Below are positions 1-64,000 of a stretch of 64,000 bases of DNA, in pieces. The DNA is from Rebecca billardiae RCC1528. Its lineage: Eukaryota > Protista > Haptophyta. Within the stretch, counting starts at the first letter, position 1. Each line of letters starts with the position of its first letter. Made by a program: the position numbers and the translations under genes. The notes beneath the pieces were generated by a model that made no database searches, was not told the DNA's origin, and saw only the letters and a list, made by a program, of their open reading frames with translations. The stretch spans positions 310,001-374,000 of the forward strand of contig OZ251249.1 of assembly GCA_965240325.2 (NCBI GenBank). Direction: 5' to 3'.

Positions 1-2824
1 GCGCCGCGGCGGTGGCGCGGATCGTCGGCGCGGCGTGGGCGCGGCTGCGCGCGCGCGCGCTCGCGTCGGGCGAGCTGCTCGCCGCGGCGGAGGCCGGCCC
101 GGAGATGGCTCGGATCCTGGCCGCGGACGCGCGCGTGCCGTTACGTAGGGTGTACGCAGCGCTCGGCGCTCCGATGGCGGAGGAGGAGGCGGCGGCGGGC
201 GGCGGCGGCGGCGGCGGCGAGCCTGGCGGCGGCGCGGCCGTCGCCGACGCCAACGCCGCGCACGCCGGCGGGACCGCGGCGCAGCGCGCGCTCGCCGCGG
301 CCGACGCGGCGCGCGGCGCGGCGGACGCGGCCGCCGCCGCGGCCGCGCGCGGCGGTCGGGCGTCGGGCGCGGCGATGGGCTCGGCGACGGACGCGGACGC
401 GGCGTGGGTGCGCGCGCTGTGCCTGCGGCGCGGCGCGCGGCCGGCGGTCGGGGGCGTGCTCGCGAGGCCGGCGCGCGCGGCGCGCGCGGACGCGGTGGCG
501 AGCGCGCTCGGTGCGGACCTGCGCGCGCTGCTCGCGGCCGACGGCGGCGAGGGCGGCGACGGCGGCGGCGCGGCGGCGGCGGCGGCGGCGGCCGCGCGCG
601 CGCTGCGCCGGCCGCACCTGCTGCTCGTCTCGGCCGGCGCCGGCGCCGACGGGCTCGGCGTGTTCCGCCGCTCGCTCTGCGAGCGCGCGCCCGCCCTGCG
701 CCACGCGCTCGCGCACAGCGCGCGCGCCGCGCGCGCCGCGCACGGCGGCGGCGCGAGCGCCATCTGTCTGACGCTCGAGGCTGCGGTGGCGGACGCGCCG
801 GCGCTGCTGTCGCGGCGCTGGGGCCTCGTGCTGCTCGACGGCGTGGAGGCGCACGCCGCGCCCTCGGCCGCGGCGGCGGAGGAGCCGGCGGCGGAGGGCG
901 GCGCGCGCCAGCCGTGGCACTGGTGCGCGCTGCTTGCGAGGCTGCGCTGCGACGCTCGACTGCTCGGCGTGGGCGGCGCCGGGCTGCCACTGTCGTGGCT
1001 CGGCGGCAGCGAGCCGCTTGGCGCGGACGCGGAGGAGGAGGACGAGGTAGCCGCCGGGGACGCGGCCGCCGCGGGCGCGGGCGCCGCGGGCTCGGAGGCG
1101 GCCGTCGACGTCGGCGACGTGCACTCGGGCGCCGCGGACGGCGGCACCGGCGGCGGCGGCACGGCGGCGTGTGGCGCGCGCGCGCGCGCCGCCGCGCCCG
1201 CGCTGCTGCTGCTGCGAGCGCTGTGTCCCGCCGCGGCCGCGTCTGCGGCGTGCGCGGAGGGCGACGACGCGGCGGCGGCGGCGGCGGGCGGCGGCGCGGC
1301 GCAGCTGCTGCGACGCCTCACGCGCGGCGGCGCGCCGGCGCCCGCGCCGCCCGCGCCCGCGCCCGCGCCGGCAGGCGCGGACGCGGACGGCGCGGACGCG
1401 CCCCTCGCAAACGTCGAGATTCTGCCGGTGGACCTCTCGCGCCGGCAGCGCGGCGCGTACGCGGCGGCGCACGCGCGCGCCGCCGCCGCACCCGCGGCGT
1501 CGGTGGAGGGCGGCGTCGGCGGCGCCGGCCGCGCGCGCGCGCTCGCCGCCGCGCACCTGCTCGCTACGCTGCGCGCGGCGGCCCTCACGCCGTCCGGCGC
1601 GGCCGGCGCGGGCGGCGACGACGGCGGCGCCGACGGCGGCGCCGACGGCGGCGCCGAGTGCGCCGAGGAGCCCCTGCTCGCCGCGTCGGCGCTGTGCGTG
1701 CGCTCGCTCGCGCTCACGTGCCCCGCGCTCGCCGCGTGCGCGCCCCCTCGCTGCGCCACGCTCGGCGCCACGCTCGCCCCCCTCGGCTTGTTCCTCGTCG
1801 AATCGTGCGATCTCGATTCTTACGACGCCGTCCGCGCGGCGACGCTGCGCACGCGCACCAACGCGCTCGTCGACGTGCCGATGCGCCGCGCGGCCGCGCT
1901 CGACGGCGGCGGCGGCGGCGGCGGCGGCGCGGGCGGCGCGGGGCCCGGGCCGGCGCTCGGCTCCACGCTGCGAGGCTTCTCTGACGCGCAGCACGAGACG
2001 CGAATCTCCTGGCGCCGCCGCGTGCGCGGCTGGGTCGCACTGGCCAACGAGGCGCGCTGCTTGCGCATGCCGCTGTACGGCGCCGGGCTGCGCGCGTCGG
2101 CGGCGCTGCCCGCGGCGCACGCGTGCGTGGCGACGCGCGCCGCGCGCCGCGGCACGCCGCCGTCCGACGCGCTCGCCGCGCTCGTCGGCGTCGCCGCCGC
2201 GTCGACGGCGGCGGCGCCGCGCGCGCGCGAGCTGCTGTCCGCGCGCACCGCGCGCGTGCTCGCGCCCGCGCCCGCGCTGCTGCTGACGCGCGGCGGCGCG
2301 TGCGGCGGCGCGGAGGGGGAGGCGGCGGGTGGTGCGGTCGTGGGCGCGCCGCGCCACCCGCCGCCCGCGCCGCCGCGCGCGCTCGCAGAGGCGCGCGCGC
2401 TCAGCTGCGCGCTGTGGTGCCACCTGCCGCGCGCGGCGGACGCGGCGCGCGTGGGCGGCGCGGCGCGCGCGGCCGCGGCCGCGCTGCGCGCGCTCGCGCC
2501 CGCGCACGGCCGCGCGCGCGCGGACGGCGCGGCGCGCACGCTGCGCGCGGCGCGCGGCCTCGCCTGCGCCGCCGACCCCGCCGCGCTCGACGCGCTGGCG
2601 TCCGCGCTCCTCCGCGCCGGCGTGCGCGCCGTCCGCGCGCCGCTGCGTGGCGGCGCGCTCGGCGGCGCCGAGGCTGTGCGCGCGTTTGCACGCGCGTGCG
2701 CCGAGCCGCGCGCGCCGCGCGTCGTCGTGCTGCTGGTCGAGCTGCCGCGCACGGCGGCGGAGGCGGCCGCGGCGGGCGGTGCCTTGGACTGGCGGCCGCT
2801 CGCCGACGTTGCCGCGGCCGCTGA

Positions 2825-2866
<42 letters not shown>

Positions 2867-3441
2867 CAACGGCGGCGGCGCGGCAGGCGGCGGCGGCGGC
2901 AACGGCGGCGGCGGCGGCAATGGCGGCGGCGAAGGCGGCGGCGAAGGCGGCAGCGCTCTCTTTGACGCGGCTCTGCTGCTCGACGCGCCGGCGGTGGCAG
3001 CCGCGGAGCCGGCGGCGGCGGCGTGCGCGCGCGCCGCGCGGCTCGGCGGCGCACCGCCCGCCGCGCGCACCATCGTCTGCGTCGCGCGCGGCACGGCTGA
3101 CGAGCGGCTGCTGATGCTGTCAGCGGCGGCGGCGCCGCCGCCGCCGCAGCAGCCGCAGCAGCCGGGTGCGGCGGTGCGCGCGGGCGCGCAGCACGGCGGC
3201 GCCGAGGGCTTCGAGGCCGCGTGGGCCGAGGCGACGCCCACGCTGCGCCCCGTCCGTCCGCACGGCGCCGCCGCCGCCGCCGCCGCAGCCGCCGCCGCCG
3301 CCGCCGTCGACGTTGCCGCCGTGCTCGCCGCCGACGCGGCCGCGCACAAAGTGGGCGCGCGGCCGCCGGCGGCGCCGCCAGCGCCGGCGGCGCCGCCGAC
3401 GCCCGCCGCGCGCGCGCCGCCGACGCTCGACTCGACGCCGA

Positions 3442-3472
<31 letters not shown>

Positions 3473-3778
3473 GAACAGCTCACGCGGCCGGCGCGGCGGC
3501 CGCGGCGGCGGCGCCACCGCGGCCGCGGCCGCGGCTCGCGCCGCCTCGGCCGCGGCGGTCACCGGCGGCGCGGCCGCGCACACAAAGTCGCTGGCGGGCG
3601 CCGGCGCGACCGGCAGCTCGGAAGCCAGCGCGGCCGCGGCGGCGGGCGCCGCGGACTCGGCCGCCGCCGACGGCGGCGGCGGCGGCACCGCCACGCAGCT
3701 GCAGAGCGTCGCATGGGCGCGCGCGCTCGACGCGGCGCACGCCGCGGCCGCCGCCTCGCGCCCGCGGCCTCGGCTGAG

Positions 3779-3811
<33 letters not shown>

Positions 3812-3995
3812 AGCGCCCGCCGCGGCGCGGCTCGGTGGGGCGTGCGCGCGCAGCGACGATGGCGAGGGCGACAGCGAGGCCGAGTCGGTCTCGTCCTCCT
3901 CCTCCGCCGCCTCCGACTGCGGCGCCGCCGCCGACGACGCCGACGACGCCGACGCCGACGTCGAGATGGCCACCGCCACCGCCACCGCCGACGCC

Positions 3996-4028
<33 letters not shown>

Positions 4029-4447
4029 AGTGACGCGTGCTCGGCGGACGCGGAGGGCGGCGCGGAGGGCGCGCGCCGCGCGCGCTGGGCTGCGCGGCTG
4101 CGGCCGGTGCAGCGCTGGCAGCTGAGCCAGCTCGCACGCCAGCTCGCCGACGAGGCGGAGGCGGATGCGGACGCAGCGGCGGACGCGGCGGCGGCGGACG
4201 CGGCGGCTGCCGCGCCCGCCGCTTCCGCGGCCGCGCCCGCCGCCGCGTCGTGCGCCGGCGTGGCGGCGGTGGCGGCGCCGCCGAGTGAGGCGGAGGCGGC
4301 CGCCCTCGCCGCGCTCGCGCGCCTCACGTCGCGCGCGCCCGCGCAGCAGCCGGACGGCGCCGCCGCCGCGGGCGCAGGAGGCACGCTTTGCTATTGGCGT
4401 GGCGGCGGCGGCGACGGCGGCACCGGCGGCGGCGGCGAGGCGGAGGC

Positions 4448-4492
<45 letters not shown>

Positions 4493-5127
4493 GGCCGTGG
4501 GCTACGACACGCCGCCGGCGCCGCCCTCGCCCGCGTCGGCGGACGGCGGCGGCGCGAGCGCCGCGGCCGACGCCGCGCACGCCTCCGGACTCGCCGGACT
4601 CCGGCTGTCGCTCTGGCTGCCGCCGTTTGCGCCCGGCGGCGGCGGCGGCGGCGCCGCCGACGACGCCGACGGCGGCGTGCCACGCGTGCGCGTCGACCCG
4701 ACCATCGGCGCGCACGCGGGCTCGGGCGGCGTCGTCCAGCTCGCGTTCGCCACCGCGCTGCACACGCACGGGGCCGACGCGGTGCTCGAGGCGCTCGGGC
4801 TCGCGGCGGGCGGCGCGCGCGCGCGCGCCGCGGGCGCGGGCGGCGGCGCGCACGCGCGGCGCGGCGGCGCGGCGGGCGGCGGCGGCGCCGCCGCCGCGCA
4901 CGGCGGCGGCGGCGGCCCGCTCGGCCGCCGCTCCGACAGCTGGGACTCGGAGGACCAGGAGATGGCGGAGATCTTCGGCGTGCTGCCCGCGGCCGCGGCC
5001 GCGCGCGCCGCCGCGCTCGGCGGCGGCGCGTCCGCGCTGCTCGGTGGCGCCGTTTCGTCAAAGGCGAGTAAGCGCCGGCTGGGCGAAGACAAGGCGTTCG
5101 AGAAGCGCTCGCACAAGCGCGGCGCGA

Positions 5128-5159
<32 letters not shown>

Positions 5160-8100
5160 TCGGTCGCGGCGGGCGGCGGGCTCTTCTCCGCGGCGGCGCG
5201 CGGCGCGTCGGGCAACGCCGCGCTCGCCGCCGCCGCGCAGCGCGCGCGGCTGGCGCAACAGCAGAAGGGCGCGGCGGCGGACGGCGCCGCGCCGCGCGCC
5301 GTCGAGCCCCCCTGGTCTGCGGCGGAGGACGCGCTGCTGTTGCGCACCGTCGGCGCGTACGGGCTCGGCGCGTGGGGGCTGTGCACGGCGGCGCTCGGCG
5401 CGGTGCACGGCTCGCGCCCGCGCTCCGCGCGCGCGTGCGCCGAGCGTTGGATCGCCTTCTCGCCCGCGGCGCAGACGGCGGCGACGCAGCGCGCCGCGCT
5501 CGGCGCCGCGTCTGCGCTGCCCGCGCCGGACGCCTATGGCCGCGCGCCCTCGGCGCAGCCCGCCGCCGCCGCGGCGCTCGGCGGCGGCGGCGCGGCGGGC
5601 GTGGGCGGCGCGGCGGGCGGCGCGGGGACGGGCACCTCTGGCGGTGGCCTGCTCACGCACGCCGACGTGGCGCTCGCCGACGCCGCGGCCGCGCGCGCGC
5701 TGCGCGACGCGCGGCCGGGTGCGCTCGGCTCCGCGCCTTCGCTCTTCTCGCCGCCGCCGCCCGCCGCGGCGGGCGCGGGCGGCGGCGCGGCGAGCGCGGG
5801 CGGCGGCGGGCCCCCGGTGTTCCGCGCGGCGCTCGCGCTGACGCACGGCCACGCGCAGCGGCTGCGCGCCGCGCTCGCCGCCTCGCTCAAGGACATCCCG
5901 GGTGCGGTGCCAGGGTCCATGGGCGGCGGCGCGAGCGGACAGCCGTTCACGCCGCCGGCGGAACACCCGAGTCACGCGCTCGGCGGCGGCGGCAAGGGCG
6001 GCGGCGGCGGCGGCGGCGGCGGCGGGCGCGGCGCGCCGATCGCCGCAGACCCGCTCGCCCTCGACTTTGCCGCCGCGCTCGGGGAGGACGTGGACGAGCC
6101 GGCGGCGGCGCCAGCCGCGGCGGACGGCGGCGCGCCAGACTCGCCGCGACGCGCGGCGCGCGCCGCCGCCGAGCGCGCGCGCGCCGCCGCCGCCGAGCGC
6201 GCGCGCGCGCCGCCCGGCGGCGGCGCGCCGGGCGCGGGCGGCGCGCTCGGCGGCGCGGGCGGCGCGCTCGCCGCGCCCTTCCTGCGCCCGATGGCGCCGG
6301 CGTTCCAGCCGGGCGGCGCGGCGCTCGCGGCGAAGGCGGCGGCCGCTCGAGGTGTGTTCAGCGCCGCCGCGCCGCCGCGCCGCGCGCCCACCGCGCCGCG
6401 CTCGCGCGCCCATCGCGCCGCGCCGCGCGCGGCTCCGCTGACACGCCTAGGGTCGGGTGAGGGGAAGGGTGACGCGGCCGCGTCGCTGACCCGCCGCGCG
6501 CGCACCCCTCCTCGCGCGCGCGCGCGCTCGCTCGCCGCAGCGGCTGGCGGCGCGGCCGGCGCGGCCGGCGCGGGCGCGGCGGCGGGTGGCGGCGCCGGCG
6601 CGAGCAAGGCCGGTACAAAGACCGCCGCGCCGCGCCGCCCTTCCAGCAAGGCCGCTGCCGCCGCCGCCGCCGCCGCCGCCGCGGGCGGCGAGCAGCCCTC
6701 GCCGGCCAAGTCGCCGTCCAAAGGTGCGTTGTGTGCGCGGGCCGGGGGGAGGGTGAGGGCTAGGGCGTGGCTGTGGCTGTGCGCGCATGCTTGTTTATTG
6801 TTTTTGTTTCTTTTGATATTTTTTCCTGACGCTTGTGCGTGGAGGCACGTGCGTGCGGTGCTGTGTGTGCGTGGCACGCGTGCGTGCGTGTGCGCGCGCG
6901 CGCGCCGCGCGTCGGCCGCTCCGCTCCGCCTGCGCCATGCGGCGCCCCCGCGCGAGCCGCGGCGCGCCGGTGTCGCGAGCCGCCGTGCGCGCGCCACGCC
7001 CGCCCCCGCGCGCGCCGCGGCGCTCCGCTCACACGCACACACCGCGCGCGCCCGCGGCTGCGGTGGCGCGCGCGCGCAGGCGGCGGGCGCGCGGGCGGCA
7101 AGCGGCCGCAGGGCCAGGCGGCGGCAAAGGCGGCGGCGGGTGCAGCGCAGCCCGCGGCGACGCTCACAGCCGCGCAGCAGCAGCAGCAGCAGCGCGCGGC
7201 AGCCGCCGCCGCCGCCGCCGCGGGCCGTCAGCCGGGCGCGGATGGCGCGCAACCCGCCGCCGCCCTCGGCGCGGCCGGCGCGGCCGCGCAGGCCGCGGCG
7301 GCGGGCGGCGGCGCGGCCACGCCGCAGCAGCAGGCACGGCGCGCCGCGCGCGCGCGTCTCGCGCTGCCGCCGCCGCGCGCGCGCCGCCGCCGCCGCACGC
7401 GCACGCACGCGAGCGCACAGCACAACACGGCGCCGGTCTCGCGCGCTCACGCGCACACCACCGCACGCACGCGCGCGCGCCGCCCGCGCCCGCGCGCGCC
7501 GCCCGCAGGCGCTCGCCGCGCGCATCAACGCCGCGCGCGCCGCCGCGGCCGCGGGCGCGCAGGGCGGCGCCGCGCGGCCGGGCGTGCCGGGCAAGGGCCT
7601 GCCGATGGCGCTCCTCATCCAGGTGTGTGCACTGTGCGAGATTGCGCCGAGATTGCGCCGAGATTGCGGGCGTGCGCGCGGCACGGCGGCGAGGCGTCCA
7701 AGTGTCGCGCGGTGTGCCTGCTGATGGGCGGCGGCCGCGTGCCGCGCGCCTGCGGGCGCTGTGCGCTGCGCGCGGCGCGCCGCTCTGCGCGCCGCCCGCC
7801 ACGGCGCGCGGCGGTGGCGGCGGTGCGCTCACCCACGCGCCCTGTGCTTGCACCCGCCCGCCCCGCCCGGCGGCGTGTGCGCGCCCGCGCCACCGCTGCC
7901 GCCGCGGCCGTGGCCGCATCGCGCAACGGCCGACACCGCTGCGCGCCTCGCGCCCGCTCGCAATCTCGGCGCAATCTCGGCGCGATCTCCCGGCAGGAGA
8001 TCCAGAACAAGCCGGCGCTCAAGCCTGAGATCCAGCGCATCGTGCAGCGCGACGACCTGAACGAGGCGCAGAAGATGGCGGCCATCCAAGCGCTGATCAA

Positions 8101-8266
8101 GCCGAGCGCGGCCGCGGTGCAGGCGGCGGCGCAGGCGCACGCGCAGGCGCAGGCGCAGGCGGCGGCGGCGCAGGCGGCGGCGCAGGCGGCCAAGACGCCG
8201 GGCGCGCCCGCGCCTGGCGCGGGCAGGCAGGGCGGCGGCGGCGGCGCGTCGGGCTCCGGCGCCTGA
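1..8266 (+). CDS. SWR1/p400/EAF1-like protein with HSA-like tail, degenerate (pseudo) SNF2 ATPase and SANT/Myb domain; 5' truncated by window
   Basis: Frame is open from the window start. Proposed exons <1-6351, 6541-6723, 7080-7333, 7509-7622, 7997-8266 (third intron GC-AG). Colinear degenerate SNF2 motifs (RPHLLLVS, RRWGLVLLDGVE, LSRRQRGAY, ARAARLG, VARGTADERLL). SANT-like PPWSAAEDALLLRTVGAYGLGAW...RSARACAERW at ~5303-5455. Confidence 0.75.
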
Positions 8267-8940
8267 CGCGACGATGCACGGCGCAGGCAGCACCGAGCAC
8301 GCACGTCGCACGCCGCCGGAGTTTGGAGCAGGCTCGGCCGCGGCGTCTCGGCGGCCACGCGTCCTGACGAGCCGGCTCCGCAGCCCGCGGCAGTCCGCGG
8401 CACGACCGGCGTCACGTGTAGTCCTTGCTGCTGGCGCGAACACATATATATATATATATATAGTACATAAGTCATAACGGTGCAGATCGACTACCCCTGA
8501 CAGCTATACTGCGCGGCCGCCATATCACACAGCTCATAGTATCGTATAGTAGTAGTATAGTATAGCGCGCAGCAGATCGATTATGGCCCGCGGTGCAGGG
8601 CGGAGCGCGTAGCGTGGAGCCCCGCCGGGGGCCCTCACTACGTTGTCAAAAAGATCTTTTGATCAAAGAAAAGGGGATGGGGGACGATTTTGAGGGCTGT
8701 TGGAGGGTGAGTTTTCGATTTTTCGAGGGGTACGTTGGCCCATAGTGCTCTACTGCATTAGCAACTACGCGCTTGACGAAATAAGCGCGCCCACGCCATT
8801 CCGAATAAGTCGATGGACGGACGTGGGATCAGATACCCCGGGGGTGAAACAAGTGAGTATTTTTGTCCTTCTTGTATGCTGGAGTACGAGTTTGCCGAGC
8901 GACGTTTGATTGTTTTGGGTCGAAAACAGCTATGAGGCCA

Positions 8941-9218
8941 GATTCTTTTGAATAGCGCTTGCGAAAAGAAGTTACCCGCCTGTCTCGATGGATGAACCGC
9001 CTCATGGTATTGAAAGAGATTCTTTTGAATAGCGCTTTTAAACCAAGTTATTACCCACCTGTCTCGTTGGATGAACCTCCTCGTCATATTAAAGAGATTC
9101 TTTTGAATAGCGCTATTTTAAGCCAGTTACCCGCTTGCCTCGATGGATGAACCGCCTTGATAATATTGAAAGATATTCTTTTGAATAGCGCTTGTCACAA
9201 CCAAGTTACCCGCCTGTC
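8941..9218. repeat. AT-rich tandem array, ~78-bp unit, ~3.6 copies
   Basis: GATTCTTTTGAATAGCGCT recurs at ~8941, 9018, 9096 and 9174, each followed by a GTTACCCGCCTGTCTCGATGGATGAACC-like block (truncated in the last copy). Confidence 0.9.
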
Positions 9219-10895
9219 AGCTGTCTCGTGGCTCGCGAGCGGCGCGACGACATCGGCCCGAGCGAGGATGCCGCCTTCAAAGGCGCGCACCGAGTGCGTG
9301 CGCGACGGGTGCCGGCCGGCCGCTGGTCTCGACCTATCGCCCTCGGCCCTCCCCGAGCGCGCCTGCAGGTACCTCCGGACGCGCATTCGGCTTGCTCACT
9401 CGATCAGCTCACTCACAGCTGCCGGTCACGCAGCCGCGCGGCGGCCCCGCGACCAGGTCCGCGGCCCAAAGTGTGTGTGCGCGCCGCGCCGGTGCCCTCG
9501 CGCCGGTGGCGTGGGCTGGCTGGCCGCTGGTCTCGCCCACGCGCCCCACTCGCCCCAAGCGCGCAACGCCTGCGGGAAGCGCCGGCACCATACCTACCTA
9601 ACCTGCGCGTCGACGCCCCGGTCCCGCCGCGGCCCGCGCCTCGATCGATCGTCGATCGGACCGCGTGCGTGCGACTCCGTCCGCGCCCGCGCGCAGGGTG
9701 GGAGGGGCTGATGCAGGAGCAGATGCAGGACTACCTCGAAATTGCACGCGACGAGGAGGTGCCCAGCGCGCACTTTACGCTGCGCGCATCATCGAGTCGT
9801 CGCCCAGCGAGCGCGGCAGCTGGCCACCGGGCCGGCTGACGGCGGGCGCAGCTGCCCGTGAGCTGCGGACGCGCAGCGGGCGCGGAGTGGAAGCCGGCGC
9901 AGCGGCCGGGCAGCGGCGGCCGGCGCGGCAGCACGCTCGTATACATCGCGGCAGCTACCGCCGTCGTGCGGGGAAAGCACACGCTCTCGGCGGCTTCCAA
10001 GATGCCGACGGGCCACGGCGTGCACTCCGTGCAGGCTGCGTGCGCGCTGCAGTGGCTGTGTCGAGCTGCTGCGGCGTGTGCTCGAGGCGCGGCGCTCGCA
10101 CGGGCTACGCGGGCGCAGCGGGTGCGCGCAGCTGGCGCACGCAGTGCCACGTCCTGCGGCGCCAGTTTGGCGGCCGTCCGCCCCCCCGAGCTCGAGTTCT
10201 GCGCGCTTTGCGACGGCGCGGCCGGCAGCGCCCATCTGCCTGCTTGCTTGGGCACGCCAGCATGTCCGCCGCCGGGCCTGCTGCGCGCGCCGAAGCTGGA
10301 GGGCGGAGGAGGGCGCTGGGCTGCTCCTACGGCGTGCTGCAGCCCGGGCAGGCTCTACCGCGGCGCGGCGAGGCCGTCGCGCCTGCTCGCCGCCGTCGAG
10401 TCGCCCGTGCTGCGTGACCCTCGGCCGCACGTGCTCGCTCGGCGGCACCGCAGCAGGCGTCCCATACCAGTATACTCGAGCCGCTGTGCGCACCCAAGGC
10501 GCGAGCTGCTCGAGCGGGCCAGGTGGGCCCAGGGGGTGCGTGCAGCTGGCACACGCAGCCCCGGCCCGTGTCATGGGGTGTCGGTTTGACGGTCGCCAGC
10601 CCCTGTGGGCTCGAGCGCTGTGCGCTTCACCACGGAGGTGCTGGCAGCGCCCCGCGGCGCGCAACGGCGGGGCAGCATGGCCGCCGCCGGCGCCGCCGCA
10701 CATGCCGCCGCTTACGGGCAGTCGAGAGCTTGGGGCAGCACCTACGGCGCATGCTGCAGCTCGGGGCGGGCTCTGCCAGCCTGCTGTGGCGTGATCGCGC
10801 ATTTTCCAGACCGTCGACTCGCCCGCGCTGCATAATATTCCATTATTCGTTTGCCTGCGCGTGCTCGACGGCGCTCCGCGCTGCTGCTGCCGCTA

Positions 10896-12864
10896 CGTAG
10901 GTGGGTCCCTCCCAACTGGGGCGATATTCTGGCGCACTCAGAATGACGTCCTAGATTTTGTCTCTCACCCAGAATCGACGCTATAAATGCGTCCCATCGG
11001 GGCGGAGCAAAAGTTTCGACCTCAAAACCTACTCCGCGTGCCGTCGCGCGGCCGAGCGCGCGCGCGCCGCGCCAGTAGTGTCACATAGAGATTTTGCGAA
11101 GCGTTACTTCATGGTTATGGTGGCTAGATGGCGACATGCGATCGGAATTACTTATTGACAACCGTTGACACCCGACCGAACCATTTTATGAAGCAAAGAG
11201 TGGGGCTCTATGCCGTGCGCTGATACCTCCAACAAACTACAGCAAGATCGAGCATATTACCCACTTCATATATAGCAGCCACTTACCCGTATATATTATG
11301 AATGTTACCCACTTTATATTGACCGTGGATGCGGTTCACTATATATTCAAATTCGTTCCGATATGTGGGTACGTTTGTTGGGTCATCGAATAGGCGCCGA
11401 GCGACGCGGACACAGGCAACCCGGGCCGCGGCAACCGGACTGCCTGCGAGTGGCAGTGTTTGTGGCGGGCTGCGTGCCGAGGCACGCATCATCGCCCGCC
11501 ACCGAGCATGTCACCGTCGTCACACGGGAGCCCTCCGCCGTCGAGGCTGGACTATCAGCCAACGCCACCGCCGGAGCTTGCCGCGTTCGGCGGCTTCCGT
11601 GCTCGTACTCCGCGTGTCACTGGTCGTCGTATGCCCACCCGCGTGAGGCCGCCACCAGTCCATGACTACCACAGCTGCAGCCCATGCCGCCGACGATGCC
11701 TCCTACCATCTTCTCGCCAGGCAGCAATACGATAGGTTCACCGACGCTGCTGCTAGGCTGAGAGCACTCAGCCAGTTGGCCGGCGAGACGTCAGATGGTT
11801 GAGCTGCTGGCCTAGCCATCACGTTGCGGCTTCCGCTCGCTCAAGTACACCCAACGTGACGACGAGAACGTGCCGGGCAATCATCAGACATGCGTCTGAG
11901 GGGTCTACTACGCCTAGCCGTAGAGTTGCTGAGTACGAGTCTTCGCAGACCACAAGCGGAACGAGTGGGACCACCCAATGGCAGGAGCAACAGCGTGGGG
12001 TGGCACGGCACCCGCGCCTGTCAACGCGACCGCGTTCTGTCAAGAATGGACCCATATCCTGCGACCACCCTCGAGCACCGCATACTATGCCCACACTCGG
12101 CATAGGGAAGGATCGCTGCGCGCCTGCTGCCGCTGTCAAAGGCCCTGCTGATCTTCCTGGCGCTGGATCGTGCACACGGATGGCAAGTCGGCGTGCTCGC
12201 CGCACATCGCGGCGGCTTCTCAGCATCCCAAGTCCTCAGTGCACCCATCCTAGGCCTGCTGGTCGATGATTGGTACCAACCCCCACCAAACACGCCCTCT
12301 CGGAAGTCGCCAATCGCTCACATGGCTCCCCGAGAGCCCGGGGCTGGCTGTCGTGCGTTCTCACGAGCAGCTTGCGCACAGCCCAAATGTCACCTTCACG
12401 GTGCGTTGAGCTGCTCAAGATGGCGGGAGCGTCAAGAGCATGCCCGTGCACGACACTGACCCATGCCTCCCGTCGCCTGACCCGCATGTGGCAAAAACTG
12501 ACCCTGCTCGAAGGCACGGGTCGAACACCCGCCGATCGATTCAAGTTGTCTGTACGCGTCTAGCCGGGCGAGAGTCAAACATGCGGGCACGTGCCAGGCG
12601 GGGGATGTGTGACCACGGATCCCATCCGTGAGCACGCGCAAAGCGCTGGAGTGTGCGATAGGTGTTGGCTGTGGTCTACCCGACACACGGCGGCTCGGTC
12701 GCGCTGGAGAGGCGCTCCGACATCGTCGGGAGCGTTCAGATCGGACCTCGGCCGGCGGCCCGGCGATTTTCCCGAGCCGCGCCCCGCGCGAAAAGAAATC
12801 AGGCCAGAAAACCCGGCGGTAAATGTTAAAAGACCGCTGGAAAATCGCCAGGGACCCACCTACG
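10896..12864. mobile_element. Non-autonomous DNA transposon with terminal inverted repeats
   Basis: CGTAGGTGGGTCCCT (10896-10910) is the exact reverse complement of 12850-12864. Flanking direct repeat CTA (or CGCTACG if the TIR is taken as 13 bp). Interior has lower GC and no recognisable ORF. Confidence 0.7.
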
Positions 12865-13156
12865 CTACGGCCGCGCGTTGGACGGACAGCATATGCCGAC
12901 GGAGGGTGCACCGCGGGCCCCTAACTACGTTGGTTCTACGGAAGGACCGCGGGACGCGGTCATTATGTTCGTCATCAGCAGCGGCAGCAGTGCCTACACT
13001 ATTACGACGACATCATCACGGGACGGAACTACACGGACGAGCCTGCATGCGCGCGCGCAGTCGCGCACCGCATCGACGCATCGTCGTGATCGTCGTCGTC
13101 CGGCGGTGGCGCGGCGGCATCCGGTCCGGCGGGTCCGGTCATCGTCGCGGTCGTGC

Positions 13157-15076
13157 TCAACTGCCGCCCGGCGAGTAGTTCTGCTGCTGCGCCGACGACA
13201 GCAGCTTGTGAGCACACTGTGGCTGCCGATGGTGCAGCTCCGGCGTCGGCTCGGCGGCGGCGGCGGCGCGGCCCTGGCCCAGCGCCGCCAAGGACAGTCG
13301 GCCGTCCGCGCCGGGCGGCTCGCGGCGCACGAGCGCGCGCTTGGGCGAGCCATCCCACGCGACGCTGCGCCGCCGCTCGTCGGCCGCCGAGCTGATCTGC
13401 GCCGACGCGGCGAGCACCTCGCACAGATGCTGCGAGAGCGCGTGGTCCACCGCGGCGCCCAGCGCGGCGACGACGGACGACTGCCGTGGAGGCGGTGTCG
13501 GCGGCGGTACCGCCGCCGCGCGCGCCGCGCCCGCGCCGCGCCGCGCGCGCGCCGCCTCCGGCTGCGGCGGCCCGGAGATGTCGAGCGCGCGGCACGCCAC
13601 GAACGCCGCCGCGGGCGCAAGCGATGGCGCGGGCGGCAGCGCCGCCGCCGCCTCCGACTCGCCCTCCGCATACCCGTCGCAGTCCGGGTCGGCAACTGCC
13701 GGCGCGCCCGCCAAGCCCACGCCGAGCCCGAGCAGCGAGCCGCCGGCCGCGTGCGCCGCGCGCAGGTGCGCGGCGTGCAGCTCGAGCGCGCACCGGTCCG
13801 TCAGCAGCGCGGTGGTGTCCGCCTGCAGCCCGACGAAGCGCGCCAGCCGGCCGCGCGCGTCGAGGAGAGGCGCAAAGTGCAGCAGCATCAGAAAGGCCGA
13901 GCCGTCGCGCCGGTAGTTGAGCAGCTCGGCCGTGCACGGCTGCGGCGGCCGGACGGGCCGAGTTGGGCCCGGACTCGCGCCCGCGCGGCTGCTGCACGGC
14001 TGCTGCTGCCGCGCCGCGCCGGGCAGGTGCGCGTGGTGCACGGCCGCGTCCGCCAGCTGCGCCTGCCGGAGCGCCGCGTCCGCCAGGTGCGCGTGGTGCA
14101 CGGCCCGGCTCACTTCCTTCACCTTGGAGCAGTCAGTGGCCGGACCCTGGAGAAGCCGGCAGTTTCGCCCGACGAGCTCGGGCAGCGGGTAGCCCGTGAG
14201 CGCGCAGAACGCCTGGGCGGGGCGCGCGCACGCACGAGGAGACGCACGGGGCGGGCGGGCGGAGGAGCGTTGGTGAGTGAGCGGTTGGAAACCGAGAGAG
14301 CGTGGGACCAAAGGACCATCAGTATTTGATGGTCCTTTGGTGGGACCACCAAGTGGGGGGGGCCTGGCTTCGTGCGCGAGCGCGCGCGCGCGCGCTCTGC
14401 GCGACGGGCGGCGACGCACCGGCGAGGCGTGGACGATGGGGTTGTCGTGCTGGTTGGGGTCGGTCACGACGAGCGTGCTGCGCAGCGCCGCGAACGTCTT
14501 TCGCAGCTGCGGCGCGGCGCTCGGCTGCAGCAGCAGCGCCGCCGCCGCCGTCTCCAGCTCAGCCGCCGTCGCGTCGCGCGCGGCGGCGCCGTCGACGAGG
14601 AAGGCGAGGCGCGCGTCGACGGCGGAACCGAGGCGCACGCCATCCGCGGGCACGTGCAACTCGCCCTCACGGCAGGCGGGCGCGCCGGCGGGCGCGCGCG
14701 GCGAGCGGAACGCCACGCGCCGTGCGAACGGCTCGCCCGTGGCGAGTGCGCGCGCGAGCGCGTCCGCCGCGCCGTCCGCGGCGGGTACGACCCAGTCGGA
14801 GAGGCGCTCGCCACAGAGAGTGCCAGGCTCGAGGCCGAGGGCGGTGGCGAACGCCTCGGAGCACTCGCGCACGCTGCCATCCGCCACCTCGAGCACGAGG
14901 AGGCGCGAGCCCACGAGGCGCGCGAGCTGGCCGCAGCGCACGGCGGCCAGCTGGTGGCACAGCAGGTTGTCGACGGAATAGTCGCGACGGATGGTGGGCG
15001 GGGTCTCGTCGTCCTCGGACGCGGGCTCGCGGAGCGCGCACTTGCGCTTGGAGGACTTTCGGCGCGAGCGCGGCAT
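13157..15076 (-). CDS. PAS + LOV domain blue-light photoreceptor-like protein
   Basis: LOV signature LVVTDP-DNPIVHASP/AFCALTGY-ELVGRNCRLLQGP...ELLNYRRDG...FVGLQ with the photoactive Cys. In-frame 207-nt GT-AG intron 14419-14213. Upstream PAS-like segment (DGSVRECSEAFATALGLEPGTLCGERLSDWV). Confidence 0.9.
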   Translation of the reverse strand: MPRSRRKSSKRKCALREPASEDDETPPTIRRDYSVDNLLCHQLAAVRCGQLARLVGSRLLVLEVADGSVRECSEAFATALGLEPGTLCGERLSDWVVPAADGAADALARALATGEPFARRVAFRSPRAPAGAPACREGELHVPADGVRLGSAVDARLAFLVDGAAARDATAAELETAAAALLLQPSAAPQLRKTFAALRSTLVVTDPNQHDNPIVHASPVRRRPSRRARARALAHEARPPPLGGPTKGPSNTDGPLVPRSLGFQPLTHQRSSARPPRASPRACARPAQAFCALTGYPLPELVGRNCRLLQGPATDCSKVKEVSRAVHHAHLADAALRQAQLADAAVHHAHLPGAARQQQPCSSRAGASPGPTRPVRPPQPCTAELLNYRRDGSAFLMLLHFAPLLDARGRLARFVGLQADTTALLTDRCALELHAAHLRAAHAAGGSLLGLGVGLAGAPAVADPDCDGYAEGESEAAAALPPAPSLAPAAAFVACRALDISGPPQPEAARARRGAGAARAAAVPPPTPPPRQSSVVAALGAAVDHALSQHLCEVLAASAQISSAADERRRSVAWDGSPKRALVRREPPGADGRLSLAALGQGRAAAAAEPTPELHHRQPQCAHKLLSSAQQQNYSPGGS

Positions 15077-16830
15077 CGGCGGTGTGTGCGTGGCGTGGCC
15101 TCGGGGTGCGAACGTCGCGTCGGCGACTCCAGGGCGGCGACTTCAGCAAGCGGGGTTGCGAGGTTGAATCTCCTACGCAGTAGGCTAAAAGGCGAAGCGG
15201 TGTTAGGAGTGCGGAGGCGAGATCCCCTGCTATTCACATCGGTTCAAGACAGGCAGAGCTCGGGGATGGGTTCAGAGTTCGGGTGGCTCAGATAGTATCG
15301 CTAATATCTCGCTCTCTTGCCGCCGTTCGCTCGTAAAACAGGGGTTGTTCAAGCTTTCCGCCCCGCGCAACAAGAATGCATCCTTCCCCGAATCCCAGCA
15401 GGAATCTTGGCTCTTGACATCGGTCGACTTATGAACCATGTATGGAGATTCGATCTCGCTTGGATCTCACCCTGAACTGCTGCACCATTGTCAGTCCATC
15501 ACTTGAACGAACTATATGATATTTCCGAGATTCCATCCGCTTGTACTAGTATGAAACCGCGGGTTGCGGCCTTGGGGGTAATGTAGTTATCGATTGCCCA
15601 GTCTGGAATAACCACGCGACGGAAACGCCGACGACGAGATCGGCCGCGGCGAGCGCGCAAGCGCGCCGAGTCCCGCCGTTGGCAGAGACGAGGCACGCCG
15701 AAGCCTGAGGATCGCCGTCGCAGCGTCGCTGCCAGTGCCACTCAGATTGCCTGTGCGTTGCCCCTACTCTTCCGGCCGCCGCTAAGCCGAGCAGTACCGC
15801 GCGCGGCGGATGGCACGCGGTCAGACTCTCTATCGGGGTTGGCGCTGCGCGTCAACTTGGGACTGGAAACATGTAGTTTAAACACCTGATGGCTCGCGGC
15901 CGGTAGCCCGAGCTCGGAACTTCTGACGCTGCTATGGGCGCAAGCGACGGCGCTCCGGGGGCGCAGCGGCGGGGCTGACTGACGACGCGCGCGCGACGCG
16001 CGTGTGCACGACGGTCTGCGGCGGGTCCCGTGCCGCGGAGTGCGCGCTGCCATGACTGGCCCGTCTGCAGCACCACGCCCCGCGCTGTGAGTGAGAGTGT
16101 GGGCCGCGCCAAAGCCAGAACGGGGACGGCACTCCGCCGGCCTGGCCGTCTGCCGACCAGCCCGCGGCCGCCTGCTGCAGCTCGGGGAATCGCGCGCTCG
16201 CCGCTCGCGCGTCACGGCGGGGCGACGGGGCGGCCCGCTGCCGCCTGCGCGCAAGTGCCGTCCGCCGCACGTGCCGCTTCATCCGCTGACACCGCACGCG
16301 AGCCGCTCGTCGCGTGCAGTGCAGCTCGAGCCCTCCGCCGCCACTCCTGTGCCGGCGCCACGCCTCGCGCTCGTGCTCGAGCTGAGGCGGTTCGTGTCGC
16401 CCGAGCCGGCCGGGGCGGGTTCGCGCACAGGTGAGCCACCTCCCGAAAATAAACAGGTAAAAGTATCATCATACGTATTGTACGTCGTACGGCATACAGG
16501 TACGGCCCTTGATACAGGAATTACCGGCTCAACAATTCAAGACCAGCTAAATTCGATTGAGCTGATTGCCAGATGAATACTGCGCACGAGGATCGGAGCC
16601 GTTCGGTGAGCCGTCGTCCGATCGACGCGGTTTCCCGAGCGGCCTGCGGCTTGCCCCAAACCGCGGCTACCGCGTCTGCCGCGGCGCACTTTCTAGTAGC
16701 CAGGAAAGTCGGAACCACCTTGAACCAAGCGTCCACACGGCGGCTGCATAGTGAACCTTGCAGCTTCGTCATGCGCGGGGGGTGGGGCGAACCGCCCCCG
16801 TGGCACGGCGCGGGCGGGCTCCGCCGGGGC

Positions 16831-19409
16831 ATGGCGCGCAGCGCGGCGGCGCGGCCGAGGCGGCCCGACCCGCGCGCGCGCCGCGCGCGCGCCGCGCGAG
16901 GCCGCGCAGCCCGCCTGCTCGCGCCGGCGCTCGCGCTGCTGCGCGCGCCGGCCGCGGCGCGCGCCGACATGGTCGTCGAGGCTGGCCCGGCGCGACTGCT
17001 CGGGCTGGCGGTGCCCGCCGTGCCGTTCGCGTTCTCGCGGCAGTCGTACGAGCTGCGCGCGCCGCTCCTCTTCACGCGCGAGCCCGACTGGGACTTCTCC
17101 ACCTGCCCGCCCGCCTACCGCGGCGCGCGGCCGCTCGCGGGCGCGATCGTTGTGACCGAGCGCGGCGGCGACAACGCGTGCTCGTTCGAGATGAACGCGC
17201 GGGCGGTGGGCGAGGCGGGCGGCGTGGCGTGGGCGCCGTGGTACGAGGTGGCCGCGATCCTCGACGGCACGCCCGGCCTCTGGGCCAACGCCTGGCGCGA
17301 GGGCGACACGCGCGGGCCGACAGCGGCTGTCGGCTTCACGTGGTCGTCGCGCGCGGCGCAGCCGATCGCGCACGCCGCGCGGCGCGGCGAGGAGGTGGTG
17401 GTGGCGCTCACGCCGTCGGCGAACGAGTGGGAGGCGATGTGGGCCTCGCCCGCCTGGCACCTCTGGGCCGCGCTCCTCGCCACCTACGCCCTCGCCGTCG
17501 TCGAGCTCGCAGGCGCGCAGCTGTACGCGTTTGTGCGCGCAGACGGCGGATTCCTGCCAAAGTCGATCGCGCACTCGCTGCTGCTGATCGAGATGGTGCT
17601 CAACCTGCAGCGCGCGCTGTTCTTCGCGGTGGACCCGCTGCTCTCGCGCGGCCTCGCCTCGCGCCCCGTCGCCGTCGTCCTCCTCACCCAGTCCTACTCG
17701 TTCGGCGCGCTCACCACCGGGCTGTTTCTTCTCTACTTTGTGGACGCGGCGAGTTCTCGCGGTGTGGCCTCGCTCGTGCTCACGACGCGCGTGGCGCGGC
17801 GCGCGCTGCTCGCGCTGTGCGTGGTCGCGGTGGTGCTCGACCTGCTGATCGGCGCGGTGGTGGTGCTGCGCTTCTCCGAGCTCGTCGCGCCCGCCAAGGT
17901 CGCCATCTCGCTGATCGCGCTGCCGGCGCTGCTGCTTGCGCTCAGCGCGCACGCGGAGCGCACGGCGCGCCGCTCGCTGCCGCGGCTGCCGCAGGCGCTG
18001 CTCGAGCGGCTGATGCGGCGGATGCGCATGAGCATCGCGCTCTCGGCGGCGGCGCTCGCCGCGGGCGGCTGCGCCGTCTGGGGCCTGCAGGCGCCGTACC
18101 GCGCGCTCGTCGTCTTCGGCGCGCTCTTCGGCGCGCTCACCGGTTGCTCCTACACGCAGGTCTCGGCCTTCAAGCCGCTCGCCTGCGCTGTGCCCGCGGG
18201 CCCGCTGCGCCTCACGTGGCTCGGCGTGGCGAGCGGCGCGCGCGCGCTCGCGCGCGCGAGCGGCGCGCACGCGCTGCTCCGCCGGTGCGCGTGCTTGCGC
18301 GCGTGCGCGCGCGCCGCGCTCTGCTCCGCCGCCGACGAGGCGGAGGCGGGCGCCTCCGTCTCGCCGGCCGGCACCGGCACGGCGACCGCGTCGCCGGCGT
18401 CGCAGCCCGGCTCAGAGCACCGCGGCGCGGCGGCGGCGCATCGGCCGCCGGTGCGGTACCTCCCGCCGCCGAAGCGCGTGCTGCTCGGCGTGCGTCCGGG
18501 CTACCTCCGCGCGTGGGCCGAGGCGCAGGCCATCCCGCCCACCGCTTCCTCCTACGACGTCTCACGGCATGTGTCGACGCACACGCGCGCCAACGACACC
18601 AGTCTCGTGAGCGCGCACGCGCACGTGCTCGGCGCCGACGGGCTGCCGGTGGTGGGCACGGCGACGCTGGTGCGCGCCGCCGCGCGCCGCGCCGCGCGCG
18701 AGGGCCGCGCCGTGCTGCCGCCCCGCCGCTGCCTGCCCGCGCCCCCTTCCCTCCGCCGCATCCGCCGCCGCGCGGCTCACGTGGCGCGCCCGCGCGCCCC
18801 GCGCGCCGCCGCGCGCGCGCGCGCGCGCCACCCGCGCCGTCCCGCGCTGCGCTGCGCTCTGGCCTGCCACAGTTCATCTCGCACGCGCACGGCTGCGGCT
18901 TCTGGCGCATGCTCGACGCGGTGGAGCAGTACCTCGCGCAGCACAAGCTGGGCCCGCGCGGCGCGTACGTCTGGCTCGACTCCTGGTCCCTCAAGCAGCA
19001 CCGCCAGTCTGAGGAGGTGGCCTTCATTCCAGCGGTCGAGCAAAGTATCGGCCATGCGGTTTTGGTGCTCGACCCGTGGGACGCGCCGCTGGCGTTCACG
19101 CGCGCGTGGTGCCTGTTCGAGGTGGTCACCGCGCTGGACGCCGGCGGGCGCTTCGGCGTCAGCCTCCCGCCGGACGAGCGCCTCCGCCTCGTGCGCGCGC
19201 TGCAGGCGGACCGCGCGGGCACGCTGCAGTCTCTGGTGCCATTCAACGTGCGCGACGCGCAGCTGTCCGACGAGGACGACCGCGCGACGCTGCTCTCGCT
19301 CATCCAGCGGCGCTTCGGCGCGCCGGGCACCGACGGCACCGCCGAGGTGAACGAGCGCACCCGCGAGGCCGTGTGGAACGCGCTGGCGGCGTTCAGCTGG
19401 CAGATCTGA
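16831..19409 (+). CDS. Membrane receptor-like protein: signal peptide, PA domain, 7 TM helices, C-terminal TIR/HET-like domain
   Basis: PA-like GAIVVTERGG-CSFEMNARAVGEAGG. Seven hydrophobic segments at ~17455-18175. Intron 18670-18872 joins VGTATL to FISHAH...VWLD...IGHAVLVLDPW...TRAWCLFEV. Start codon uncertain (16771 or 16831). Confidence 0.8.
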
Positions 19410-19827
19410 CGGCGGGAGGACCGGAGGCAGAGTGCCGAGACGGTCCGCCCGTGCGGGCCGCGGCGGAGCGCCGGCAGGATGGCGGGGCCGCCCGCGGGCC
19501 CGGGCGGGGCGGACGGCTGACGCGTCAGTGGCGTTGTCATTTCGACACTTGCGCCAGTGAAGTCCTGCTCAGTCTCTGTCTCACGTGCGCACTCTCGTCA
19601 GACTTGACTGCCGATTCGTCGACGACACATCACTATCAGTGTCACACCTGCCATCGTCGCGGTGGCGGCGCTTAACTCGTTGGCCGGTCTTTTGATTATT
19701 GAAGCATTATAAGTCTAAGACGACGGGTTATTCATGAAAAGTGCGCGGCTTCGGCCGCCGCGGGCGCGGCGGTGCCGGGTCCGGGACTAGTATTTGTCGA
19801 CCGGCCGCGTGTGTCTGCGGACAGACG

Positions 19828-20370
19828 TCAAGAAGCGCCCGCGGGTGCGCCGGCGTCCGCCGCGGCGGCGTCTGGCGCGGGCGCCGGCGTGCGCCACGTC
19901 GAGAGCTGGCACTTCTTGAAGTGCGGCGCCAGCGCCGACTTGCGCGCCGGCTTGCTCGCGAGCGCGGTGGGAATGTTCTCAGGCTGCTCCACCCACAGCT
20001 TGTGGTCGACGCCGGCCTCGGCGAGGCGGAGGGCGAGGTTGCGGAGCTGCGGCTCGCCCTTGACCTCGAGGACGGCCTTGTGCATGCCGTCTACCGCGCC
20101 CGGCGCGATGTACGCGCGCACGTCCTCGTCGTCGAGGTGCTCTGCGACGGCGGCGAGCGACGCGTGCGCGCCCTGCGCGACCAGCGATCCGAGCGGCCAG
20201 CCTTCCTTCTCCTGCAGGTCGCGGCGCAGCACGACGTACTGGAAGAGGGGGTCGTCTGCGCTCGACATCGACACCGAGCGCGCCACGCGCGGACGAAGCG
20301 CCGCAGGCGCGCGCACGACGGCGGCGGAGGGCCGGACCAACGCGAGGGCGGCGGCCAGACCGGCCCGCAT
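19828..20370 (-). CDS. PTRHD1: Peptidyl-tRNA hydrolase 2 family (PTRHD1-like), with organelle-targeting leader
   Basis: QYVVLRRDL-WPLGSLVAQGAHAS-MHKAVLEV-HKLWVEQPENIPTALASKP. N-terminal MRAGLAAALAL followed by an Arg/Ala/Ser-rich extension. Confidence 0.9.
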   Translation of the reverse strand: MRAGLAAALALVRPSAAVVRAPAALRPRVARSVSMSSADDPLFQYVVLRRDLQEKEGWPLGSLVAQGAHASLAAVAEHLDDEDVRAYIAPGAVDGMHKAVLEVKGEPQLRNLALRLAEAGVDHKLWVEQPENIPTALASKPARKSALAPHFKKCQLSTWRTPAPAPDAAAADAGAPAGAS

Positions 20371-20501
20371 CGTTCGGCCCCGAAAGCCCGGTCCGGTGCT
20401 CTGCGCAGGCGGGGCCGTCGTTCCGCGCAGTTCGCGGCTGGCGGGCGCGCGCCGCGCACGCACGGCGCCGGCACGCGAGGTCGCGAGCGCGGGAATCGAG
20501 G

Positions 20502-21572
20502 ATGGCGCGTGTTGCAGGCGCGCTGCGCGCGCTGCTCCTCGCGACGCTCGCCGCGCGCGGGCTGGCGGGCAGCGGCGCGGCGAGCGCGGCGACGACGGTG
20601 GACATGGACCTGCGCAGAGCCATCTCCGGCGCCGCCGCCGGCGCCATCTCCAACGGCCTGCTCCACCCGCTCGACACGGTGAAGACAGTGCGGCAGTCCA
20701 ACCCAAAGGCGTTTCCGGGAACTTTCCGGACGATCCACCGGATCCTCTCGACGGACGGCCCGGGCGCGCTGTACGGCGGGATCGGCACGGCGATGCTCGG
20801 CGCGATGCCCTCGTCCTTCGTCTTCTTCGGCACGTACGAGGCCGTCAAGAGCCGGCTGAGCCGCGCGGCGGGCAACTGCACCGCGCGCACTCGCGCGCAG
20901 ATCCACGTCGCCTCGGCGGCGTGCGGGAACTGCGCGAGCTCGCTGATCTACGTGCCGAAGGAGATGATCAAGCAGCGCCTGCAGGCGGCCAAGGTCGCGC
21001 GCGTGCAGCTCAGCGTCCAGTCCATCGTCACCTCGATCGTACGCGAGCACGGCGTGCGAGGGTTGTACTCAGCGTACACCGCGACCATCTTCCGGAACAT
21101 CCCGACGACGGTGCTCAACTTCCTGATCTACGAGGAGCTGAAGCACCAGCTCGCCGCGCGGCTGGCCGTCACCGACGAGGACTCCTTCCTCAAGTCGTGG
21201 TCCATGGTCTGCGGCGCCATCTCCGGCGCGAGCGCGAGCGTGCTCGTCACCCCGGTCGACGTGTGCAAAACACGACTTGCGACCGGCCAGTACCTGGCGA
21301 GGCTTGGGCTGCGCGGCTCGCTGCTGAAGCTCGCGCGGGAGGAGGGCGTGGGCGGGCTGTTCGCCGGGGCGAAGGCGCGGATGCTCGGCTCCGCGCTCTT
21401 CTCCGCCATCGGCCTCTCGTCGTACGAGGCGTGCAAGCACCTGCTGCGGTGCGACCAGCCGGTCGCGGCCGGCGCCGCCGCGAGCGCCGACTGCGGCGCG
21501 GGCGGCGCCGACGGCAACTGCGGCACCGTTGCGCGCCGCCCGCCGTGGCGGCCACGGCGGTGGACGGACTGA
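20502..21572 (+). CDS. Mitochondrial carrier family protein (SAM-carrier-like) with N-terminal signal peptide
   Basis: Three Px[DE]xx[KR] signatures (PLDTVKT, PKEMIKQR, PVDVCKTR) and GLY/GLF-type motifs. Hydrophobic leader MARVAGALRALLLATLAARG. Confidence 0.9.
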   Translation: MARVAGALRALLLATLAARGLAGSGAASAATTVDMDLRRAISGAAAGAISNGLLHPLDTVKTVRQSNPKAFPGTFRTIHRILSTDGPGALYGGIGTAMLGAMPSSFVFFGTYEAVKSRLSRAAGNCTARTRAQIHVASAACGNCASSLIYVPKEMIKQRLQAAKVARVQLSVQSIVTSIVREHGVRGLYSAYTATIFRNIPTTVLNFLIYEELKHQLAARLAVTDEDSFLKSWSMVCGAISGASASVLVTPVDVCKTRLATGQYLARLGLRGSLLKLAREEGVGGLFAGAKARMLGSALFSAIGLSSYEACKHLLRCDQPVAAGAAASADCGAGGADGNCGTVARRPPWRPRRWTD

Positions 21573-22656
21573 GCGCTCCGGCTGTCGGCTGTCGGCTGTG
21601 CCGGCGCACCCCAGTGTCAGCGCCCGACCTGAGACTGTGGCAGCACGGCATGAAGCCGGATTCCCCCACGACAACATGCTGCAATATAATGAAAAGCTAG
21701 TGACAATAACACATTTGTCTTTCCAAAAGAGTGTCTTTAAATCATAGAATGAGTCAAGTAGCGCGAGCGGCCGAGCGCTCTCGGCAGTCGATCTTCGGGT
21801 GCACTGCTCACCACAGTTTACTATGATTTAACGTGCACACTTGGTTAAGGCGTGATTACAGGTGGATACGGGTGATCTGGACAGTGGCCGACCCAACTCA
21901 CGCGGAGGCCTCCCTGGGAGCATTGGGGTCGAAGGGGCGCCAGGGACGGACTTCAGGGGGTCCCTGGAGTTCCGCCGCAGCGCGCTTTCTGCGCTGCGGG
22001 CCCGTCTCCGCGCGTGGCGGCCGCAATGGCACTGTCCAATTAGCCCCTGGCACTGGCTGAGGCATGGGAATCGAGCTCAGAGACGCGCGCGCGGAGGAAA
22101 AGCGTGTGCAGCGGCTCGGACGGTTGCTCTGGGACCTACCCACGCCAGCGCAACCGCGCCTTGCCTCGGAGTCCGCCCTTCCTGAGTCCGCGCACGCGCC
22201 TTGCGGCTTGAAACGCTGGCGTTCGCCCTTGTGCGCGGGACTCACGAAACAAGGCGAAGGCGGCGAGAAGCGCGACCTGGCGCGTGCGCAGACGACGTCT
22301 CACGACCAGGTGAGTTCAGCGAACATCGTGCGCCGTCGTGGCGACCCGCCAGTGGGCGCTCGTGCTCGTTCGCCCACGAGCCCTCGCCACGAGGCCCGCC
22401 GCCCGCTGAGTGTCCAGATAGCCCCTGTGTCCAGTTAGCCCGTATCCACCTGTAACGCCATCCAACACTGCACAAAGACACCGCCACAAAACAGACCGGC
22501 GCAGGCAGGTGAGGTACCACACCGCCCCGGCCTGGCGTAATCACGTGCGCAGCAGGGCGGCCGCCGCATCCGGCCCCCGCGGACCACGCGGGCGTGCGGC
22601 GCCGTTCGGCGGGCGCAGTCCTCCTTCGCAACAGCGCCGAGGCGCAGCCACGCACG

Positions 22657-24568
22657 ATGAGAGTGGCCCTCGCCACGCTCGCGACGGCCCTGGCGGCCCG
22701 CGGCGCGCGCGGCGCGGCGGCGGGCGCGGCGTGCGCGCCGCCGCTACCCGCTGGCTATTCGCTCGAGCACGTCCAGCTGTTCGTGCGGCACGGCGACCGC
22801 ACGCCCATCACGCCGTCGCTCGAGCGCGCGTTCTGGCTCGCCAAGCTGCCATCCGCCTCGCGCCTGGCCGAGATCCAAGCCGGCACCGACCGCGTCGACT
22901 CGTCCGGGCCGCGCGACCGCGGCTTCTCGCACTCGGCGTCCGGTGACGGTGTGTACGGCACGCTGACGGCGCGCGGGATCGAGCAGATGCGCGAGACGGG
23001 CGTGGCGCTGCGCGCCGAGCTGATCGACACGCCCGACGCCCCGCTCCTCGGCCCGACCCTCAGCCTCGCCCAGCTCGCCGTGCACTCGACCGACTTTCCG
23101 CGAACGATCGAGTCGACACAGGCGCGCGCCGCGCCGCTGCGCCGCCGCGCGCGCTGCGGGAGTCAGGCCGCCCCGCCCGCGCGCACACGCGCACCACGGC
23201 GCGTGAGAGGGCTTGCACGGCGGCTGGGGCGTCGACGAGCGCGGGGGTCGGCCGCATGTGTGTGGTGGCGCGCGCGCGCGCTCACGCGCCGCCGTCTCAC
23301 CTGCCGCTTCGCGCGCGCGCACACCGCGCCCGCGCACACCGCGCCGCGCGTTGGGCTCGCCTCGGCCGCTGGGCTGTTCGCGGCCTCCGCCGGCGCAGGC
23401 GCTGCTGCACGGGCTGTACCCGCCCGAGACGCGCCCCGCCGGCGCGCGCATCCCCATCAACGTCTCCGAGTCCGCACGCCTGATCCCCGACCCGGAGCCG
23501 AGACGCACGCTCGCGCAGGCAGAGCTTGAGCGTGCAGTAAGGCACTCGGATGCCTTCCTGGCGCGGGAGGCGGCGATGGAGCCGCTGGCGGCGCGCGTGC
23601 TCGACGTGCTCGAGGGGAGCGGCGTCGTCGCCTCGCGCGCGCTGCTGCAGCAGCCGCGCGCGCTGCTACCCGGGCAGTACTTACCCGCCGAGGGCGAGAC
23701 TGACGACATGCATATTCACTGGGGTAAGACAGCGGAGGTCTGCAAGTGTCTGGTGGCGCATGGGCGGCTGCCGACGGCGGCGGCGGCGGGGCGCGCGGCC
23801 GCCGCTGACCACCACCACGCGGCGCACGCGGGGCTGAGCGAGGCCGACGTCGCCGCAGTCGTGCAGCACGGCGCGTGGCGCTGGTTCCGCGTGCTGCGCC
23901 ACCCGCGCATCGCGCACTTCGCGATGGCGCCGCTCGCGCGCGAGATTGTCGATGAGGCCGCGCGCGTGCGCGGGGCGGCGCGGTCGGGCGTGGGGCGCAC
24001 GGCCGACGCCGCCGCCCCGCGCGTGCGCATCTTCGGCTGCCACGACTCCACACTCATCGGGCTGATCGGCGTGCTCAGGCTGAGCGCGCCCGCAGCATGG
24101 CCGCCGTACGGCTCCGCACTCCGAGTCGAGCTGTTCAGCGGCGGCGCGGCGCCCACAGCATGGCAGCCGAGCGGCGGCGGCGGCGGCGGCGTCGAGCAGC
24201 AGCCGCCAGGTGCACACGGCGGAGCGGGCGGCCGCGCCGCGCACGCCGGGGCGGCGGTCGCGCAGCAGCCGCCGCCGGCGGACCCCGAGCCCGAGCCGCC
24301 GCGGCGCTGGTGGCTCCGCTTCGTTCTGAACGGCGAGGTGTTGGTGCGCGCGCCGCCCCGCGCGGGCACGCCCGCCGCCGACCGCGGCGTGGGCGCGGAC
24401 GTGGACGCGGGCGCGGAGGAGGCGCTCGCGGCGGACGCGGAGGCGGCGGCGGCGGGCGGCGCGGCCGCGGCAGAGCTGCCCGCGGGCCTCGTCCCGCTAG
24501 ACGAGCTGGTCGCTGCGTTCGCGTACGTCGGCACTGAGCTCGACGACCCGGCGGACGATGTTCACTGA
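22657..24568 (+). CDS. Histidine acid phosphatase (branch 2), signal peptide
   Basis: RHGDRTP catalytic motif, LTARGIEQM, STDFPRTIES, and the distal HD motif (GCHDSTL). A GC-AG intron at 23122-23398 restores the frame. Confidence 0.9.
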
Positions 24569-25389
24569 TTAGTTCACTATAGCAGGCGCGGCCGGCCTGC
24601 ATCGTCGGCAGGCGGCATCGCCATCGCGCGTACGTTACCTAGGCGTCCCCGGACCGTTATTCCGCGACGTCGCGTAGTGAGCCGCTACGGCACCGAGTCC
24701 GAGTGAATGTGAGTGACTGTGAGTCACAGTGGCCGCAGTGCTGAGTAGACAGCTACGGTCATCATCGGGCATCACCGGCGCTGCGACACCGGATGAGCCC
24801 GGCCTCGTCGCTCGATCCACCGCCGCCGCGCGTCGGGCTGACTCGGTGCCGGGAAGGGCCCTCGTCACGAGGTTACGGTCTGCTCGCGGGTGGGAAGCGC
24901 CAGCATCGCTCGACGCCAGGCAAGATCGCGTGCCACGCGCCGCTCGTCAAGTTGCGGGCGCAGCATGCAATATAATGATGATATGCCAATCCGTTTCGGC
25001 TACATCATCAAGTTCCAGGAGCAGTACTCTTTCGCGAAGGGCCCTTGCTTTCGCGATCGTCTGGGCCTGGCGCGGCGCCGAGGCGACCCCCCGCCCCCCG
25101 CCCATTCATCCTGTAGCAAGGGCGGTACCTGTATCATAAGCCCTTGATTGAAGGAATGATTGTGAGCACCGGAGCCCGTTATAAAGGGGAAAAAAAAAAA
25201 AAGCACCAAGGGGCGTAGTACGGTAAAAATCAAGACAAAGGTGGTATGAATAATGAGCCCCTTGATTACTGTATATATATATATATGGGGGTATTGTGAC
25301 TAATGCACAGCCGCGCGCCCCTTTGAAATCGCGGCGCGCCGCCCTTGGTGTGCCGTGTGGGGGCTCAGCAGGGGGGCAGGGCGCACGCG

Positions 25390-27093
25390 ATGCTCCGGGT
25401 GCTGAGCCTCTCGCTCGCTGCGCGCGTGGCCGTGCAGGCCACCGCGCCCGAGGCCAGCTTTGACTATGTGATCGATGGCACCAGCGGGCCAGACACGCTG
25501 TACGCTCAAGGCGAGCCAGACGCGACGTGGCGTGGCCCCGGCGTCTCGGTGGACAACCTGCTGCGTGGCTTCGAGGGCGCGGACAAGATTATCGGCAAGG
25601 ACGCCGGTGACGGGCAATCGTATAGCCAATACGATGGCGGAGACTCGCTCAACGTGATCCACGCCGGCCCTGGCGCGGACACGGTGTACGCCGGCGACGG
25701 CGGCAGTGTGACCAACTACGCCTGGTGGGCCGGCTCGGGTGGCAAGGCCGACAACTTCGTGTACCTCGGCGATGGCGACGACCAGCTCACGCTCGGCGAC
25801 GGTGGCGACGTGCGGGGCGTGGCCTCTACTGGCGGCGCGTACAACCTCGCGCACGGAGGCGACGGTAGCGACACCATTGACGGCGGCAATGCTGGCGCCG
25901 GCATCACGCGCGGCGACGGCGGCAGCACGCACAACATCGTCAAGGCCGGCAAGGGTGACGACGTGGTCGACGTGGGCGATGCGGGCGACGGCATATCGAG
26001 ATCGGCCTACGGCGGCTCGGCGTACACGAAAGTGTATGGCGAGGACGGCGACGACAACATCGTCGCCGGCGATGCCGGTGACGCGGTTGGCTGGGGAGCC
26101 ACCGGTGGCAACGTGTCGAGCGTCATCTTGGGCGGCGCTGACTCGGACCGGCTGCGCGGCGGTGACGGCGGCGACGCCTCGGGCGGGAATGCTGGGTGCG
26201 TGGCCGCGCGCTGCCGCGGATGCGCGTCGGGTGCTCCGTGTGCGTTTGCAGGTGCTTGCGCTTGCGCTTGCGCACGAGCCGCGCCCGCGCCCCACCTGCA
26301 TGCCCGTTGCTCGAACCCGCAGGTACAGCAACGACCCCATCGGCTTCTCTTCCGCGTACGCTGGTTACGCGCACAACACCCTCGAGGGCGGTGCCGGTGC
26401 CGACGTGATCACCGGCGGCGACGGCGGCGCATCTTCCAACGTGTACAGCCATGGGGGCAATGTGGTCAACGTCCTCCACGGCGGTGCAGGCGCTGACGTG
26501 ATCACCGGCGGCAACAGCGGCGAGGGCCCAGCCGGTGGCGATGCGTACAACTACATCTACGGTGCGCTGGTTGCTTGCGCACGCGCTGCGCAGTGCGCAC
26601 GCGTCCGGCGCTTGCGCACGCCATCCGCGCAGCGCCCATATGCGTGCTCATACGTGTAGTGTGTGGCCTGCGTGGTCGCACGCGCGCTCGCTCGCCCGTG
26701 CTCGCAGGCGGCGCTGGCGACGACGTCATCACGGCCGGCGAGGGGCAAAACACGATCTGGGGCGGCGCCGGTGCCGATACGATCCACGCACAGAACGGGC
26801 AGTACGATGTGATCTACACGGACGGCGAGGACACCATCCACTACGACCCCGGCCTCGACAAGATCATCATGGTCACGCCCACGCCCTCGCCCGTCGCGTG
26901 CCCCAAGGGGTGCGTGCCGGCGCCAATAGACGGCGTGCAGGCGGACTTGAGCGGCACGACGCGGCGGGGCCGTCAGCTCACCTTGCGCCGCTCGCTGCTG
27001 TTCGGCCAGTTCCGCATCATGTGCCCTGAGGGTTGCGCGTTTGACAAGCACTACCAGGAGGAGAAGGACACTCGCCGCCGCCGCCAGTACTGA
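25390..27093 (+). CDS. Secreted RTX/hemolysin-type Ca-binding repeat protein with Cys-containing C-terminal tail
   Basis: Signal peptide MLRVLSLSLAARVAVQA. Many GGxGxDxI/L nonapeptides (AGPGADTVY, GGDGSDTID, GGAGADVIT x2, GGAGDDVIT, GGAGADTIH). Introns 26196-26322 and 26562-26707. Confidence 0.85.
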
Positions 27094-28089
27094 AGCCGTC
27101 TCCGCAATCATATCAATCTCGCGATGCGCGACTAGTTTCGGGCGCGCATCCGCGGGGCCGACCTGACTCACACACCGGCTCGGGACCGTAGTACTGAGTG
27201 TCCTGACGCCGGGCCGCGCGCGGGCCCGGCGGGGCCACGGCCCCGGACGACGCATGATTGCGACTGTCGTAGTGATAATGCGACGCGATCGAGTCAGTCG
27301 TCAGTCACGACGAGAACTGCTGTGTGCGAATCAAGCCTCGACGGGCGTCGGCCAACCCGTCGGCCACAGGATGCCCACTTTTGCCCATTCATCGGCCAGT
27401 GGCCGACTACGACGAATAAATGAATAAATGAATATTCATTCACCCCTTTTTCTTTTTCGGCAAAAGATTATTCACCACTCGGGCAGAACACCGGCGGCGC
27501 ATCATGTCGGATGATGATATATCGACGACGATCGTCGTCTAGTGGGGTCAGAGCTCCGACCGTTACACTCCCGGGTGCCACAATCTCCCGAAATCTCTTA
27601 GCATGACGAACTATCACGTGGGTATTTACTTGGACGAATAACTAGTTAGTAGGCGTTAAGGCTTAATTCCAGGGTGTAGAATCCTGCCTCGGTGCCAATT
27701 TCAGACTGCCAAAATGTCGTGATCTAGACGGTGCGATTCTGGTGCAATAAATAGCGAGATCACCTTGGAGATCGTATATCTCCCCTACTAATGTTGCCGA
27801 GATCGCGTCGAGATTGAGGTCGTATATCTCCGCCAGTATGGGGGTGTGACATTTTTTCGCAAAACTTGTCAGCGTGGCCCCAGCTGGCCGAGCTCATTTC
27901 AGGCTGAATATTGACATCCCGTCGAAGTTTGAGAGCCTCATCTCAAGACGACAGGAAGTTGGATTTTGGGCCACGCACCCCCCAGTGGGGCTCTGACCCC
28001 TGCTCTAATCGTCGTCGTCAGACGTCATGTCATCGCGTCATCCGGGCAGTTGGCGTCGATCGACTCGATCGCCTTGGCGGGGCCGGGCG

Positions 28090-30048
28090 TCAAGGGATGC
28101 TGAGAGCAGCACCACCGCCATGCGCGTCCCTGTGGGCAGCTCCCTCCGCCTCGCCGGCAAAGCGCGGGTCCGCCGAGCCCACGGCGATCACCACATCGGC
28201 AGCAGCGGCAGCGCCGACCTCGTCGGCGCCACCGGCACCGGCCGCACGGCCCGGCCGCATGGCGCCCCCGCGCGGTGCCGCCGTTGTCCGCACAAGGCCA
28301 GGCGGCGGCACGATGGGGATGGCGCCGTCGGCTGGGCCGGGGATGGCGCCGTCGGCTGCGCGGGCGGCCGGCGCGGCGGCGCGCGGCGGCTCCTCGTACG
28401 CCGCGCCGCCGCCCTCGGCCCCCACCACCGGCGGCGGCGTGGGCACCCCCTTCGCGTGGAGGCACAGCTTGAGAGCGAGGCTGAGGCGCGCGCGGCCCGC
28501 GCCCGCGCGCGCGCTCGGCGCGCTCACGCTGTGCTCGAGGTCCTGGTCGAGCAGGACGACGCGTCCGGGCCTCGCGCCGACGCGCACGAGCGCGCCGCTC
28601 GGCGGGTCCCGGAACAGCGTCCACGCGCCCCAGCGCTCCGAGTCCCAACCCTCGCTCAGGTACACCAGCGCACTGACCAGCCTGGGCTTGGGGCAGGGCG
28701 CGCGGTTCGGGAAGTTTCCGTGAAGGTCGGTCCACGGCGAGGCCTGCGCGACGAACGGGTCGCCGTCGATGTGGAAGTCGAAGGCGTCGCCGTGCATCGG
28801 CGCGTTGGCCACGACGGGCGTCGAGCCGCCGCTGGTGCCATCAAGCTCGACGTCATCGCCGCCATCGGCCTCGTCCTCGACGCCGCCGCCGTCGCCGTCG
28901 CAGCCTCCGCCGCCGCGGCCGCGGTCGTCGCCCCCGTCGCCGGCGTCCGCGCACGCGGGCGGTGCCGCGAACGGCGGCGGCGCGTACGTGACGTCGGCGT
29001 GCGGGAGCAGCTGGCACAGCCGCGCCTGCAGCTCGAGCATCGCCGCGGGCTGGCTCCGCCCGTGCGCGGCGGGCGCGGCGCTGAGTGCCTTCGCGTCCGC
29101 GTCCGCGCCGCCGGCGGCAGCCTGCGCCGGTGGCGGCGGCCGCGGCGCGCACAGGCGCGCGAGCGCGCGCGCGCGCAGCGACCACGTGGGGGCCGCGCCC
29201 TCGCCCGCGTCGTCGCGGTCGACCAGCGCGCGCGTCCACAGCGCCTCGTCCAGCGGGACAATTGGCGGCACCGCGCCGCCCTCATTCTCACGCGCGCCCT
29301 CGCCTCCGCGGCTGTTCTTCGCCTCCGCCTCCCCGGCTCCCTCCGCCCCCCGCTCCGACCCCGCCGCGCCGCCGCGGCGCGGGCGCTCCCGCGGGCTCTC
29401 GCCACCGCCACCGTCCCTCGCCTCCTCCTCCCCTGCGCCCTCCGGCCCCGCCGCGCCGCCGCCAGCCAGTCGCTCGCCCAGAAGCGAACGCAGCGCGGCG
29501 CGCAACGGGCGGTCGAGCACGTCGTCGAGGACGACGACGCTGGAGACGTCCCAGCGCGGCGGCGCGTGCGGCGAGTGCTGAACCCACGCGCCGTCCATCT
29601 GCACGTGCGCCGTCAGGCTCGCCGCGCTCGGCTCCCAGCCGCTCGGCGCCGCGGGCAGCGGCATTGGCAGCCGCAGCCCCCATGCGCTTTCGTGCCGTCG
29701 CACGAGCGCGAGCGCCTCGGCGTCGGTGATCGGCTCGGCGTCGGCGGCGTCGGCGGGGGTAGGCGGCACGGCGACGAGCAGGATCGGCGCGTCCACCAGC
29801 TCGTCCAGCACCTCGGCCGCGTACTGCGCGTCGAGCGGCGTGCAGCCGTGCACGGCGGCGAGCCGCGGCACCGGGAACGGCGCGTCGGCGGCGGGCGTGG
29901 CGTCCAGCGCGACCCATGGGGCGCCCGTCACCTCCGAGAGGGCCGACGCGAGCGCCGCGCGCTCGTGCGGCGGCACGCCGCGCGTGCGCGCCAGCAGCGG
30001 CGCGGCGGACGCCGCCGCGGCGAGCGCGAGGACCGTCCACGCGGCCAT
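28090..30048 (-). CDS. 2OG-Fe(II) oxygenase (prolyl-4-hydroxylase-like), signal peptide
   Basis: HxD (FDFHIDGDP), LVSALVYLS-W-WG, PGRVVLLDQDLEHSV (distal His), and RLS 2OG-binding motif. Confidence 0.85.
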   Translation of the reverse strand: MAAWTVLALAAAASAAPLLARTRGVPPHERAALASALSEVTGAPWVALDATPAADAPFPVPRLAAVHGCTPLDAQYAAEVLDELVDAPILLVAVPPTPADAADAEPITDAEALALVRRHESAWGLRLPMPLPAAPSGWEPSAASLTAHVQMDGAWVQHSPHAPPRWDVSSVVVLDDVLDRPLRAALRSLLGERLAGGGAAGPEGAGEEEARDGGGGESPRERPRRGGAAGSERGAEGAGEAEAKNSRGGEGARENEGGAVPPIVPLDEALWTRALVDRDDAGEGAAPTWSLRARALARLCAPRPPPPAQAAAGGADADAKALSAAPAAHGRSQPAAMLELQARLCQLLPHADVTYAPPPFAAPPACADAGDGGDDRGRGGGGCDGDGGGVEDEADGGDDVELDGTSGGSTPVVANAPMHGDAFDFHIDGDPFVAQASPWTDLHGNFPNRAPCPKPRLVSALVYLSEGWDSERWGAWTLFRDPPSGALVRVGARPGRVVLLDQDLEHSVSAPSARAGAGRARLSLALKLCLHAKGVPTPPPVVGAEGGGAAYEEPPRAAAPAARAADGAIPGPADGAIPIVPPPGLVRTTAAPRGGAMRPGRAAGAGGADEVGAAAAADVVIAVGSADPRFAGEAEGAAHRDAHGGGAALSIP

Positions 30049-30247
30049 GGCGGCGATGAGTCGGCGCTTCGTCAAGGAGTCACATTCACGAACGACGAGT
30101 CTCAAGTCGTGAGTCTGATGAACTCTGTGAAGCAGTTCGCTGTTCGTCTGTCGTTACGCGTCCAGCAACGATGAGCAGCAGATGAACACAGGTGCATCTA
30201 ATCTCCCGTAACGGTCGAGTACCCCTCGCTAGGCGAGGGGTGCGGCG

Positions 30248-31002
30248 GAAACAACAGTGGGACACAGGGGACTTTGGTCCCGCGCCCCTCTCGCGGGCTC
30301 TGGCGCGCGAACGCTTTGTCACTACTGGATCCCCGAGGTGGAGAGCGGCGCTCCGTGCACCAACAAAGACATCCCCAGCCGCATGTTGCCACTCGACACC
30401 TCGTCTCGCCTCGCGCGGAGCCAACTTGTGGTGTGCGGGAGCCACCCGTAGCACACTGGGCCGTGTAGCGACGCGCGTGGCGGGTCAACAGTGCATCGCG
30501 AAGGCGTCGCACGCGCAATCCGTTGAGTACATACTCATGTTTGTCCCATGGCACGTCGTGCGCCGCCGTGTGCGCCGATGCACTCCCGACTCGCGACGCG
30601 CCGCGTGCAGCACAGCCTGTGCTTCGGGTAGCTCCCGCACACCACAAGTTGGCTCCGCGCGAAGCGAGACGAGGTGTCGACAGGCGGTGCATGACGTGCC
30701 ATGGGACAGACATGAGTATGTACTCAACGGATTGCGCGTGCGACGCCTTCGCGATGCACTGTTGACCCGCCACACGCGTCGCTACACGGCCCAGTGTGCT
30801 ACGGGTGGCTCCCGCACACCACAAGTTGGCTCCGCGCGAGGCGAGACGAGGTGTCGAGTGGCAACATGCGGCTGGGGATGTCTTTGTTGGTGCACGGAGC
30901 GCCGCTCTCCACCTCGGGGATCCAGTAGTGACAAAGCGTTCGCGCGCCAGAGCCCGCGAGAGGGGCGCGGGACCAAAGTCCCCTGTGTCCCACTGTTGTT
31001 TC
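30248..31002. repeat. 755-bp fold-back: ~320-bp near-perfect inverted repeats with ~115-bp spacer (MITE/foldback-like)
   Basis: 30248-30567 is the reverse complement of 30683-31002, with about 4 mismatches seen. The spacer holds a third partial copy of an arm segment. Confidence 0.95.
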
Positions 31003-31173
31003 TGTTGGCGGTGTCGCAGAGCGACCCGCCGGCCGTTACAGGGCCATTAGAAGGCGGTGAGATGAACAGCAGGCAATAGGCGGCGAAAACTGAGACGAGC
31101 AGTGAAAGCACTGCGGCGACCGGTGGGCTAGCGGAAGGGTTGGGCGCCCTGCTCGCTGCCTCGTCGGCCCACG

Positions 31174-32073
31174 ATGCTCGCGCTCGCCCTCGTCCCGCTC
31201 GTGCTTGGCGCGCACCACCACGAGCCTGGGCGGTGGTGGATCAAGCACTCCCCCTCGCCACCGCCGCCCTCGCCCTCGCCGCCGCCGCCTTCGCCCTCGC
31301 CGCCGCCCCCGCCCTCGCCGCCGCCGCCTTCATCCTCGCCTCCGCCCCCGCCCTCGCCCCCGCCCCCCTCGCCCTCGCCGCGGCCCCCGCCGCCGCGCTC
31401 ACCCCCGAACGCGGCCGCGGCCGACTCCTCCACCGCGCTCGGCCTCACGGCCGCCGCCGCCCTCGCAGCCGGCTCGCCGCTCGAGCTCCTCGGCTACCCG
31501 GCCCACCAGTCGGCGTGCGCCGATCCATTCTCCGCCGACGGCGCCGCGCGGCGCGGGACCGCGACCAAGTGCAGCACGCGCTCGCCGTGCTCGGCGGGGG
31601 AGAGTCAGTACTGCGACGGCGCGAGCGGCACGTGCCGCTGCTTCCCCGGGTACTACTACGACGCGTCCGCGCGCGCGTGCGCCGCGTGCACGGCGTACAC
31701 GCCCGCGTGGTGCGGCGCGGCGGCGGTCGCTTCGCTCAGCTCGTGCGACGACAACAAGCGGTACTGCCAGTCGGTGGACGTGGCGCAGTGCGCGGCCGCG
31801 TCCGGGCGCCGCCGGGACTCGCTGCTGCGAGACTGCCCCGCGGCGTGCAAGGCGTGCGGCCTGAGCCTGCGCGCCGCGCGCGGCGGCGCGGCGGCGCGCG
31901 CCGCGCCGCCCGCCACCCTTGCCGACCGCGGCGCGGCGGTGGCACTGCTCACGGCGTGCGCGCTCGGCGGCGCGCTGGTCGGCGCGGCCGCGACGCTCGC
32001 CGGCACGCGACGGCGCCACCGGCACAGCCCGGGCATGCAGGGCGACGCGCAGCGGCGGCCGACGATGAGCTAG
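31174..32073 (+). CDS. Cell-surface protein: signal peptide, SPPPP extensin-like rod, EGF-like and ShKT-like Cys domains, C-terminal TM
   Basis: MLALALVPLVLG leader; (SPSPPPP)n; C-C-C-CRCFPGY; CDDNKRYC...C...CPAACKAC; hydrophobic AVALLTACALGGALVGAAATLA. Confidence 0.8.
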   Translation: MLALALVPLVLGAHHHEPGRWWIKHSPSPPPPSPSPPPPSPSPPPPPSPPPPSSSPPPPPSPPPPSPSPRPPPPRSPPNAAAADSSTALGLTAAAALAAGSPLELLGYPAHQSACADPFSADGAARRGTATKCSTRSPCSAGESQYCDGASGTCRCFPGYYYDASARACAACTAYTPAWCGAAAVASLSSCDDNKRYCQSVDVAQCAAASGRRRDSLLRDCPAACKACGLSLRAARGGAAARAAPPATLADRGAAVALLTACALGGALVGAAATLAGTRRRHRHSPGMQGDAQRRPTMS

Positions 32074-32623
32074 GCCGGCGGGCCCGCAGTAGACCTGCCC
32101 CGAAGACCGCGTCAGGCTTGGGGAATGGGGAGCAAACCCTCACCGGGATCGGGGCAGCGAGGTGCGTGGCCACGCCCAGTGGGCGTCGCCAGGCACCCCT
32201 GCCCGGCCGACGCGGCCTATATAATCATCGCGCGCGCATATATGGACGACGAATGTATCAGGCCGCCGCCGTACTCTACTGATAGTCGTATATTATAATA
32301 TTTAAATAATTATAAGTAATAATTCAATATCAAGACTCTGAGAGTCCGAACAGCAGCGCACGGTGACGGTGTCTAGCGCTAGATCCGCCATCCGGTCGGT
32401 AGGCGCGGTACGCGTACAATATAAGATATGATATGATGATCCGCCACCATCATGATGGCCGGCGCTGCGCTTCAGCAGTAGCAGCGTAGTATACGTACTA
32501 TATATTACGACTGCTGATGATGATGCTCGATCGGCTGCGCGCGGCGCCCGCGCTCCTCGTCATGCGCGCATGCGCTGGCTGGCCGAGAGTGCCAGTGCCG
32601 TCTGGCAACCCGGACTGCGCCCA

Positions 32624-34031
32624 TCACAACAAGCGCCCCGCGCCACCGCCTCCACCGCCGCCACCGCTCCGCCCCGGCGGCCCGTCCTCGAGAAACGTGA
32701 CACTGCCGCCGCCGCTGCGTCTGCGCCGCGCGCTTTCGCTCTCCTGAGCGTCGCGGCCTCTGCGGCCAGCGCCGAGCCTGCCGAGCCCGCCCCATCGCAC
32801 GCGATGGCCGCCACTCGAGCCGCTCGCGGGCTTGCCCACGCCGCCGGGCGTGGGGCCCACGCGCTCGCGATGGCTGCTGGTGCGCGACACCGAGTGCCCG
32901 CTGGCCTCGGAGCCGCCGAACGCGGAGAAGGTTTTGGACGCGCGGCGCATCAGGTGCACCATCCTGTCGTTACCCACGCGGTTACCGAGCAGGCCAAAGG
33001 TCAGGATGTACTTGGTGTGCGGCCAGCCCTTCTTCTCGATGAACTTGGCGAAGCGGTCGAGGCCGCCCACGAAGAGCACGCACGTCAGCCCGGTGCACTC
33101 GGACGCCCAGAACAAATGGCCGAAATTAATATTGAGCGTGACGTGCAGCAACACCAGGGTGATGGTCTGCCAGCGGCGCGCGCGCCGTGCACGGTCGGCG
33201 CGCGGTGCGCGGACGGGCGGCGGTGAGCAGCGCTCGGGGCTGGCTGGCGGGTACGCGACCGGGCCCGCCCGCAAACGCGCGGGACGGCGCGCGCGCGCGC
33301 GCGCGCACGTTGGCGAAGGTGACGGAGCCGAGATAGACGAGCCAGCCGCAGATCGGGTGGAGGCCAAACTCGACCTCGCTGTGCACGCGCCGGTAGTACA
33401 GCCCGATCTTGTAGAGGTAGTTGTACGCGAGGATGGCGGAGCTGCAGAAGAGCGTCGTGGTGACCAGGTGCGCCACCGGCATGTAGTCCGTCGAGAACGT
33501 GAGGAACAGCCCGAACGACAACTCGTAGATGAACATCAGCAGGAAGGCGAACAGGTACCGATCGTCGTTCTCGTCGTCGCGCGCGACGTTCTCGAGGAAG
33601 GCCTTGAGGCCGTACTCGGACCAGGTCATGAGCGAGTTGCCCTTGAAGAACATCGCGATCGCGCCCGTCGAGTGCGCGTTCGAGATGTACGAGCTCAGCG
33701 TGTACCCGATCGGCACGTCGCCCGGCTCGGCCGGGTCGAGCCCGGGCGTCGCGAACGCGTCGAGGTCGGGCTCGCCGGTGGGAGCCCGCCTGTAGTGGCC
33801 GGGCGACCAGCGGGTGAGGGCGGGCATGCTCCAGATGAACAGGATGGGGAGCACCGTCACCACGATCGTGAGGTGCAGGTACAGCATCGAGCCGACCGTG
33901 TAGTCGTCCACCTTGAACGATTGCGTGCGCCGCAGCTCGGACGGCTTGGGCGGCGCTTCGAGGTCGGGCGAGAGCTTGCCATGGCGCGGCGAGGGCGCCT
34001 TGCTCGGCCAGACGCTCCCGAGCTGCACCAT
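32624..34031 (-). CDS. Multi-pass membrane protein, possibly Frag1/DRAM/Sfk1-like
   Basis: Several TM segments. Intron 33308-33167 joins VTFAN to TITLVLLH. YTLSSYIS, AHLVTTTLF and FWASEC motifs are loosely DRAM-like. Start may lie upstream (34133). Confidence 0.6.
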
Positions 34032-34304
34032 CTCCGAACCGCCGAACGGCCGCGCCCAAGTCACGAGGGCTGCTTGCTGGTTGAACAGCGCGCCGGCACG
34101 ACTTCGTCCGACGAAGCGCAAGCGTCCCTTCATCTCCAGATTAAAATCTCCATTATTCATCAGCAAGTACTGCCGGCGTCTGCTCGATCACACGGGAACC
34201 ACTGATGATTGGCACGCGCATTTCAAGCCAGGTGTCAAAGTGAGATACTACTGAGATGTTGACCGCCCAACCCCCTACATTTGGAATATTAGTAGGCACT
34301 AGAG

Positions 34305-34970
34305 AGTGAGTTGCAGCCGCCGCTGCACGCCGGCAGCGGCAGCTTCACGACCACCTTCAGACGTTCGCTTGGTTCGTATACCGGTAGCGGTGCGGACAGC
34401 GCTACAGCCTGCGTTGACAACTGCGCAGGGCACGCATCAAGCGCGCGCCCCTACTGTCTACTGAGCCTCGGACCGTGTAAGGCTGGTGGACGGCCGTAAA
34501 TAAACAGCTGCAGGCGAGGCCCGGGGCGCAGATCCAGTAGAGCAGCACTGATCTGCGCGCCGCCGCCGAGAGTTGCAGCAGCAGGGGCAGGCAGCCAGGT
34601 GCCAGCCGCGCAGGGCACGGCACGCATCAAAACAGTTACAGGCGAGGCCCGGTGCGCAGATCCAGTCGAGCAACGCCGTCGCAACACGGACCGGCGCGCC
34701 ACTCCGTCCGGAGGAGAGATGTAGAGAGTTGCAACCGCCGGGGCAGGTGACAACCGCGCAGGACACGCGTCAAGCGTGCGCCTCCTGAGCACCGGACATG
34801 AGAGCGGCCGTTATCAGTTGCAGGCGACGCCCGTCGTGCGGATCACTCGATCACTCGTCGAGCCGTCGGATCAATCGTCGAGCGTTACAGATCGGTCATC
34901 GGCCGCACGGTCGCGAGGTGCAGGCGAGGTGCAGGTGGAGGGCGGCCGTCGACAGTTGCAGGCGACAGGG
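34305..34970. repeat. Imperfect dispersed/tandem repeats, probable TE remnant
   Basis: AAACAG-CAGGCGAGGCCCGG-GCGCAGATCCAGT at 34502 and 34630 (128-bp offset). GAGTTGCA and CAGTTGCAGGCGAC recur. Confidence 0.6.
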
Positions 34971-35372
34971 CGTGAGCATCCTGCTCACACATCACCCCGA
35001 CGGTCCACACCCTCGGTCGCAGCCCCGCGGCGCCCGCGGTGGCATCTCGACCTCCCGTCACGGCGGTCAGCCTGGCCCGAGCGGGCCCCTCTACTTGACG
35101 AGCGAGTATCATCCGGCGGTTGCTGTTCAAATGAGCCGCCTAACTTGAGTCGCGTCGACAAGTGTGCACGTTAAAACATAGTAAACTGTAATCGATCGAC
35201 GGACCCTGATTGGCCCTCCATGTTTCGTCGAGAAGAATTTTCCTTCGGACGAACGGCAACTCGAGCGGAAAACATAATACATCGCGCAGCCATCACTCGA
35301 CAAAAGCGTACTCCGAATCTTTTCTTTCGAGGCCACTACGTGCGAGGACTGTCCCAACTGCAGGCACAGTGG

Positions 35373-35525
35373 GTAAAACTCGTCGAAACGATTGTTTGGC
35401 AAGTAAAACCCGGCGAACCGATGGTTTTTCGGAGTAACATCCGTCGAACCGTTGGTTTAGCGAGTAAAAACAGCCGAACCGATGGTTTTTCATAGAGAAA
35501 ACACCGAATTGTGGGCATTTTCGTA
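35373..35525. repeat. ~30-bp degenerate tandem array (4-5 copies)
   Basis: GTAAAA-CGAACCGATGGTTT-like units start at 35373, 35403, 35434 and 35464. Confidence 0.75.
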
Positions 35526-35934
35526 ACTAACCCGACATCTGTGCCGCGGATCCACTTTACACGATTAAGTAGAGTAGATCCGAACCGCTGGGTGGCACTC
35601 CGATCATATGGCGGCGCCCGTCGGCCGACGAACTTGCGGCGGCAGCTGACCGAGCGAGATGGCAACTGACACCTCGCGCAGTGCGGCGTGCGTCGCGCGG
35701 TTGCACTCGGCCAAGCTGCTGCAGCTGCTGCGTCGCCTGATCGACCAATCGAGTGCCGCGCGCAGCGGCTGCGCGATAGTCAGCTGATCCGGCAGGCTGC
35801 GCGGAATGAGTCACGCCGCTGCACTCTTGATACCGTAAGCAGCTAGAGTGCCGCGATCAGCCGCGAGCGCGCAGGGCGGCCGGCGCCACTCGTGCAGCAG
35901 TGTGTGTACGTATACATCAACATCCACGCGCGGC

Positions 35935-38860
35935 TCAGCTGCCGAAGACCGGCGCCTTCGTGAAGCCGAGCGCCTGCGGCAGCATTGCGCCAAACTTGAG
36001 CGGCTTGGGCGTCATCCACGCCGAGTCTCGGTGCATGCGCGACGTCATGAACGACGGCATGCGCGCGTCCTCCATGAAGCCCGCCATGCCCGAGACAAAC
36101 TCCTCGTAGTCGATCTCGCCTGCACAGGTGGGCACGCCCGCGCCGAGCCCAGCGCGCCGTGCAGGGGCGCGCGGGGTGCGTTCGGTCGGACGCGTGGGCG
36201 CGTGCTTGGCGCCTGGTGCCAGGCGCCGTGCGGCGGTGCGCGCGCGCCGCACCCGAGTTGTCCTTGTCCAGCTTGGCGATGACGTCGCGGATCTCCTCCG
36301 TCGTCAGCTGCAGCCCCATCGCCGCCATCGCCGCCCTGAACTCCGTGTGGTCCAGCACGCCGTTCCCGTTTGCGTCGAACGAGAAGAAAACACGCCGCAG
36401 CTTCTGAAGCTGCTCGCCGCGCGCGCGCCGCGTCTTGACGAGGTTGATGTCGCCGTCGGCGATGGTCGCCCAGGGCTGCGCGCCGGCGCGGAGGGGGGCG
36501 GGGGTTGGGGTGGCGGCGCGTGAGCCGGGAGGCCGCGCCGCCGACTCGCCCCGCGCCGCCGCGTCAGCGCGCGCGCGCACGGCGAGGCGCGCGGCTCGGC
36601 GGCGCCGAGTCCGCACGGCGCGGCGCGCGGCGCGGCACACGGCGCACCGTCGGCAGCGCGGACGGCCCGAGCGGCACGTCGGCCAGCGAGGCAATCTTGG
36701 AGCCGATCCGCGCGCGGTCGAGGAAGGGCTCCGAGAGCGCGATCTGCCGAAACTTGCCCACCTCGATATAACGGTCGTACGAGGCGGAGGCGAGCTTGGG
36801 GTTGATGCCGCCGAGCACGTTGGTCGCCTGCAGCGGGGTTAGGGTTAGGGTTAGGCGTTAGGGTTAGGGTTAGGGTCAGAGGTTGGGGTTAAGGTTGGGT
36901 TGGGGCGAGACCCAACGCCCGTCCGCGCGTGTGCGCGTCGGCGTTGGCGGCGTTGGGTGTGTGTGTGCAAAGTGGTGAGCGGGGGCGTGGGCGCGCGCCG
37001 AGGCGAGGATTGTGCCAGCAGCAGCAGCAGCCCTCCACCGTCGAGAACACCCGCCCCTCCGGCGGCCACACACACACGCACGCACACGCACACATGGAGC
37101 ACGCGCACAGCGCACGCGCGCGCAGCACCGCCCGGCCACACGCCGCGCCCACGCGCACGCGCCCACCTTGATCTTCCCCTTACGCACGCAGCCGTCGAGC
37201 GTGGCGCGCAGATACTCATCGTCTACTTGGACCGAGGCCATCGCGAGCCGGCGCTCGAGGACGTCGCGGTCGATGGTGCCGTCGCGCTCGCCCTCGGTGG
37301 CCTCGAGGGTGGAGAGCATCCGCCCGATCGCGCGCCGCGTGCGCTCGCGCGGCGGCAGCCCCGCCACCAGCCCCGGCGTGTGCTGCCCCTGCTCAGCTAG
37401 AAGTTGAGCCACGCCCGCACGCCACCCGCCGCCGCCAGCGTCGGAGTCCGCGTCTGCGCCGCCGCCGTCCGCGGCGGCGGCGGCGTCCGCCGCGTCGTCT
37501 GATGACGCAGCCGCCGCACCGGCGGCACCATCCTCGGCCGCCGCACCCGCGCCGCCATCCGCTGCGGCCTCAGCGGCGGCGGCGGCCGGCTCAGCGCCAG
37601 CCGACGCCGCGCCGCAACCGTCCGCGCCCGCGTCCGCGTCCGCCGCGCCCGCGCCGCCGGCGGTGCCGCCCACCGCTGGCTGCGCCGACGCATCCGCCTC
37701 GACACCGGCCGGCGCGAGCGCACTCGCGCCCGCCGCCGCGCCTCCCTCCTCGCCGCCCGCAGCCCCGCCGCCACCCGCGCCACCGCCGCGCCCCTTGTGC
37801 TGCGTGCGCGCGCGCGCCATCGCCAGCGCCTTGGCCGAGTGCATGTCGATTTCGTCAATCTCGGGGAGTCCGGGGCCGGCGCTCCCGGACTTGGGGCGGG
37901 CGCGCCGCCCCGCGAGGCCCGGGCGCGGGAGCGCGCCGAAGCTCGCGGCACTCGCCTCGCTCGCGCGCGGCGAGCCCACGCGCACCATCGTCGCGCCAAA
38001 CGGCGTGCCCGCGCCCGAGCGAGACAGCGGCGCGCCGCCCGGCGCGCCGGCCGCGCCCGGCGCGCCGCCGCCGCCACGCCAGCCGATGGCGGGCAGTGCT
38101 GAGGGGGTGGTGGCGCGGAGGATGGCGGCGTGGCGCGCGCGGCTGCCGCCGGCGTGCGACGAGGCGGTGCGCGGGCGCGAGCCCACGCCACTCGCGCCCG
38201 CCTCCGACCTCGGCCCGCGCACGCTCCCCGCGCCGCTCCCGCCGCCGCAGCTGCCCGGGCCGCCGGCGCCGCCGCCGGCGCCACCGTGAGCGGCGAGGGC
38301 GGCGCGCGTCGGCAGCGTGTGGCCGTGCGTGACGCCGGCGGCGTTGATCGCGTCGACGAGCGCGGCGCGCTCGCCGTGCTCCTTCGCGCCGCTGCCGCCG
38401 CCCAGGTGCGACGCTACCTCCGCCGCGCCCGCGCGAGTGATCGACGCTGTCGGCGCGAGCGCCGCCGAGCCCGCGCGCAGCAGCGTCGGCGGCGGCTGCG
38501 GGCCGCCGGCGCCGCCGTCCGCGCCGCCGTCCGCCGCGGGCGCGGCGGCGGCGGCGGTGGGGTGCGGCGCGCCGGCGCCGAGGCCACCGCGCGAGCTCGG
38601 CCGCGCCTGCTGCATCCGCAGCGCGCCGTGCGGCGTCGTCACGCGCGAGGGCGGCGCGTGCGGCGCGCGCGGCGCGCGTTGTGATGCGGAGCGCGGTGCG
38701 CGGCGCGACGCGCCGGCGTCGAATGAGAACTCAGAGATGGTGGCGGCGCGCGTGGGCGGGTCGGAGCGCGCGTCGGATCTGCGCGCCGCGGCGAGCGCTG
38801 CCTCGGTCAGCTCGTTGAACGCGCCCGACGTCGTCTCGTGGAGAGGCGCGAACTGTCGGC

Positions 38861-38906
<46 letters not shown>

Positions 38907-39231
38907 GGGCGGCGCGGCCGGGCGCGCGCGCGCACGGCCCAGCGGCGTGAGTGCGCGCGCGAGCGTATGCGCGAGCGCACGGGGCAGCATGACCACGCCG
39001 GCCTCACGCCCCTTCACCCCCGCGCACGCCTCCCCGCACGCGCACACACGCGCCCTGCGACATGGCCCGGCACCCGGCCGAGCGCCGAGCGCGCGCGCGG
39101 CGCGCGCGCACCTCCCGCAGTTGCTGGCGCAGCTCGTGCAGCTCGTCGCTGAGCGCAGCCGTGCGCGACTTGGCGCCCGCGAGCTGGAACGCGAGCTCCT
39201 CGAATGGCAGGTCCGCCAGCGGCGGTGCCAT
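35935..39231 (-). CDS. EF-hand calcium-binding protein with N-terminal coiled coil and long low-complexity linker
   Basis: Proposed exons 39231-39112, 38852-37167, 36827-36648, 36475-36253, 36119-35935. EF-hands FDANGNGVLDHTEF and LDKDNSG/EIDYEEF. Confidence 0.8.
36838..36902. repeat. Interstitial telomere-like (TTAGGG)n inside intron
   Basis: GTTAGGGTTAGGGTTAGGCGTTAGGGTTAGGGTTAGGG..., just upstream of the intron acceptor on the minus-strand gene. Confidence 0.9.
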
Positions 39232-40328
39232 CGCGGCTGGCCTGTGAGGCTGCCCGCGAGCGAGCAGCAGCTCGCGCGGCTCGGCGGAACTGATAACGTC
39301 AGCTCGCTGAGCAGCTGCAGATGAAACGTCATCTCGTGGTCGGTGTGGGGCCATTTTCTTTTGCCGCGGGCCGAAAAGTGAGACCCTTGAGAAAATGCGG
39401 CCCATGAATCAGCATGGCGGTCGCCGCAGCGTGCGCGTGTGTCAAGGGTAGGGAGGGCCGTGCCGCTGCCAGCCGTGCCCATCGGTGCCGTTCGGCCGCA
39501 GCCGCAGCCGCAGCTGTGCTGACCGCACGCTTCTCACCGACTCTCGAGCGCCAAGCCCCCCGTCGCACCGGGGCGCGCCCGTCAGCCGGCGTCGCTGACC
39601 CGGCGCCCGGCACCGCGCGGCAGACCACGCCTGTTACATGATGATGAGCCTGCCCCGCTACTGCGAGTGCGAACCGCAAACTGCCATCAGCGATTCAGCG
39701 GTCATCATGCTCGCGTGCGCACGTGCCGCCACGCGGCCGTGTGCATCCTACCCGTACCAGCCAGGCCACCCACTCAGTCACCACTCGTCGCCCGTGCTGA
39801 TCGGGCGCGCCCCGGTCCGCGATCATGACGCGCGGGACTCGGGGCCGCCACGCGGCCGCCGGGATCAGCCGCGCTGCTGCTGCTAGAAAGCCGCCAGCCG
39901 GCACGCCCGGCCAGGCGAGCGCCTGTTACCAGCACGCTGCGCGCTCCTCGGCCCGTGGAGCACGCAGGCGATGCATCCACGACGCTCCGGTCAAGAGTGC
40001 CAAGACGCATGGCGCTCCGCCAATTCATCATCGCGTGTCCGCTCGACATTTATTTCGTCGGCGGGTTGCTGGTTTTCATACTTCCGGCTCCGCAGTCGGC
40101 CAATCAACGAGCGCCATTTGCGGGGCCGACTCACTGGCCGAGGCGCCGAGCGACAAAACGAGCGCGCGCCGACCAATCAGCGCGCGAGTGTGGCGCCTTT
40201 CCAGCTTCCACCTATCTGCGCACGGTGCACGGTTGGTTCTGGGAAGCGGTGAGCAGCTTGGAGCAACCGCCCCGCGCGCCGCGCGGAGACAGCACCCACA
40301 CCGCACACACACACCCGCAGCGGCGGCG

Positions 40329-41321
40329 ATGCTCGACATGAGCAGCCATCACAAGAGGCGGCAGCAGAACAAGGTGGAGAACCAGGAGGAGAGCATCAAC
40401 CTCGTCGCCGTCAGCGCCGCCCAGCCCCGCGCGCAGGAGGCCCAGGAGGAGAAGGCGGCGACGGCGCTCGCGAGCGCGTGGCGCGGCCACGCCGAGCGCA
40501 CCTCGCACGACGAGCTCGACGCGCACGCGCCCGACAACGCGCACCCCGCGCTGCACGACGACCCGGCCAAGCCCGCCTCCAAGTTCGGCTCGTCCAAGTG
40601 GGGCGCCGTCCGCCGCCGCTCCAACCCGAACACGGGTGCGAACATGGTCGAGGCGACGGCCAAGTCGGAGCCGAAGAAGGGCAACCCGGCGGTGGTCGGG
40701 CTGACGGGCTTCGCGATGACGACGCTGCTGCTGCAGCTGCACAACCTCGGCGTGTGCGAGATCGGCCCCGTGCTCGCGCTCGGCATCATCTACGGCGGCT
40801 TTGCGCAGCTGGTCGCGGGCTTTCAGGAGTTCCAGTGCGGAAATAATTTCGGCTACTCCGCGTTCGTCTCGTACGGCGCGTTCTGGATCTCGTTCGGGAT
40901 CATCCTCTTCCTGAACCACCTGGGCGTGTACGCGGCGAGCGACACGGACATCGGCTGCTACCTCGCGCTGTGGGGCGTGTACACCGCCATCATGTTCCTC
41001 GTCTCCTGGCGGATCCACACGATGATGAGCGTCACGTTCCTCACGCTGATGCTGGGATTCTTCGGGCTGGCAATCGCGCACCTGGTGCACGCGCCGTGGC
41101 TGACGACGCTCTCGGCGATCGACCTGATCTTCTGCGCGCTCTGCGCCTGGTACATGATGCTCGCCGCCCTCGTCGAGCAGACCTTTGGCGGTCCGGTGCT
41201 GCCGCTCGGCCGCCCGTGGATCTCTGATGCGACGGCGCTGCGGCTGCGCGGCGAGAAGGACGTGACGCTGGGGCAGCTGGTGCGCAAGGTGGCGGCGCTC
41301 TCGAGCACGCACAAGACGTAG
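40329..41321 (+). CDS. GPR1/FUN34/YaaH (SatP/AceTr) acetate channel with N-terminal extension
   Basis: GNPAVVGLTGFAMTT, YGGFAQLVAGFQEF, NNFGYSAFVSYGAFW, six TM segments, and C-terminal VLPLG. Confidence 0.92.
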   Translation: MLDMSSHHKRRQQNKVENQEESINLVAVSAAQPRAQEAQEEKAATALASAWRGHAERTSHDELDAHAPDNAHPALHDDPAKPASKFGSSKWGAVRRRSNPNTGANMVEATAKSEPKKGNPAVVGLTGFAMTTLLLQLHNLGVCEIGPVLALGIIYGGFAQLVAGFQEFQCGNNFGYSAFVSYGAFWISFGIILFLNHLGVYAASDTDIGCYLALWGVYTAIMFLVSWRIHTMMSVTFLTLMLGFFGLAIAHLVHAPWLTTLSAIDLIFCALCAWYMMLAALVEQTFGGPVLPLGRPWISDATALRLRGEKDVTLGQLVRKVAALSSTHKT

Positions 41322-42228
41322 CGGGAGGCGGCTGTGCGGGCCGGGCGCGAGGCAGGCGCGCGCGCGCGGCCCGCGCACGGCGGCCGCCCGCCGGCCGCGG
41401 CCGGAGGCGGCGCGGCGGCGGCGCGGTCACTCGCGCGCCTGCCTCGGCCGGGCGCGGTGGCGTGCGTGGCGGCCGGGCGGGCCCTAGGGAGGTTGGACGG
41501 CGCGTGGAGACTACGCCTTCGCGGTGGAGGGCGCCGCGTGCAGCTCGCGCGGCGCCCGAGTCGCTCGGCGTCGGCGCGCCGCAGTCGGTGCAGCCGGTGT
41601 GACCCGCGCCAGACGGCTGTCAGCTGGCGCTGCGCGGCGTGCGGCGAGTGGTGCACGGCGGCCGGCTTGGCCCTGGTGGCGGGCCAAGCTGCTGCTGCCC
41701 GAGCCGCGGCCGGCTGCGGCCGGCGCTCGAGGCCGCGTGGCGCCGCCGACCCGCGTCCGCGGTGATGGCGGGGTGATCCGCGGACCGTGACCGCCCGGAC
41801 CGCCGACAGACCGCGGCGGATCCGCGGGGCCCGCGATCCGGGCGGCGATCCGATGACCGATTGGCGATTCCGGCCGCCATCACTGACACTGTGATTGATC
41901 AGTGGAGAGTCCATGGCAAGGCATGCTTAGGCGTGATTCGTCGTCTACTACTGCTAGTAGCTGCCACTGACGACGGGCCCGGGTCGGGTGCGCCATCGCC
42001 AGGATCTCGACGGCTGCCGCGGCATCACTGTTTGAGTCACTGCGCCACGGACCCTTGGTCCGGGGGAGTACTCACCCCCCTCCCGCCTCCGCTCCGGATC
42101 CGCAGCTTGTGCAGCGGCCAGCGCGGCTGGAAGAGTCGCGAGACGACGAGTCCGGGGCTATCCCGGACCCGTGGCCGAGGTCGCTGACCTCCAGCGCGCG
42201 CGCTGGCCGCTGGCCGCGAGCGAGCACG

Positions 42229-45200
42229 ATGGGCGAGGCTGACGAGCCGCCCGTCGACCTCTTCGCGGGCGAGGCTCGGCGCCTGCGGATCGACGAGCAC
42301 GAGTGCGCGCGCCGCGCGCCCCCGCCGCGCGCGGCGCGCGCGCGCCGCGTGCGCCCCGCGCCAGCTGGCTGCCGCGCGCGCGCGCGGCCGCGCGCGCGGC
42401 CGCGGGCAGTGCGCGCATGCCGCCGCGCGCGCGCACGCCGCACGCGCGCGCGTGCTGACGCGCGCCTCCTCGCGCGGCGCGCGCGCGCACGGCCCGGCGC
42501 GCAGTGACGTGCGCGCGCGGCTGCGAGCGCTCGCCTCGCAGATCGAGTGGCTGCAGCAGGGCCGCTCCGTTCTCGACTGGCGGCCGCCGACGCCTCCGCC
42601 GCCGCCTCGGCCGATTTACTCGGCGTCGGACTCAGAGGACGAGGAGGGCGAGGAGGGCGACAGCGACGACGAGTCGGACGGGGAGGAGGACGGCGGGTCG
42701 GCGGACGGCGGCGGGCGCGGCGCCGAGCAGGACGAGCCGGACGGCGCGCGCGCCAAGCCCGCCGCCCGCGGCGCCGCGGCCGCGGCCGGCGCGCGCCGGG
42801 CGATAGTGGATGCGAGTGACGGCAGTGACGACGAGGAGGAGGCGGCGGCGGAGGCGGGCGGCGAGGGCGAGGAGGGCGAGGAGGACGACGACGAGGAGGT
42901 GTCCTCCGATGACTCGGACGACGACTCGGACTCGGACTCGGGCTCGGAGGAGGCGGAGGCGGAGGCGGAGGCGGGCGCGGCCGGCGGCGGCAGCCGCGGG
43001 CGGGGTGGCGGCGCGGCCGCGCGCGGGCGCGGCGCGCACGGGCGCGGCGGCGCGGGCGCGGGCGCGCGAGGCGGCGGCGCCGTGGCGCGCGGCGGCGGCG
43101 CCGGCAGCAGGGGCCGCGGCGGCAGCGGCGGCGGGCGAGGCGGCGGGCGCGGCCGCGGGCGCGGCGCCGGCGCCGAGCCGGCGCAGCGGCCGCAGCCGAC
43201 GCGCGTCAACGGCCCTCGCGCGGCGCGGCCGCCGTCCGGGGCGGATCGCGCGTCGACGCTGCGCAGCCGCGCGGCGGCGGACGACGCGCCCGCGCCCGAC
43301 GGCGCGCCCGCCGCGGGCGGCGGCGCCGTCGGCGCCGTTGGCGGCGGCGGCGGCGTTGGCGGCGGCGGCGGCGCGGCCAAGCCGCCGTCCGCCGCGGCTG
43401 CTGTGAGCGAGGCGGAGAAGGTGCAGTTGCTCCGAGCAGACCGGTGCAAGATCGAGCACGACGGCGCGCTCGCCAAGCTGCGCCGGCTCTCGCGCGTCAC
43501 CGCCGAGCCGCTCGCGCACCGGTGAGCGCGCCGCGCCGCGCGCCGCGCCCTGCGCCGCGCGCCTCGCGCCGTCTCGCGGCCGCGCCGCGCGCGCGCACAA
43601 CACGCACGTGTCGGCTCACGCGCCGCGGCCGCGCCCGCCGCCCGCCGCCCGCCGCCCGCCGCCCGCGCGCAGCCCGCGCACGCACCGCAACTACCTGCTC
43701 GAGGAGATGGCGTGGCTCGCCAAGGACTTCTCCGACGAGCGCAAGTGGAAGCTCGGGCAGGCGAGGCGCGTCGCGCGCGCCGTCGCCAAATGGCACGAGG
43801 ACTCGGAGCGGCGGCGGGAGAAGGCAGCGGCTGATGTGCTCGGCGCGCAGCGGCGCACGGCGGGACGCATCGCGCGGCACGTGCGCGCGTTCTGGGCGCA
43901 GGTGGAGCGCATCGCGGTGTGGAAGCACGAGATTGTCGTCGCGAAAATCCGCGAGCAGACGCGGCAGAAGCAGCTGGACTTCCTCGTCGGTCAGACGGAG
44001 CGCTATTCGTCGCTGCTCATGCAAGACATGCAATCTGCTGCGCCCGGCGGCGGCGCGGGCGCCGGCGGCGGCGCGGCGGATTCGGGCGGCGGGCGGGGCG
44101 ACGCGCCCGCCGCGGCGCCCGCGGCGGACGCGGCGGACGCGGGCGCGGCGCTGGACGGTGGCTCGGGCGCGCGCGCGCCGCCGCGCCGGCGCACGCGTGT
44201 CTCGGGGCGCGGCGCGGACGAGCCGCTGCTCGAGCTGCCGAGACTGCCGGATCGCGCGGACCGCGCCAAGCGCTCGCGGCTCGAGCGGCGCACGGGCACG
44301 CCGCCGCGGCCGGGCGCCGCGCCCGCGGGCGCGCCGGCCGCGCGCGGCGCGCGCTCCGAGCGCGGTGCGGGCGGCGACGACGCGACGTCGGGCGCGGCGG
44401 CGGAGGAGGAGGAGGAGGGCGCCCACGGCGCCGCCATGTCTGAGGGCGAGGACGGCTGCGGTGACGTCGCGCCGCCCGCGGGCGCGCCGCCCGCCGCCGC
44501 GGGCGCGCCGCCGGCCGGCGGCAGCGCCGACCCGCAGGCCGCGGCGGGCGCGGCGGCGGGCGCGGCGGCGCCGCCGGCGCCGCCGCGCGGGGACTGTCTG
44601 ACCGGCTTCGAGCCCGGCGCGCTGCCGGCGGGACTGGAGCGCGCGGCGGGGCGCATGCCGCCGCGCGCGCTCGGCGCGCCCGCGGGCGCGCACGAGCGCG
44701 ACGCGCCGGCCGCGGCCGGCGCGCGGCGCGAGCCCGGCCGCGGCCGCGGCCGCGGCCGCAGCCGCGCCGCCGCCGCCGCCGCCGACTCCGCCTCCGACGC
44801 CGACGACGACGACGACGGCGGCGAGGGCGCGCGCCTGGCCGAGCTGCCCGAGGGCGAGCGGATGCAGGTGAGTGCGCGCGGCGCGCGTGGCGCGTGGGGC
44901 GGCGCGTGGCGCGTGCGCGCGTGGCGCGCGTGGCGCGTGCGTGCGTGGCGTGTGGCCGGCCGGCCGGCCGCGTGCGCGCCCCTCTGACCTGCGCGTGCCA
45001 CGCACTCCGCTGCTGCTTGCGGCTGCGGCTGCCGCGCGCGCGTAGGCGGCTGTGGACGCGGCGGCCGCCTCGATGCCCACGGGCCACACCCTCGCCACCA
45101 CGCGCACCAAGGTGGCAGTCCCGCACCTCATCCGCGCCACGCTCCGCGAGTATCAGCACGTCGCGCTCGACTGGCTCGTCTCGATGTACGAGAAGAACCT

Positions 45201-47239
45201 GAATGGAATCCTCGCGGACGAGATGGGGCTGGGTGCGTGGCCGCGCGCGTGCGTGCGTGCGCGTGTGCGTGTGTGCGTGCGTGCGGGTGTGCGTGTGCGT
45301 GTGCGTGTGCGTGTGCGTGTGTGCGCGTGCGCGTGCGCGTGCGCGTGCGCGTGCGCGTGCGCGTGCGCGTGCGCGTGCGCGTGCGCGTGCGCGTGCGCGT
45401 GCGCGTGCGCGTGCGCGTGCGCGTGCGCGTGCGCGTGCGCGTGCGCGTGCGCGTGCGCGTGCGCGTGCGCGTGCGCGTGCGCGTGCGTGTGCGTGCGTGC
45501 GTGTGCGTGGGCGTGGGCGTGGGCGTGGGCGTGGGCGTGGGCGCGTGCGCGTGCGCGTGTGCGTGCGCGTGCGCGTGCGCGTGCGTGTGCGTGTGCGTGT
45601 GCGTGTGCGTGTGTGTGTGCGTGTGCGTGTGCGTGTGCGTGCGTGTGCGTGTGCGCGTGCGTGTGTGTGTGCGTGTGCGTGTGTGTGCGTGTGCGTGTGC
45701 GTGCGTGTAGGGTGTGTGTGCGCGTGTGCGCGCGTGTGTGCGTGTGCGCGCGCGCGCCTCCTCCCTCGCCCGCTCACGCCACCGCCTCCGCACCGCACCC
45801 ACCCGCCCCGCGCCCCGCGCGCACACCGCCCACACGCCCCCGACGTCCGCGCGCAGGCAAGACGATCATGACCATCTCGATGCTCGCGTGGCTCGCGGTC
45901 GAAAAAGGTATCTGGGGGCCGCACCTGATCGTCGTGCCGACAACCGTGATGCTCAACTGGGAGATGGAGGTGAAGAAGTTCGCGCCCGCGTTTAAGATCC
46001 TCACGTACTTCGGCTCGCTCAAGGAGCGCAAGGCGAAGCGGCAGGGCTGGTCGCGCACCAACGCCTTCCACATCTGCATCACGAGCTACAAGCTCGTCAT
46101 CCAGGACCAGGTGTGCGCGTGTGCGTGTGTGCGCGTGTGTGCGCGTGTGTGTGTGTGCGTGCGTGTGCGCGTGACCGGACCGGCGATGCGCGCACACGCA
46201 CGCACGCACACGCACACGCACGCACGCACGCACGCGCGCGCGCACGTGCTTACGCGCACGCACTTGCTTACGCGCGCGCGCGCGCGCCGCGGCAGGCGGC
46301 GTTCCGGCGGAAGCGGTGGAAGTACCTCATCCTCGACGAGGCGCACCACATCAAGAACTTCCGCTCGCAGCGCTGGCAGACTCTGCTCCACTTCAACTCG
46401 AAGCGGCGGCTGCTGCTGACTGGCACGCCGCTGCAGAACAACTTGATGGAGCTCTGGTCGCTGCTGCACTTTTTGATGCCGCACGTGTTCGAGTCGCACG
46501 CCGAGTTCAAGGAGTGGTTCTCCACGCCGGTGCGCGCGCGCGGCCGTGGGGGCGGCGGCGGCGGCGGCGGCGGCGGCGGCTCGCCGCGCGGGCACGGCGG
46601 AGCGCTGGCCCGGCGCGCGGCGGGCGGCGCGCACTCACGCGCCACGCGTCCGCGCGCTGCCCCTGTGTGCGGTGCGTGTGTGTGTGTGTGTGTGTGCCGC
46701 CCGTTGCGGCGGCGGCGCGCAGGTGACGGGGATGATCGAGGGGACGGAGGCGGTGAACCACGCGCTGATCGAGCGGCTCCACTCCATCCTCCGCCCATTC
46801 CTCCTCCGCCGCCTCAAGAAGGACGTCGAGAAATCGCTGCTGCCCAAGATCGAGCACGTCGTCGAGTGCGGTCTTTCCAAGCGGCAGCGGCTGCTGTATC
46901 ACGATTTCATGGCGTCGTCGGAGACGCGCGGCACGCTCAAGGGGGGCTCGTTCCTCGGGATGATGAACGTGCTGATGCAGCTGCGCAAGGTGTGCAACCA
47001 CCCGGACCTCTTCGAGGAGCGCCCGATCCTGCTCCCGCACGAGATGCGCCCGCTGGTCGTGCCCGCGGCAGGGCTGGCGCTGGGCGCCGCGAGCGTGCTC
47101 GGCGGCTGCGGCTTTGCGCGCGGCGCGGTGTTTGGGTGGCACGGCGCGGGGGGCAGCGCGCGCGCGCGCGCGGGCGCCGCCGCCGCGCCGCCGCCGCCGC
47201 GCGCGTCACACGCCGGCGGCGCCGCCGCCGCCTCGGCAA

Positions 47240-47305
<66 letters not shown>

Positions 47306-50300
47306 ACGCGCAGCAGCTCCCGCTGGGCGCGCGCGCGGGCGGGCTGCTGTGGCGGCTGTTCAACCTGGACCTGGCGGACGCGGAGGCGGAGGGGCTCGAC
47401 CCGCTCGACTGCCGCCGCGCCGCGGAGCTCGCGATGCCCGCCGACTGCGTCGCGCGCGGCGAGCCGCCGCCGCCGCGCGCGTCGCCGCCCGCGCCCGAGC
47501 CGCCGACCGCGCCGCCGCCGCCGCCGCCGCCGCTGCGCGACGGCAGCGGCGGCGGCGGCGGCTTTGGCGGCGGCGCGCTCGCGGCGGCGGGCGGCGCGCC
47601 GCCGGCGGCGCGCGCGGGCACGCCGCCGCCGCCGCACGCGCCGAGCGCGCCGCAGCCACCGCCGCAGCAGCCGCCGCAGCCGCCGCGCGCGCCGCCGCCG
47701 CCTCAGGGCTCATTCGGCGCGGCGCCGCGCCGCGCGGCCATGCTGTCTTTGCTCGCGGACACGACGACGGTGGCGCCGGCGCTGCTGCCGCCCGCGGCGG
47801 CGCAGGCGCAGACGCAGCCGCCGGCGCAGACGCAGCCGCAGACGCAGCACGCGCAGCAGCACGCGCAGCAGCCGGCCGCGCCGCCGACGCCGCCGGCCGC
47901 GGGCGGCTCGCGGCGCGCCGAGGCAGCGCCCGCCGCGGACGGCGCGGCCGACGGCGGCGGCGGGCGCGCGGCCGCGCCCGCGGCGGAGGCGGCGGCGGCG
48001 GCCGCCGCGGCGGACTCGCGGCTGGGCGAGCTGATCGGCGCGCGCGCCGCGCGCGAGCGCGCGTGGCGCGGCGCGCGCCGCGCGCACATGGGGGCTCTTT
48101 CGGAGCGGCGCTGCGCGCGCGCGCCGCTGCTTGGGTGGCGCGCGCGCGCGGCCGTGGCGGTGCCGCCGCGCGCCGCGCTGCTCGCGGCGTGCGCCGAGTA
48201 CGCCGACGCGTGCCGCGACGGGCGCAGCGCGCCCGACGCGCGCGAGGCCGGCTGCGCCGGCGCGCCGCCGCACGCCCGGCGCGCCGCACCGCCGCACCGA
48301 GCGCACCACCACGCGCGCGGCGGCGCGCGCGCGGCCGACGCTTCGGCCGCCGCCGAGGCGCCGGTGCTGGGCGCCGGGTTCGACTTCGAAGCTTTGGTCC
48401 GGCGCGACACTCGGCTGCAGCTGCTCTCGCTCGGGGCGCTCTTCAGCGCCGCGCCGGTCGAGCGCAGCGGCGGCGGCGGCGGCGGGGTGGTGGTGCCGCC
48501 GGCGGCGCCCGCCGCGGCGGCGCCGGGCTCTGAGGAGGCCGCGCCGGCCGCGCCGGCCGCGCCGGCCGCGCCGCCCGGCGCCGGCGCCGACGCCGACGCC
48601 GCTGACGACGAGGCGGCGGCGGGCGCGGCCGACGGCGCGCCGGCGTCGTCGCCCGCCGCGCCCGGCGCCGCGCCGCCGCCGCCCGTGCCCAACGCGCCCG
48701 AAGGCGCGCTGCACGCGCACGCGGCGCCGAGCGCACGCGCCGCGCCGCTGGCCACTGACGAGTGGCTTGGGTTTGCGCCGCCGCTGGTGAGCGGGCTGCG
48801 CGGCCGGCTGCGCGCGCTGCCGCACGTGGTGGCGCACTACACGGCGATCACGCGGCAGGCGTCGGCGCGGCCCGCGGTGCTCTGCGCCTCGCGCACGCCC
48901 GCGGGCGAGGCGGGCGCGGCCGCGGCCCGCGAGTCGCTCGCGCGCGCCGCCGCCGCCGGCCGCACCGCGCTCGCGCTCCGGCCGTTACAGCTTCGTCAAC
49001 AGGTGTTCTTCCCGGACAAGCGGCTGATGCAGTGGGACTGCGGCAAGCTGCAGGCGCTCTCGGGGCTGCTGCGCACGCTGCACGCCGAGGGCCACCGCTG
49101 CCTCATCTTCACGCAGATGGTGCGGGGCGCGCGCGGCGCGGGTCGCGGCCGCGGTCGGCGCGGAGGCGGTGCCGGGCCGCCGCGCCGCGCGCGCGCCCAA
49201 GCTGTGCGCACTCCGGCCTTGCCGCCCGGCCCCGGCGCGGCCCGCGCCCGCCCTCGCGCGTGCGCGCCGCCGCTCCGCGCCCTCCAACCCTAACCCTACC
49301 CGCACCCCTAACCCTACCCCTACCCCTATATACCGCGCAGACGCGCATGCTGGACGTGCTCGAGGCGTGGATCAACATCGCGGGCTACACCTACCTGCGC
49401 CTCGACGGCTCCACCCGGGTGCGCGGCACCCTAGCCCCAAACCCACCCTCACCCTAGCCCGAACCCGCGTGGAGCTCCACGCGGCCGGCCGCGCGGCACG
49501 CGCCGCGCGCGGGCGCAGGCGCGCAGCACCACGCACACGCGGCCGCGCGGCGCGCGCGCGCGCGCGGTGCGCATCGCGGGCACGGGGCGGCGACTGGGCG
49601 GCGCGGGTGTGCCGGGGCGGCCGGCCGCGCACCCGCCGGACGGCGCCCGCCGCGCCGCGCTCACGCTTCGCCTCGCGCCCCTGGCGCGCGGCGCCGCCCC
49701 TCGCGCCACCGCCGCCGCCTTCGCCCCGCGCGCGCTCGCGGCGCCGCAGGTGGAGGACCGACAGCGGCTGATGGACCGTTTCAACCTCTCGCCCAAAATC
49801 TTTATCTTCATCCTCTCGACGCGCTCCGCCGGGCTCGGCATTAACCTGATCGGCGCGGACACGGTGATTTTCTACGACTCGGATTGGAACCCGACGATCG
49901 ACCTGCAGGCGCAGGACCGCGCGCACCGGATCGGGCAGACACGCCAGGTGCACATCTACCGCCTCGTATCCACGGCCACCGTCGAGGAGAACATTCTCAA
50001 GAAGGCGACGCAGAAGCAGCTGCTCGACTCAGTCGTCATCCAGGCGGGCGGCTTCACCACCGACTTCTTCAAGCGGGTGAACCTCTCGGAGCTGCTCGGG
50101 GCGGAGGCGGCGGCGGCGGGCGGCGGCGCGGAGGAGGAGGAGGAGGGCGCGGCGGCGCCAGCGGAGGAGGCGGCGGAGGGCGCGGGCGCGCCCGGCGCGG
50201 CCGAGCGCGCGGCGGGCGCGCCCGCGGCCGCCGCCGGCGCGCCGCCGCCATCCGCGCCGGGCGGCGGCGGCGCGGGTGGCGAGGAGGAGGGCGCGGACGA

Positions 50301-51208
50301 GGCGGCGCTGATGCTGGACGAGGAGGACCGGCGGGAGGCGGAGGCGGCGCGCAGATACGCCGCGGAGGAGGAGGTGCGTGTGCGCGCGTGTGTGTCTGCG
50401 CGTGCGCGGTGTGCGTTCGTGTGCGCGTGGCGCGCATTGCGTGTGCCCCTGTGTGTGTGTGCCACGCGCGGCGCTGGCGCTGAGGAAGCAAACACTCTAT
50501 AGGTTAAGGCAACCGAGTCGCCCCTCCGGGGGCGAGGTGCGGACAACCGACTGTTTCAGCCCATCTGAGCCAACGCCGCGCGCAGGCACCGGGCACCGCA
50601 CGCCGTGCGCACGCGCGTGTGTCCGCCTGCCCACGCGCGCCCGCTGCCTGCCTGCCCGCGCCCGTCTAACCCTAACCCACCCTCACCCGAACCCTACCCC
50701 TCAACGCAGGCGGAGTTTGACGAGACCATGCCGCTGCAGGCCGCGGACGGCGCCGACGGCGCGCCGCCGGGCGGCGCCGAGGGCGGCGGCGGCGCGCGGC
50801 CCCCGGGCCGCTCGGCGGACGGCGGCGGCGGCGCCGAGCCCGGCGGCGCCGACGGCGGCGCGCCGCTCGTGCCGCTCGCGCGCGAGGACTCGGCGCTGCT
50901 CGCAGAGATGGGCGTGGCGGACCCGACGGCCGCGGTGCCGGGCGGCGAGGGCGGCGGCGGCGGGATGGGCGGCAGCGCGGAGGAGGTGGAGGCCATGCTG
51001 ACGCCAGTGCAGCGGTGCGCGCGTCCGCGCGCGCACCGTGGCGTTGCGGGCGGCGGTGCCAAGCGCCGTGCAGCCGGGCCGCGCGCGCACGCACGCCGTG
51101 GCGGCGTCGCGTGCGCGCGCGGCCCCAACCGCATACACTCACCCTCGCCCTCCCCTGCACACGCACGCACACACACACACGCGCACACGCACACGCACAC
51201 ACACACAC

Positions 51209-51275
<67 letters not shown>

Positions 51276-52002
51276 CACACGCACACGCACACACACACGC
51301 AGGTACGCGCTGCGCTTCCTGGAGGAGGTGGCGCGCGTGGTTGAGGACCAGGGCTCTGTGGAAGAGGCGCTGGACGTGCAGCACGAGGCGTGGGAGCTCG
51401 AGCAGCTGCAGCGGATCAAGGTGTGCCACCCGCGCACACCGCGCGTGCACGCGCGCGGGTGTGCTCGTAGGCTGTGTGGGCATGCGGGTGTGCATGCACG
51501 CATGCGGCTGTGCTGTGTGCGCGCGTGTGTGTGCGTGCGTGTGTGTGCGTGTGCGCGCATGTGTACGCACGTGCGCGCGCGCGCGCGTGTGTGTGTGCGT
51601 GCGTGCGTAGGGGCCGCCTAGGCACGCGCGCCCCTCGCGCACGGACTGCCACGCCGCGCCCTTGCAACGACCCCCGCTCCCCATCGCAACGCACGCATGC
51701 CACACCCCACGGCACGACACACCCTCATTCTCGCACGCACGCACACGCACACACACGCACACACACGCACACACACACGCACACGCACGCACGCACACAC
51801 GCACGCACACACACACACACGCACACACACACGCATACGCACGCACGCACACGCACGCACGCACACGCACGCACGCACACGCACACGCACGCACGCACAC
51901 ACGCGCACACACACGCGCGCACACACGCGCACGCGCGCCCGCAGGAGACGGAGGAGGCGCGCGCAGACGAGGACGACGAGGTGTTCTTCACGGAGGTCGC
52001 GC

Positions 52003-52034
<32 letters not shown>

Positions 52035-55000
52035 TCGGACGAGGAGGGCGACGACGCGTACGACCCTTCGCTCCACACGATCCACTACCTGCTGCAGCAG
52101 AACCAGCGCGGCCTCGAGTCCACCGCCGAGTTGGAGCGTCTCGAGCTGCAGCTGCTCGGGCACACCGGTGCGGCGCCGGACCGCCGCGGCCGCGCGCGCG
52201 CTCGCGCCTGCGGCGGCTGCGGCGGTGGGTTGGGGGGAGGGCGTGGCGCAGCGCTGCGGCATTGGCAGCTGCGCCTGCCGCGGCGCGGCACGCGCGCGCG
52301 GCGCGGCCGCGCGCGCGCGGGGCTGCGCCCGCGGCGCGCGTGCGTGCACGCCGCCGGCCGCGTGGCCGGCGCGCGCGCGGGCGCGCAGCTGACGCGCGTG
52401 CGCCGCGCCGCGCCGCCGCGCCGCCGCGCCGCCGCGCCGCCGCGCCGCCGCGCAGGCGTGCACGACGCCGACGCCGACGCGGCGGGCGAGGAGGAGGAGG
52501 GCGAGGGCGGCGGCTGGGCGCACCGGCGCAAGCCGCCGCGCGGTTCAAAAGGCGGCGGCGCGCGGCGCGGCGGCGCCAAGGGCGGCCAGCGCTCCGTCGC
52601 CTTTGCCGACGGCGGCGACGGCGGCGGCGGCGCGGACGCGGCGGACGACGACGGCGGCTCGGAGGGCGGCGCGGACGGCGGCGGCGCGTGGACGGACGAC
52701 GGCGCCGACGCGGACGCCGACGACACTGGGGCAGGCACAGATGGTGAGCGTACCGACACTGAGCGCGACGGTGGCGGCGCCGACGGCGGCGCCGACGGCG
52801 GCGGCGGGCGCGGCGCCAAGCGCAGCGCGGCGCAGCCCAACGGCGGCGGCGCGCGCGGCGGCGCGCGCGCCGAGCGCCACCGCGCCGCCGCCGGCCTGGG
52901 CGGCGGCTCCGAGTCGGAGGACGAGGAGGAGGCGGGGCAGCGCGTGCGCTTCAGCGGGCGCTCGGGCCGGCCTGTGAAGCCGCGCCGGAGGCTGGAGGAG
53001 GAACGGGTGCGCGCGCACGCCCTAACCCTAACCCTAACCCTAACCCTAACCCTAACCGCTCACCGCGCCACCGCAATGCACCGCACCGCACCGCTGTGCA
53101 CGCCACACCGCGCCGCGCCGCGGCGCTGTGCACACCACACCACACACCACCGCCGCTGTCTGTGCACACCGCCGCTGCGCACTGCACACTGCGCCGCACC
53201 GCGCCGCGCCGCGCCCGCCGGCGCGCGCCACTCGGCGGCTAGCACAGCGCGCGCGCCGTGCGCTATGCTGAACTCGCCGCCACCCGCGCCGCCACCCGCC
53301 GCGCGCGCGCGCGCGCGCGCAGCTCGCGGGCGGCGGTGGGCTCATGTCGCGCAAGCACCTGAAGGGCGCTGGTGCGAAGGGCGGCGGCGGCGGCGGCGCG
53401 CCGCTCGGCGGCGGCGGCAAGCGCCGCCGCGCCGACGCCGGCCTCGACGACGACTTTGAGGACGACGCGGACGCGGCGGGCGGCGGCGGCGCGCTCGGCG
53501 CCGCCGGCCCCGGCCGCGGGCTCTTCGTGCGGCGCTCGGAGGCGAGCCTCAGCGCCGCGCGCAAGGCGGCCCTCGCCAACGCGCGCCCCGCGCGCACGCC
53601 CTTCAGCGCGCAGGAGGAGGGGGTCTTGCGGCAGCACGTCGACGTGAGCGCGCGCGCGCCGCGCGCGCCCGCGCGTGCTTGCTCACGCGCGTGCGCCCGC
53701 GTGCGCGGCCGTGCGCCCTCGGGCCGAACGGATTGCACTGCTACATGAGCTTGCTCACCCGAGCGCTGCTCGCTCTCCCGGGCTCACCCGCGTGCGCCCG
53801 CGTGCGCGGCCGTGCGCCCCTCGCGCGCACGCGCGCGCACGCGCGCGCCGAGCTGACGCGCCGGCGTCACCGCGACGCCACCGCTCCGCGTCCGCGCGCG
53901 CGGCCGCGCAGGCGTGGGGCGCGCACTCGTGGAGCCTGGCGGCGCACTCGCTCGTGCACGAGTCGGGCGTCGCGCGCGCGCCGCGCACGCCGATGCAGTG
54001 CGAAGTCGCGTGGCACACACGCACGCAGCGCGAGGGGGGCGGCGGGGGCGGCGGCGGCGGCGGCTCGGTACAGGGCTGGGCGTGCGACGAGGGCGGGCGC
54101 GCGCGCTCGGCCGATGCGTACCTCTCGCACGCGAGCCACGCGCCGCCGCCGCAGCCGTGCGCGTCCACGCTCGCCGCCGCCGCGGCCGCGAGCGCCGCCG
54201 CGCACGCCGGCCGCGCGGGCGGCCCCGAGCGGCGCTCCGCGACCGCGGCCGCCGCGGCCGCGGCCGCGGCCGCGGCGGGCGAGGGCGGCGGGCGCGGGCG
54301 CGGCGCGGGCGCGGCCGCGCCGAGGCCGCCTGCCAAGCTCGAGAAGCTCTGCCGCACACACGCGCACCTCATCAGCTCGCGCGAGGCGGAGGTGGCCGCC
54401 GCGCTCGCCGAGGGCTTCAAGAAGTTGAGACTGCCGACCGCGGCGCGCGCGGGCGCGGCGGCCGCGCGCGGCGGCGCGGGCGGCGGGGGCGCTGAGGGCG
54501 CCGGTGGCTCGGCCGAGGGCGCGCCCGCCGCGCCCACGCCCGCGCCCACGCCGCGCACGCCGCGCACGCCGCCCGCGCCGCCCGCCGAGGCCGCCGCCGT
54601 CGCCGCCTCGCCGCGCGAGGCGGCGCGGCTCCTCATGCGCGCCTCGCCCGCCGCCACGCCCGCCGCCATTGCACTGTGTGAGATGGTGGCGCGCGCGCTC
54701 CGCGCGGCCGAGGGCGGCGCCGGCGCCGGCGCCGGCTCGGAGGCGGAGGCTGAGCCGCTGCCCGCGCCCTCCGCCCTCGCCGCCGTCGAGACCGTCGCCT
54801 CCGGCGCGCAGGTGCCCGCGGGCTGCGCCGCGGCGCTGTGCGGCGCGCTCGCACCGCCGCAGCCCGGCCGCACGCTGCCGCGCGTGCTCCAGCTGGGCCT
54901 GGGCGAGCCGCCGGTGGTCTCGGTGCTGGCGGCGGCGCGTTGGCTGTACGGCGCGGGGGCGCCGACGCCGCGCGCCGAGGCGCCGCCCTCGCCGATGCGT

Positions 55001-56051
55001 GTCGACGCGGACGGACGCGACGGCGGCGAGGAGGAGGCGGCGGAGGAGGGCGGCGGCGACGACTGGACGCTCGCAGTGCCGCCGTCGCCGACGGCGGAGG
55101 GCGCGCCAGCGGCGGGCGCGCCGCCGGCGCCGCCCTCGCCCACGTTCCGCACCTCCGCGCACGGCGTGTGCGCCGCGCCGCGCGCCGCCGTGCTGCGCGC
55201 CGCGGCGCTCTCGGCCGCGCCCGCCTCCGAGCTCTACGCGCCGCCGCCGCCAGGCAGCGCGCTCCCCGAACCCTCGTCGGGCGGCGGCGGGCTTGGCGGG
55301 CTCGGCGGCTTCAGCGGCGCAGACTGCGAGCTGCTCGGCGTGCTCGGCCTCGCCGAGGGCCTCGCGGGCGCGCAGGCGGCGGTGGCGGCGCGCGGCGCGG
55401 CCGGCGCGACGCTGGCCGCGGCGGTGCCGCCGACCGCCGCCGCGCCGCCGAAGCGCGCCGCCGCCGCCGCCGGCGGCGCGGGCGAGCACGCCGCGCATGG
55501 CTGCGCGGGCGGCGCCGCGGCCGTGCTGCCGCCGCCGCCGCTGCCGCCCGCCGCCCTCGAGCCGATCGTCCGGCTCAACTCGTTCGCCCGCGAGTTCACC
55601 CTTGGCCCCGGCTCGGGCGGCGGCGGCGGGCTCGGCGCGGCCGAGGGCGGCGGCGGCGGCGGCGGCGGCGGCGGCAAGGGCGGCGGCGGCAAGGGCGGCG
55701 CGCGCAAGGGCGGCGGCGGCGGCGGCGGCGGCGGGCGCGCCGCCACCGACGCGGCCGGCGCGCCGCACAAGCCGCCCGCGCACGCCAGGCGGCCGGGCGG
55801 TGGCGGCGGCACCGCCGACGCGGCGGGCGGCGGCGGCGCGGACGGCGCGGCCGCCGCCGCCGCCGCGGGCAAGGCGGCCGCGCGGCCCAAGGCGGCGGGC
55901 GGCGGCGCGGACGGCGGCGCGGCCGCGGCCGCCGCCCTTGTCGCCGCCGCCGCAGCGGACGGCCCCGCCGCCACCGCGCGCGGCGGCGGGCGCGGCGGTG
56001 GCGGCGGCGGCGGGCGCGGCGGGCGCGGCGGTGGGCGCGGCGGCGCCAAGC

Positions 56052-56083
<32 letters not shown>

Positions 56084-57604
56084 TCGCCCGCCGCCGCGCC
56101 GCCCGCGCTCCTCAACGGCGGCGCCGGCACGTTTGGCGCAGGCGCTGAGCTTGGTGACCCGACCGCGCCGCCGGGCGCGCACCAACACCTCACCGCCGCC
56201 GACGCGTTCGAGCTGCTCGGCGTCTCGCCGCCGGACGACATGGCGGGCTCGGGCGAGCTCGCGGCGCACGCGGCGCCGAGGCGCGCCGCACCGCCGGCCG
56301 CCGCCGACGCCGCCGACGCCGCCGCGCCGGCCGAGGCGGACGCGCCGCTGGCGGAGGAGGGCGCGGGCGCGCCGGCGGACGCGGCGGCGGCGGACGGCGG
56401 CGCGGCCGAGCTGGCGGGCGCGCGCGGCCGCGGCGGCGGGCGGCGCGGCCGCGGCGCGAGCGGCGGCGGGCGTGGTCGCGCTGCCTCGGGCCGCGCGACG
56501 CGCGCGGCCGCGGGCGCCACGCCGCCGCCCACGCCGCCCGCGCAGTCTGCGCCCACACGCGACGGCGCGCGCGGCGGCGGCGGGCGCGGCGCGCGCTCGC
56601 CCTCGCGGCGCGGCGCGCGAGACGCCGCGCCGCCAGCCGGCGCAGCCGCCGCCGCGGACGGCGAGGACGAGGGCCGCGAGGTCCGCGCCTTGTCGCCCGC
56701 CGCGCCGCCGCCGCGCCGCGTCTGCGCCTCCTCGCAGCGATTCCCGACGTCGGCCGGCGGGGCCGGGCCGGCGGCGCACTCACCGCAGCGGCGCGGCGCC
56801 CACCAGCGCGGCGGCACGCCGATGCGCGGTGGCCCGCCCACGCCGCTCGGCGGGGGCTCGCCGCAGCTCGCGCCCGCGCCCACGCCGCTGTCGCCGCCGC
56901 CGCCGCCGTCGCAGCAGCAGCAGCAGCCCTCGCCGCAGCGCGCTGTTCACTACATTGCCGCGCCATCGCAACCGTACAGGGGACCGCCGCCGCACCAGCA
57001 GACAGTCTACGCCGCCCACCCGGGGCCGCAGCAGCCGCACGCGTACATGCAGCAGCAGCCGCCGCCGCAGCCCGGGCCGCCGCCGCCGCCGCAGCAGCAG
57101 CCGCCGCACTGCGGCGCGCCGCACCACGGCGCATACGCGCAGTGCGCGCCGCCGCCCGGCGCGCCACCCGGCGGTTATTACGCGCAGGCGCCGCCGCCGC
57201 CCCAAGGGCTCGTGTACGCGGCCGAGCCGCCGCAGCAGCCGCAGTACGCGGGCGGCATCGTGGCGCACCAGCATGGCTGCCACCACCACGCGCCGCCGCC
57301 CGGCGGGTACGGGTATGGCGCGCAGCCGGCGCAGCCGCCGCCGCCGCAGGGCGCGTGCTACGCGATGGCCGCGCAGCCGCAGCCCGTGATGCAGATGATG
57401 GCGTGCGCCACCTCGCAGCCGCAGCCCATGCACCACGCGCACACCGCACACGCGTACCAGCAGCAGCAGCCGTGCACCGCCGGCGGCGCCGTGTACGCGG
57501 CCGCGGCGTACGCGCCCGCGCCGCCCGGCGGGGCGTACGGCGGCGCGCCCGCCTACCCTGGCGCCGAGTACGGTGCGCCGCAGCCGGGCCAACCGCCGCG
57601 CTGA
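42229..57604 (+). CDS. SWR1: SWR1/PIE1/SRCAP-family chromatin-remodelling ATPase (HSA, split SNF2 ATPase, SANT)
   Basis: 15 proposed exons: 42229-42302, 42505-43521, 43673-44867, 45046-45232, 45857-46110, 46296-46529, 46723-49119, 49341-49418, 49750-50373, 50710-51014, 51303-51420, 51945-52167, 52456-53006, 53323-53643, 53912-57604. HSA ([19 protein letters not shown]), [64 protein letters not shown], and SANT (PFSAQEE...W...RTPMQC). Confidence 0.95.
45233..45760. repeat. Intronic (GCGTGC)n/(GT)n compound microsatellite
   Basis: Perfect GCGTGC run of ~160 bp at ~45324-45486 within SWR1 intron 4. Confidence 0.95.
51160..51935. repeat. Intronic (CA)n/(CACG)n and (GT)n microsatellites
   Basis: CA-rich tracts at 51160-51300 and 51730-51935; GT-rich tract at ~51500-51610. 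Confidence 0.9.
53020..53057. repeat. Interstitial telomere-like (CCCTAA)6 in intron
   Basis: Six CCCTAA units directly after the donor at 53007. Confidence 0.9.
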
Positions 57605-58359
57605 CCGGGCCGCGTCAGGCACCGGGGCTGATGATGCTCGGTCCGGTCGCACGCGCGGAGTCCGTGTGAGGCATATCATGGCATATCATATATATCTATG
57701 TCAGCAGCGCATATCCGCCGGTCGCCGTCATATCCGCCGACGATGATGATCGCGTAGCCGTCCGCGATCACGCGCACGGCCGGGCCGGGACCGCGACGCG
57801 AGTGTGATACCGCGCCGGCCCGATAGGCGATACGGGCGGGGCAGCAGTCCGCGGAGATTAGTACTGCGTAGCGGTCCGCGGGTTCGGCGACGGTCGCCAC
57901 TTGATATATATATGTCGTCGTCGTGAGCGTCGATCGTAGTACGAGTACTACGCGGTCAGACTCGTCACACTCACTCAGAGTGCCAGTGCGGGCGAGCTGA
58001 GCAGTCGTCGTGTAGTATATAGCATCAGTGATGAGTAGCGCAGTAGATAGAGTGTCCGGTGAGTCGCCGGACTCTCCGGCCTCTGGGAGTGGGCGGGACG
58101 GTCCGCGGCGCTGCCGCGGCGCGGCTCCGGCGCGCGTTCACGTACGGTAGTGATCGTCATCCGATGATCATCGTCGTCGTCGTCAATAAGGCGCAGCAGT
58201 GACGATGATGATGCTGCTGATATGCGCTAGCTGACGAGTGATGTACCTATAGGCTGATCGATGATGTGACTCATGTGACGCGGACGTGACTCGCCGCGGC
58301 GCGCGCTGCCGCTGGCTACGCGCTGGCCGAGCGGCGGCCTGACGACTCTTCCGACCTCA

Positions 58360-61300
58360 AAGATGTGCGGGTGCCTTTTCCGGCCACATTCCACGAGATT
58401 TTCTTAAAACTGCACTAGCAACCGGCAGCCAATCAACGCCCGGCCTGCACCAGGGGCGGTGGAGGTCAGAAGAGGTTTTTGTCTTTTTGAGCAACCGCCG
58501 AGCCTTGGTTGAGTCGCTCCGTTCCGACCGGCTGAGCGCCGATCGAGCGGCCCCTCGCGGTTTGTCGAAGTCGTGGACGGAGCGGCGGAGGCCCACAAGA
58601 TGGTCAGGCTCATCTCCGACTACCCGGAGCTCCCGCCGGCCACCGCGCCGGAGCTCGTCACCGCCGCCACGCGGGGAGGACGATTGCGGAATGTCGGCGT
58701 CATCTGGCGCGGCATCAATATCGGAATCGGAGACCATGTCGTCGTGGAGTGGCTGCAGAAGAACGGCAGGCCTTCGGAGCGCGCCGGGCTCGCGCAGGTG
58801 CGCCGCGTCGTGAAGAAGTCGTCGGGGTCAGTGACCCTCATGGTGAAGTGGTTCTACTTCGTGGAGGACTTGCATGGCAAGACGCGCACCGCAGACTACC
58901 ACCCTGCGGAGGTCTACGAGCACATCGGCAACTGGAAGGAGGAGGAGATCGAGGTCGAGACGGTGCATGGCAAGGTGATGGTGTGGAAGAACCTTGCGGA
59001 GTTCCTCGCGCGCGGGGGCGCACTGGACTTCTTCGTGAATGCATGGACCGCGTTCAAGCGCCCGAGGTGCGCCGCCCCGCCCGCGATCCCTCCCTGCGCG
59101 CGCATACCCGCGGCGCGCCAACACCGCGTCTCGTTGTCCGCCCCGTCGTCTGTGATGCCAGGCAGGGCGAGTCCGAGCCGCAGCCGTTCAAGGTCAAGCG
59201 CAACGTGCTGCATGTGGCGAACATGAATCTGAGCGAGCCACCCGAGGAGGTCATCGCGCAGCTCCCGACCGCCCGCATGCCATTCGAGTTCGGTGTCGGC
59301 CTGAAGGCCTGGAAGCAGCCGGACGGCGCCATCGTGCTGCCGACGACGACAGGGGCTGCGGAGGACGGGCAGCAGCGCGGCTACCCGCTGCGGCCGTGCT
59401 TGCTCGGGGAGGCGGACGAGTACGTGCTCGATCTCGGTACGATCGGATCCCGCTGCGCGCGCGCCGTGCCCGCTCCCCCCCGCCGCCCGTGTTGACGCGC
59501 GTCCTGCGCGCGTGCCCGCGCGCGCCGCGCAGGGCGCGACAAGATTGGCATCGCCGCGGACGCCGACCTGGTTGCGGCGTGCGTCGAGTCCGAGCGCCGT
59601 GTCGCGGGCTGCCTCGCCGGCAGTAAGGTGTATCGCCACGTCACCATCGTCGCCATCGAGCACGGCGCGAAGCTGTACCGCCCGCCGGTGGAGGCTGTGC
59701 ACACGCTCGTCGCGCGGTACCGTGAGTTCCTGTGGCGGGAGCCGATGCACATTCGCGTCCGCCAGCAGCAGCAGGCGGCGATCTTCGATCGGCTGCTCAC
59801 GCGCGTCGTCGCGCACTGCCGAGGCTTGCACGCAGCCGAGCGCGCATCGGTCCAGGTCGATGCCACCGCGTACGATGCTGCCGTCATCGACCTCTTCGCT
59901 GAGGACCGCCTGGGCCGCTGGCTGCGCGGCCGGTACGAGCTCGAGCTCGCATCTCACGCGAGCTTGCCGCTCGCCCCCGGCTGGCCCTTCTTCTCGATCG
60001 CTCCGCTGAACGGCAACGCGTCGGACAACTACGCCGAGATCGTCTCTCCCGCCACGACGCTCGCCGAGAGCCCGCACCAGCTCGTCCTGTTCACCGACTT
60101 CCAGTCGGTCATCGGCCTGCGCTTCACCTGGCGTAAGTGGAAGGATGTCACAGCGACCGGCGGGACAATCATCGGCGGCCCGCCGCCGCCAACAGCGGGC
60201 TACCATCCGAATTAGACGCCAGTGGGCGGGGATGTACGTACGGCTGGTAGGCATGACGTAGTCAGTCACGGCTCAGCACCCCAGTCGCACTATCCCGCAT
60301 ATATTGGCGCCATATTCGTTCGTGATACTCGTCATCAGTCTTCACAGTCGGATGAGGCCCGCGCTCGCCGGCCGCGGGCCGCGCGGCAGCCCGGGCCCGG
60401 CGCGGGCTGCGCGGGCCTGACGCGTGCCACCGCCACCGGCCACTGTGGCAGCGCGCGGCGGCGCGGGCCGGATACGGTCGTGCCAGGCTCCGGTTCGGGC
60501 GGGCGGCCGGCTTAGACCCCCCTGCAAGCCCGGCGACGCCACTGCGGGTCACGCTCAGGGACGGCGGCAGAGCCGGCCCACTGACTGGTCTCGCCGCCCG
60601 CGGCTGCGCAACCGTGTCCGTCAGTTCCGCGCGGGCACCAGAACTGCGGAGCATGGCCGCGGCGGCGCGGCCGAGTCGCTGTAACTGGCTGCTCGCGATT
60701 GGGATGCAGCAGCTCCACCAGCGACCAGCCACTTGAAGCATGTACACACTCACCAAGCCTTGCCGCGCGGCAGTCACGTCAGTTGCCCGCCACGTGTGGC
60801 CCGTGGCCGTGCCCGTGGGGCGACCGGCTCAGGCAGCGCAGCGGGGCGGCTCGCGCTCCCTGACTGTCGTTGCGAGCTAGCACGTCTGTTGTCTCACTGC
60901 TTCCCTCCCGAGACCGTGCCCGCTCCTTCAGACGTGCTCGCGCAGCACCCGTGTCGCGAAAGCTCTCGGGCTCGCGCTTGGATGGCGCATCTCATTCGTG
61001 TCGGCTGCCCGCGTGCAGTACAGCCCACGCGGGGCGCAGCCACGGCCCCTTGTCGAGAGGCTCGGATACCCCTGGGATGGCCCAACGACCCCGCTGCCGC
61101 CGCGGCCACGGCGGGCGCGCGCCAACGCTCGCCTCCTCGAGTCGCCGCCCCGGCGGCGGGCGCGGCGGCCCCGGGCCGCCCGCAACCAGACCGGGCCGCT
61201 CAAGAACGCGTATTACCGTGGCGGCCGCGGGTAGAGGGCCCACCCCTTGCCCTCGCGAGTCCAGGATTTGATGCAAGACCGCCAGGCGAGATGATAGGGA

Positions 61301-61440
61301 TTTCGTGCAAGACGGCGCCTAGTCGTGAGGAGCTTTGATTGAAGAAAAAGTTTAGTCAGTCGACTGACTAAACTCATCTCCTCTACAAATGTTCACGAGA
61401 TCAAGGCTAGAAGCGTCCAGAAACGGCACCCGCACATCTT
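58360..61440. mobile_element. TIR-bounded ~3.1-kb element carrying a BAH-domain gene, no transposase seen
   Basis: AAGATGTGCGGGTGCC (58360-58375) is the reverse complement of 61425-61440, extending to ~23/26 identity. Subterminal regions are AT-richer. Confidence 0.6.
58600..60215 (+). CDS. BAH-domain protein with uncharacterised C-terminal region
   Basis: IGIGDHVVV...LAQVRRV...LMVKWFYFVEDL...EVY...IEVETVHGKVMV matches the BAH pattern. Introns 59067-59161 and (59437 or 59455)-59532 give a continuous frame to TAG at 60215. Confidence 0.7.
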
Positions 61441-61923
61441 AATCTTTGAACGGCCCGCCGGCACTCGCGCACCGCAATTATTCATATATCGCTCGTCATC
61501 ATATCGTCATCGTCGTCGCTCGACGACGATCCGATCGGCATCCGACAGCACTCACAGCACGCGAGTAGACGACGCACGGAACTGAGTACTATACGTACCC
61601 GTGCGCCCGCCGCCGCTGTCCGTGCCAGCCGCGGGACCTGACTCGGATGACTGATCCGCGACCGCGTTGTGATGATGATCGACGAGTGATCGATGCGATG
61701 GGCCACGCGCGCTCGATGATTGATATTGGTTACACGCGATCACCGACAGCACCGGACCGTGCACGCGCGCCGGCGCTTCCGACGAACGAAGTCGCAGAAA
61801 CCGTCGCCCGGCGGCCCGGCCGTACGCAAAGGCAAGGCGCCACCGAGCCATGCGGCGGCGGCCCGACCGATCCGTACAGTGATGAGGACGAAGTGCTGCC
61901 ATCGTCCTCGGCCGCGTCCTCGG

Positions 61924-62796
61924 CTAGCAGAGAGCAGCCGGGCACCACGGGAGCGGCACGTCGTTCAAGCCCAAGCCCCCGAAGAGCAGCTCGCGGCCAC
62001 CGTCGTCAGCGCCACCGTGGAGGCCGCCACGGCTCGTCTTGATCTTGCGCGCAGCAGCCGCCGACCGTGCCCCCGCTGAGGCGCCGACCGTCGTCTGTTC
62101 CTTGGCCTTCGTGGTGCGGAGGAGCTTGCCGATGCCTCCCCCGATGACGTCCGCCAGCCGCCGCCTGCTTGCTCCACGGCAGGTGCAGTCAACACCTGGC
62201 ATGAGGAGACTGGATGTTGATGCGGACGTCGGCACTGGCGGCCCCGGAGACGGCGACGCAGGCGGCGGGGCTGGCGAGGGCGGCGGGGCTGGCGAGGGCG
62301 GCGGCGCAAGCGTTGGCTGGGCCGGTGGCGGGGACGGCGGCGGCGAGGGCGGGCAGGCTGGAACGAATGCGTCGAACTCGACCGGCTCGCCTGTGCCGGC
62401 GACGGCTCCACTAGCCACACTTGAGCCGGTGGTGACGACGTAGACGGAATAGCCGTCAGATGCGATGCCGTCGGCCCCGCTGTCGGCGATGTTCCAGATG
62501 TATGTCCCTGCAGCTGTGGTCACCGTCCAGGTCACGGTTCCAGATAGGCCGCTCAGATCACTCTCGGACGCCACCGCAATCCCCAAGGTACTTCCAGCTC
62601 CGTTGCTTGGAGTCAGTGTCCACGTGTTCTCTGCGCCACTTTGAGCGTCAAGCGCGAGCGTGAGATTGATGGCGACCGTGTAATCGCATACTGCGCCGAG
62701 GACCGGAGAGAGAAGCAAGAAGGGGAGCCCGCGAGCCAGGAAGCGCGTTGCCGCGTTCGGGGCAGCCACACGACGACCACGCCGGACGACCTGCAT
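61924..62796 (-). CDS. Secreted protein: beta-sandwich (E-x-x-W...Y-x-W-x-I-x-DSGxDG), SPPP rod, Cys/RRL C-terminal tail
   Basis: Hydrophobic GLPFLLLSPVLG, AENTWTL...GTYIWNIADSGADGI...GYSV, CPPSPPPSPPP, RRRLA, RELLFGG...WCP. Start uncertain. Confidence 0.65.
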   Translation of the reverse strand: MQVVRRGRRVAAPNAATRFLARGLPFLLLSPVLGAVCDYTVAINLTLALDAQSGAENTWTLTPSNGAGSTLGIAVASESDLSGLSGTVTWTVTTAAGTYIWNIADSGADGIASDGYSVYVVTTGSSVASGAVAGTGEPVEFDAFVPACPPSPPPSPPPAQPTLAPPPSPAPPPSPAPPPASPSPGPPVPTSASTSSLLMPGVDCTCRGASRRRLADVIGGGIGKLLRTTKAKEQTTVGASAGARSAAAARKIKTSRGGLHGGADDGGRELLFGGLGLNDVPLPWCPAALC

Positions 62797-64000
62797 TCCA
62801 CGCAGCGGCGGGAGCGGGGCAGCACGCGGAGTCGACACTCGACCAACCACCAACCTCGCGGCGACGACGAGCTGACGACGACTGTGCTCGACGCCGATAA
62901 CCGCCGTGATTCGAATATAGGGACCCACAAATTTAGTTGCCGGCTGCAGCAGGCACGACTTTGTCTCAGCCCGCACGCCCGCTACGCGCCGACCCGGGCA
63001 GAGCCCATCCGCCCGCGCATGCACCAGGCCCAGCCGCGTCAGTACATACCCACCCGGCCGCGGCACCCGCGCTCTGTGCGCCACGGTGTCGATGCGCCCG
63101 GCAGTCGGTGCGCATGCACGAGCCAGCCGGCGGGCAGCTACGGGCTGGTTTTCGGCGTGGAGCGCGGTCGTGTGAGCTGCATTAATTCAGCTGACCCCCG
63201 GCTTTTGTGCATTCGGGAGTCGTGCTGCTACGGTGGGCGTGCCACGCGCCAACTCGACGCTGGCAAAATTAGGCGACGAAAGTGCACGCGCAGCCACACG
63301 CAGCCCATATTGATGCTCTCGGAGCAGGCTCGGGCATGCACTCGATCGGCTCTGGCTGACGGCAGCGCCAAGCTGGCGGCGCGGCGCGAGGGTGCATGCG
63401 TGGCGTGGGCGGAGCTACGTCGCACACGCACCGCGCGGCGCGCGGCTCAGCGCACGGAGGCTGCCGACAGCCGGCGGCACGCAGGCAGGTCTGCTCGCCG
63501 CCAGTCGAGCTCGCCGGCCGCCGGGTACCAAACGTCAACCCAGGATGCACAGCCACGCCTATTTGTGAGGACTCGAGCAATCGGGTCCGGGCGCACCTCA
63601 TGTGCACGGCAGTGGAGTGGGCCAAGTACGCCCCTGGTATGGTGGCGCGCCGCTGCTTTGCTGCGCTGATATGGCGAACAATGTCGGGAGGCTTAAACTT
63701 GTGAGGGACTAAGTGAGCAGCCTCGGCTGAGGCCGTGAGCTGCCGTAGGCTGATCTGACCCGACAAAAGTCGGCGCGCGAGCGCGCGCGCGCGCGGCGCG
63801 GCACCGCCCCGCTGGCACGTGGGCTCGGTGTGCCTGGGCCGCGCCGAGTGCCCCGCACCCCGATCTCGCCCAGCTAGCTCGTCCTCGCCGCGCTCTGAGG
63901 CCCCCGTAGCAGTCGTAGCTGCTCGCCGCCGCCGCAGATCGTGAAGACCAGCTGCTGTCAGCTGCTCGCTCTGAGCCGGGACATGGGGCCGCGTGGAGGA

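Follow-up and report, generated by a model that had tools for sequence, protein, structure and literature searches.

A predicted SWR1/p400-family paralogue with decayed ATPase lobes beside an active copy in the haptophyte Rebecca billardiae

Gene content and exon structure of the locus

The window analysed here is a stretch of 64,000 nucleotides from Rebecca billardiae RCC1528 (contig OZ251249.1, positions 310,001 to 374,000, assembly GCA_965240325.2). At its left end lies the 3' part of a gene, here called ORF1, that resembles the SWR1/p400 family and has a degenerate ATPase, and 35 kb downstream of it begins a second member of the family in which the ATPase is intact (Table 1). The left window edge cuts the ORF1 gene, leaving its 5' end and any HSA domain outside the window.

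Table 1. Features of the two SWR1/p400-type genes in the window; residues of ORF1 are numbered in the frame starting at nt 12
Feature	Position (nt)	Strand	Remarks
3' part of ATPase-degenerate SWR1/p400 paralogue (ORF1 gene)	1..8266	+	open frame from nt 3; collinear with L002 gene from insertion to C-terminus
ORF1 main exon	3..6723	+	2240 codons, 33% Ala, 15% Gly; ends at canonical AAG|GTGCGT donor
Putative last turn of HSA helix (VARIVGAAWARL)	12..47	+	motif-level match in the original prediction only
Degenerate RecA lobe 1, residues 160-281	489..854	+	includes Ia-like PHLLLV and RRWGLVLLD strand
Walker A relic GEGGD opposite GLGKT, residues 179-183	546..560	+	Lys and Thr lost; Smith-Waterman and hhalign agree on register
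Walker B relic D-GV-EAH	837..854	+	DEAH box split by two residues; Smith-Waterman, hhalign
ILPVDLSRRQRGAY block, counterpart of VVPCPLSKRQRELY after lobe 1 in SWR1	1419..1460	+	hhalign P 0.0036
Inter-lobe insertion, residues 588-796	1773..2399	+	contains CDLDSYDA, WRRRVR..NEARCLRMPLYGAGLR and APAPALLLTR; counterpart of RuvBL-binding insert of EP400/SWR1
RecA lobe 2 position, residues 800-1060	2409..3191	+	(CGG)n poly-Gly run 2825-2955 inside
LRPVQRWQL, possible counterpart of LTPVQLYML / LTPVQRYAL downstream of ATPase	4098..4124	+	order right; weak, p 0.01-0.06
SANT/Myb-like domain, residues 1766-1818	5307..5465	+	Pfam Myb_DNA-bind_6 E 2e-4 on isolated segment
Predicted GT..AG intron, tentative	6724..7079	+	read from sequence; periodicity lost; only T-rich, lower-GC stretch
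Penultimate exon(s)	7080..7622	+	frame bookkeeping; 7080-7508 structure tentative; 7509-7622 encodes ..KGLPMALLIQ
Predicted intron GTGTGT..CAG	7623..7996	+	joins KGLPMALLIQ to EIQNKPALK
Last exon, conserved C-terminal motif (EIQNKPALKPEIQRIVQRDDLNEAQKMAAI)	7997..8266	+	stop 8264-8266; tblastn vs L002 C-terminus E 1e-4, 53% identity
Active SWR1/p400-type paralogue	43677..57604	+	HSA, intact ATPase in at least 6 exons, diverged insertion, LTPVQ|RYAL, intron-split SANT, Q/P/Y-rich tail

The original prediction that the ORF1 frame stays open for more than 6 kb is borne out, the frame running from nt 3 to nt 7724 without a stop, as against 5 to 11 stops in the other five frames and 10.3 in-frame stops expected. 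The open frame is nevertheless only modest evidence, and weaker than it sounds, because at 84% GC about 0.1% of dinucleotide shuffles also contain a fully open frame of 2240 codons. Up to about nt 6300 the main exon has a GC3 of 0.93-0.98, the level also found in exons of the active copy, and GC3 periodicity persists unbroken for 6.3 kb. ORF1 contains long tracts of (CGG)n, (CGC)n and (GGC)n. Beyond the main exon, frame bookkeeping indicates that an intron of GC-AG type at 7334-7508, if real, would bring ORF1 back in frame, and tblastn places the KGLPM motif at nt 7593. The predicted splice that follows gives, in frame, exactly the 10-residue spacing between GLPM and PALK of the metagenomic gene L002, and the C-terminal motif, which emerges only once the exons are joined, is also present in L010/L011. 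These metagenomic loci are complete haptophyte-type HSA-ATPase-SANT genes; the order of parts in ORF1 follows theirs from the insertion through to the last exon, with 40-50% identity in the insertion, SANT and C-terminal motif.

Retained and decayed modules of ORF1

A number of approaches were applied to ORF1, the exons and pieces of which were searched separately. BLASTP of ORF1 against the plus-strand frames of the SWR1 gene in the window returned nothing with composition correction, and without it everything aligned with everything, which is uninformative. A homologue search with residues 540-800 also returned nothing, hampered as it was by low-complexity words and by the length window. A composition-adjusted custom matrix was drawn to a Lys-rich island at residues 1681-1704, and the insertion block alone survived.

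The inter-lobe insertion matched real SWR1 fragments in a phmmer search of 1.84e9 proteins with E values of 2.4e-13 to 2.7e-12, scored 61.3 bits where 1000 local shuffles reached at most 7.3, was found by tblastn (E 2e-11) and is 40-45% identical to relatives, all of which upholds the earlier claim that the insertion motifs remain. The sole PDB match of a profile of the insertion motif was to EP400 residues 1748-1778 (E 0.049). The SANT domain that the original prediction placed after the ATPase blocks was likewise recovered, with 18.4 bits against the SANT of L002 (decoy maximum 4.5; tblastn E 1e-5), whilst its Pfam score of 21.7 falls just below the gathering cut-off of 22.9; a family profile of this SANT matched MYB21 (3.5e-9), the SANT of EP400 (4.5e-5) and Eaf1 (0.055). 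As judged from these alignments, the insertion, the SANT and the spliced C-terminal motif of ORF1 are nearly as similar to their counterparts as those of orthologues from separate lineages are to one another, and ORF1 is, as had been proposed, a paralogue of the SWR1/p400 family, homologous to and collinear with the haptophyte-type genes.

The two ATPase lobes are a different matter. Lobe 1 gave a Smith-Waterman score of 54, higher than that of 2000 out of 2000 shuffles, an hhalign P of about 0.003 (0.0029) over 120 columns, a best phmmer match at the same place (2 of 1000 decoys) and ESM features closest to SNF2-rel_dom clusters (score 0.92). The LSxRQR block (LSRRQRGAY) that follows also had its best phmmer match at the same place (10 of 1000 decoys). 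The signals of lobe 1 and of this block are weak but significant, and their order is the expected one. For lobe 2 neither phmmer, Smith-Waterman nor hhalign detected any homology; hhalign with a lobe-2 profile offered a sole pairing, DWRPLADVAA opposite DWNPTIDAQA, which is not significant. The ESM features of the lobe-2 segment are closest to Helicase_C clusters (28 of 30 matches, score 0.91), and in single-sequence AF2 predictions it showed alternating helices and strands at a pLDDT of 43.6, both putative lobes being modelled with low confidence (pLDDT 40-44). The Pfam SNF2-rel_dom and Helicase_C families were not matched up to E 10 by the whole of ORF1 or by isolated segments, nor were PDB Snf2 structures by the lobes; pairwise and profile alignment gave a weak signal for lobe 1 and none for lobe 2. 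ORF1 is devoid of GLGKT, LDEAH, TGTP, DWNP and DRAHRIGQ. On these profile and alignment comparisons both RecA lobes are decayed to or below the detection limit and are invaded by Ala/Gly trinucleotide-repeat tracts.

The block-by-block alignment to SWR1 on which the original prediction was built stands in part. All 14 of the quoted ORF1 strings are present in the stated order (residues 1, 131, 147, 200, 251, 268, 304, 475, 517, 667, 680, 1004, 1024 and 1363), and 12 of the 14 quoted SWR1 strings occur letter for letter within nt 43869-49966; GLG|KT and LTPVQ|RYAL, which make up the 14, are each interrupted by an intron. In decoy tests and hhalign comparisons the insertion, the SANT, lobe 1 and the LSRRQRGAY block beat chance, but the HSA tail, LATLRAAALTP and the lobe-2 pairs were at chance level, with LRPVQRWQL at p 0.01-0.06. 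The HSA tail gave no phmmer signal and the best HSA-tail match sits elsewhere in ORF1, and a different lobe-2 register had been proposed (LLLDAP.. / ACARAARLG), for a lobe in which the aligners give no signal. The Walker A pairing originally suggested (GGVLARPARAAR) is probably out of register, since both Smith-Waterman and hhalign instead put GLGKT opposite GEGGD. In either register Walker A, an unbroken DEAH and motif III are lost (GEGGD; D-GV-EAH; no TGTP), and lacking these motifs, with the Walker A Lys and Thr gone, the predicted product cannot be an ordinary ATP-driven remodeller.

The active copy and reciprocal conservation

The downstream copy has Pfam matches to HSA (1e-16), SNF2-rel_dom and Helicase_C, and its ATPase is 80-88% identical to that of L002 and 80-84% (about 82%) identical to relatives, the corresponding figure for L002 against L010 being about 83%. 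It had been taken for a plain HSA and ATPase Swr1, but it carries a SANT of its own at about 53600-54030, split by an intron near nt 53644/53925, and both copies therefore share the p400/PIE1 layout. A partition of the ancestral domains in which HSA and ATPase went to one copy and SANT to the other was rejected on the same grounds. The insertion and SANT of the active copy are diverged and the C-terminal motif is absent.

When matches are placed on the coordinates of L002, those of ORF1 are confined to 981-1102, 1918-1962 and 2391-2424 and those of the active copy to 257-373, 609-960 and 1231-1420. The modules retained in ORF1 are 41-50% identical to relatives, compared with 57.6% for the same modules between L002 and L010, whereas its lobes, which in this family are normally about 83% identical between lineages, have fallen to roughly 25% or less. 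From this pattern of identities the retention of insertion and SANT in ORF1 is selective. The ATPase motifs are intact in 13 of 13 related loci, and the search for orthologues of the degenerate copy recommended by the original prediction returned none among 1.84e9 representative proteins or in JGI metagenome contigs. Trees were built from tblastn matches of several exons placed on L002 coordinates, with selected columns concatenated, the one analysis that joined exon pieces; both copies attach on long branches at an unresolved centre (AU p 0.43), and the duplication is not dated by them.

A candidate non-catalytic platform

SWR1, which exchanges H2A.Z, and NuA4/TIP60, which acetylates, are merged in animals and separate in yeast. 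How this difference evolved is debated, the customary account being that Eaf1 and Swr1 fused to give p400. The fairly likely explanation of the locus is that ORF1 is a full-length p400/PIE1-type paralogue whose motor has decayed and which has been kept under selection as a non-catalytic platform after a division of roles. A duplication would have been followed by the apportioning of the ancestral roles between two copies, of which the downstream one would have kept the motor and with it H2A.Z exchange, and the ORF1 copy would survive under selection without catalysis. Human EP400 offers an analogy, on which the RuvBL1/2 ring would bind to the insertion and Tra1/TRRAP to the SANT region, and the product would be a scaffold of the TIP60/NuA4 type, similar in function to Eaf1 or Drosophila DOM-A. 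The case for a motor-dead copy is drawn from sequence analysis of one genome.

Any such explanation has to be weighed against the possibility that ORF1 is a pseudogene, a redundant SWR1/p400 duplicate drifting under GC-biased mutation and trinucleotide-repeat expansion in which the open frame and the similarities are leftovers. The destroyed catalytic motifs, the 33% Ala content, the long (CGG)n, (CGC)n and (GGC)n tracts and the want of an orthologue in the 1.84e9 proteins or JGI metagenome contigs would all fit, as would the fact that a long open frame is no great rarity at 84% GC. However, the decay is strongly non-uniform, the lobes that are normally best conserved standing at about 25% or below and the normally faster-evolving insertion, SANT and C-terminus at 41-50%, and the mirror-image conservation of the two copies argues against a plain pseudogene. 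The absence of in-frame stops where 10.3 are expected, the GC3 periodicity over 6.3 kb and a GT-AG intron before the last exon that still gives an in-frame junction with the ancestral spacing point the same way, and a decaying pseudogene is considered unlikely. It is highly improbable that ORF1 is a still active, very divergent ATPase: the Ia and Walker B regions still have their hydrophobic strands and some Arg residues remain near a putative motif VI, but the Walker A Lys and Thr are replaced (GEGGD), the DEAH is split, motif III is unrecognisable, profiles of Helicase_C and SNF2 give no signal and lobe 2 is interrupted by a poly-Gly tract. That a low-complexity Ala/Gly/Arg-rich frame in 84% GC DNA merely seems to align could be argued from the BLASTP results, uninformative when uncorrected and empty against the SWR1 of the window when corrected, and from the failure of the lobes to match Pfam or PDB. 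However, E values of about 1e-13 to genuine SWR1 insertions among 1.84e9 proteins, the decoy tests passed by insertion, SANT and lobe 1, and the collinearity of the SANT and the spliced C-terminal motif refute chance as the source of the similarity in insertion, SANT and C-terminus, leaving a wholly fortuitous resemblance with next to no credence.

A further proposal concerns partners rather than selection, namely that ORF1 is functional and non-catalytic but not a NuA4 platform. It might, for example, be an assembly factor or a decoy in competition with the active SWR1 for RuvBL1/2 and for subunits common to both, or form a second SWR1-like complex that has no motor and whose lineage-specific role is linked to the C-terminal motif. 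The best conserved part of ORF1 is the RuvBL-type insertion, which is absent from yeast NuA4/Eaf1, the KGLPM..PALK motif is a feature of the haptophyte family, and the active copy keeps its own SANT, all of which would suit such a role. Nothing speaks directly against it, as it differs from the best explanation in partners only; it is thought quite unlikely. The retained insert is compatible with a TIP60-type scaffold because in human TIP60-C RuvBL1/2 sits on the EP400 insert, EP400 scaffolding that complex through its HSA, RuvBL insert and a SANT-TRRAP contact (PMC11578891). As a precedent for a platform of this kind, the DOM-A complex acetylates without needing its own ATPase (PMC7239659).

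Like ORF1, EP400 and Domino-A, on which TIP60-type complexes are built, have the order (HSA), split Snf2 with a long insertion, SANT, any HSA of ORF1 lying beyond the window, and both the NE(R/A)RCxxxP(L/V)YG insertion motif, which matches EP400 residues 1748-1778, and the SANT profile relate ORF1 to EP400. They differ in that EP400 and DOM-A keep canonical ATPase motifs, and ORF1 has Ala/Gly repeat tracts in its lobes and a haptophyte-specific C-terminal motif. L002, L010/L011 and the active gene of the window also differ from ORF1 in their intact GLGKT, LDEAH, TGTP, DWNP and DRAHRIGQ. Plants possess PIE1 together with an ATPase-less EAF1 (PMC4358907), and the pairing of ORF1 with an active copy can be likened to that of the non-catalytic HSA/SANT platforms yeast Eaf1/Vid21 and plant EAF1A/B with an active Swr1 or PIE1; PIE1, the active one, also has a SANT, as does the active copy here. 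The similarity of the Eaf1 SANT to the ORF1 SANT profile is weak (E 0.055), and unlike ORF1, which carries about 900 residues of decayed ATPase and a conserved insertion upstream of its SANT, Eaf1 proteins have neither an ATPase remnant nor a RuvBL insertion. Equivalence to Eaf1, association with NuA4 and an independent SWR1/NuA4 split may be entertained for ORF1 by analogy, and for the scaffold role the analogy is a reasonable one.

It is a tentative and rather doubtful suggestion that the locus catches a p400-type motor part-way to an Eaf1-type NuA4/TIP60 platform, by duplication and ATPase decay and independently of fungi and plants. If true, Eaf1-like platforms could arise by fission and degeneration of a p400-like ancestor, instead of p400 arising by fusion of Eaf1 and Swr1, and the RuvBL insert would have stayed on as a structural part of an acetyltransferase complex. 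The literature searched yielded no account of a SWR1/p400 paralogue with a dead ATPase. A decayed motor with a kept RuvBL insert, SANT and C-terminal motif, next to a sister with the reverse pattern, would, if all of these hold, be a concrete case of evolution running the other way, from duplication to subfunctionalisation, and a ready-made separation-of-function allele made by evolution. As a separate matter, the active copy, with its own SANT, could itself scaffold a TIP60-like complex.

Relationship of the open frame to the SWR1 family

A number of conventional searches with the open reading frame of the putative dead copy (window 1-8266, + strand) returned little: Pfam gave nothing beyond a sub-threshold Myb match, a PDB search gave Gly-linker noise only and BLASTP with composition correction found no match in the window's own SWR1 gene, the active copy. 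The deciding evidence for a relationship to SWR1 comes from an exhaustive phmmer comparison of residues 1-1100 with 1.84 billion representative proteins, which produced four matches (P0001-P0004, E 2.4e-13 to 2.7e-12), each a fragment of a genuine SWR1 ATPase and each aligned within residues 550-800. P0001 comes from the 26.5-kb metagenome contig L002, which carries an entire HSA - SNF2 - Helicase_C - SANT gene. Scanning metagenomes with aligned sequences of the insertion segment between the two ATPase lobes brought up 11 further loci, each 41-44% identical to the dead-copy frame, in all of which GLGKT, LDEAH, TGTP, DWNP and DRAHRIGQ are intact where covered. The SANT and GLPM C-terminal motif are also present in the related metagenomic contigs L010/L011. 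Among the 1.84 billion proteins and the metagenome loci searched, no relative showed a decayed ATPase.

Pieces of the L002 protein were scored against the dead-copy frame and, as decoys, against 1000 local shuffles of that frame. The insertion scored 61.3 bits (decoy maximum 7.3) and SANT 18.4 bits (decoy maximum 4.5); lobe 1 gave 1.8 bits at residues 160-281, reached by 2 of the 1000 decoys, and the LSKRQR block, placed at residues 469-499, gave -0.7 bits, reached by 10. The lobe 2 and HSA pieces gave no signal, the latter over the frame from nt 3 onward. The block-by-block alignment on which the original prediction was built holds for its core (insertion and SANT, with weaker signals for lobe 1 and the LSKRQR block), but not for several individual pairings, those in HSA and lobe 2 among them. 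With Smith-Waterman and BLOSUM62 the lobe 1 score of 54 exceeded all 2000 shuffles, and profile-profile comparison recovered the same register (P 0.0029 over 120 columns) and placed ILPVDLSRRQRGAY of the dead copy opposite VVPCPLSKRQRELY (P 0.0036); a lobe-2 profile had no significant match in the frame. Protein-language-model features of residues 125-560 lay nearest SNF2-rel_dom clusters (0.92) and those of residues 800-1060 nearest Helicase_C clusters (28/30 matches, 0.91), precisely the families expected at those positions, at a score level that makes them leads only. Single-sequence AlphaFold models of both lobe segments were of low confidence (pLDDT 40-44), with predicted strands at PHLLLV, GLVLLD, VVVLLV and TIVCV. 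The phmmer matches, the decoy tests and the motif loss agree in supporting a dead SWR1/p400 paralogue, as had been predicted.

Decayed motifs, open frame and 3' gene model

In the lobe 1 register common to Smith-Waterman and hhalign, Walker A GLGKT lies opposite GEGGD (residues 179-183), PHLIVVP opposite PHLLLVS and Walker B LVLDEAH opposite VLLD-GV-EAH. Loss of the Walker A Lys and Thr, as first proposed, is borne out, but the pairing then offered, some 25 residues upstream of GEGGD, is probably out of register. For lobe 2 there are two candidate registers separated by a poly-Gly tract, DWRP at residue 926 or the earlier LLLDAP/ACARAARLG pairing near 990-1010; neither is significant.

G+C content is 83-85% over the window's first 8.3 kb. 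The (+) frame is open from nt 3 to 7724 and runs off the left window edge, so that its HSA region would fall outside the window; it contains no stop, against 5-11 in each of the other five frames, and Ala makes up 33% of its product and Gly 15%, with Leu and Arg at 9% each. From nt 3 to about 6300 GC3 stays at 0.93-0.98, the same value as in the active-copy exons, and codon periodicity ends at the first predicted intron. Shuffling codon positions separately predicts 10.3 in-frame stops; 0.1% of dinucleotide shuffles are also fully open, and openness at such base composition is therefore evidence of only moderate weight.

A T-rich, lower-GC stretch lies directly 3' of the first predicted donor. 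The predicted junction of the last two exons gives a 10-residue GLPM-to-PALK spacing, identical to that of the L002 gene C-terminus. Exon boundaries within 7080-7508 are uncertain: to stay in frame, an exon from 7080 and exon 7509-7622 would need a GC-AG intron at 7334-7508 between them, as a matter of frame bookkeeping only. The dead copy is intron-free for 6.7 kb where its active counterpart has microsatellite introns. Just 3' of the gene is a 79-bp tandem repeat (8940-9218; 3.6 copies, 78% matches), with an (AT)n run ahead of it near 8450. The motif KGLPM-x10-PALK-x-I-x-x-IV-x-R-x-D-x-x-EA-x-KMA-x-I ends haptophyte-type SWR1/p400 proteins, and segments containing it matched no Pfam family.

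Coordinates of features of the dead copy and of the L002 intervals matched by each copy
Feature	Sequence	Position	Strand	Detail
(CGG)n trinucleotide-repeat tract	window	2825-2955
(CGC)n trinucleotide-repeat tract	window	3266-3426
(GGC)n trinucleotide-repeat tract	window	4401-4495
Predicted donor closing long exon	window	6723/6724	+	AAG|GTGCGT, read from sequence
Predicted donor closing frame with ..KGLPMALLIQ	window	7622/7623	+	CAG|GTGTGT, read from sequence
Predicted last exon	window	after ..CCCGGCAG (7996); stop 8264-8266	+	reads EIQNKPALKPEIQRIVQRDDLNEAQKMAAI..; sequence, tblastn
KGLPM..PALK motif	window	7593-8101
KGLPM..PALK motif	L002	13742-13906
KGLPM..PALK motif	L010	14723-14857
Dead-copy match	L002	981-1102		insertion
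Dead-copy match	L002	1918-1962		SANT
Dead-copy match	L002	2391-2424		C-terminus
Active-copy match	L002	257-373		HSA
Active-copy match	L002	609-960 and 1231-1420		ATPase

Reciprocal conservation and a possible platform role

When both window genes were projected onto L002 coordinates by composition-corrected tblastn, the intervals matched by the two copies showed zero overlap. With each of the related loci the active-copy ATPase shares 80-84% identity, equal to L002 versus L010 (about 83%), and the insertion, SANT and C-terminus of the dead copy are 41-50% identical to relatives, near the 57.6% of L002 versus L010. In the sole insertion block alignable in both, the dead copy scores 144 versus 96 for the active copy, which is at noise level in the CELDSYDA block, SANT and C-terminus. 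A pseudogene old enough to have lost lobes that are normally conserved at about 83% should not be expected to keep modules that normally evolve faster near orthologue level. This reciprocal conservation, together with the intact frame, codon periodicity and conserved splice junction, is the main argument that the dead copy may well still be under selection. In separate trees both copies attach by long branches to an unresolved centre among the relatives; the AU test allows the two to form a clade (p 0.43), but their sister grouping would be equally expected from long-branch attraction and the trees give no duplication date.

The sole PDB match to the insertion-motif profile was human EP400 (1748-1778, LVNERRCSQAPVYG), at a borderline E of 0.049, and a SANT profile including the dead-copy frame matched MYB21 (3.5e-9), the EP400 SANT (4.5e-5) and Eaf1 (0.055). 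EP400 is the scaffold of human TIP60-C, with the actin module anchored on its HSA, its insertion reaching into the RuvBL1/2 ring and TRRAP bound through its SANT (PMC11578891). In plants PIE1 (HSA-ATPase-SANT) exists beside an ATPase-less EAF1, a coexistence described as plant-specific (PMC4358907). No description of an ATPase-dead SWR1/p400 paralogue was found in the literature searched. Given the likeness to EP400, its scaffold role and the plant pair, the locus would by analogy fit a p400-type protein serving as a pure platform, and it is plausible that the dead copy is an equivalent of Eaf1, the NuA4 platform.

The active copy and its neighbourhood

In the active copy at 43.6-50.1 kb (+), Pfam identified HSA (E 1e-16), Helicase_C and, divided over three exon pieces, SNF2-rel_dom. 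Its exons were mapped, and GLG|KT and LTPVQ|RYAL, both quoted in the original prediction, each cross an intron; downstream parts read LTPVQ|RYALRFLEE.., then ..DEDDEVFF... A SANT-type domain near 53600-54030 is interrupted by an intron and was missed by Pfam on single ORFs. The gene ends in a Q/P/Y-rich, prion-like tail (56900-57604; stop at 57604) where relatives have the KGLPM..PALK motif. With HSA, ATPase and an intron-split SANT the active copy is therefore of the p400/PIE1 type and a much longer gene, not the plain Swr1 (HSA+ATPase) it had been taken for. Its introns (45235-45858, 51040-51300 and 51560-51900) are made up for the most part of (CA)n/(GT)n-type microsatellite, which translates as long CVCV, RVRV and THTH runs. 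Between the two paralogues an ORF at 39825-41318 (+) encodes a GPR1/FUN34/YaaH domain of an acetate-transporter type family (Pfam E 1e-35).

Follow-up and report, generated by a model that had tools for sequence, protein, structure and literature searches.

A predicted PA-7TM receptor with a TIR/HET-like cytosolic domain, encoded by one two-exon gene in the haptophyte Rebecca billardiae

INTRODUCTION

Does a single gene in a haptophyte alga encode a receptor in which a seven-transmembrane (7TM) core is joined directly to a TIR-like effector domain? Viruses kill marine microalgae in large numbers. To our knowledge, almost nothing is known of how these algae detect threats, and we know of no surface immune receptor characterized from a haptophyte so far. 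The locus considered here lies on the plus strand at positions 16831 to 19409 of the window, the whole stretch of 64,000 nucleotides that was analyzed (contig OZ251249.1, positions 310,001 to 374,000). A preliminary description, made from the sequence alone, had proposed that one polypeptide carries a signal peptide, an extracellular PA domain, seven TM helices and a cytosolic TIR/HET-like domain, and had not recognized this architecture as described. The papers searched on HET/TIR-like domains in algae, GPCR-TIR, and 7TM-TIR likewise contained no description of a PA-7TM-module architecture.

RESULTS

Gene structure and paralogues

Exon 1 (16831 to 18669), translated from the start codon at 16831, is followed by an intron of 203 nt (18670 to 18872; GT..CAG, phase 0, 89% GC) and by exon 2 (18873 to 19409), which codes to 19406 (178 aa) and ends with a TGA stop at 19407 to 19409. 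The spliced product of these two exons is 791 aa long. In-frame ATGs are also present upstream of 16831, in an ORF open from 16573. The claim that the intron is spliced as modeled to give one product withstood sequence comparison. Joining of the exons was confirmed at this level because the junction aligned without gaps to ~20 intron-free paralogues, all of which read straight through it. The junction consensus in these paralogues was "...DG.PAVG.A.L|FVSHAQ...", and the target read "...ADGLPVVGTATL|FISHAHG...". The paralogues L022, L024, and L025 (P0010, P0008, and P0004, respectively), among others, each consisted of one open frame, collinear with the spliced product over ~aa 20 to 791. The locus was found to be one two-exon gene for one membrane protein, an intact, divergent member of a family of ~50 genes.

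The genome contained ~59 PA-7TM loci, of which ~48 had the module immediately downstream on the same strand, with paralogues at 25 to 45% identity. The PA-7TM-module fusion was also found in other eukaryotic assemblies. Soluble proteins containing the module were encoded in the genome as well, with TPR_10/TPR_12 arrays (L069, L070), with a cNMP-binding domain (L068), or as tandem copies (L071).

N terminus and PA-like ectodomain

The N terminus (aa 1 to 45; 16831 to 16965) resembled a signal peptide in its translation, in the paralogue alignment, and in an AlphaFold2 helix at residues 14 to 38. Its n-region is long and rich in Arg, its hydrophobic stretch reads LLAPALALLRAPAAA, and it ends with ARA|D. 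It aligned with the signal peptides of the paralogues, which are shorter and more typical, in agreement with the signal peptide first proposed. Residues 46 to 205 (16966 to 17445) form the PA-like ectodomain, modeled by AlphaFold2 with a pLDDT of ~95. When this model was searched with Foldseek, matches were obtained to the PA domain of VSR1 (7f2i, TMt 0.68; 9b1r and 8r4y), to the ectodomains of RNF43/ZNRF3 (TMt 0.59 to 0.69), and to the apical domain of the transferrin receptor and the PA inserts of M28 peptidases. All of these PA-type matches had a probability of 1.00, with E values from 2e-3 to 2e-2. The ectodomain is therefore predicted to have the PA fold, as had been claimed. The target itself was below the gathering score of Pfam PA (PF02225), with 14.4 bits against a cutoff of 23.9 (E value of 0.042), and 18 of 52 family members matched Pfam PA with a best E value of 1.3e-4. 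A pair of Cys residues in the ectodomain, C92 and C117, was nearly invariant across the family. Mean pairwise identity among family members was 34% for the PA domain versus 26% for the 7TM core; the PA domain was no more variable than the core, and hence there was no sign of diversifying ligand recognition.

Seven-TM core and topology

The 7TM core (aa 207 to 445; 17449 to 18165) was modeled by AlphaFold2, mostly with a pLDDT of >90, as helices at residues 207 to 238, 246 to 267, 278 to 308, 321 to 346, 352 to 382, 388 to 418, and 422 to 445. Comparison of residues 198 to 456 with GPCRs of classes A, C, and F using VIA-align gave Z scores of 15.2 to 18.1 over 210 to 252 aligned residues, and all of the top 50 entries were GPCR-fold 7TM proteins. 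Based on these models, residues 207 to 445 are predicted to adopt the GPCR helix arrangement with the N terminus outside. No Pfam 7TM family was matched by any of 52 family members, even at an E value of 1. Lys and Arg residues numbered 12 inside versus 3 outside, with the same bias in the family means, and the C terminus was therefore assigned to the cytosol; both the seven helices and this orientation had been anticipated. The core is followed by juxtamembrane helices (aa 458 to 506), predicted with moderate AlphaFold2 confidence, and a variable low-complexity linker. This region (18166 to 18474; pLDDT 30 to 83) differed in length and sequence among paralogues.

Extent and fold of the cytosolic module

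The four motifs noted earlier were all present in exon 2, namely FISH (strand A), VWLD (strand B), VLVLDPW (strand C), and TRAWCLFEV, whose RAWCLFE portion lies in helix C. The domain boundary had to be revised. Rather than beginning with FISH, the module starts at RVLLGV (aa 549; window 18475), ~65 residues earlier, so that it spans the intron and comprises ~245 aa in all. Its N-terminal segment (aa 549 to 613; 18475 to 18669; RVLLGV...ADGLPVVGTATL) was collinear in paralogues and was conserved both in these and in distant family members, at profile positions ~10 to 72.

The TIR/HET-like core of the module (18873 to 19409) was characterized with AlphaFold2, VIA-align, and hhalign, and its model had a pLDDT of 93.8. 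Among 48,161 chains compared using VIA-align, the best match was the TIR domain of RPP1, with a Z score of 7.5 over 129 aa at 3.9 Å. SpbK, SARM1, ThsB, RPS4, TIR-1, and MyD88 scored 6.3 to 6.8, and the nucleoside 2-deoxyribosyltransferases (NDTs) 1f8x, 6evs, 7o62, and 1s2d scored 6.1 to 7.0; an NDT together with SpbK, SARM1, and ThsB spanned 6.7 to 7.0. In total, 31 chains reached a Z score of ≥5, and nearly all were TIR or NDT. The Foldseek list was headed by TIR domains at E values of 0.05 to 0.8, with no match at an E value of ≤0.001. The core is thus predicted to have a TIR-type (flavodoxin-like) α/β fold, with Z scores of 6 to 7.5, a range that VIA-align itself grades as middling. The NDTs scored level with the TIRs (Z of 7.0), so that the fold matches single out no one substrate. 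A homodimer prediction for the exon 2 domain scored 0.02, a value that does not bear on self-association either way. Against a viral structure library, the module gave nothing at an E value of ≤0.001; its weak matches were DUF4406 and deoxyribosyltransferase-type proteins.

Family membership of the module

An exhaustive HMMER search recovered a module family of 6,656 cluster representatives, in most of which the module stands ahead of a KLC-type TPR array, which bears out the earlier statement that, in protists, TPR modules usually come after a domain of this type. In a word-index search, the exon 1 product gave no match and the module alignment returned one short JGI protein; given the 6,656 relatives found by HMMER, these blanks are attributed to the word and length limits of that tool. 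The exon 2 product of the target had no Pfam match, even at an E value of 10. Across 107 family members, HET was the most frequent weak Pfam match (8 members; best E value of 4e-4) and was followed by TIR_2 (5 members; best E value of 6.4e-3), these being the two most recurrent. A genome scan with TIR_2 found at least 10 canonical domains, none of them at loci of the module family, and a scan with HET found two fragments only (E values of 0.17 and 0.65). The module did not reach the gathering scores of Pfam TIR (PF01582), TIR_2 (PF13676), or HET (PF06985), and it was therefore regarded as a separate family of TIR-like fold. Of the proposed TIR/HET-like assignment, the TIR-like fold was supported, at middling Z scores. 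PADLOC gave no match.

A candidate catalytic glutamate

Within the W-x-x-x-E motif, the Glu encoded by the GAG codon at 19119 to 19121 (E83 of exon 2; aa 696) was the sole invariant column among 107 diverse family members. The Trp four residues upstream (W79; 19107 to 19109) and H4, W34, D36, P68, W69, R77, and C80 were at least 90% conserved in the same sequences. By hhalign, E83 paired with the invariant Glu of the canonical TIR_2 domains of the genome (E value of 1.3e-3; probability of 19%), and in the same alignment FVSHAW paired with FISYAW and W.D with WLD. The best PDB profile match of the module, PdTIR (3h16), was in the same register. The WCxxE Glu, previously placed at the TIR catalytic position, was thus found to align with the TIR catalytic Glu and is a candidate catalytic residue on the basis of these alignments.

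DISCUSSION

Proposed mechanism

The reading that we favor, with a probability of roughly one-half, is that the PA-7TM-module protein acts as a one-component receptor whose clustered tail would cleave NAD+ or a related nucleotide through the invariant Glu, by analogy with TIR domains. Its parts follow the order given in the preliminary description: in one polypeptide, a PA fold outside the cytosol is followed by a 7TM core with the fold of a GPCR and then by a TIR/HET-like domain on the cytosolic side. The AlphaFold2, Foldseek, and VIA-align results support this architecture. Peptides or proteins are bound by the PA ectodomains of the transferrin receptor, RNF43/ZNRF3, and vacuolar sorting receptors, and the ligand, which would bind to the ectodomain or the 7TM core, is for this reason probably a peptide or protein. 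Once bound, the receptor would change in conformation or clustering, and its cytosolic modules would thereby come together; self-association is required for the activity of enzymatic TIR domains. Cleavage by the gathered modules would either yield a signaling nucleotide or use up NAD+, and the outcome would be a defense, cell-death, or self/non-self response with no intervening G protein. The 7TM core may still couple to G proteins; a genome scan for Gα (PF00503) gave partial GTPase-core matches only, one of them marginally above the cutoff. Other points that weigh against the favored reading are the distant nature of the resemblance to TIR, with an hhalign probability of just 19%, the equally high scores of the NDTs, and a PA domain no more variable than the core.

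A broader proposal is put forward tentatively, as one that we would sooner doubt than expect: that PA-7TM-TIR/HET-like proteins constitute a new class of one-component surface receptors of haptophyte-type algae and some other protists, in which extracellular recognition through a GPCR-fold core may directly trigger a TIR-type NAD+/nucleotide-cleaving domain for cell death or signaling, against viruses or bacteria or for self/non-self discrimination. If true, protists would have in these proteins a counterpart of both Toll-like receptors and the HET systems of fungi, and the unnamed module family would be a protist-wide equivalent of HET. The ~50 GPCR-fold receptors with a TIR/HET-like domain would provide concrete candidates testable by mutation.

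Alternative explanations

Rather than an enzyme, the tail could be a homotypic adaptor that recruits soluble proteins with the same module, chiefly module-TPR proteins, which would relay the signal, much as the TIR domain of a Toll-like receptor recruits MyD88. The soluble TPR, cNMP-binding, and tandem-module proteins of the genome are in keeping with such a relay, as are the predominance of module-TPR proteins among family members across the library and the known action of animal TIRs as scaffolds. A Glu that is invariant in 107 divergent sequences is nevertheless better suited to catalysis than to a pure scaffold, and we regard a non-enzymatic tail as rather unlikely; adaptor and catalytic roles do not exclude each other. 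The fold comparisons raise a further reading, in which the module is an NDT-like N-glycosidase or transferase, has nucleosides, nucleotides, or nucleic acids as its substrates, and does not carry out TIR-type NAD+ cleavage. NDTs scored level with TIRs (Z of 6.1 to 7.0), the weak viral matches were of this type, and NDTs likewise employ a catalytic Glu. This reading is considered improbable, since the sequence-level signals favor TIR and HET over NDT and since death and signaling domains of the TIR/HET kind are typically found on receptors or ahead of TPR arrays.

It is also conceivable, at a low probability, that the protein is no signaling or immune receptor but a sorting, trafficking, or housekeeping membrane protein with a PA domain that holds cargo. 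Among the structures nearest to the ectodomain are RNF43/ZNRF3 and the PA domain of VSR1, the ectodomain lacks hypervariability, and the neighboring genes, which encode a PAS protein, PTH2, and a mitochondrial carrier, are housekeeping genes. Such a role would leave unexplained ~50 paralogues at 25 to 45% identity, a GPCR-fold core, and a TIR/HET-like tail in which an active-site-like motif is conserved, and we judge it very improbable. Extremely unlikely is a situation in which the exons of this copy stay unjoined, through a kept intron or decay of the copy, so that no PA-7TM-TIR-like protein is made. A kept intron would leave the frame open to 19350, and an intron is missing here from most of the close paralogues examined; against this, the GT..AG signals are canonical and in phase 0, splicing exactly recreates the family-wide "..A.L|F[VI]SHA" junction, all invariant and nearly invariant residues are kept in both exons, and GC3 is 95% in the modeled frame.

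Comparison with known systems

The module shares with the enzymatic TIRs SARM1, RPP1, RUN1, ThsB, SpbK, and PdTIR a three-layer α/β fold with the same order of elements, the corresponding motifs F[IV]SH in strand A, W.D in strand B, and W-x-x-x-E in helix C, and placement as a terminal domain of receptors or of proteins with repeats. It differs in its conserved N-terminal segment of ~65 aa, in a C-terminal helical extension, and in falling below the Pfam TIR/TIR_2 thresholds with Z scores of only 6 to 7.5, and its enzymatic activity is putative. The family consensus F.SHAW / W.D.F...QH / LTR.WCL.E also resembles what we take to be the three motif blocks of HET (PF06985), with F.SHA presumably corresponding to ALSYxWG, yVWLD..s..Q to yLWIDalCIdQ, and R.WCL.E to RGWtlQE. 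The hosts of the module are protists, whereas those of HET are fungi, and its partners are a 7TM core or KLC-type TPRs rather than NACHT/NB-ARC; we know of no established biochemistry for the HET domain. The module family, large and as yet without a name, would link the death domains of the fungal HET type and of the plant, animal, and bacterial TIR type to protists.

Toll-like and IL-1 receptors are built on the same logic as the target, with a binding domain outside the cell, an anchor in the membrane, and a TIR-type domain in the cytosol, and activation by ligand-induced proximity is plausible in both. They have one helix and an LRR or Ig ectodomain, in contrast to the seven helices and PA domain of the target, whose tail belongs to a separate family and, by analogy, is probably enzymatic rather than a scaffold. 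A juxtamembrane PA-fold ectodomain is shared with vacuolar sorting receptors, RNF43/ZNRF3 and other PA-TM-RING ligases, and the transferrin receptor. These are single-pass proteins with EGF, RING, or peptidase partners, and a 7TM core and a TIR-like tail are absent from all of them.

GPCR-bigrams are 7TM proteins fused to a catalytic domain (PMC6033456), and those of oomycetes and other protists carry a C-terminal PIPK, INPP, AC, PDE, or TKL domain (PMC6033456, PMC5784254). Of the features of a GPCR-bigram (van den Hoogen and Govers 2018), the target shows a 7TM core with a further domain fused at its C terminus, with putative catalysis by the tail. An N-terminal GPCR-fold 7TM core and a putatively catalytic cytosolic C-terminal domain are common to both, and both groups are expanded in protists and have no known ligand. 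The target differs by its additional PA ectodomain and by a core that matched no Pfam GPCR family. Its TIR/HET-like tail lies outside the five listed types ("TIR" occurs 0 times in PMC6033456) and would be a sixth effector type among 7TM-enzyme fusions. Definition of the module family, which is absent from Pfam, would also allow better annotation of thousands of "TPR-like" hypothetical proteins.

Additional observations

The only public contig with paralogue P0004 (L066) had no poly(A) tail and matched the genome without a difference along 2,694 bases, so that it carries no information on expression. The host alga is very GC-rich, and the DNA around the locus is 77% GC. Two antisense ORFs overlap the gene (16693 to 18270 and 18212 to 19540); they had no Pfam match and were rejected as the usual open frames of DNA of this composition.

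Gene model and splice junction

The gene at 16831-19409 (+) consists of exon 1 (16831-18669), a 203-nt phase 0 intron (18670-18872, GT..CAG, 89% GC), and exon 2 (18873-19406, with TGA directly after), and its spliced product is 791 aa long. The intron connects two overlapping long plus-strand open frames, 16573-19350 and 16758-19409. GC content is 73 to 75% in the vicinity and 77% across the gene itself, with GC3 reaching 95% in the modelled frame. The intron contains a (GC)n run at about 18820-18838, and its retention would leave the exon-1 frame open for 227 further codons, up to 19350.

The splice junction was checked by comparison with 19 paralogous loci fetched from the assembly containing the window (G000). 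In the paralogues with a match from residue 1, the DNA was continuous across the intron position, and the 65 residues before "FVSHA" were conserved (HLLLGV..FL.EF....T..EV...LT...G.SLAE....DG.PAVG.A.L, then FVSHAQ). The end of exon 1, RVLLGVRPGYLRAWAE...ADGLPVVGTATL, followed across the junction by FISHAHG, aligned to these residues without a gap. Because intron-less paralogues match in this way, the exon 1-exon 2 junction is, by sequence comparison, right as modelled, and the intron of the preliminary description stands. The FISH-containing C-terminal domain that it described is also present, but does not start at FISH; the true start of this module is aa 549 (window 18475), ~65 residues earlier.

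Recurrence of the fusion

When the 72-Mb assembly (41 contigs) was searched in six frames, the exon-2 product gave 111 matches and the N-terminal 485 aa gave 74, at about 59 loci. A module match lay 0.5 to 3 kb downstream on the same strand at about 48 of these 59 PA-7TM loci, both tallies being of six-frame matches, not gene models. Six paralogues (L022, L024, L025, L023, L028, and L033) each formed one unbroken ORF that was collinear with the spliced product nearly end to end, and three of them matched predicted proteins in the public library exactly (P0010, P0008, and P0004). Identity to these three proteins was 28 to 34% over 740 to 790 aligned residues, and the closest paralogues shared 44% in the tail and 37 to 40% in the N-terminal part; as judged from these values, the protein is therefore an intact, divergent family member and not a recent copy. 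Among the best 150 library matches, about 24 combined the N-domain, 7TM core, and module, some of them from other assemblies and of unremarkable composition, e.g., P0097 (640 aa). In P0028 (617 aa), only the 7TM core and the module were present. The fusion is genuine and occurs repeatedly, and the collinear uninterrupted ORFs bear out its original description as one protein.

The majority of family members were scattered across nearly all contigs, and the window held no second member; elsewhere, distances of 7 to 35 kb separated some members. Loose clusters with a spacing of 7 to 60 kb were found at C19:787255-795377, C3:3108252-3129552, C24:1452904-1485412, C17:182285-220316, and C10:2077090-2134699, which suggests local duplication of some members.

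PA ectodomain and 7TM core

The exon-1 and exon-2 products were folded separately with AlphaFold2, not as one 791-aa chain. The exon-1 model, based on 52 family sequences, had a mean pLDDT of 80, exceeding 90 across residues 46-445. It comprised an N-terminal helix (aa 14-38) at the position of the paralogues' signal peptides, a PA-like alpha/beta domain (aa 46-205), seven long helices (aa 207-445), and two cytosolic helices of lower confidence (aa 458-506), followed by a disordered linker. A Foldseek search of the PDB returned two groups, PA domains and GPCRs (probability 1.00, E values between 2e-3 and 2e-2); the former included VSR1 (7f2i, TMt 0.68), RNF43/ZNRF3, the transferrin receptor apical domain, and M28 peptidases. 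VIA-align (48,161 chains) matched class A, C, and F GPCRs to residues 198-456, with 210 to 252 residues aligned at 3.5 to 4.7 A and Z values of 15.2 to 18.1 that exceed the caution line for helical bundles (Z ~13). In Pfam scans, PA was below threshold in the protein itself (E 0.042) and found in 18/52 family members, and no 7TM family matched any of the 52.

Topology, like the TM and signal peptide calls, was derived from AlphaFold2 and charge counts. Predicted cytosol-facing loops carried 12 Lys plus Arg versus 3 in the outer loops, with family means biased likewise, and an ectodomain Cys pair was nearly invariant; the N-terminus is therefore out and the C-terminus in. The PA domain outside, seven TM helices, and cytosolic C-terminus of the preliminary description were thus all recovered by modelling, fold comparison, and charge counts. 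ESM Atlas look-alikes suggest that tail-less PA-7TM proteins exist in Endomyxa and Zoopagomycota, where they form unnamed clusters.

The cytosolic module

Neither Pfam nor PADLOC recognised the module. When 1.84 billion cluster representatives were searched exhaustively by HMMER with a profile of 14 sequences, 6,656 proteins matched at E <= 1e-3, of which 3,799 reached E <= 1e-10. As had been anticipated for protists, the module preceded TPR arrays (TPR_10/TPR_12, kinesin-light-chain/NPHP3-type) in 10/10 sampled non-7TM matches, sometimes in two or three copies; one, from the diatom Chaetoceros tenuissimus, is annotated merely "TPR-like protein." Two or three tandem modules before a TPR array were seen in P0013, P0022, P0037, P0040, P0043, P0052, P0057, and P0094, and such repetition, present in many non-7TM members, may be relevant to self-association of the module. 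ESM Atlas clusters of its shape came from Haptophyta and Oomycota, the nearest one being haptophyte.

In a 107-sequence alignment, E83 of exon 2 (codon 19119-19121), the Glu in WCLFE, formed the sole invariant column, with H4, W34, D36, P68, W69, P72, R77, W79, C80, and D136 at least 90% conserved. The exon-2 model had a pLDDT of 93.8 and pTM of 0.89; the ~65-aa N-terminal segment was modelled only apart from this core, at low confidence. Foldseek gave no match at E <= 0.001 for the exon-2 model, and its list was headed by TIR domains (RPPT, RPV1, SARM1, RUN1, ThsB, and Hydra TRR-2). By VIA-align, the RPP1 TIR scored Z 7.5, nucleoside 2-deoxyribosyltransferases 7.0, and SpbK, SARM1, ThsB, RPS4, TIR-1, and MyD88 6.3 to 6.8. 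These Z values for a predicted fold are middling, yet the list is homogeneous, almost all of the 31 chains with Z >= 5 belonging to these two related kinds.

Three sequence-level signals agreed. The top PDB profile match was the Paracoccus TIR protein 3h16 (E 0.16; register FVSHAW/FISHAW ... W.D/WYD); the most recurrent weak Pfam matches among the 107 members were HET (8/107, best E 4e-4) and TIR_2 (5/107, best E 6e-3); and hhalign against nine canonical TIR_2 domains of the same genome (E 1.3e-3, probability 19%) paired strands A, B, and C and placed E83 opposite the invariant TIR Glu. Given such weak or remote TIR and HET signals and TIR-headed fold lists, the module is a distinct unnamed family with a TIR-like fold and HET-like motifs. 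Of the TIR/HET-like domain first proposed, the predicted fold and aligned Glu hold; membership of Pfam TIR or HET was rejected by scans of the protein, family, and genome. Separately from this family, canonical TIR_2 domains above the Pfam cut-off, at least 10 in all, are encoded in the assembly, among others at C13:293189-293515, C5:1949398-1950210, C34:1015527-1015853, C13:1545244-1546164, and C10:3069773-3070066, some as tandem pairs within long open frames.

Known systems and proposed mechanism

GPCR-bigrams join a 7TM core to PIPK, INPP, AC, PDE, or TKL domains, and TIR is absent from their review (PMC6033456); neither TIR nor PA domains are mentioned in a 2025 survey that covers GPCR families in animals' relatives (PMC12716839). 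No paper came up when the full-text literature was searched for GPCR-TIR or 7TM-TIR terms, in agreement with the initial impression that the architecture had not been described. Toll-like receptors follow a similar plan, with an ectodomain, a membrane anchor, and a TIR domain, but they cross the membrane once and have LRR ectodomains, whereas the present protein is 7TM with a PA ectodomain. It is a variant of already known kinds.

We infer function throughout from the observed architecture and conserved active-site-like motif. The preferred overall reading, with a probability of about 0.5, is a one-component receptor with a Glu-dependent nucleotide-cleaving tail. A ligand would bind either the PA domain or the 7TM core and alter receptor conformation or clustering, the tails would assemble, and the assembled tails might, by analogy, cleave NAD+ or a related nucleotide via the invariant Glu. 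Enzymatic TIRs require self-association for activity, and tail assembly is proposed as the switch on that analogy. The PA-7TM-module architecture itself is highly probable; catalysis through the Glu, argued from TIR enzymes, falls somewhat short of an even chance, and an immune or allorecognition role is rather unlikely.

In the main rival reading, the tail would instead serve as a homotypic adaptor that draws in soluble module-TPR proteins, and such proteins are encoded in the same genome, with up to 22 TPR_10 repeats (L069, 742-5430, -) or three TPR_12 matches (L070, 2769-4985, -). Another soluble protein adds a cyclic-nucleotide-binding (cNMP) domain to the module (L068, 3846-8999, +), and one has two tandem modules without a Pfam domain (L071, 2630-6379, -). 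Alternatively, the module could act on a different substrate, as in the NDT type, the PA domain could serve sorting, or this copy of the gene could go unspliced.

Genomic surroundings

Ordinary genes flank the locus within the 64-kb window. Upstream lies a PAS-domain protein (638-aa ORF, 13157-15073, -; PAS_9, PAS_4, and PAS matches), and just downstream are ORFs for a PTH2-type peptidyl-tRNA hydrolase (19828-20703, -) and a mitochondrial carrier with three Mito_carr repeats (20502-21569, +). As mechanically called, the latter two overlap by ~200 nt on opposite strands, and their true 5' ends must therefore be shorter. Long stretches of 1-8000 and 42000-57000 reach 78 to 86% GC, versus 61 to 75% in the intervening genic stretch.
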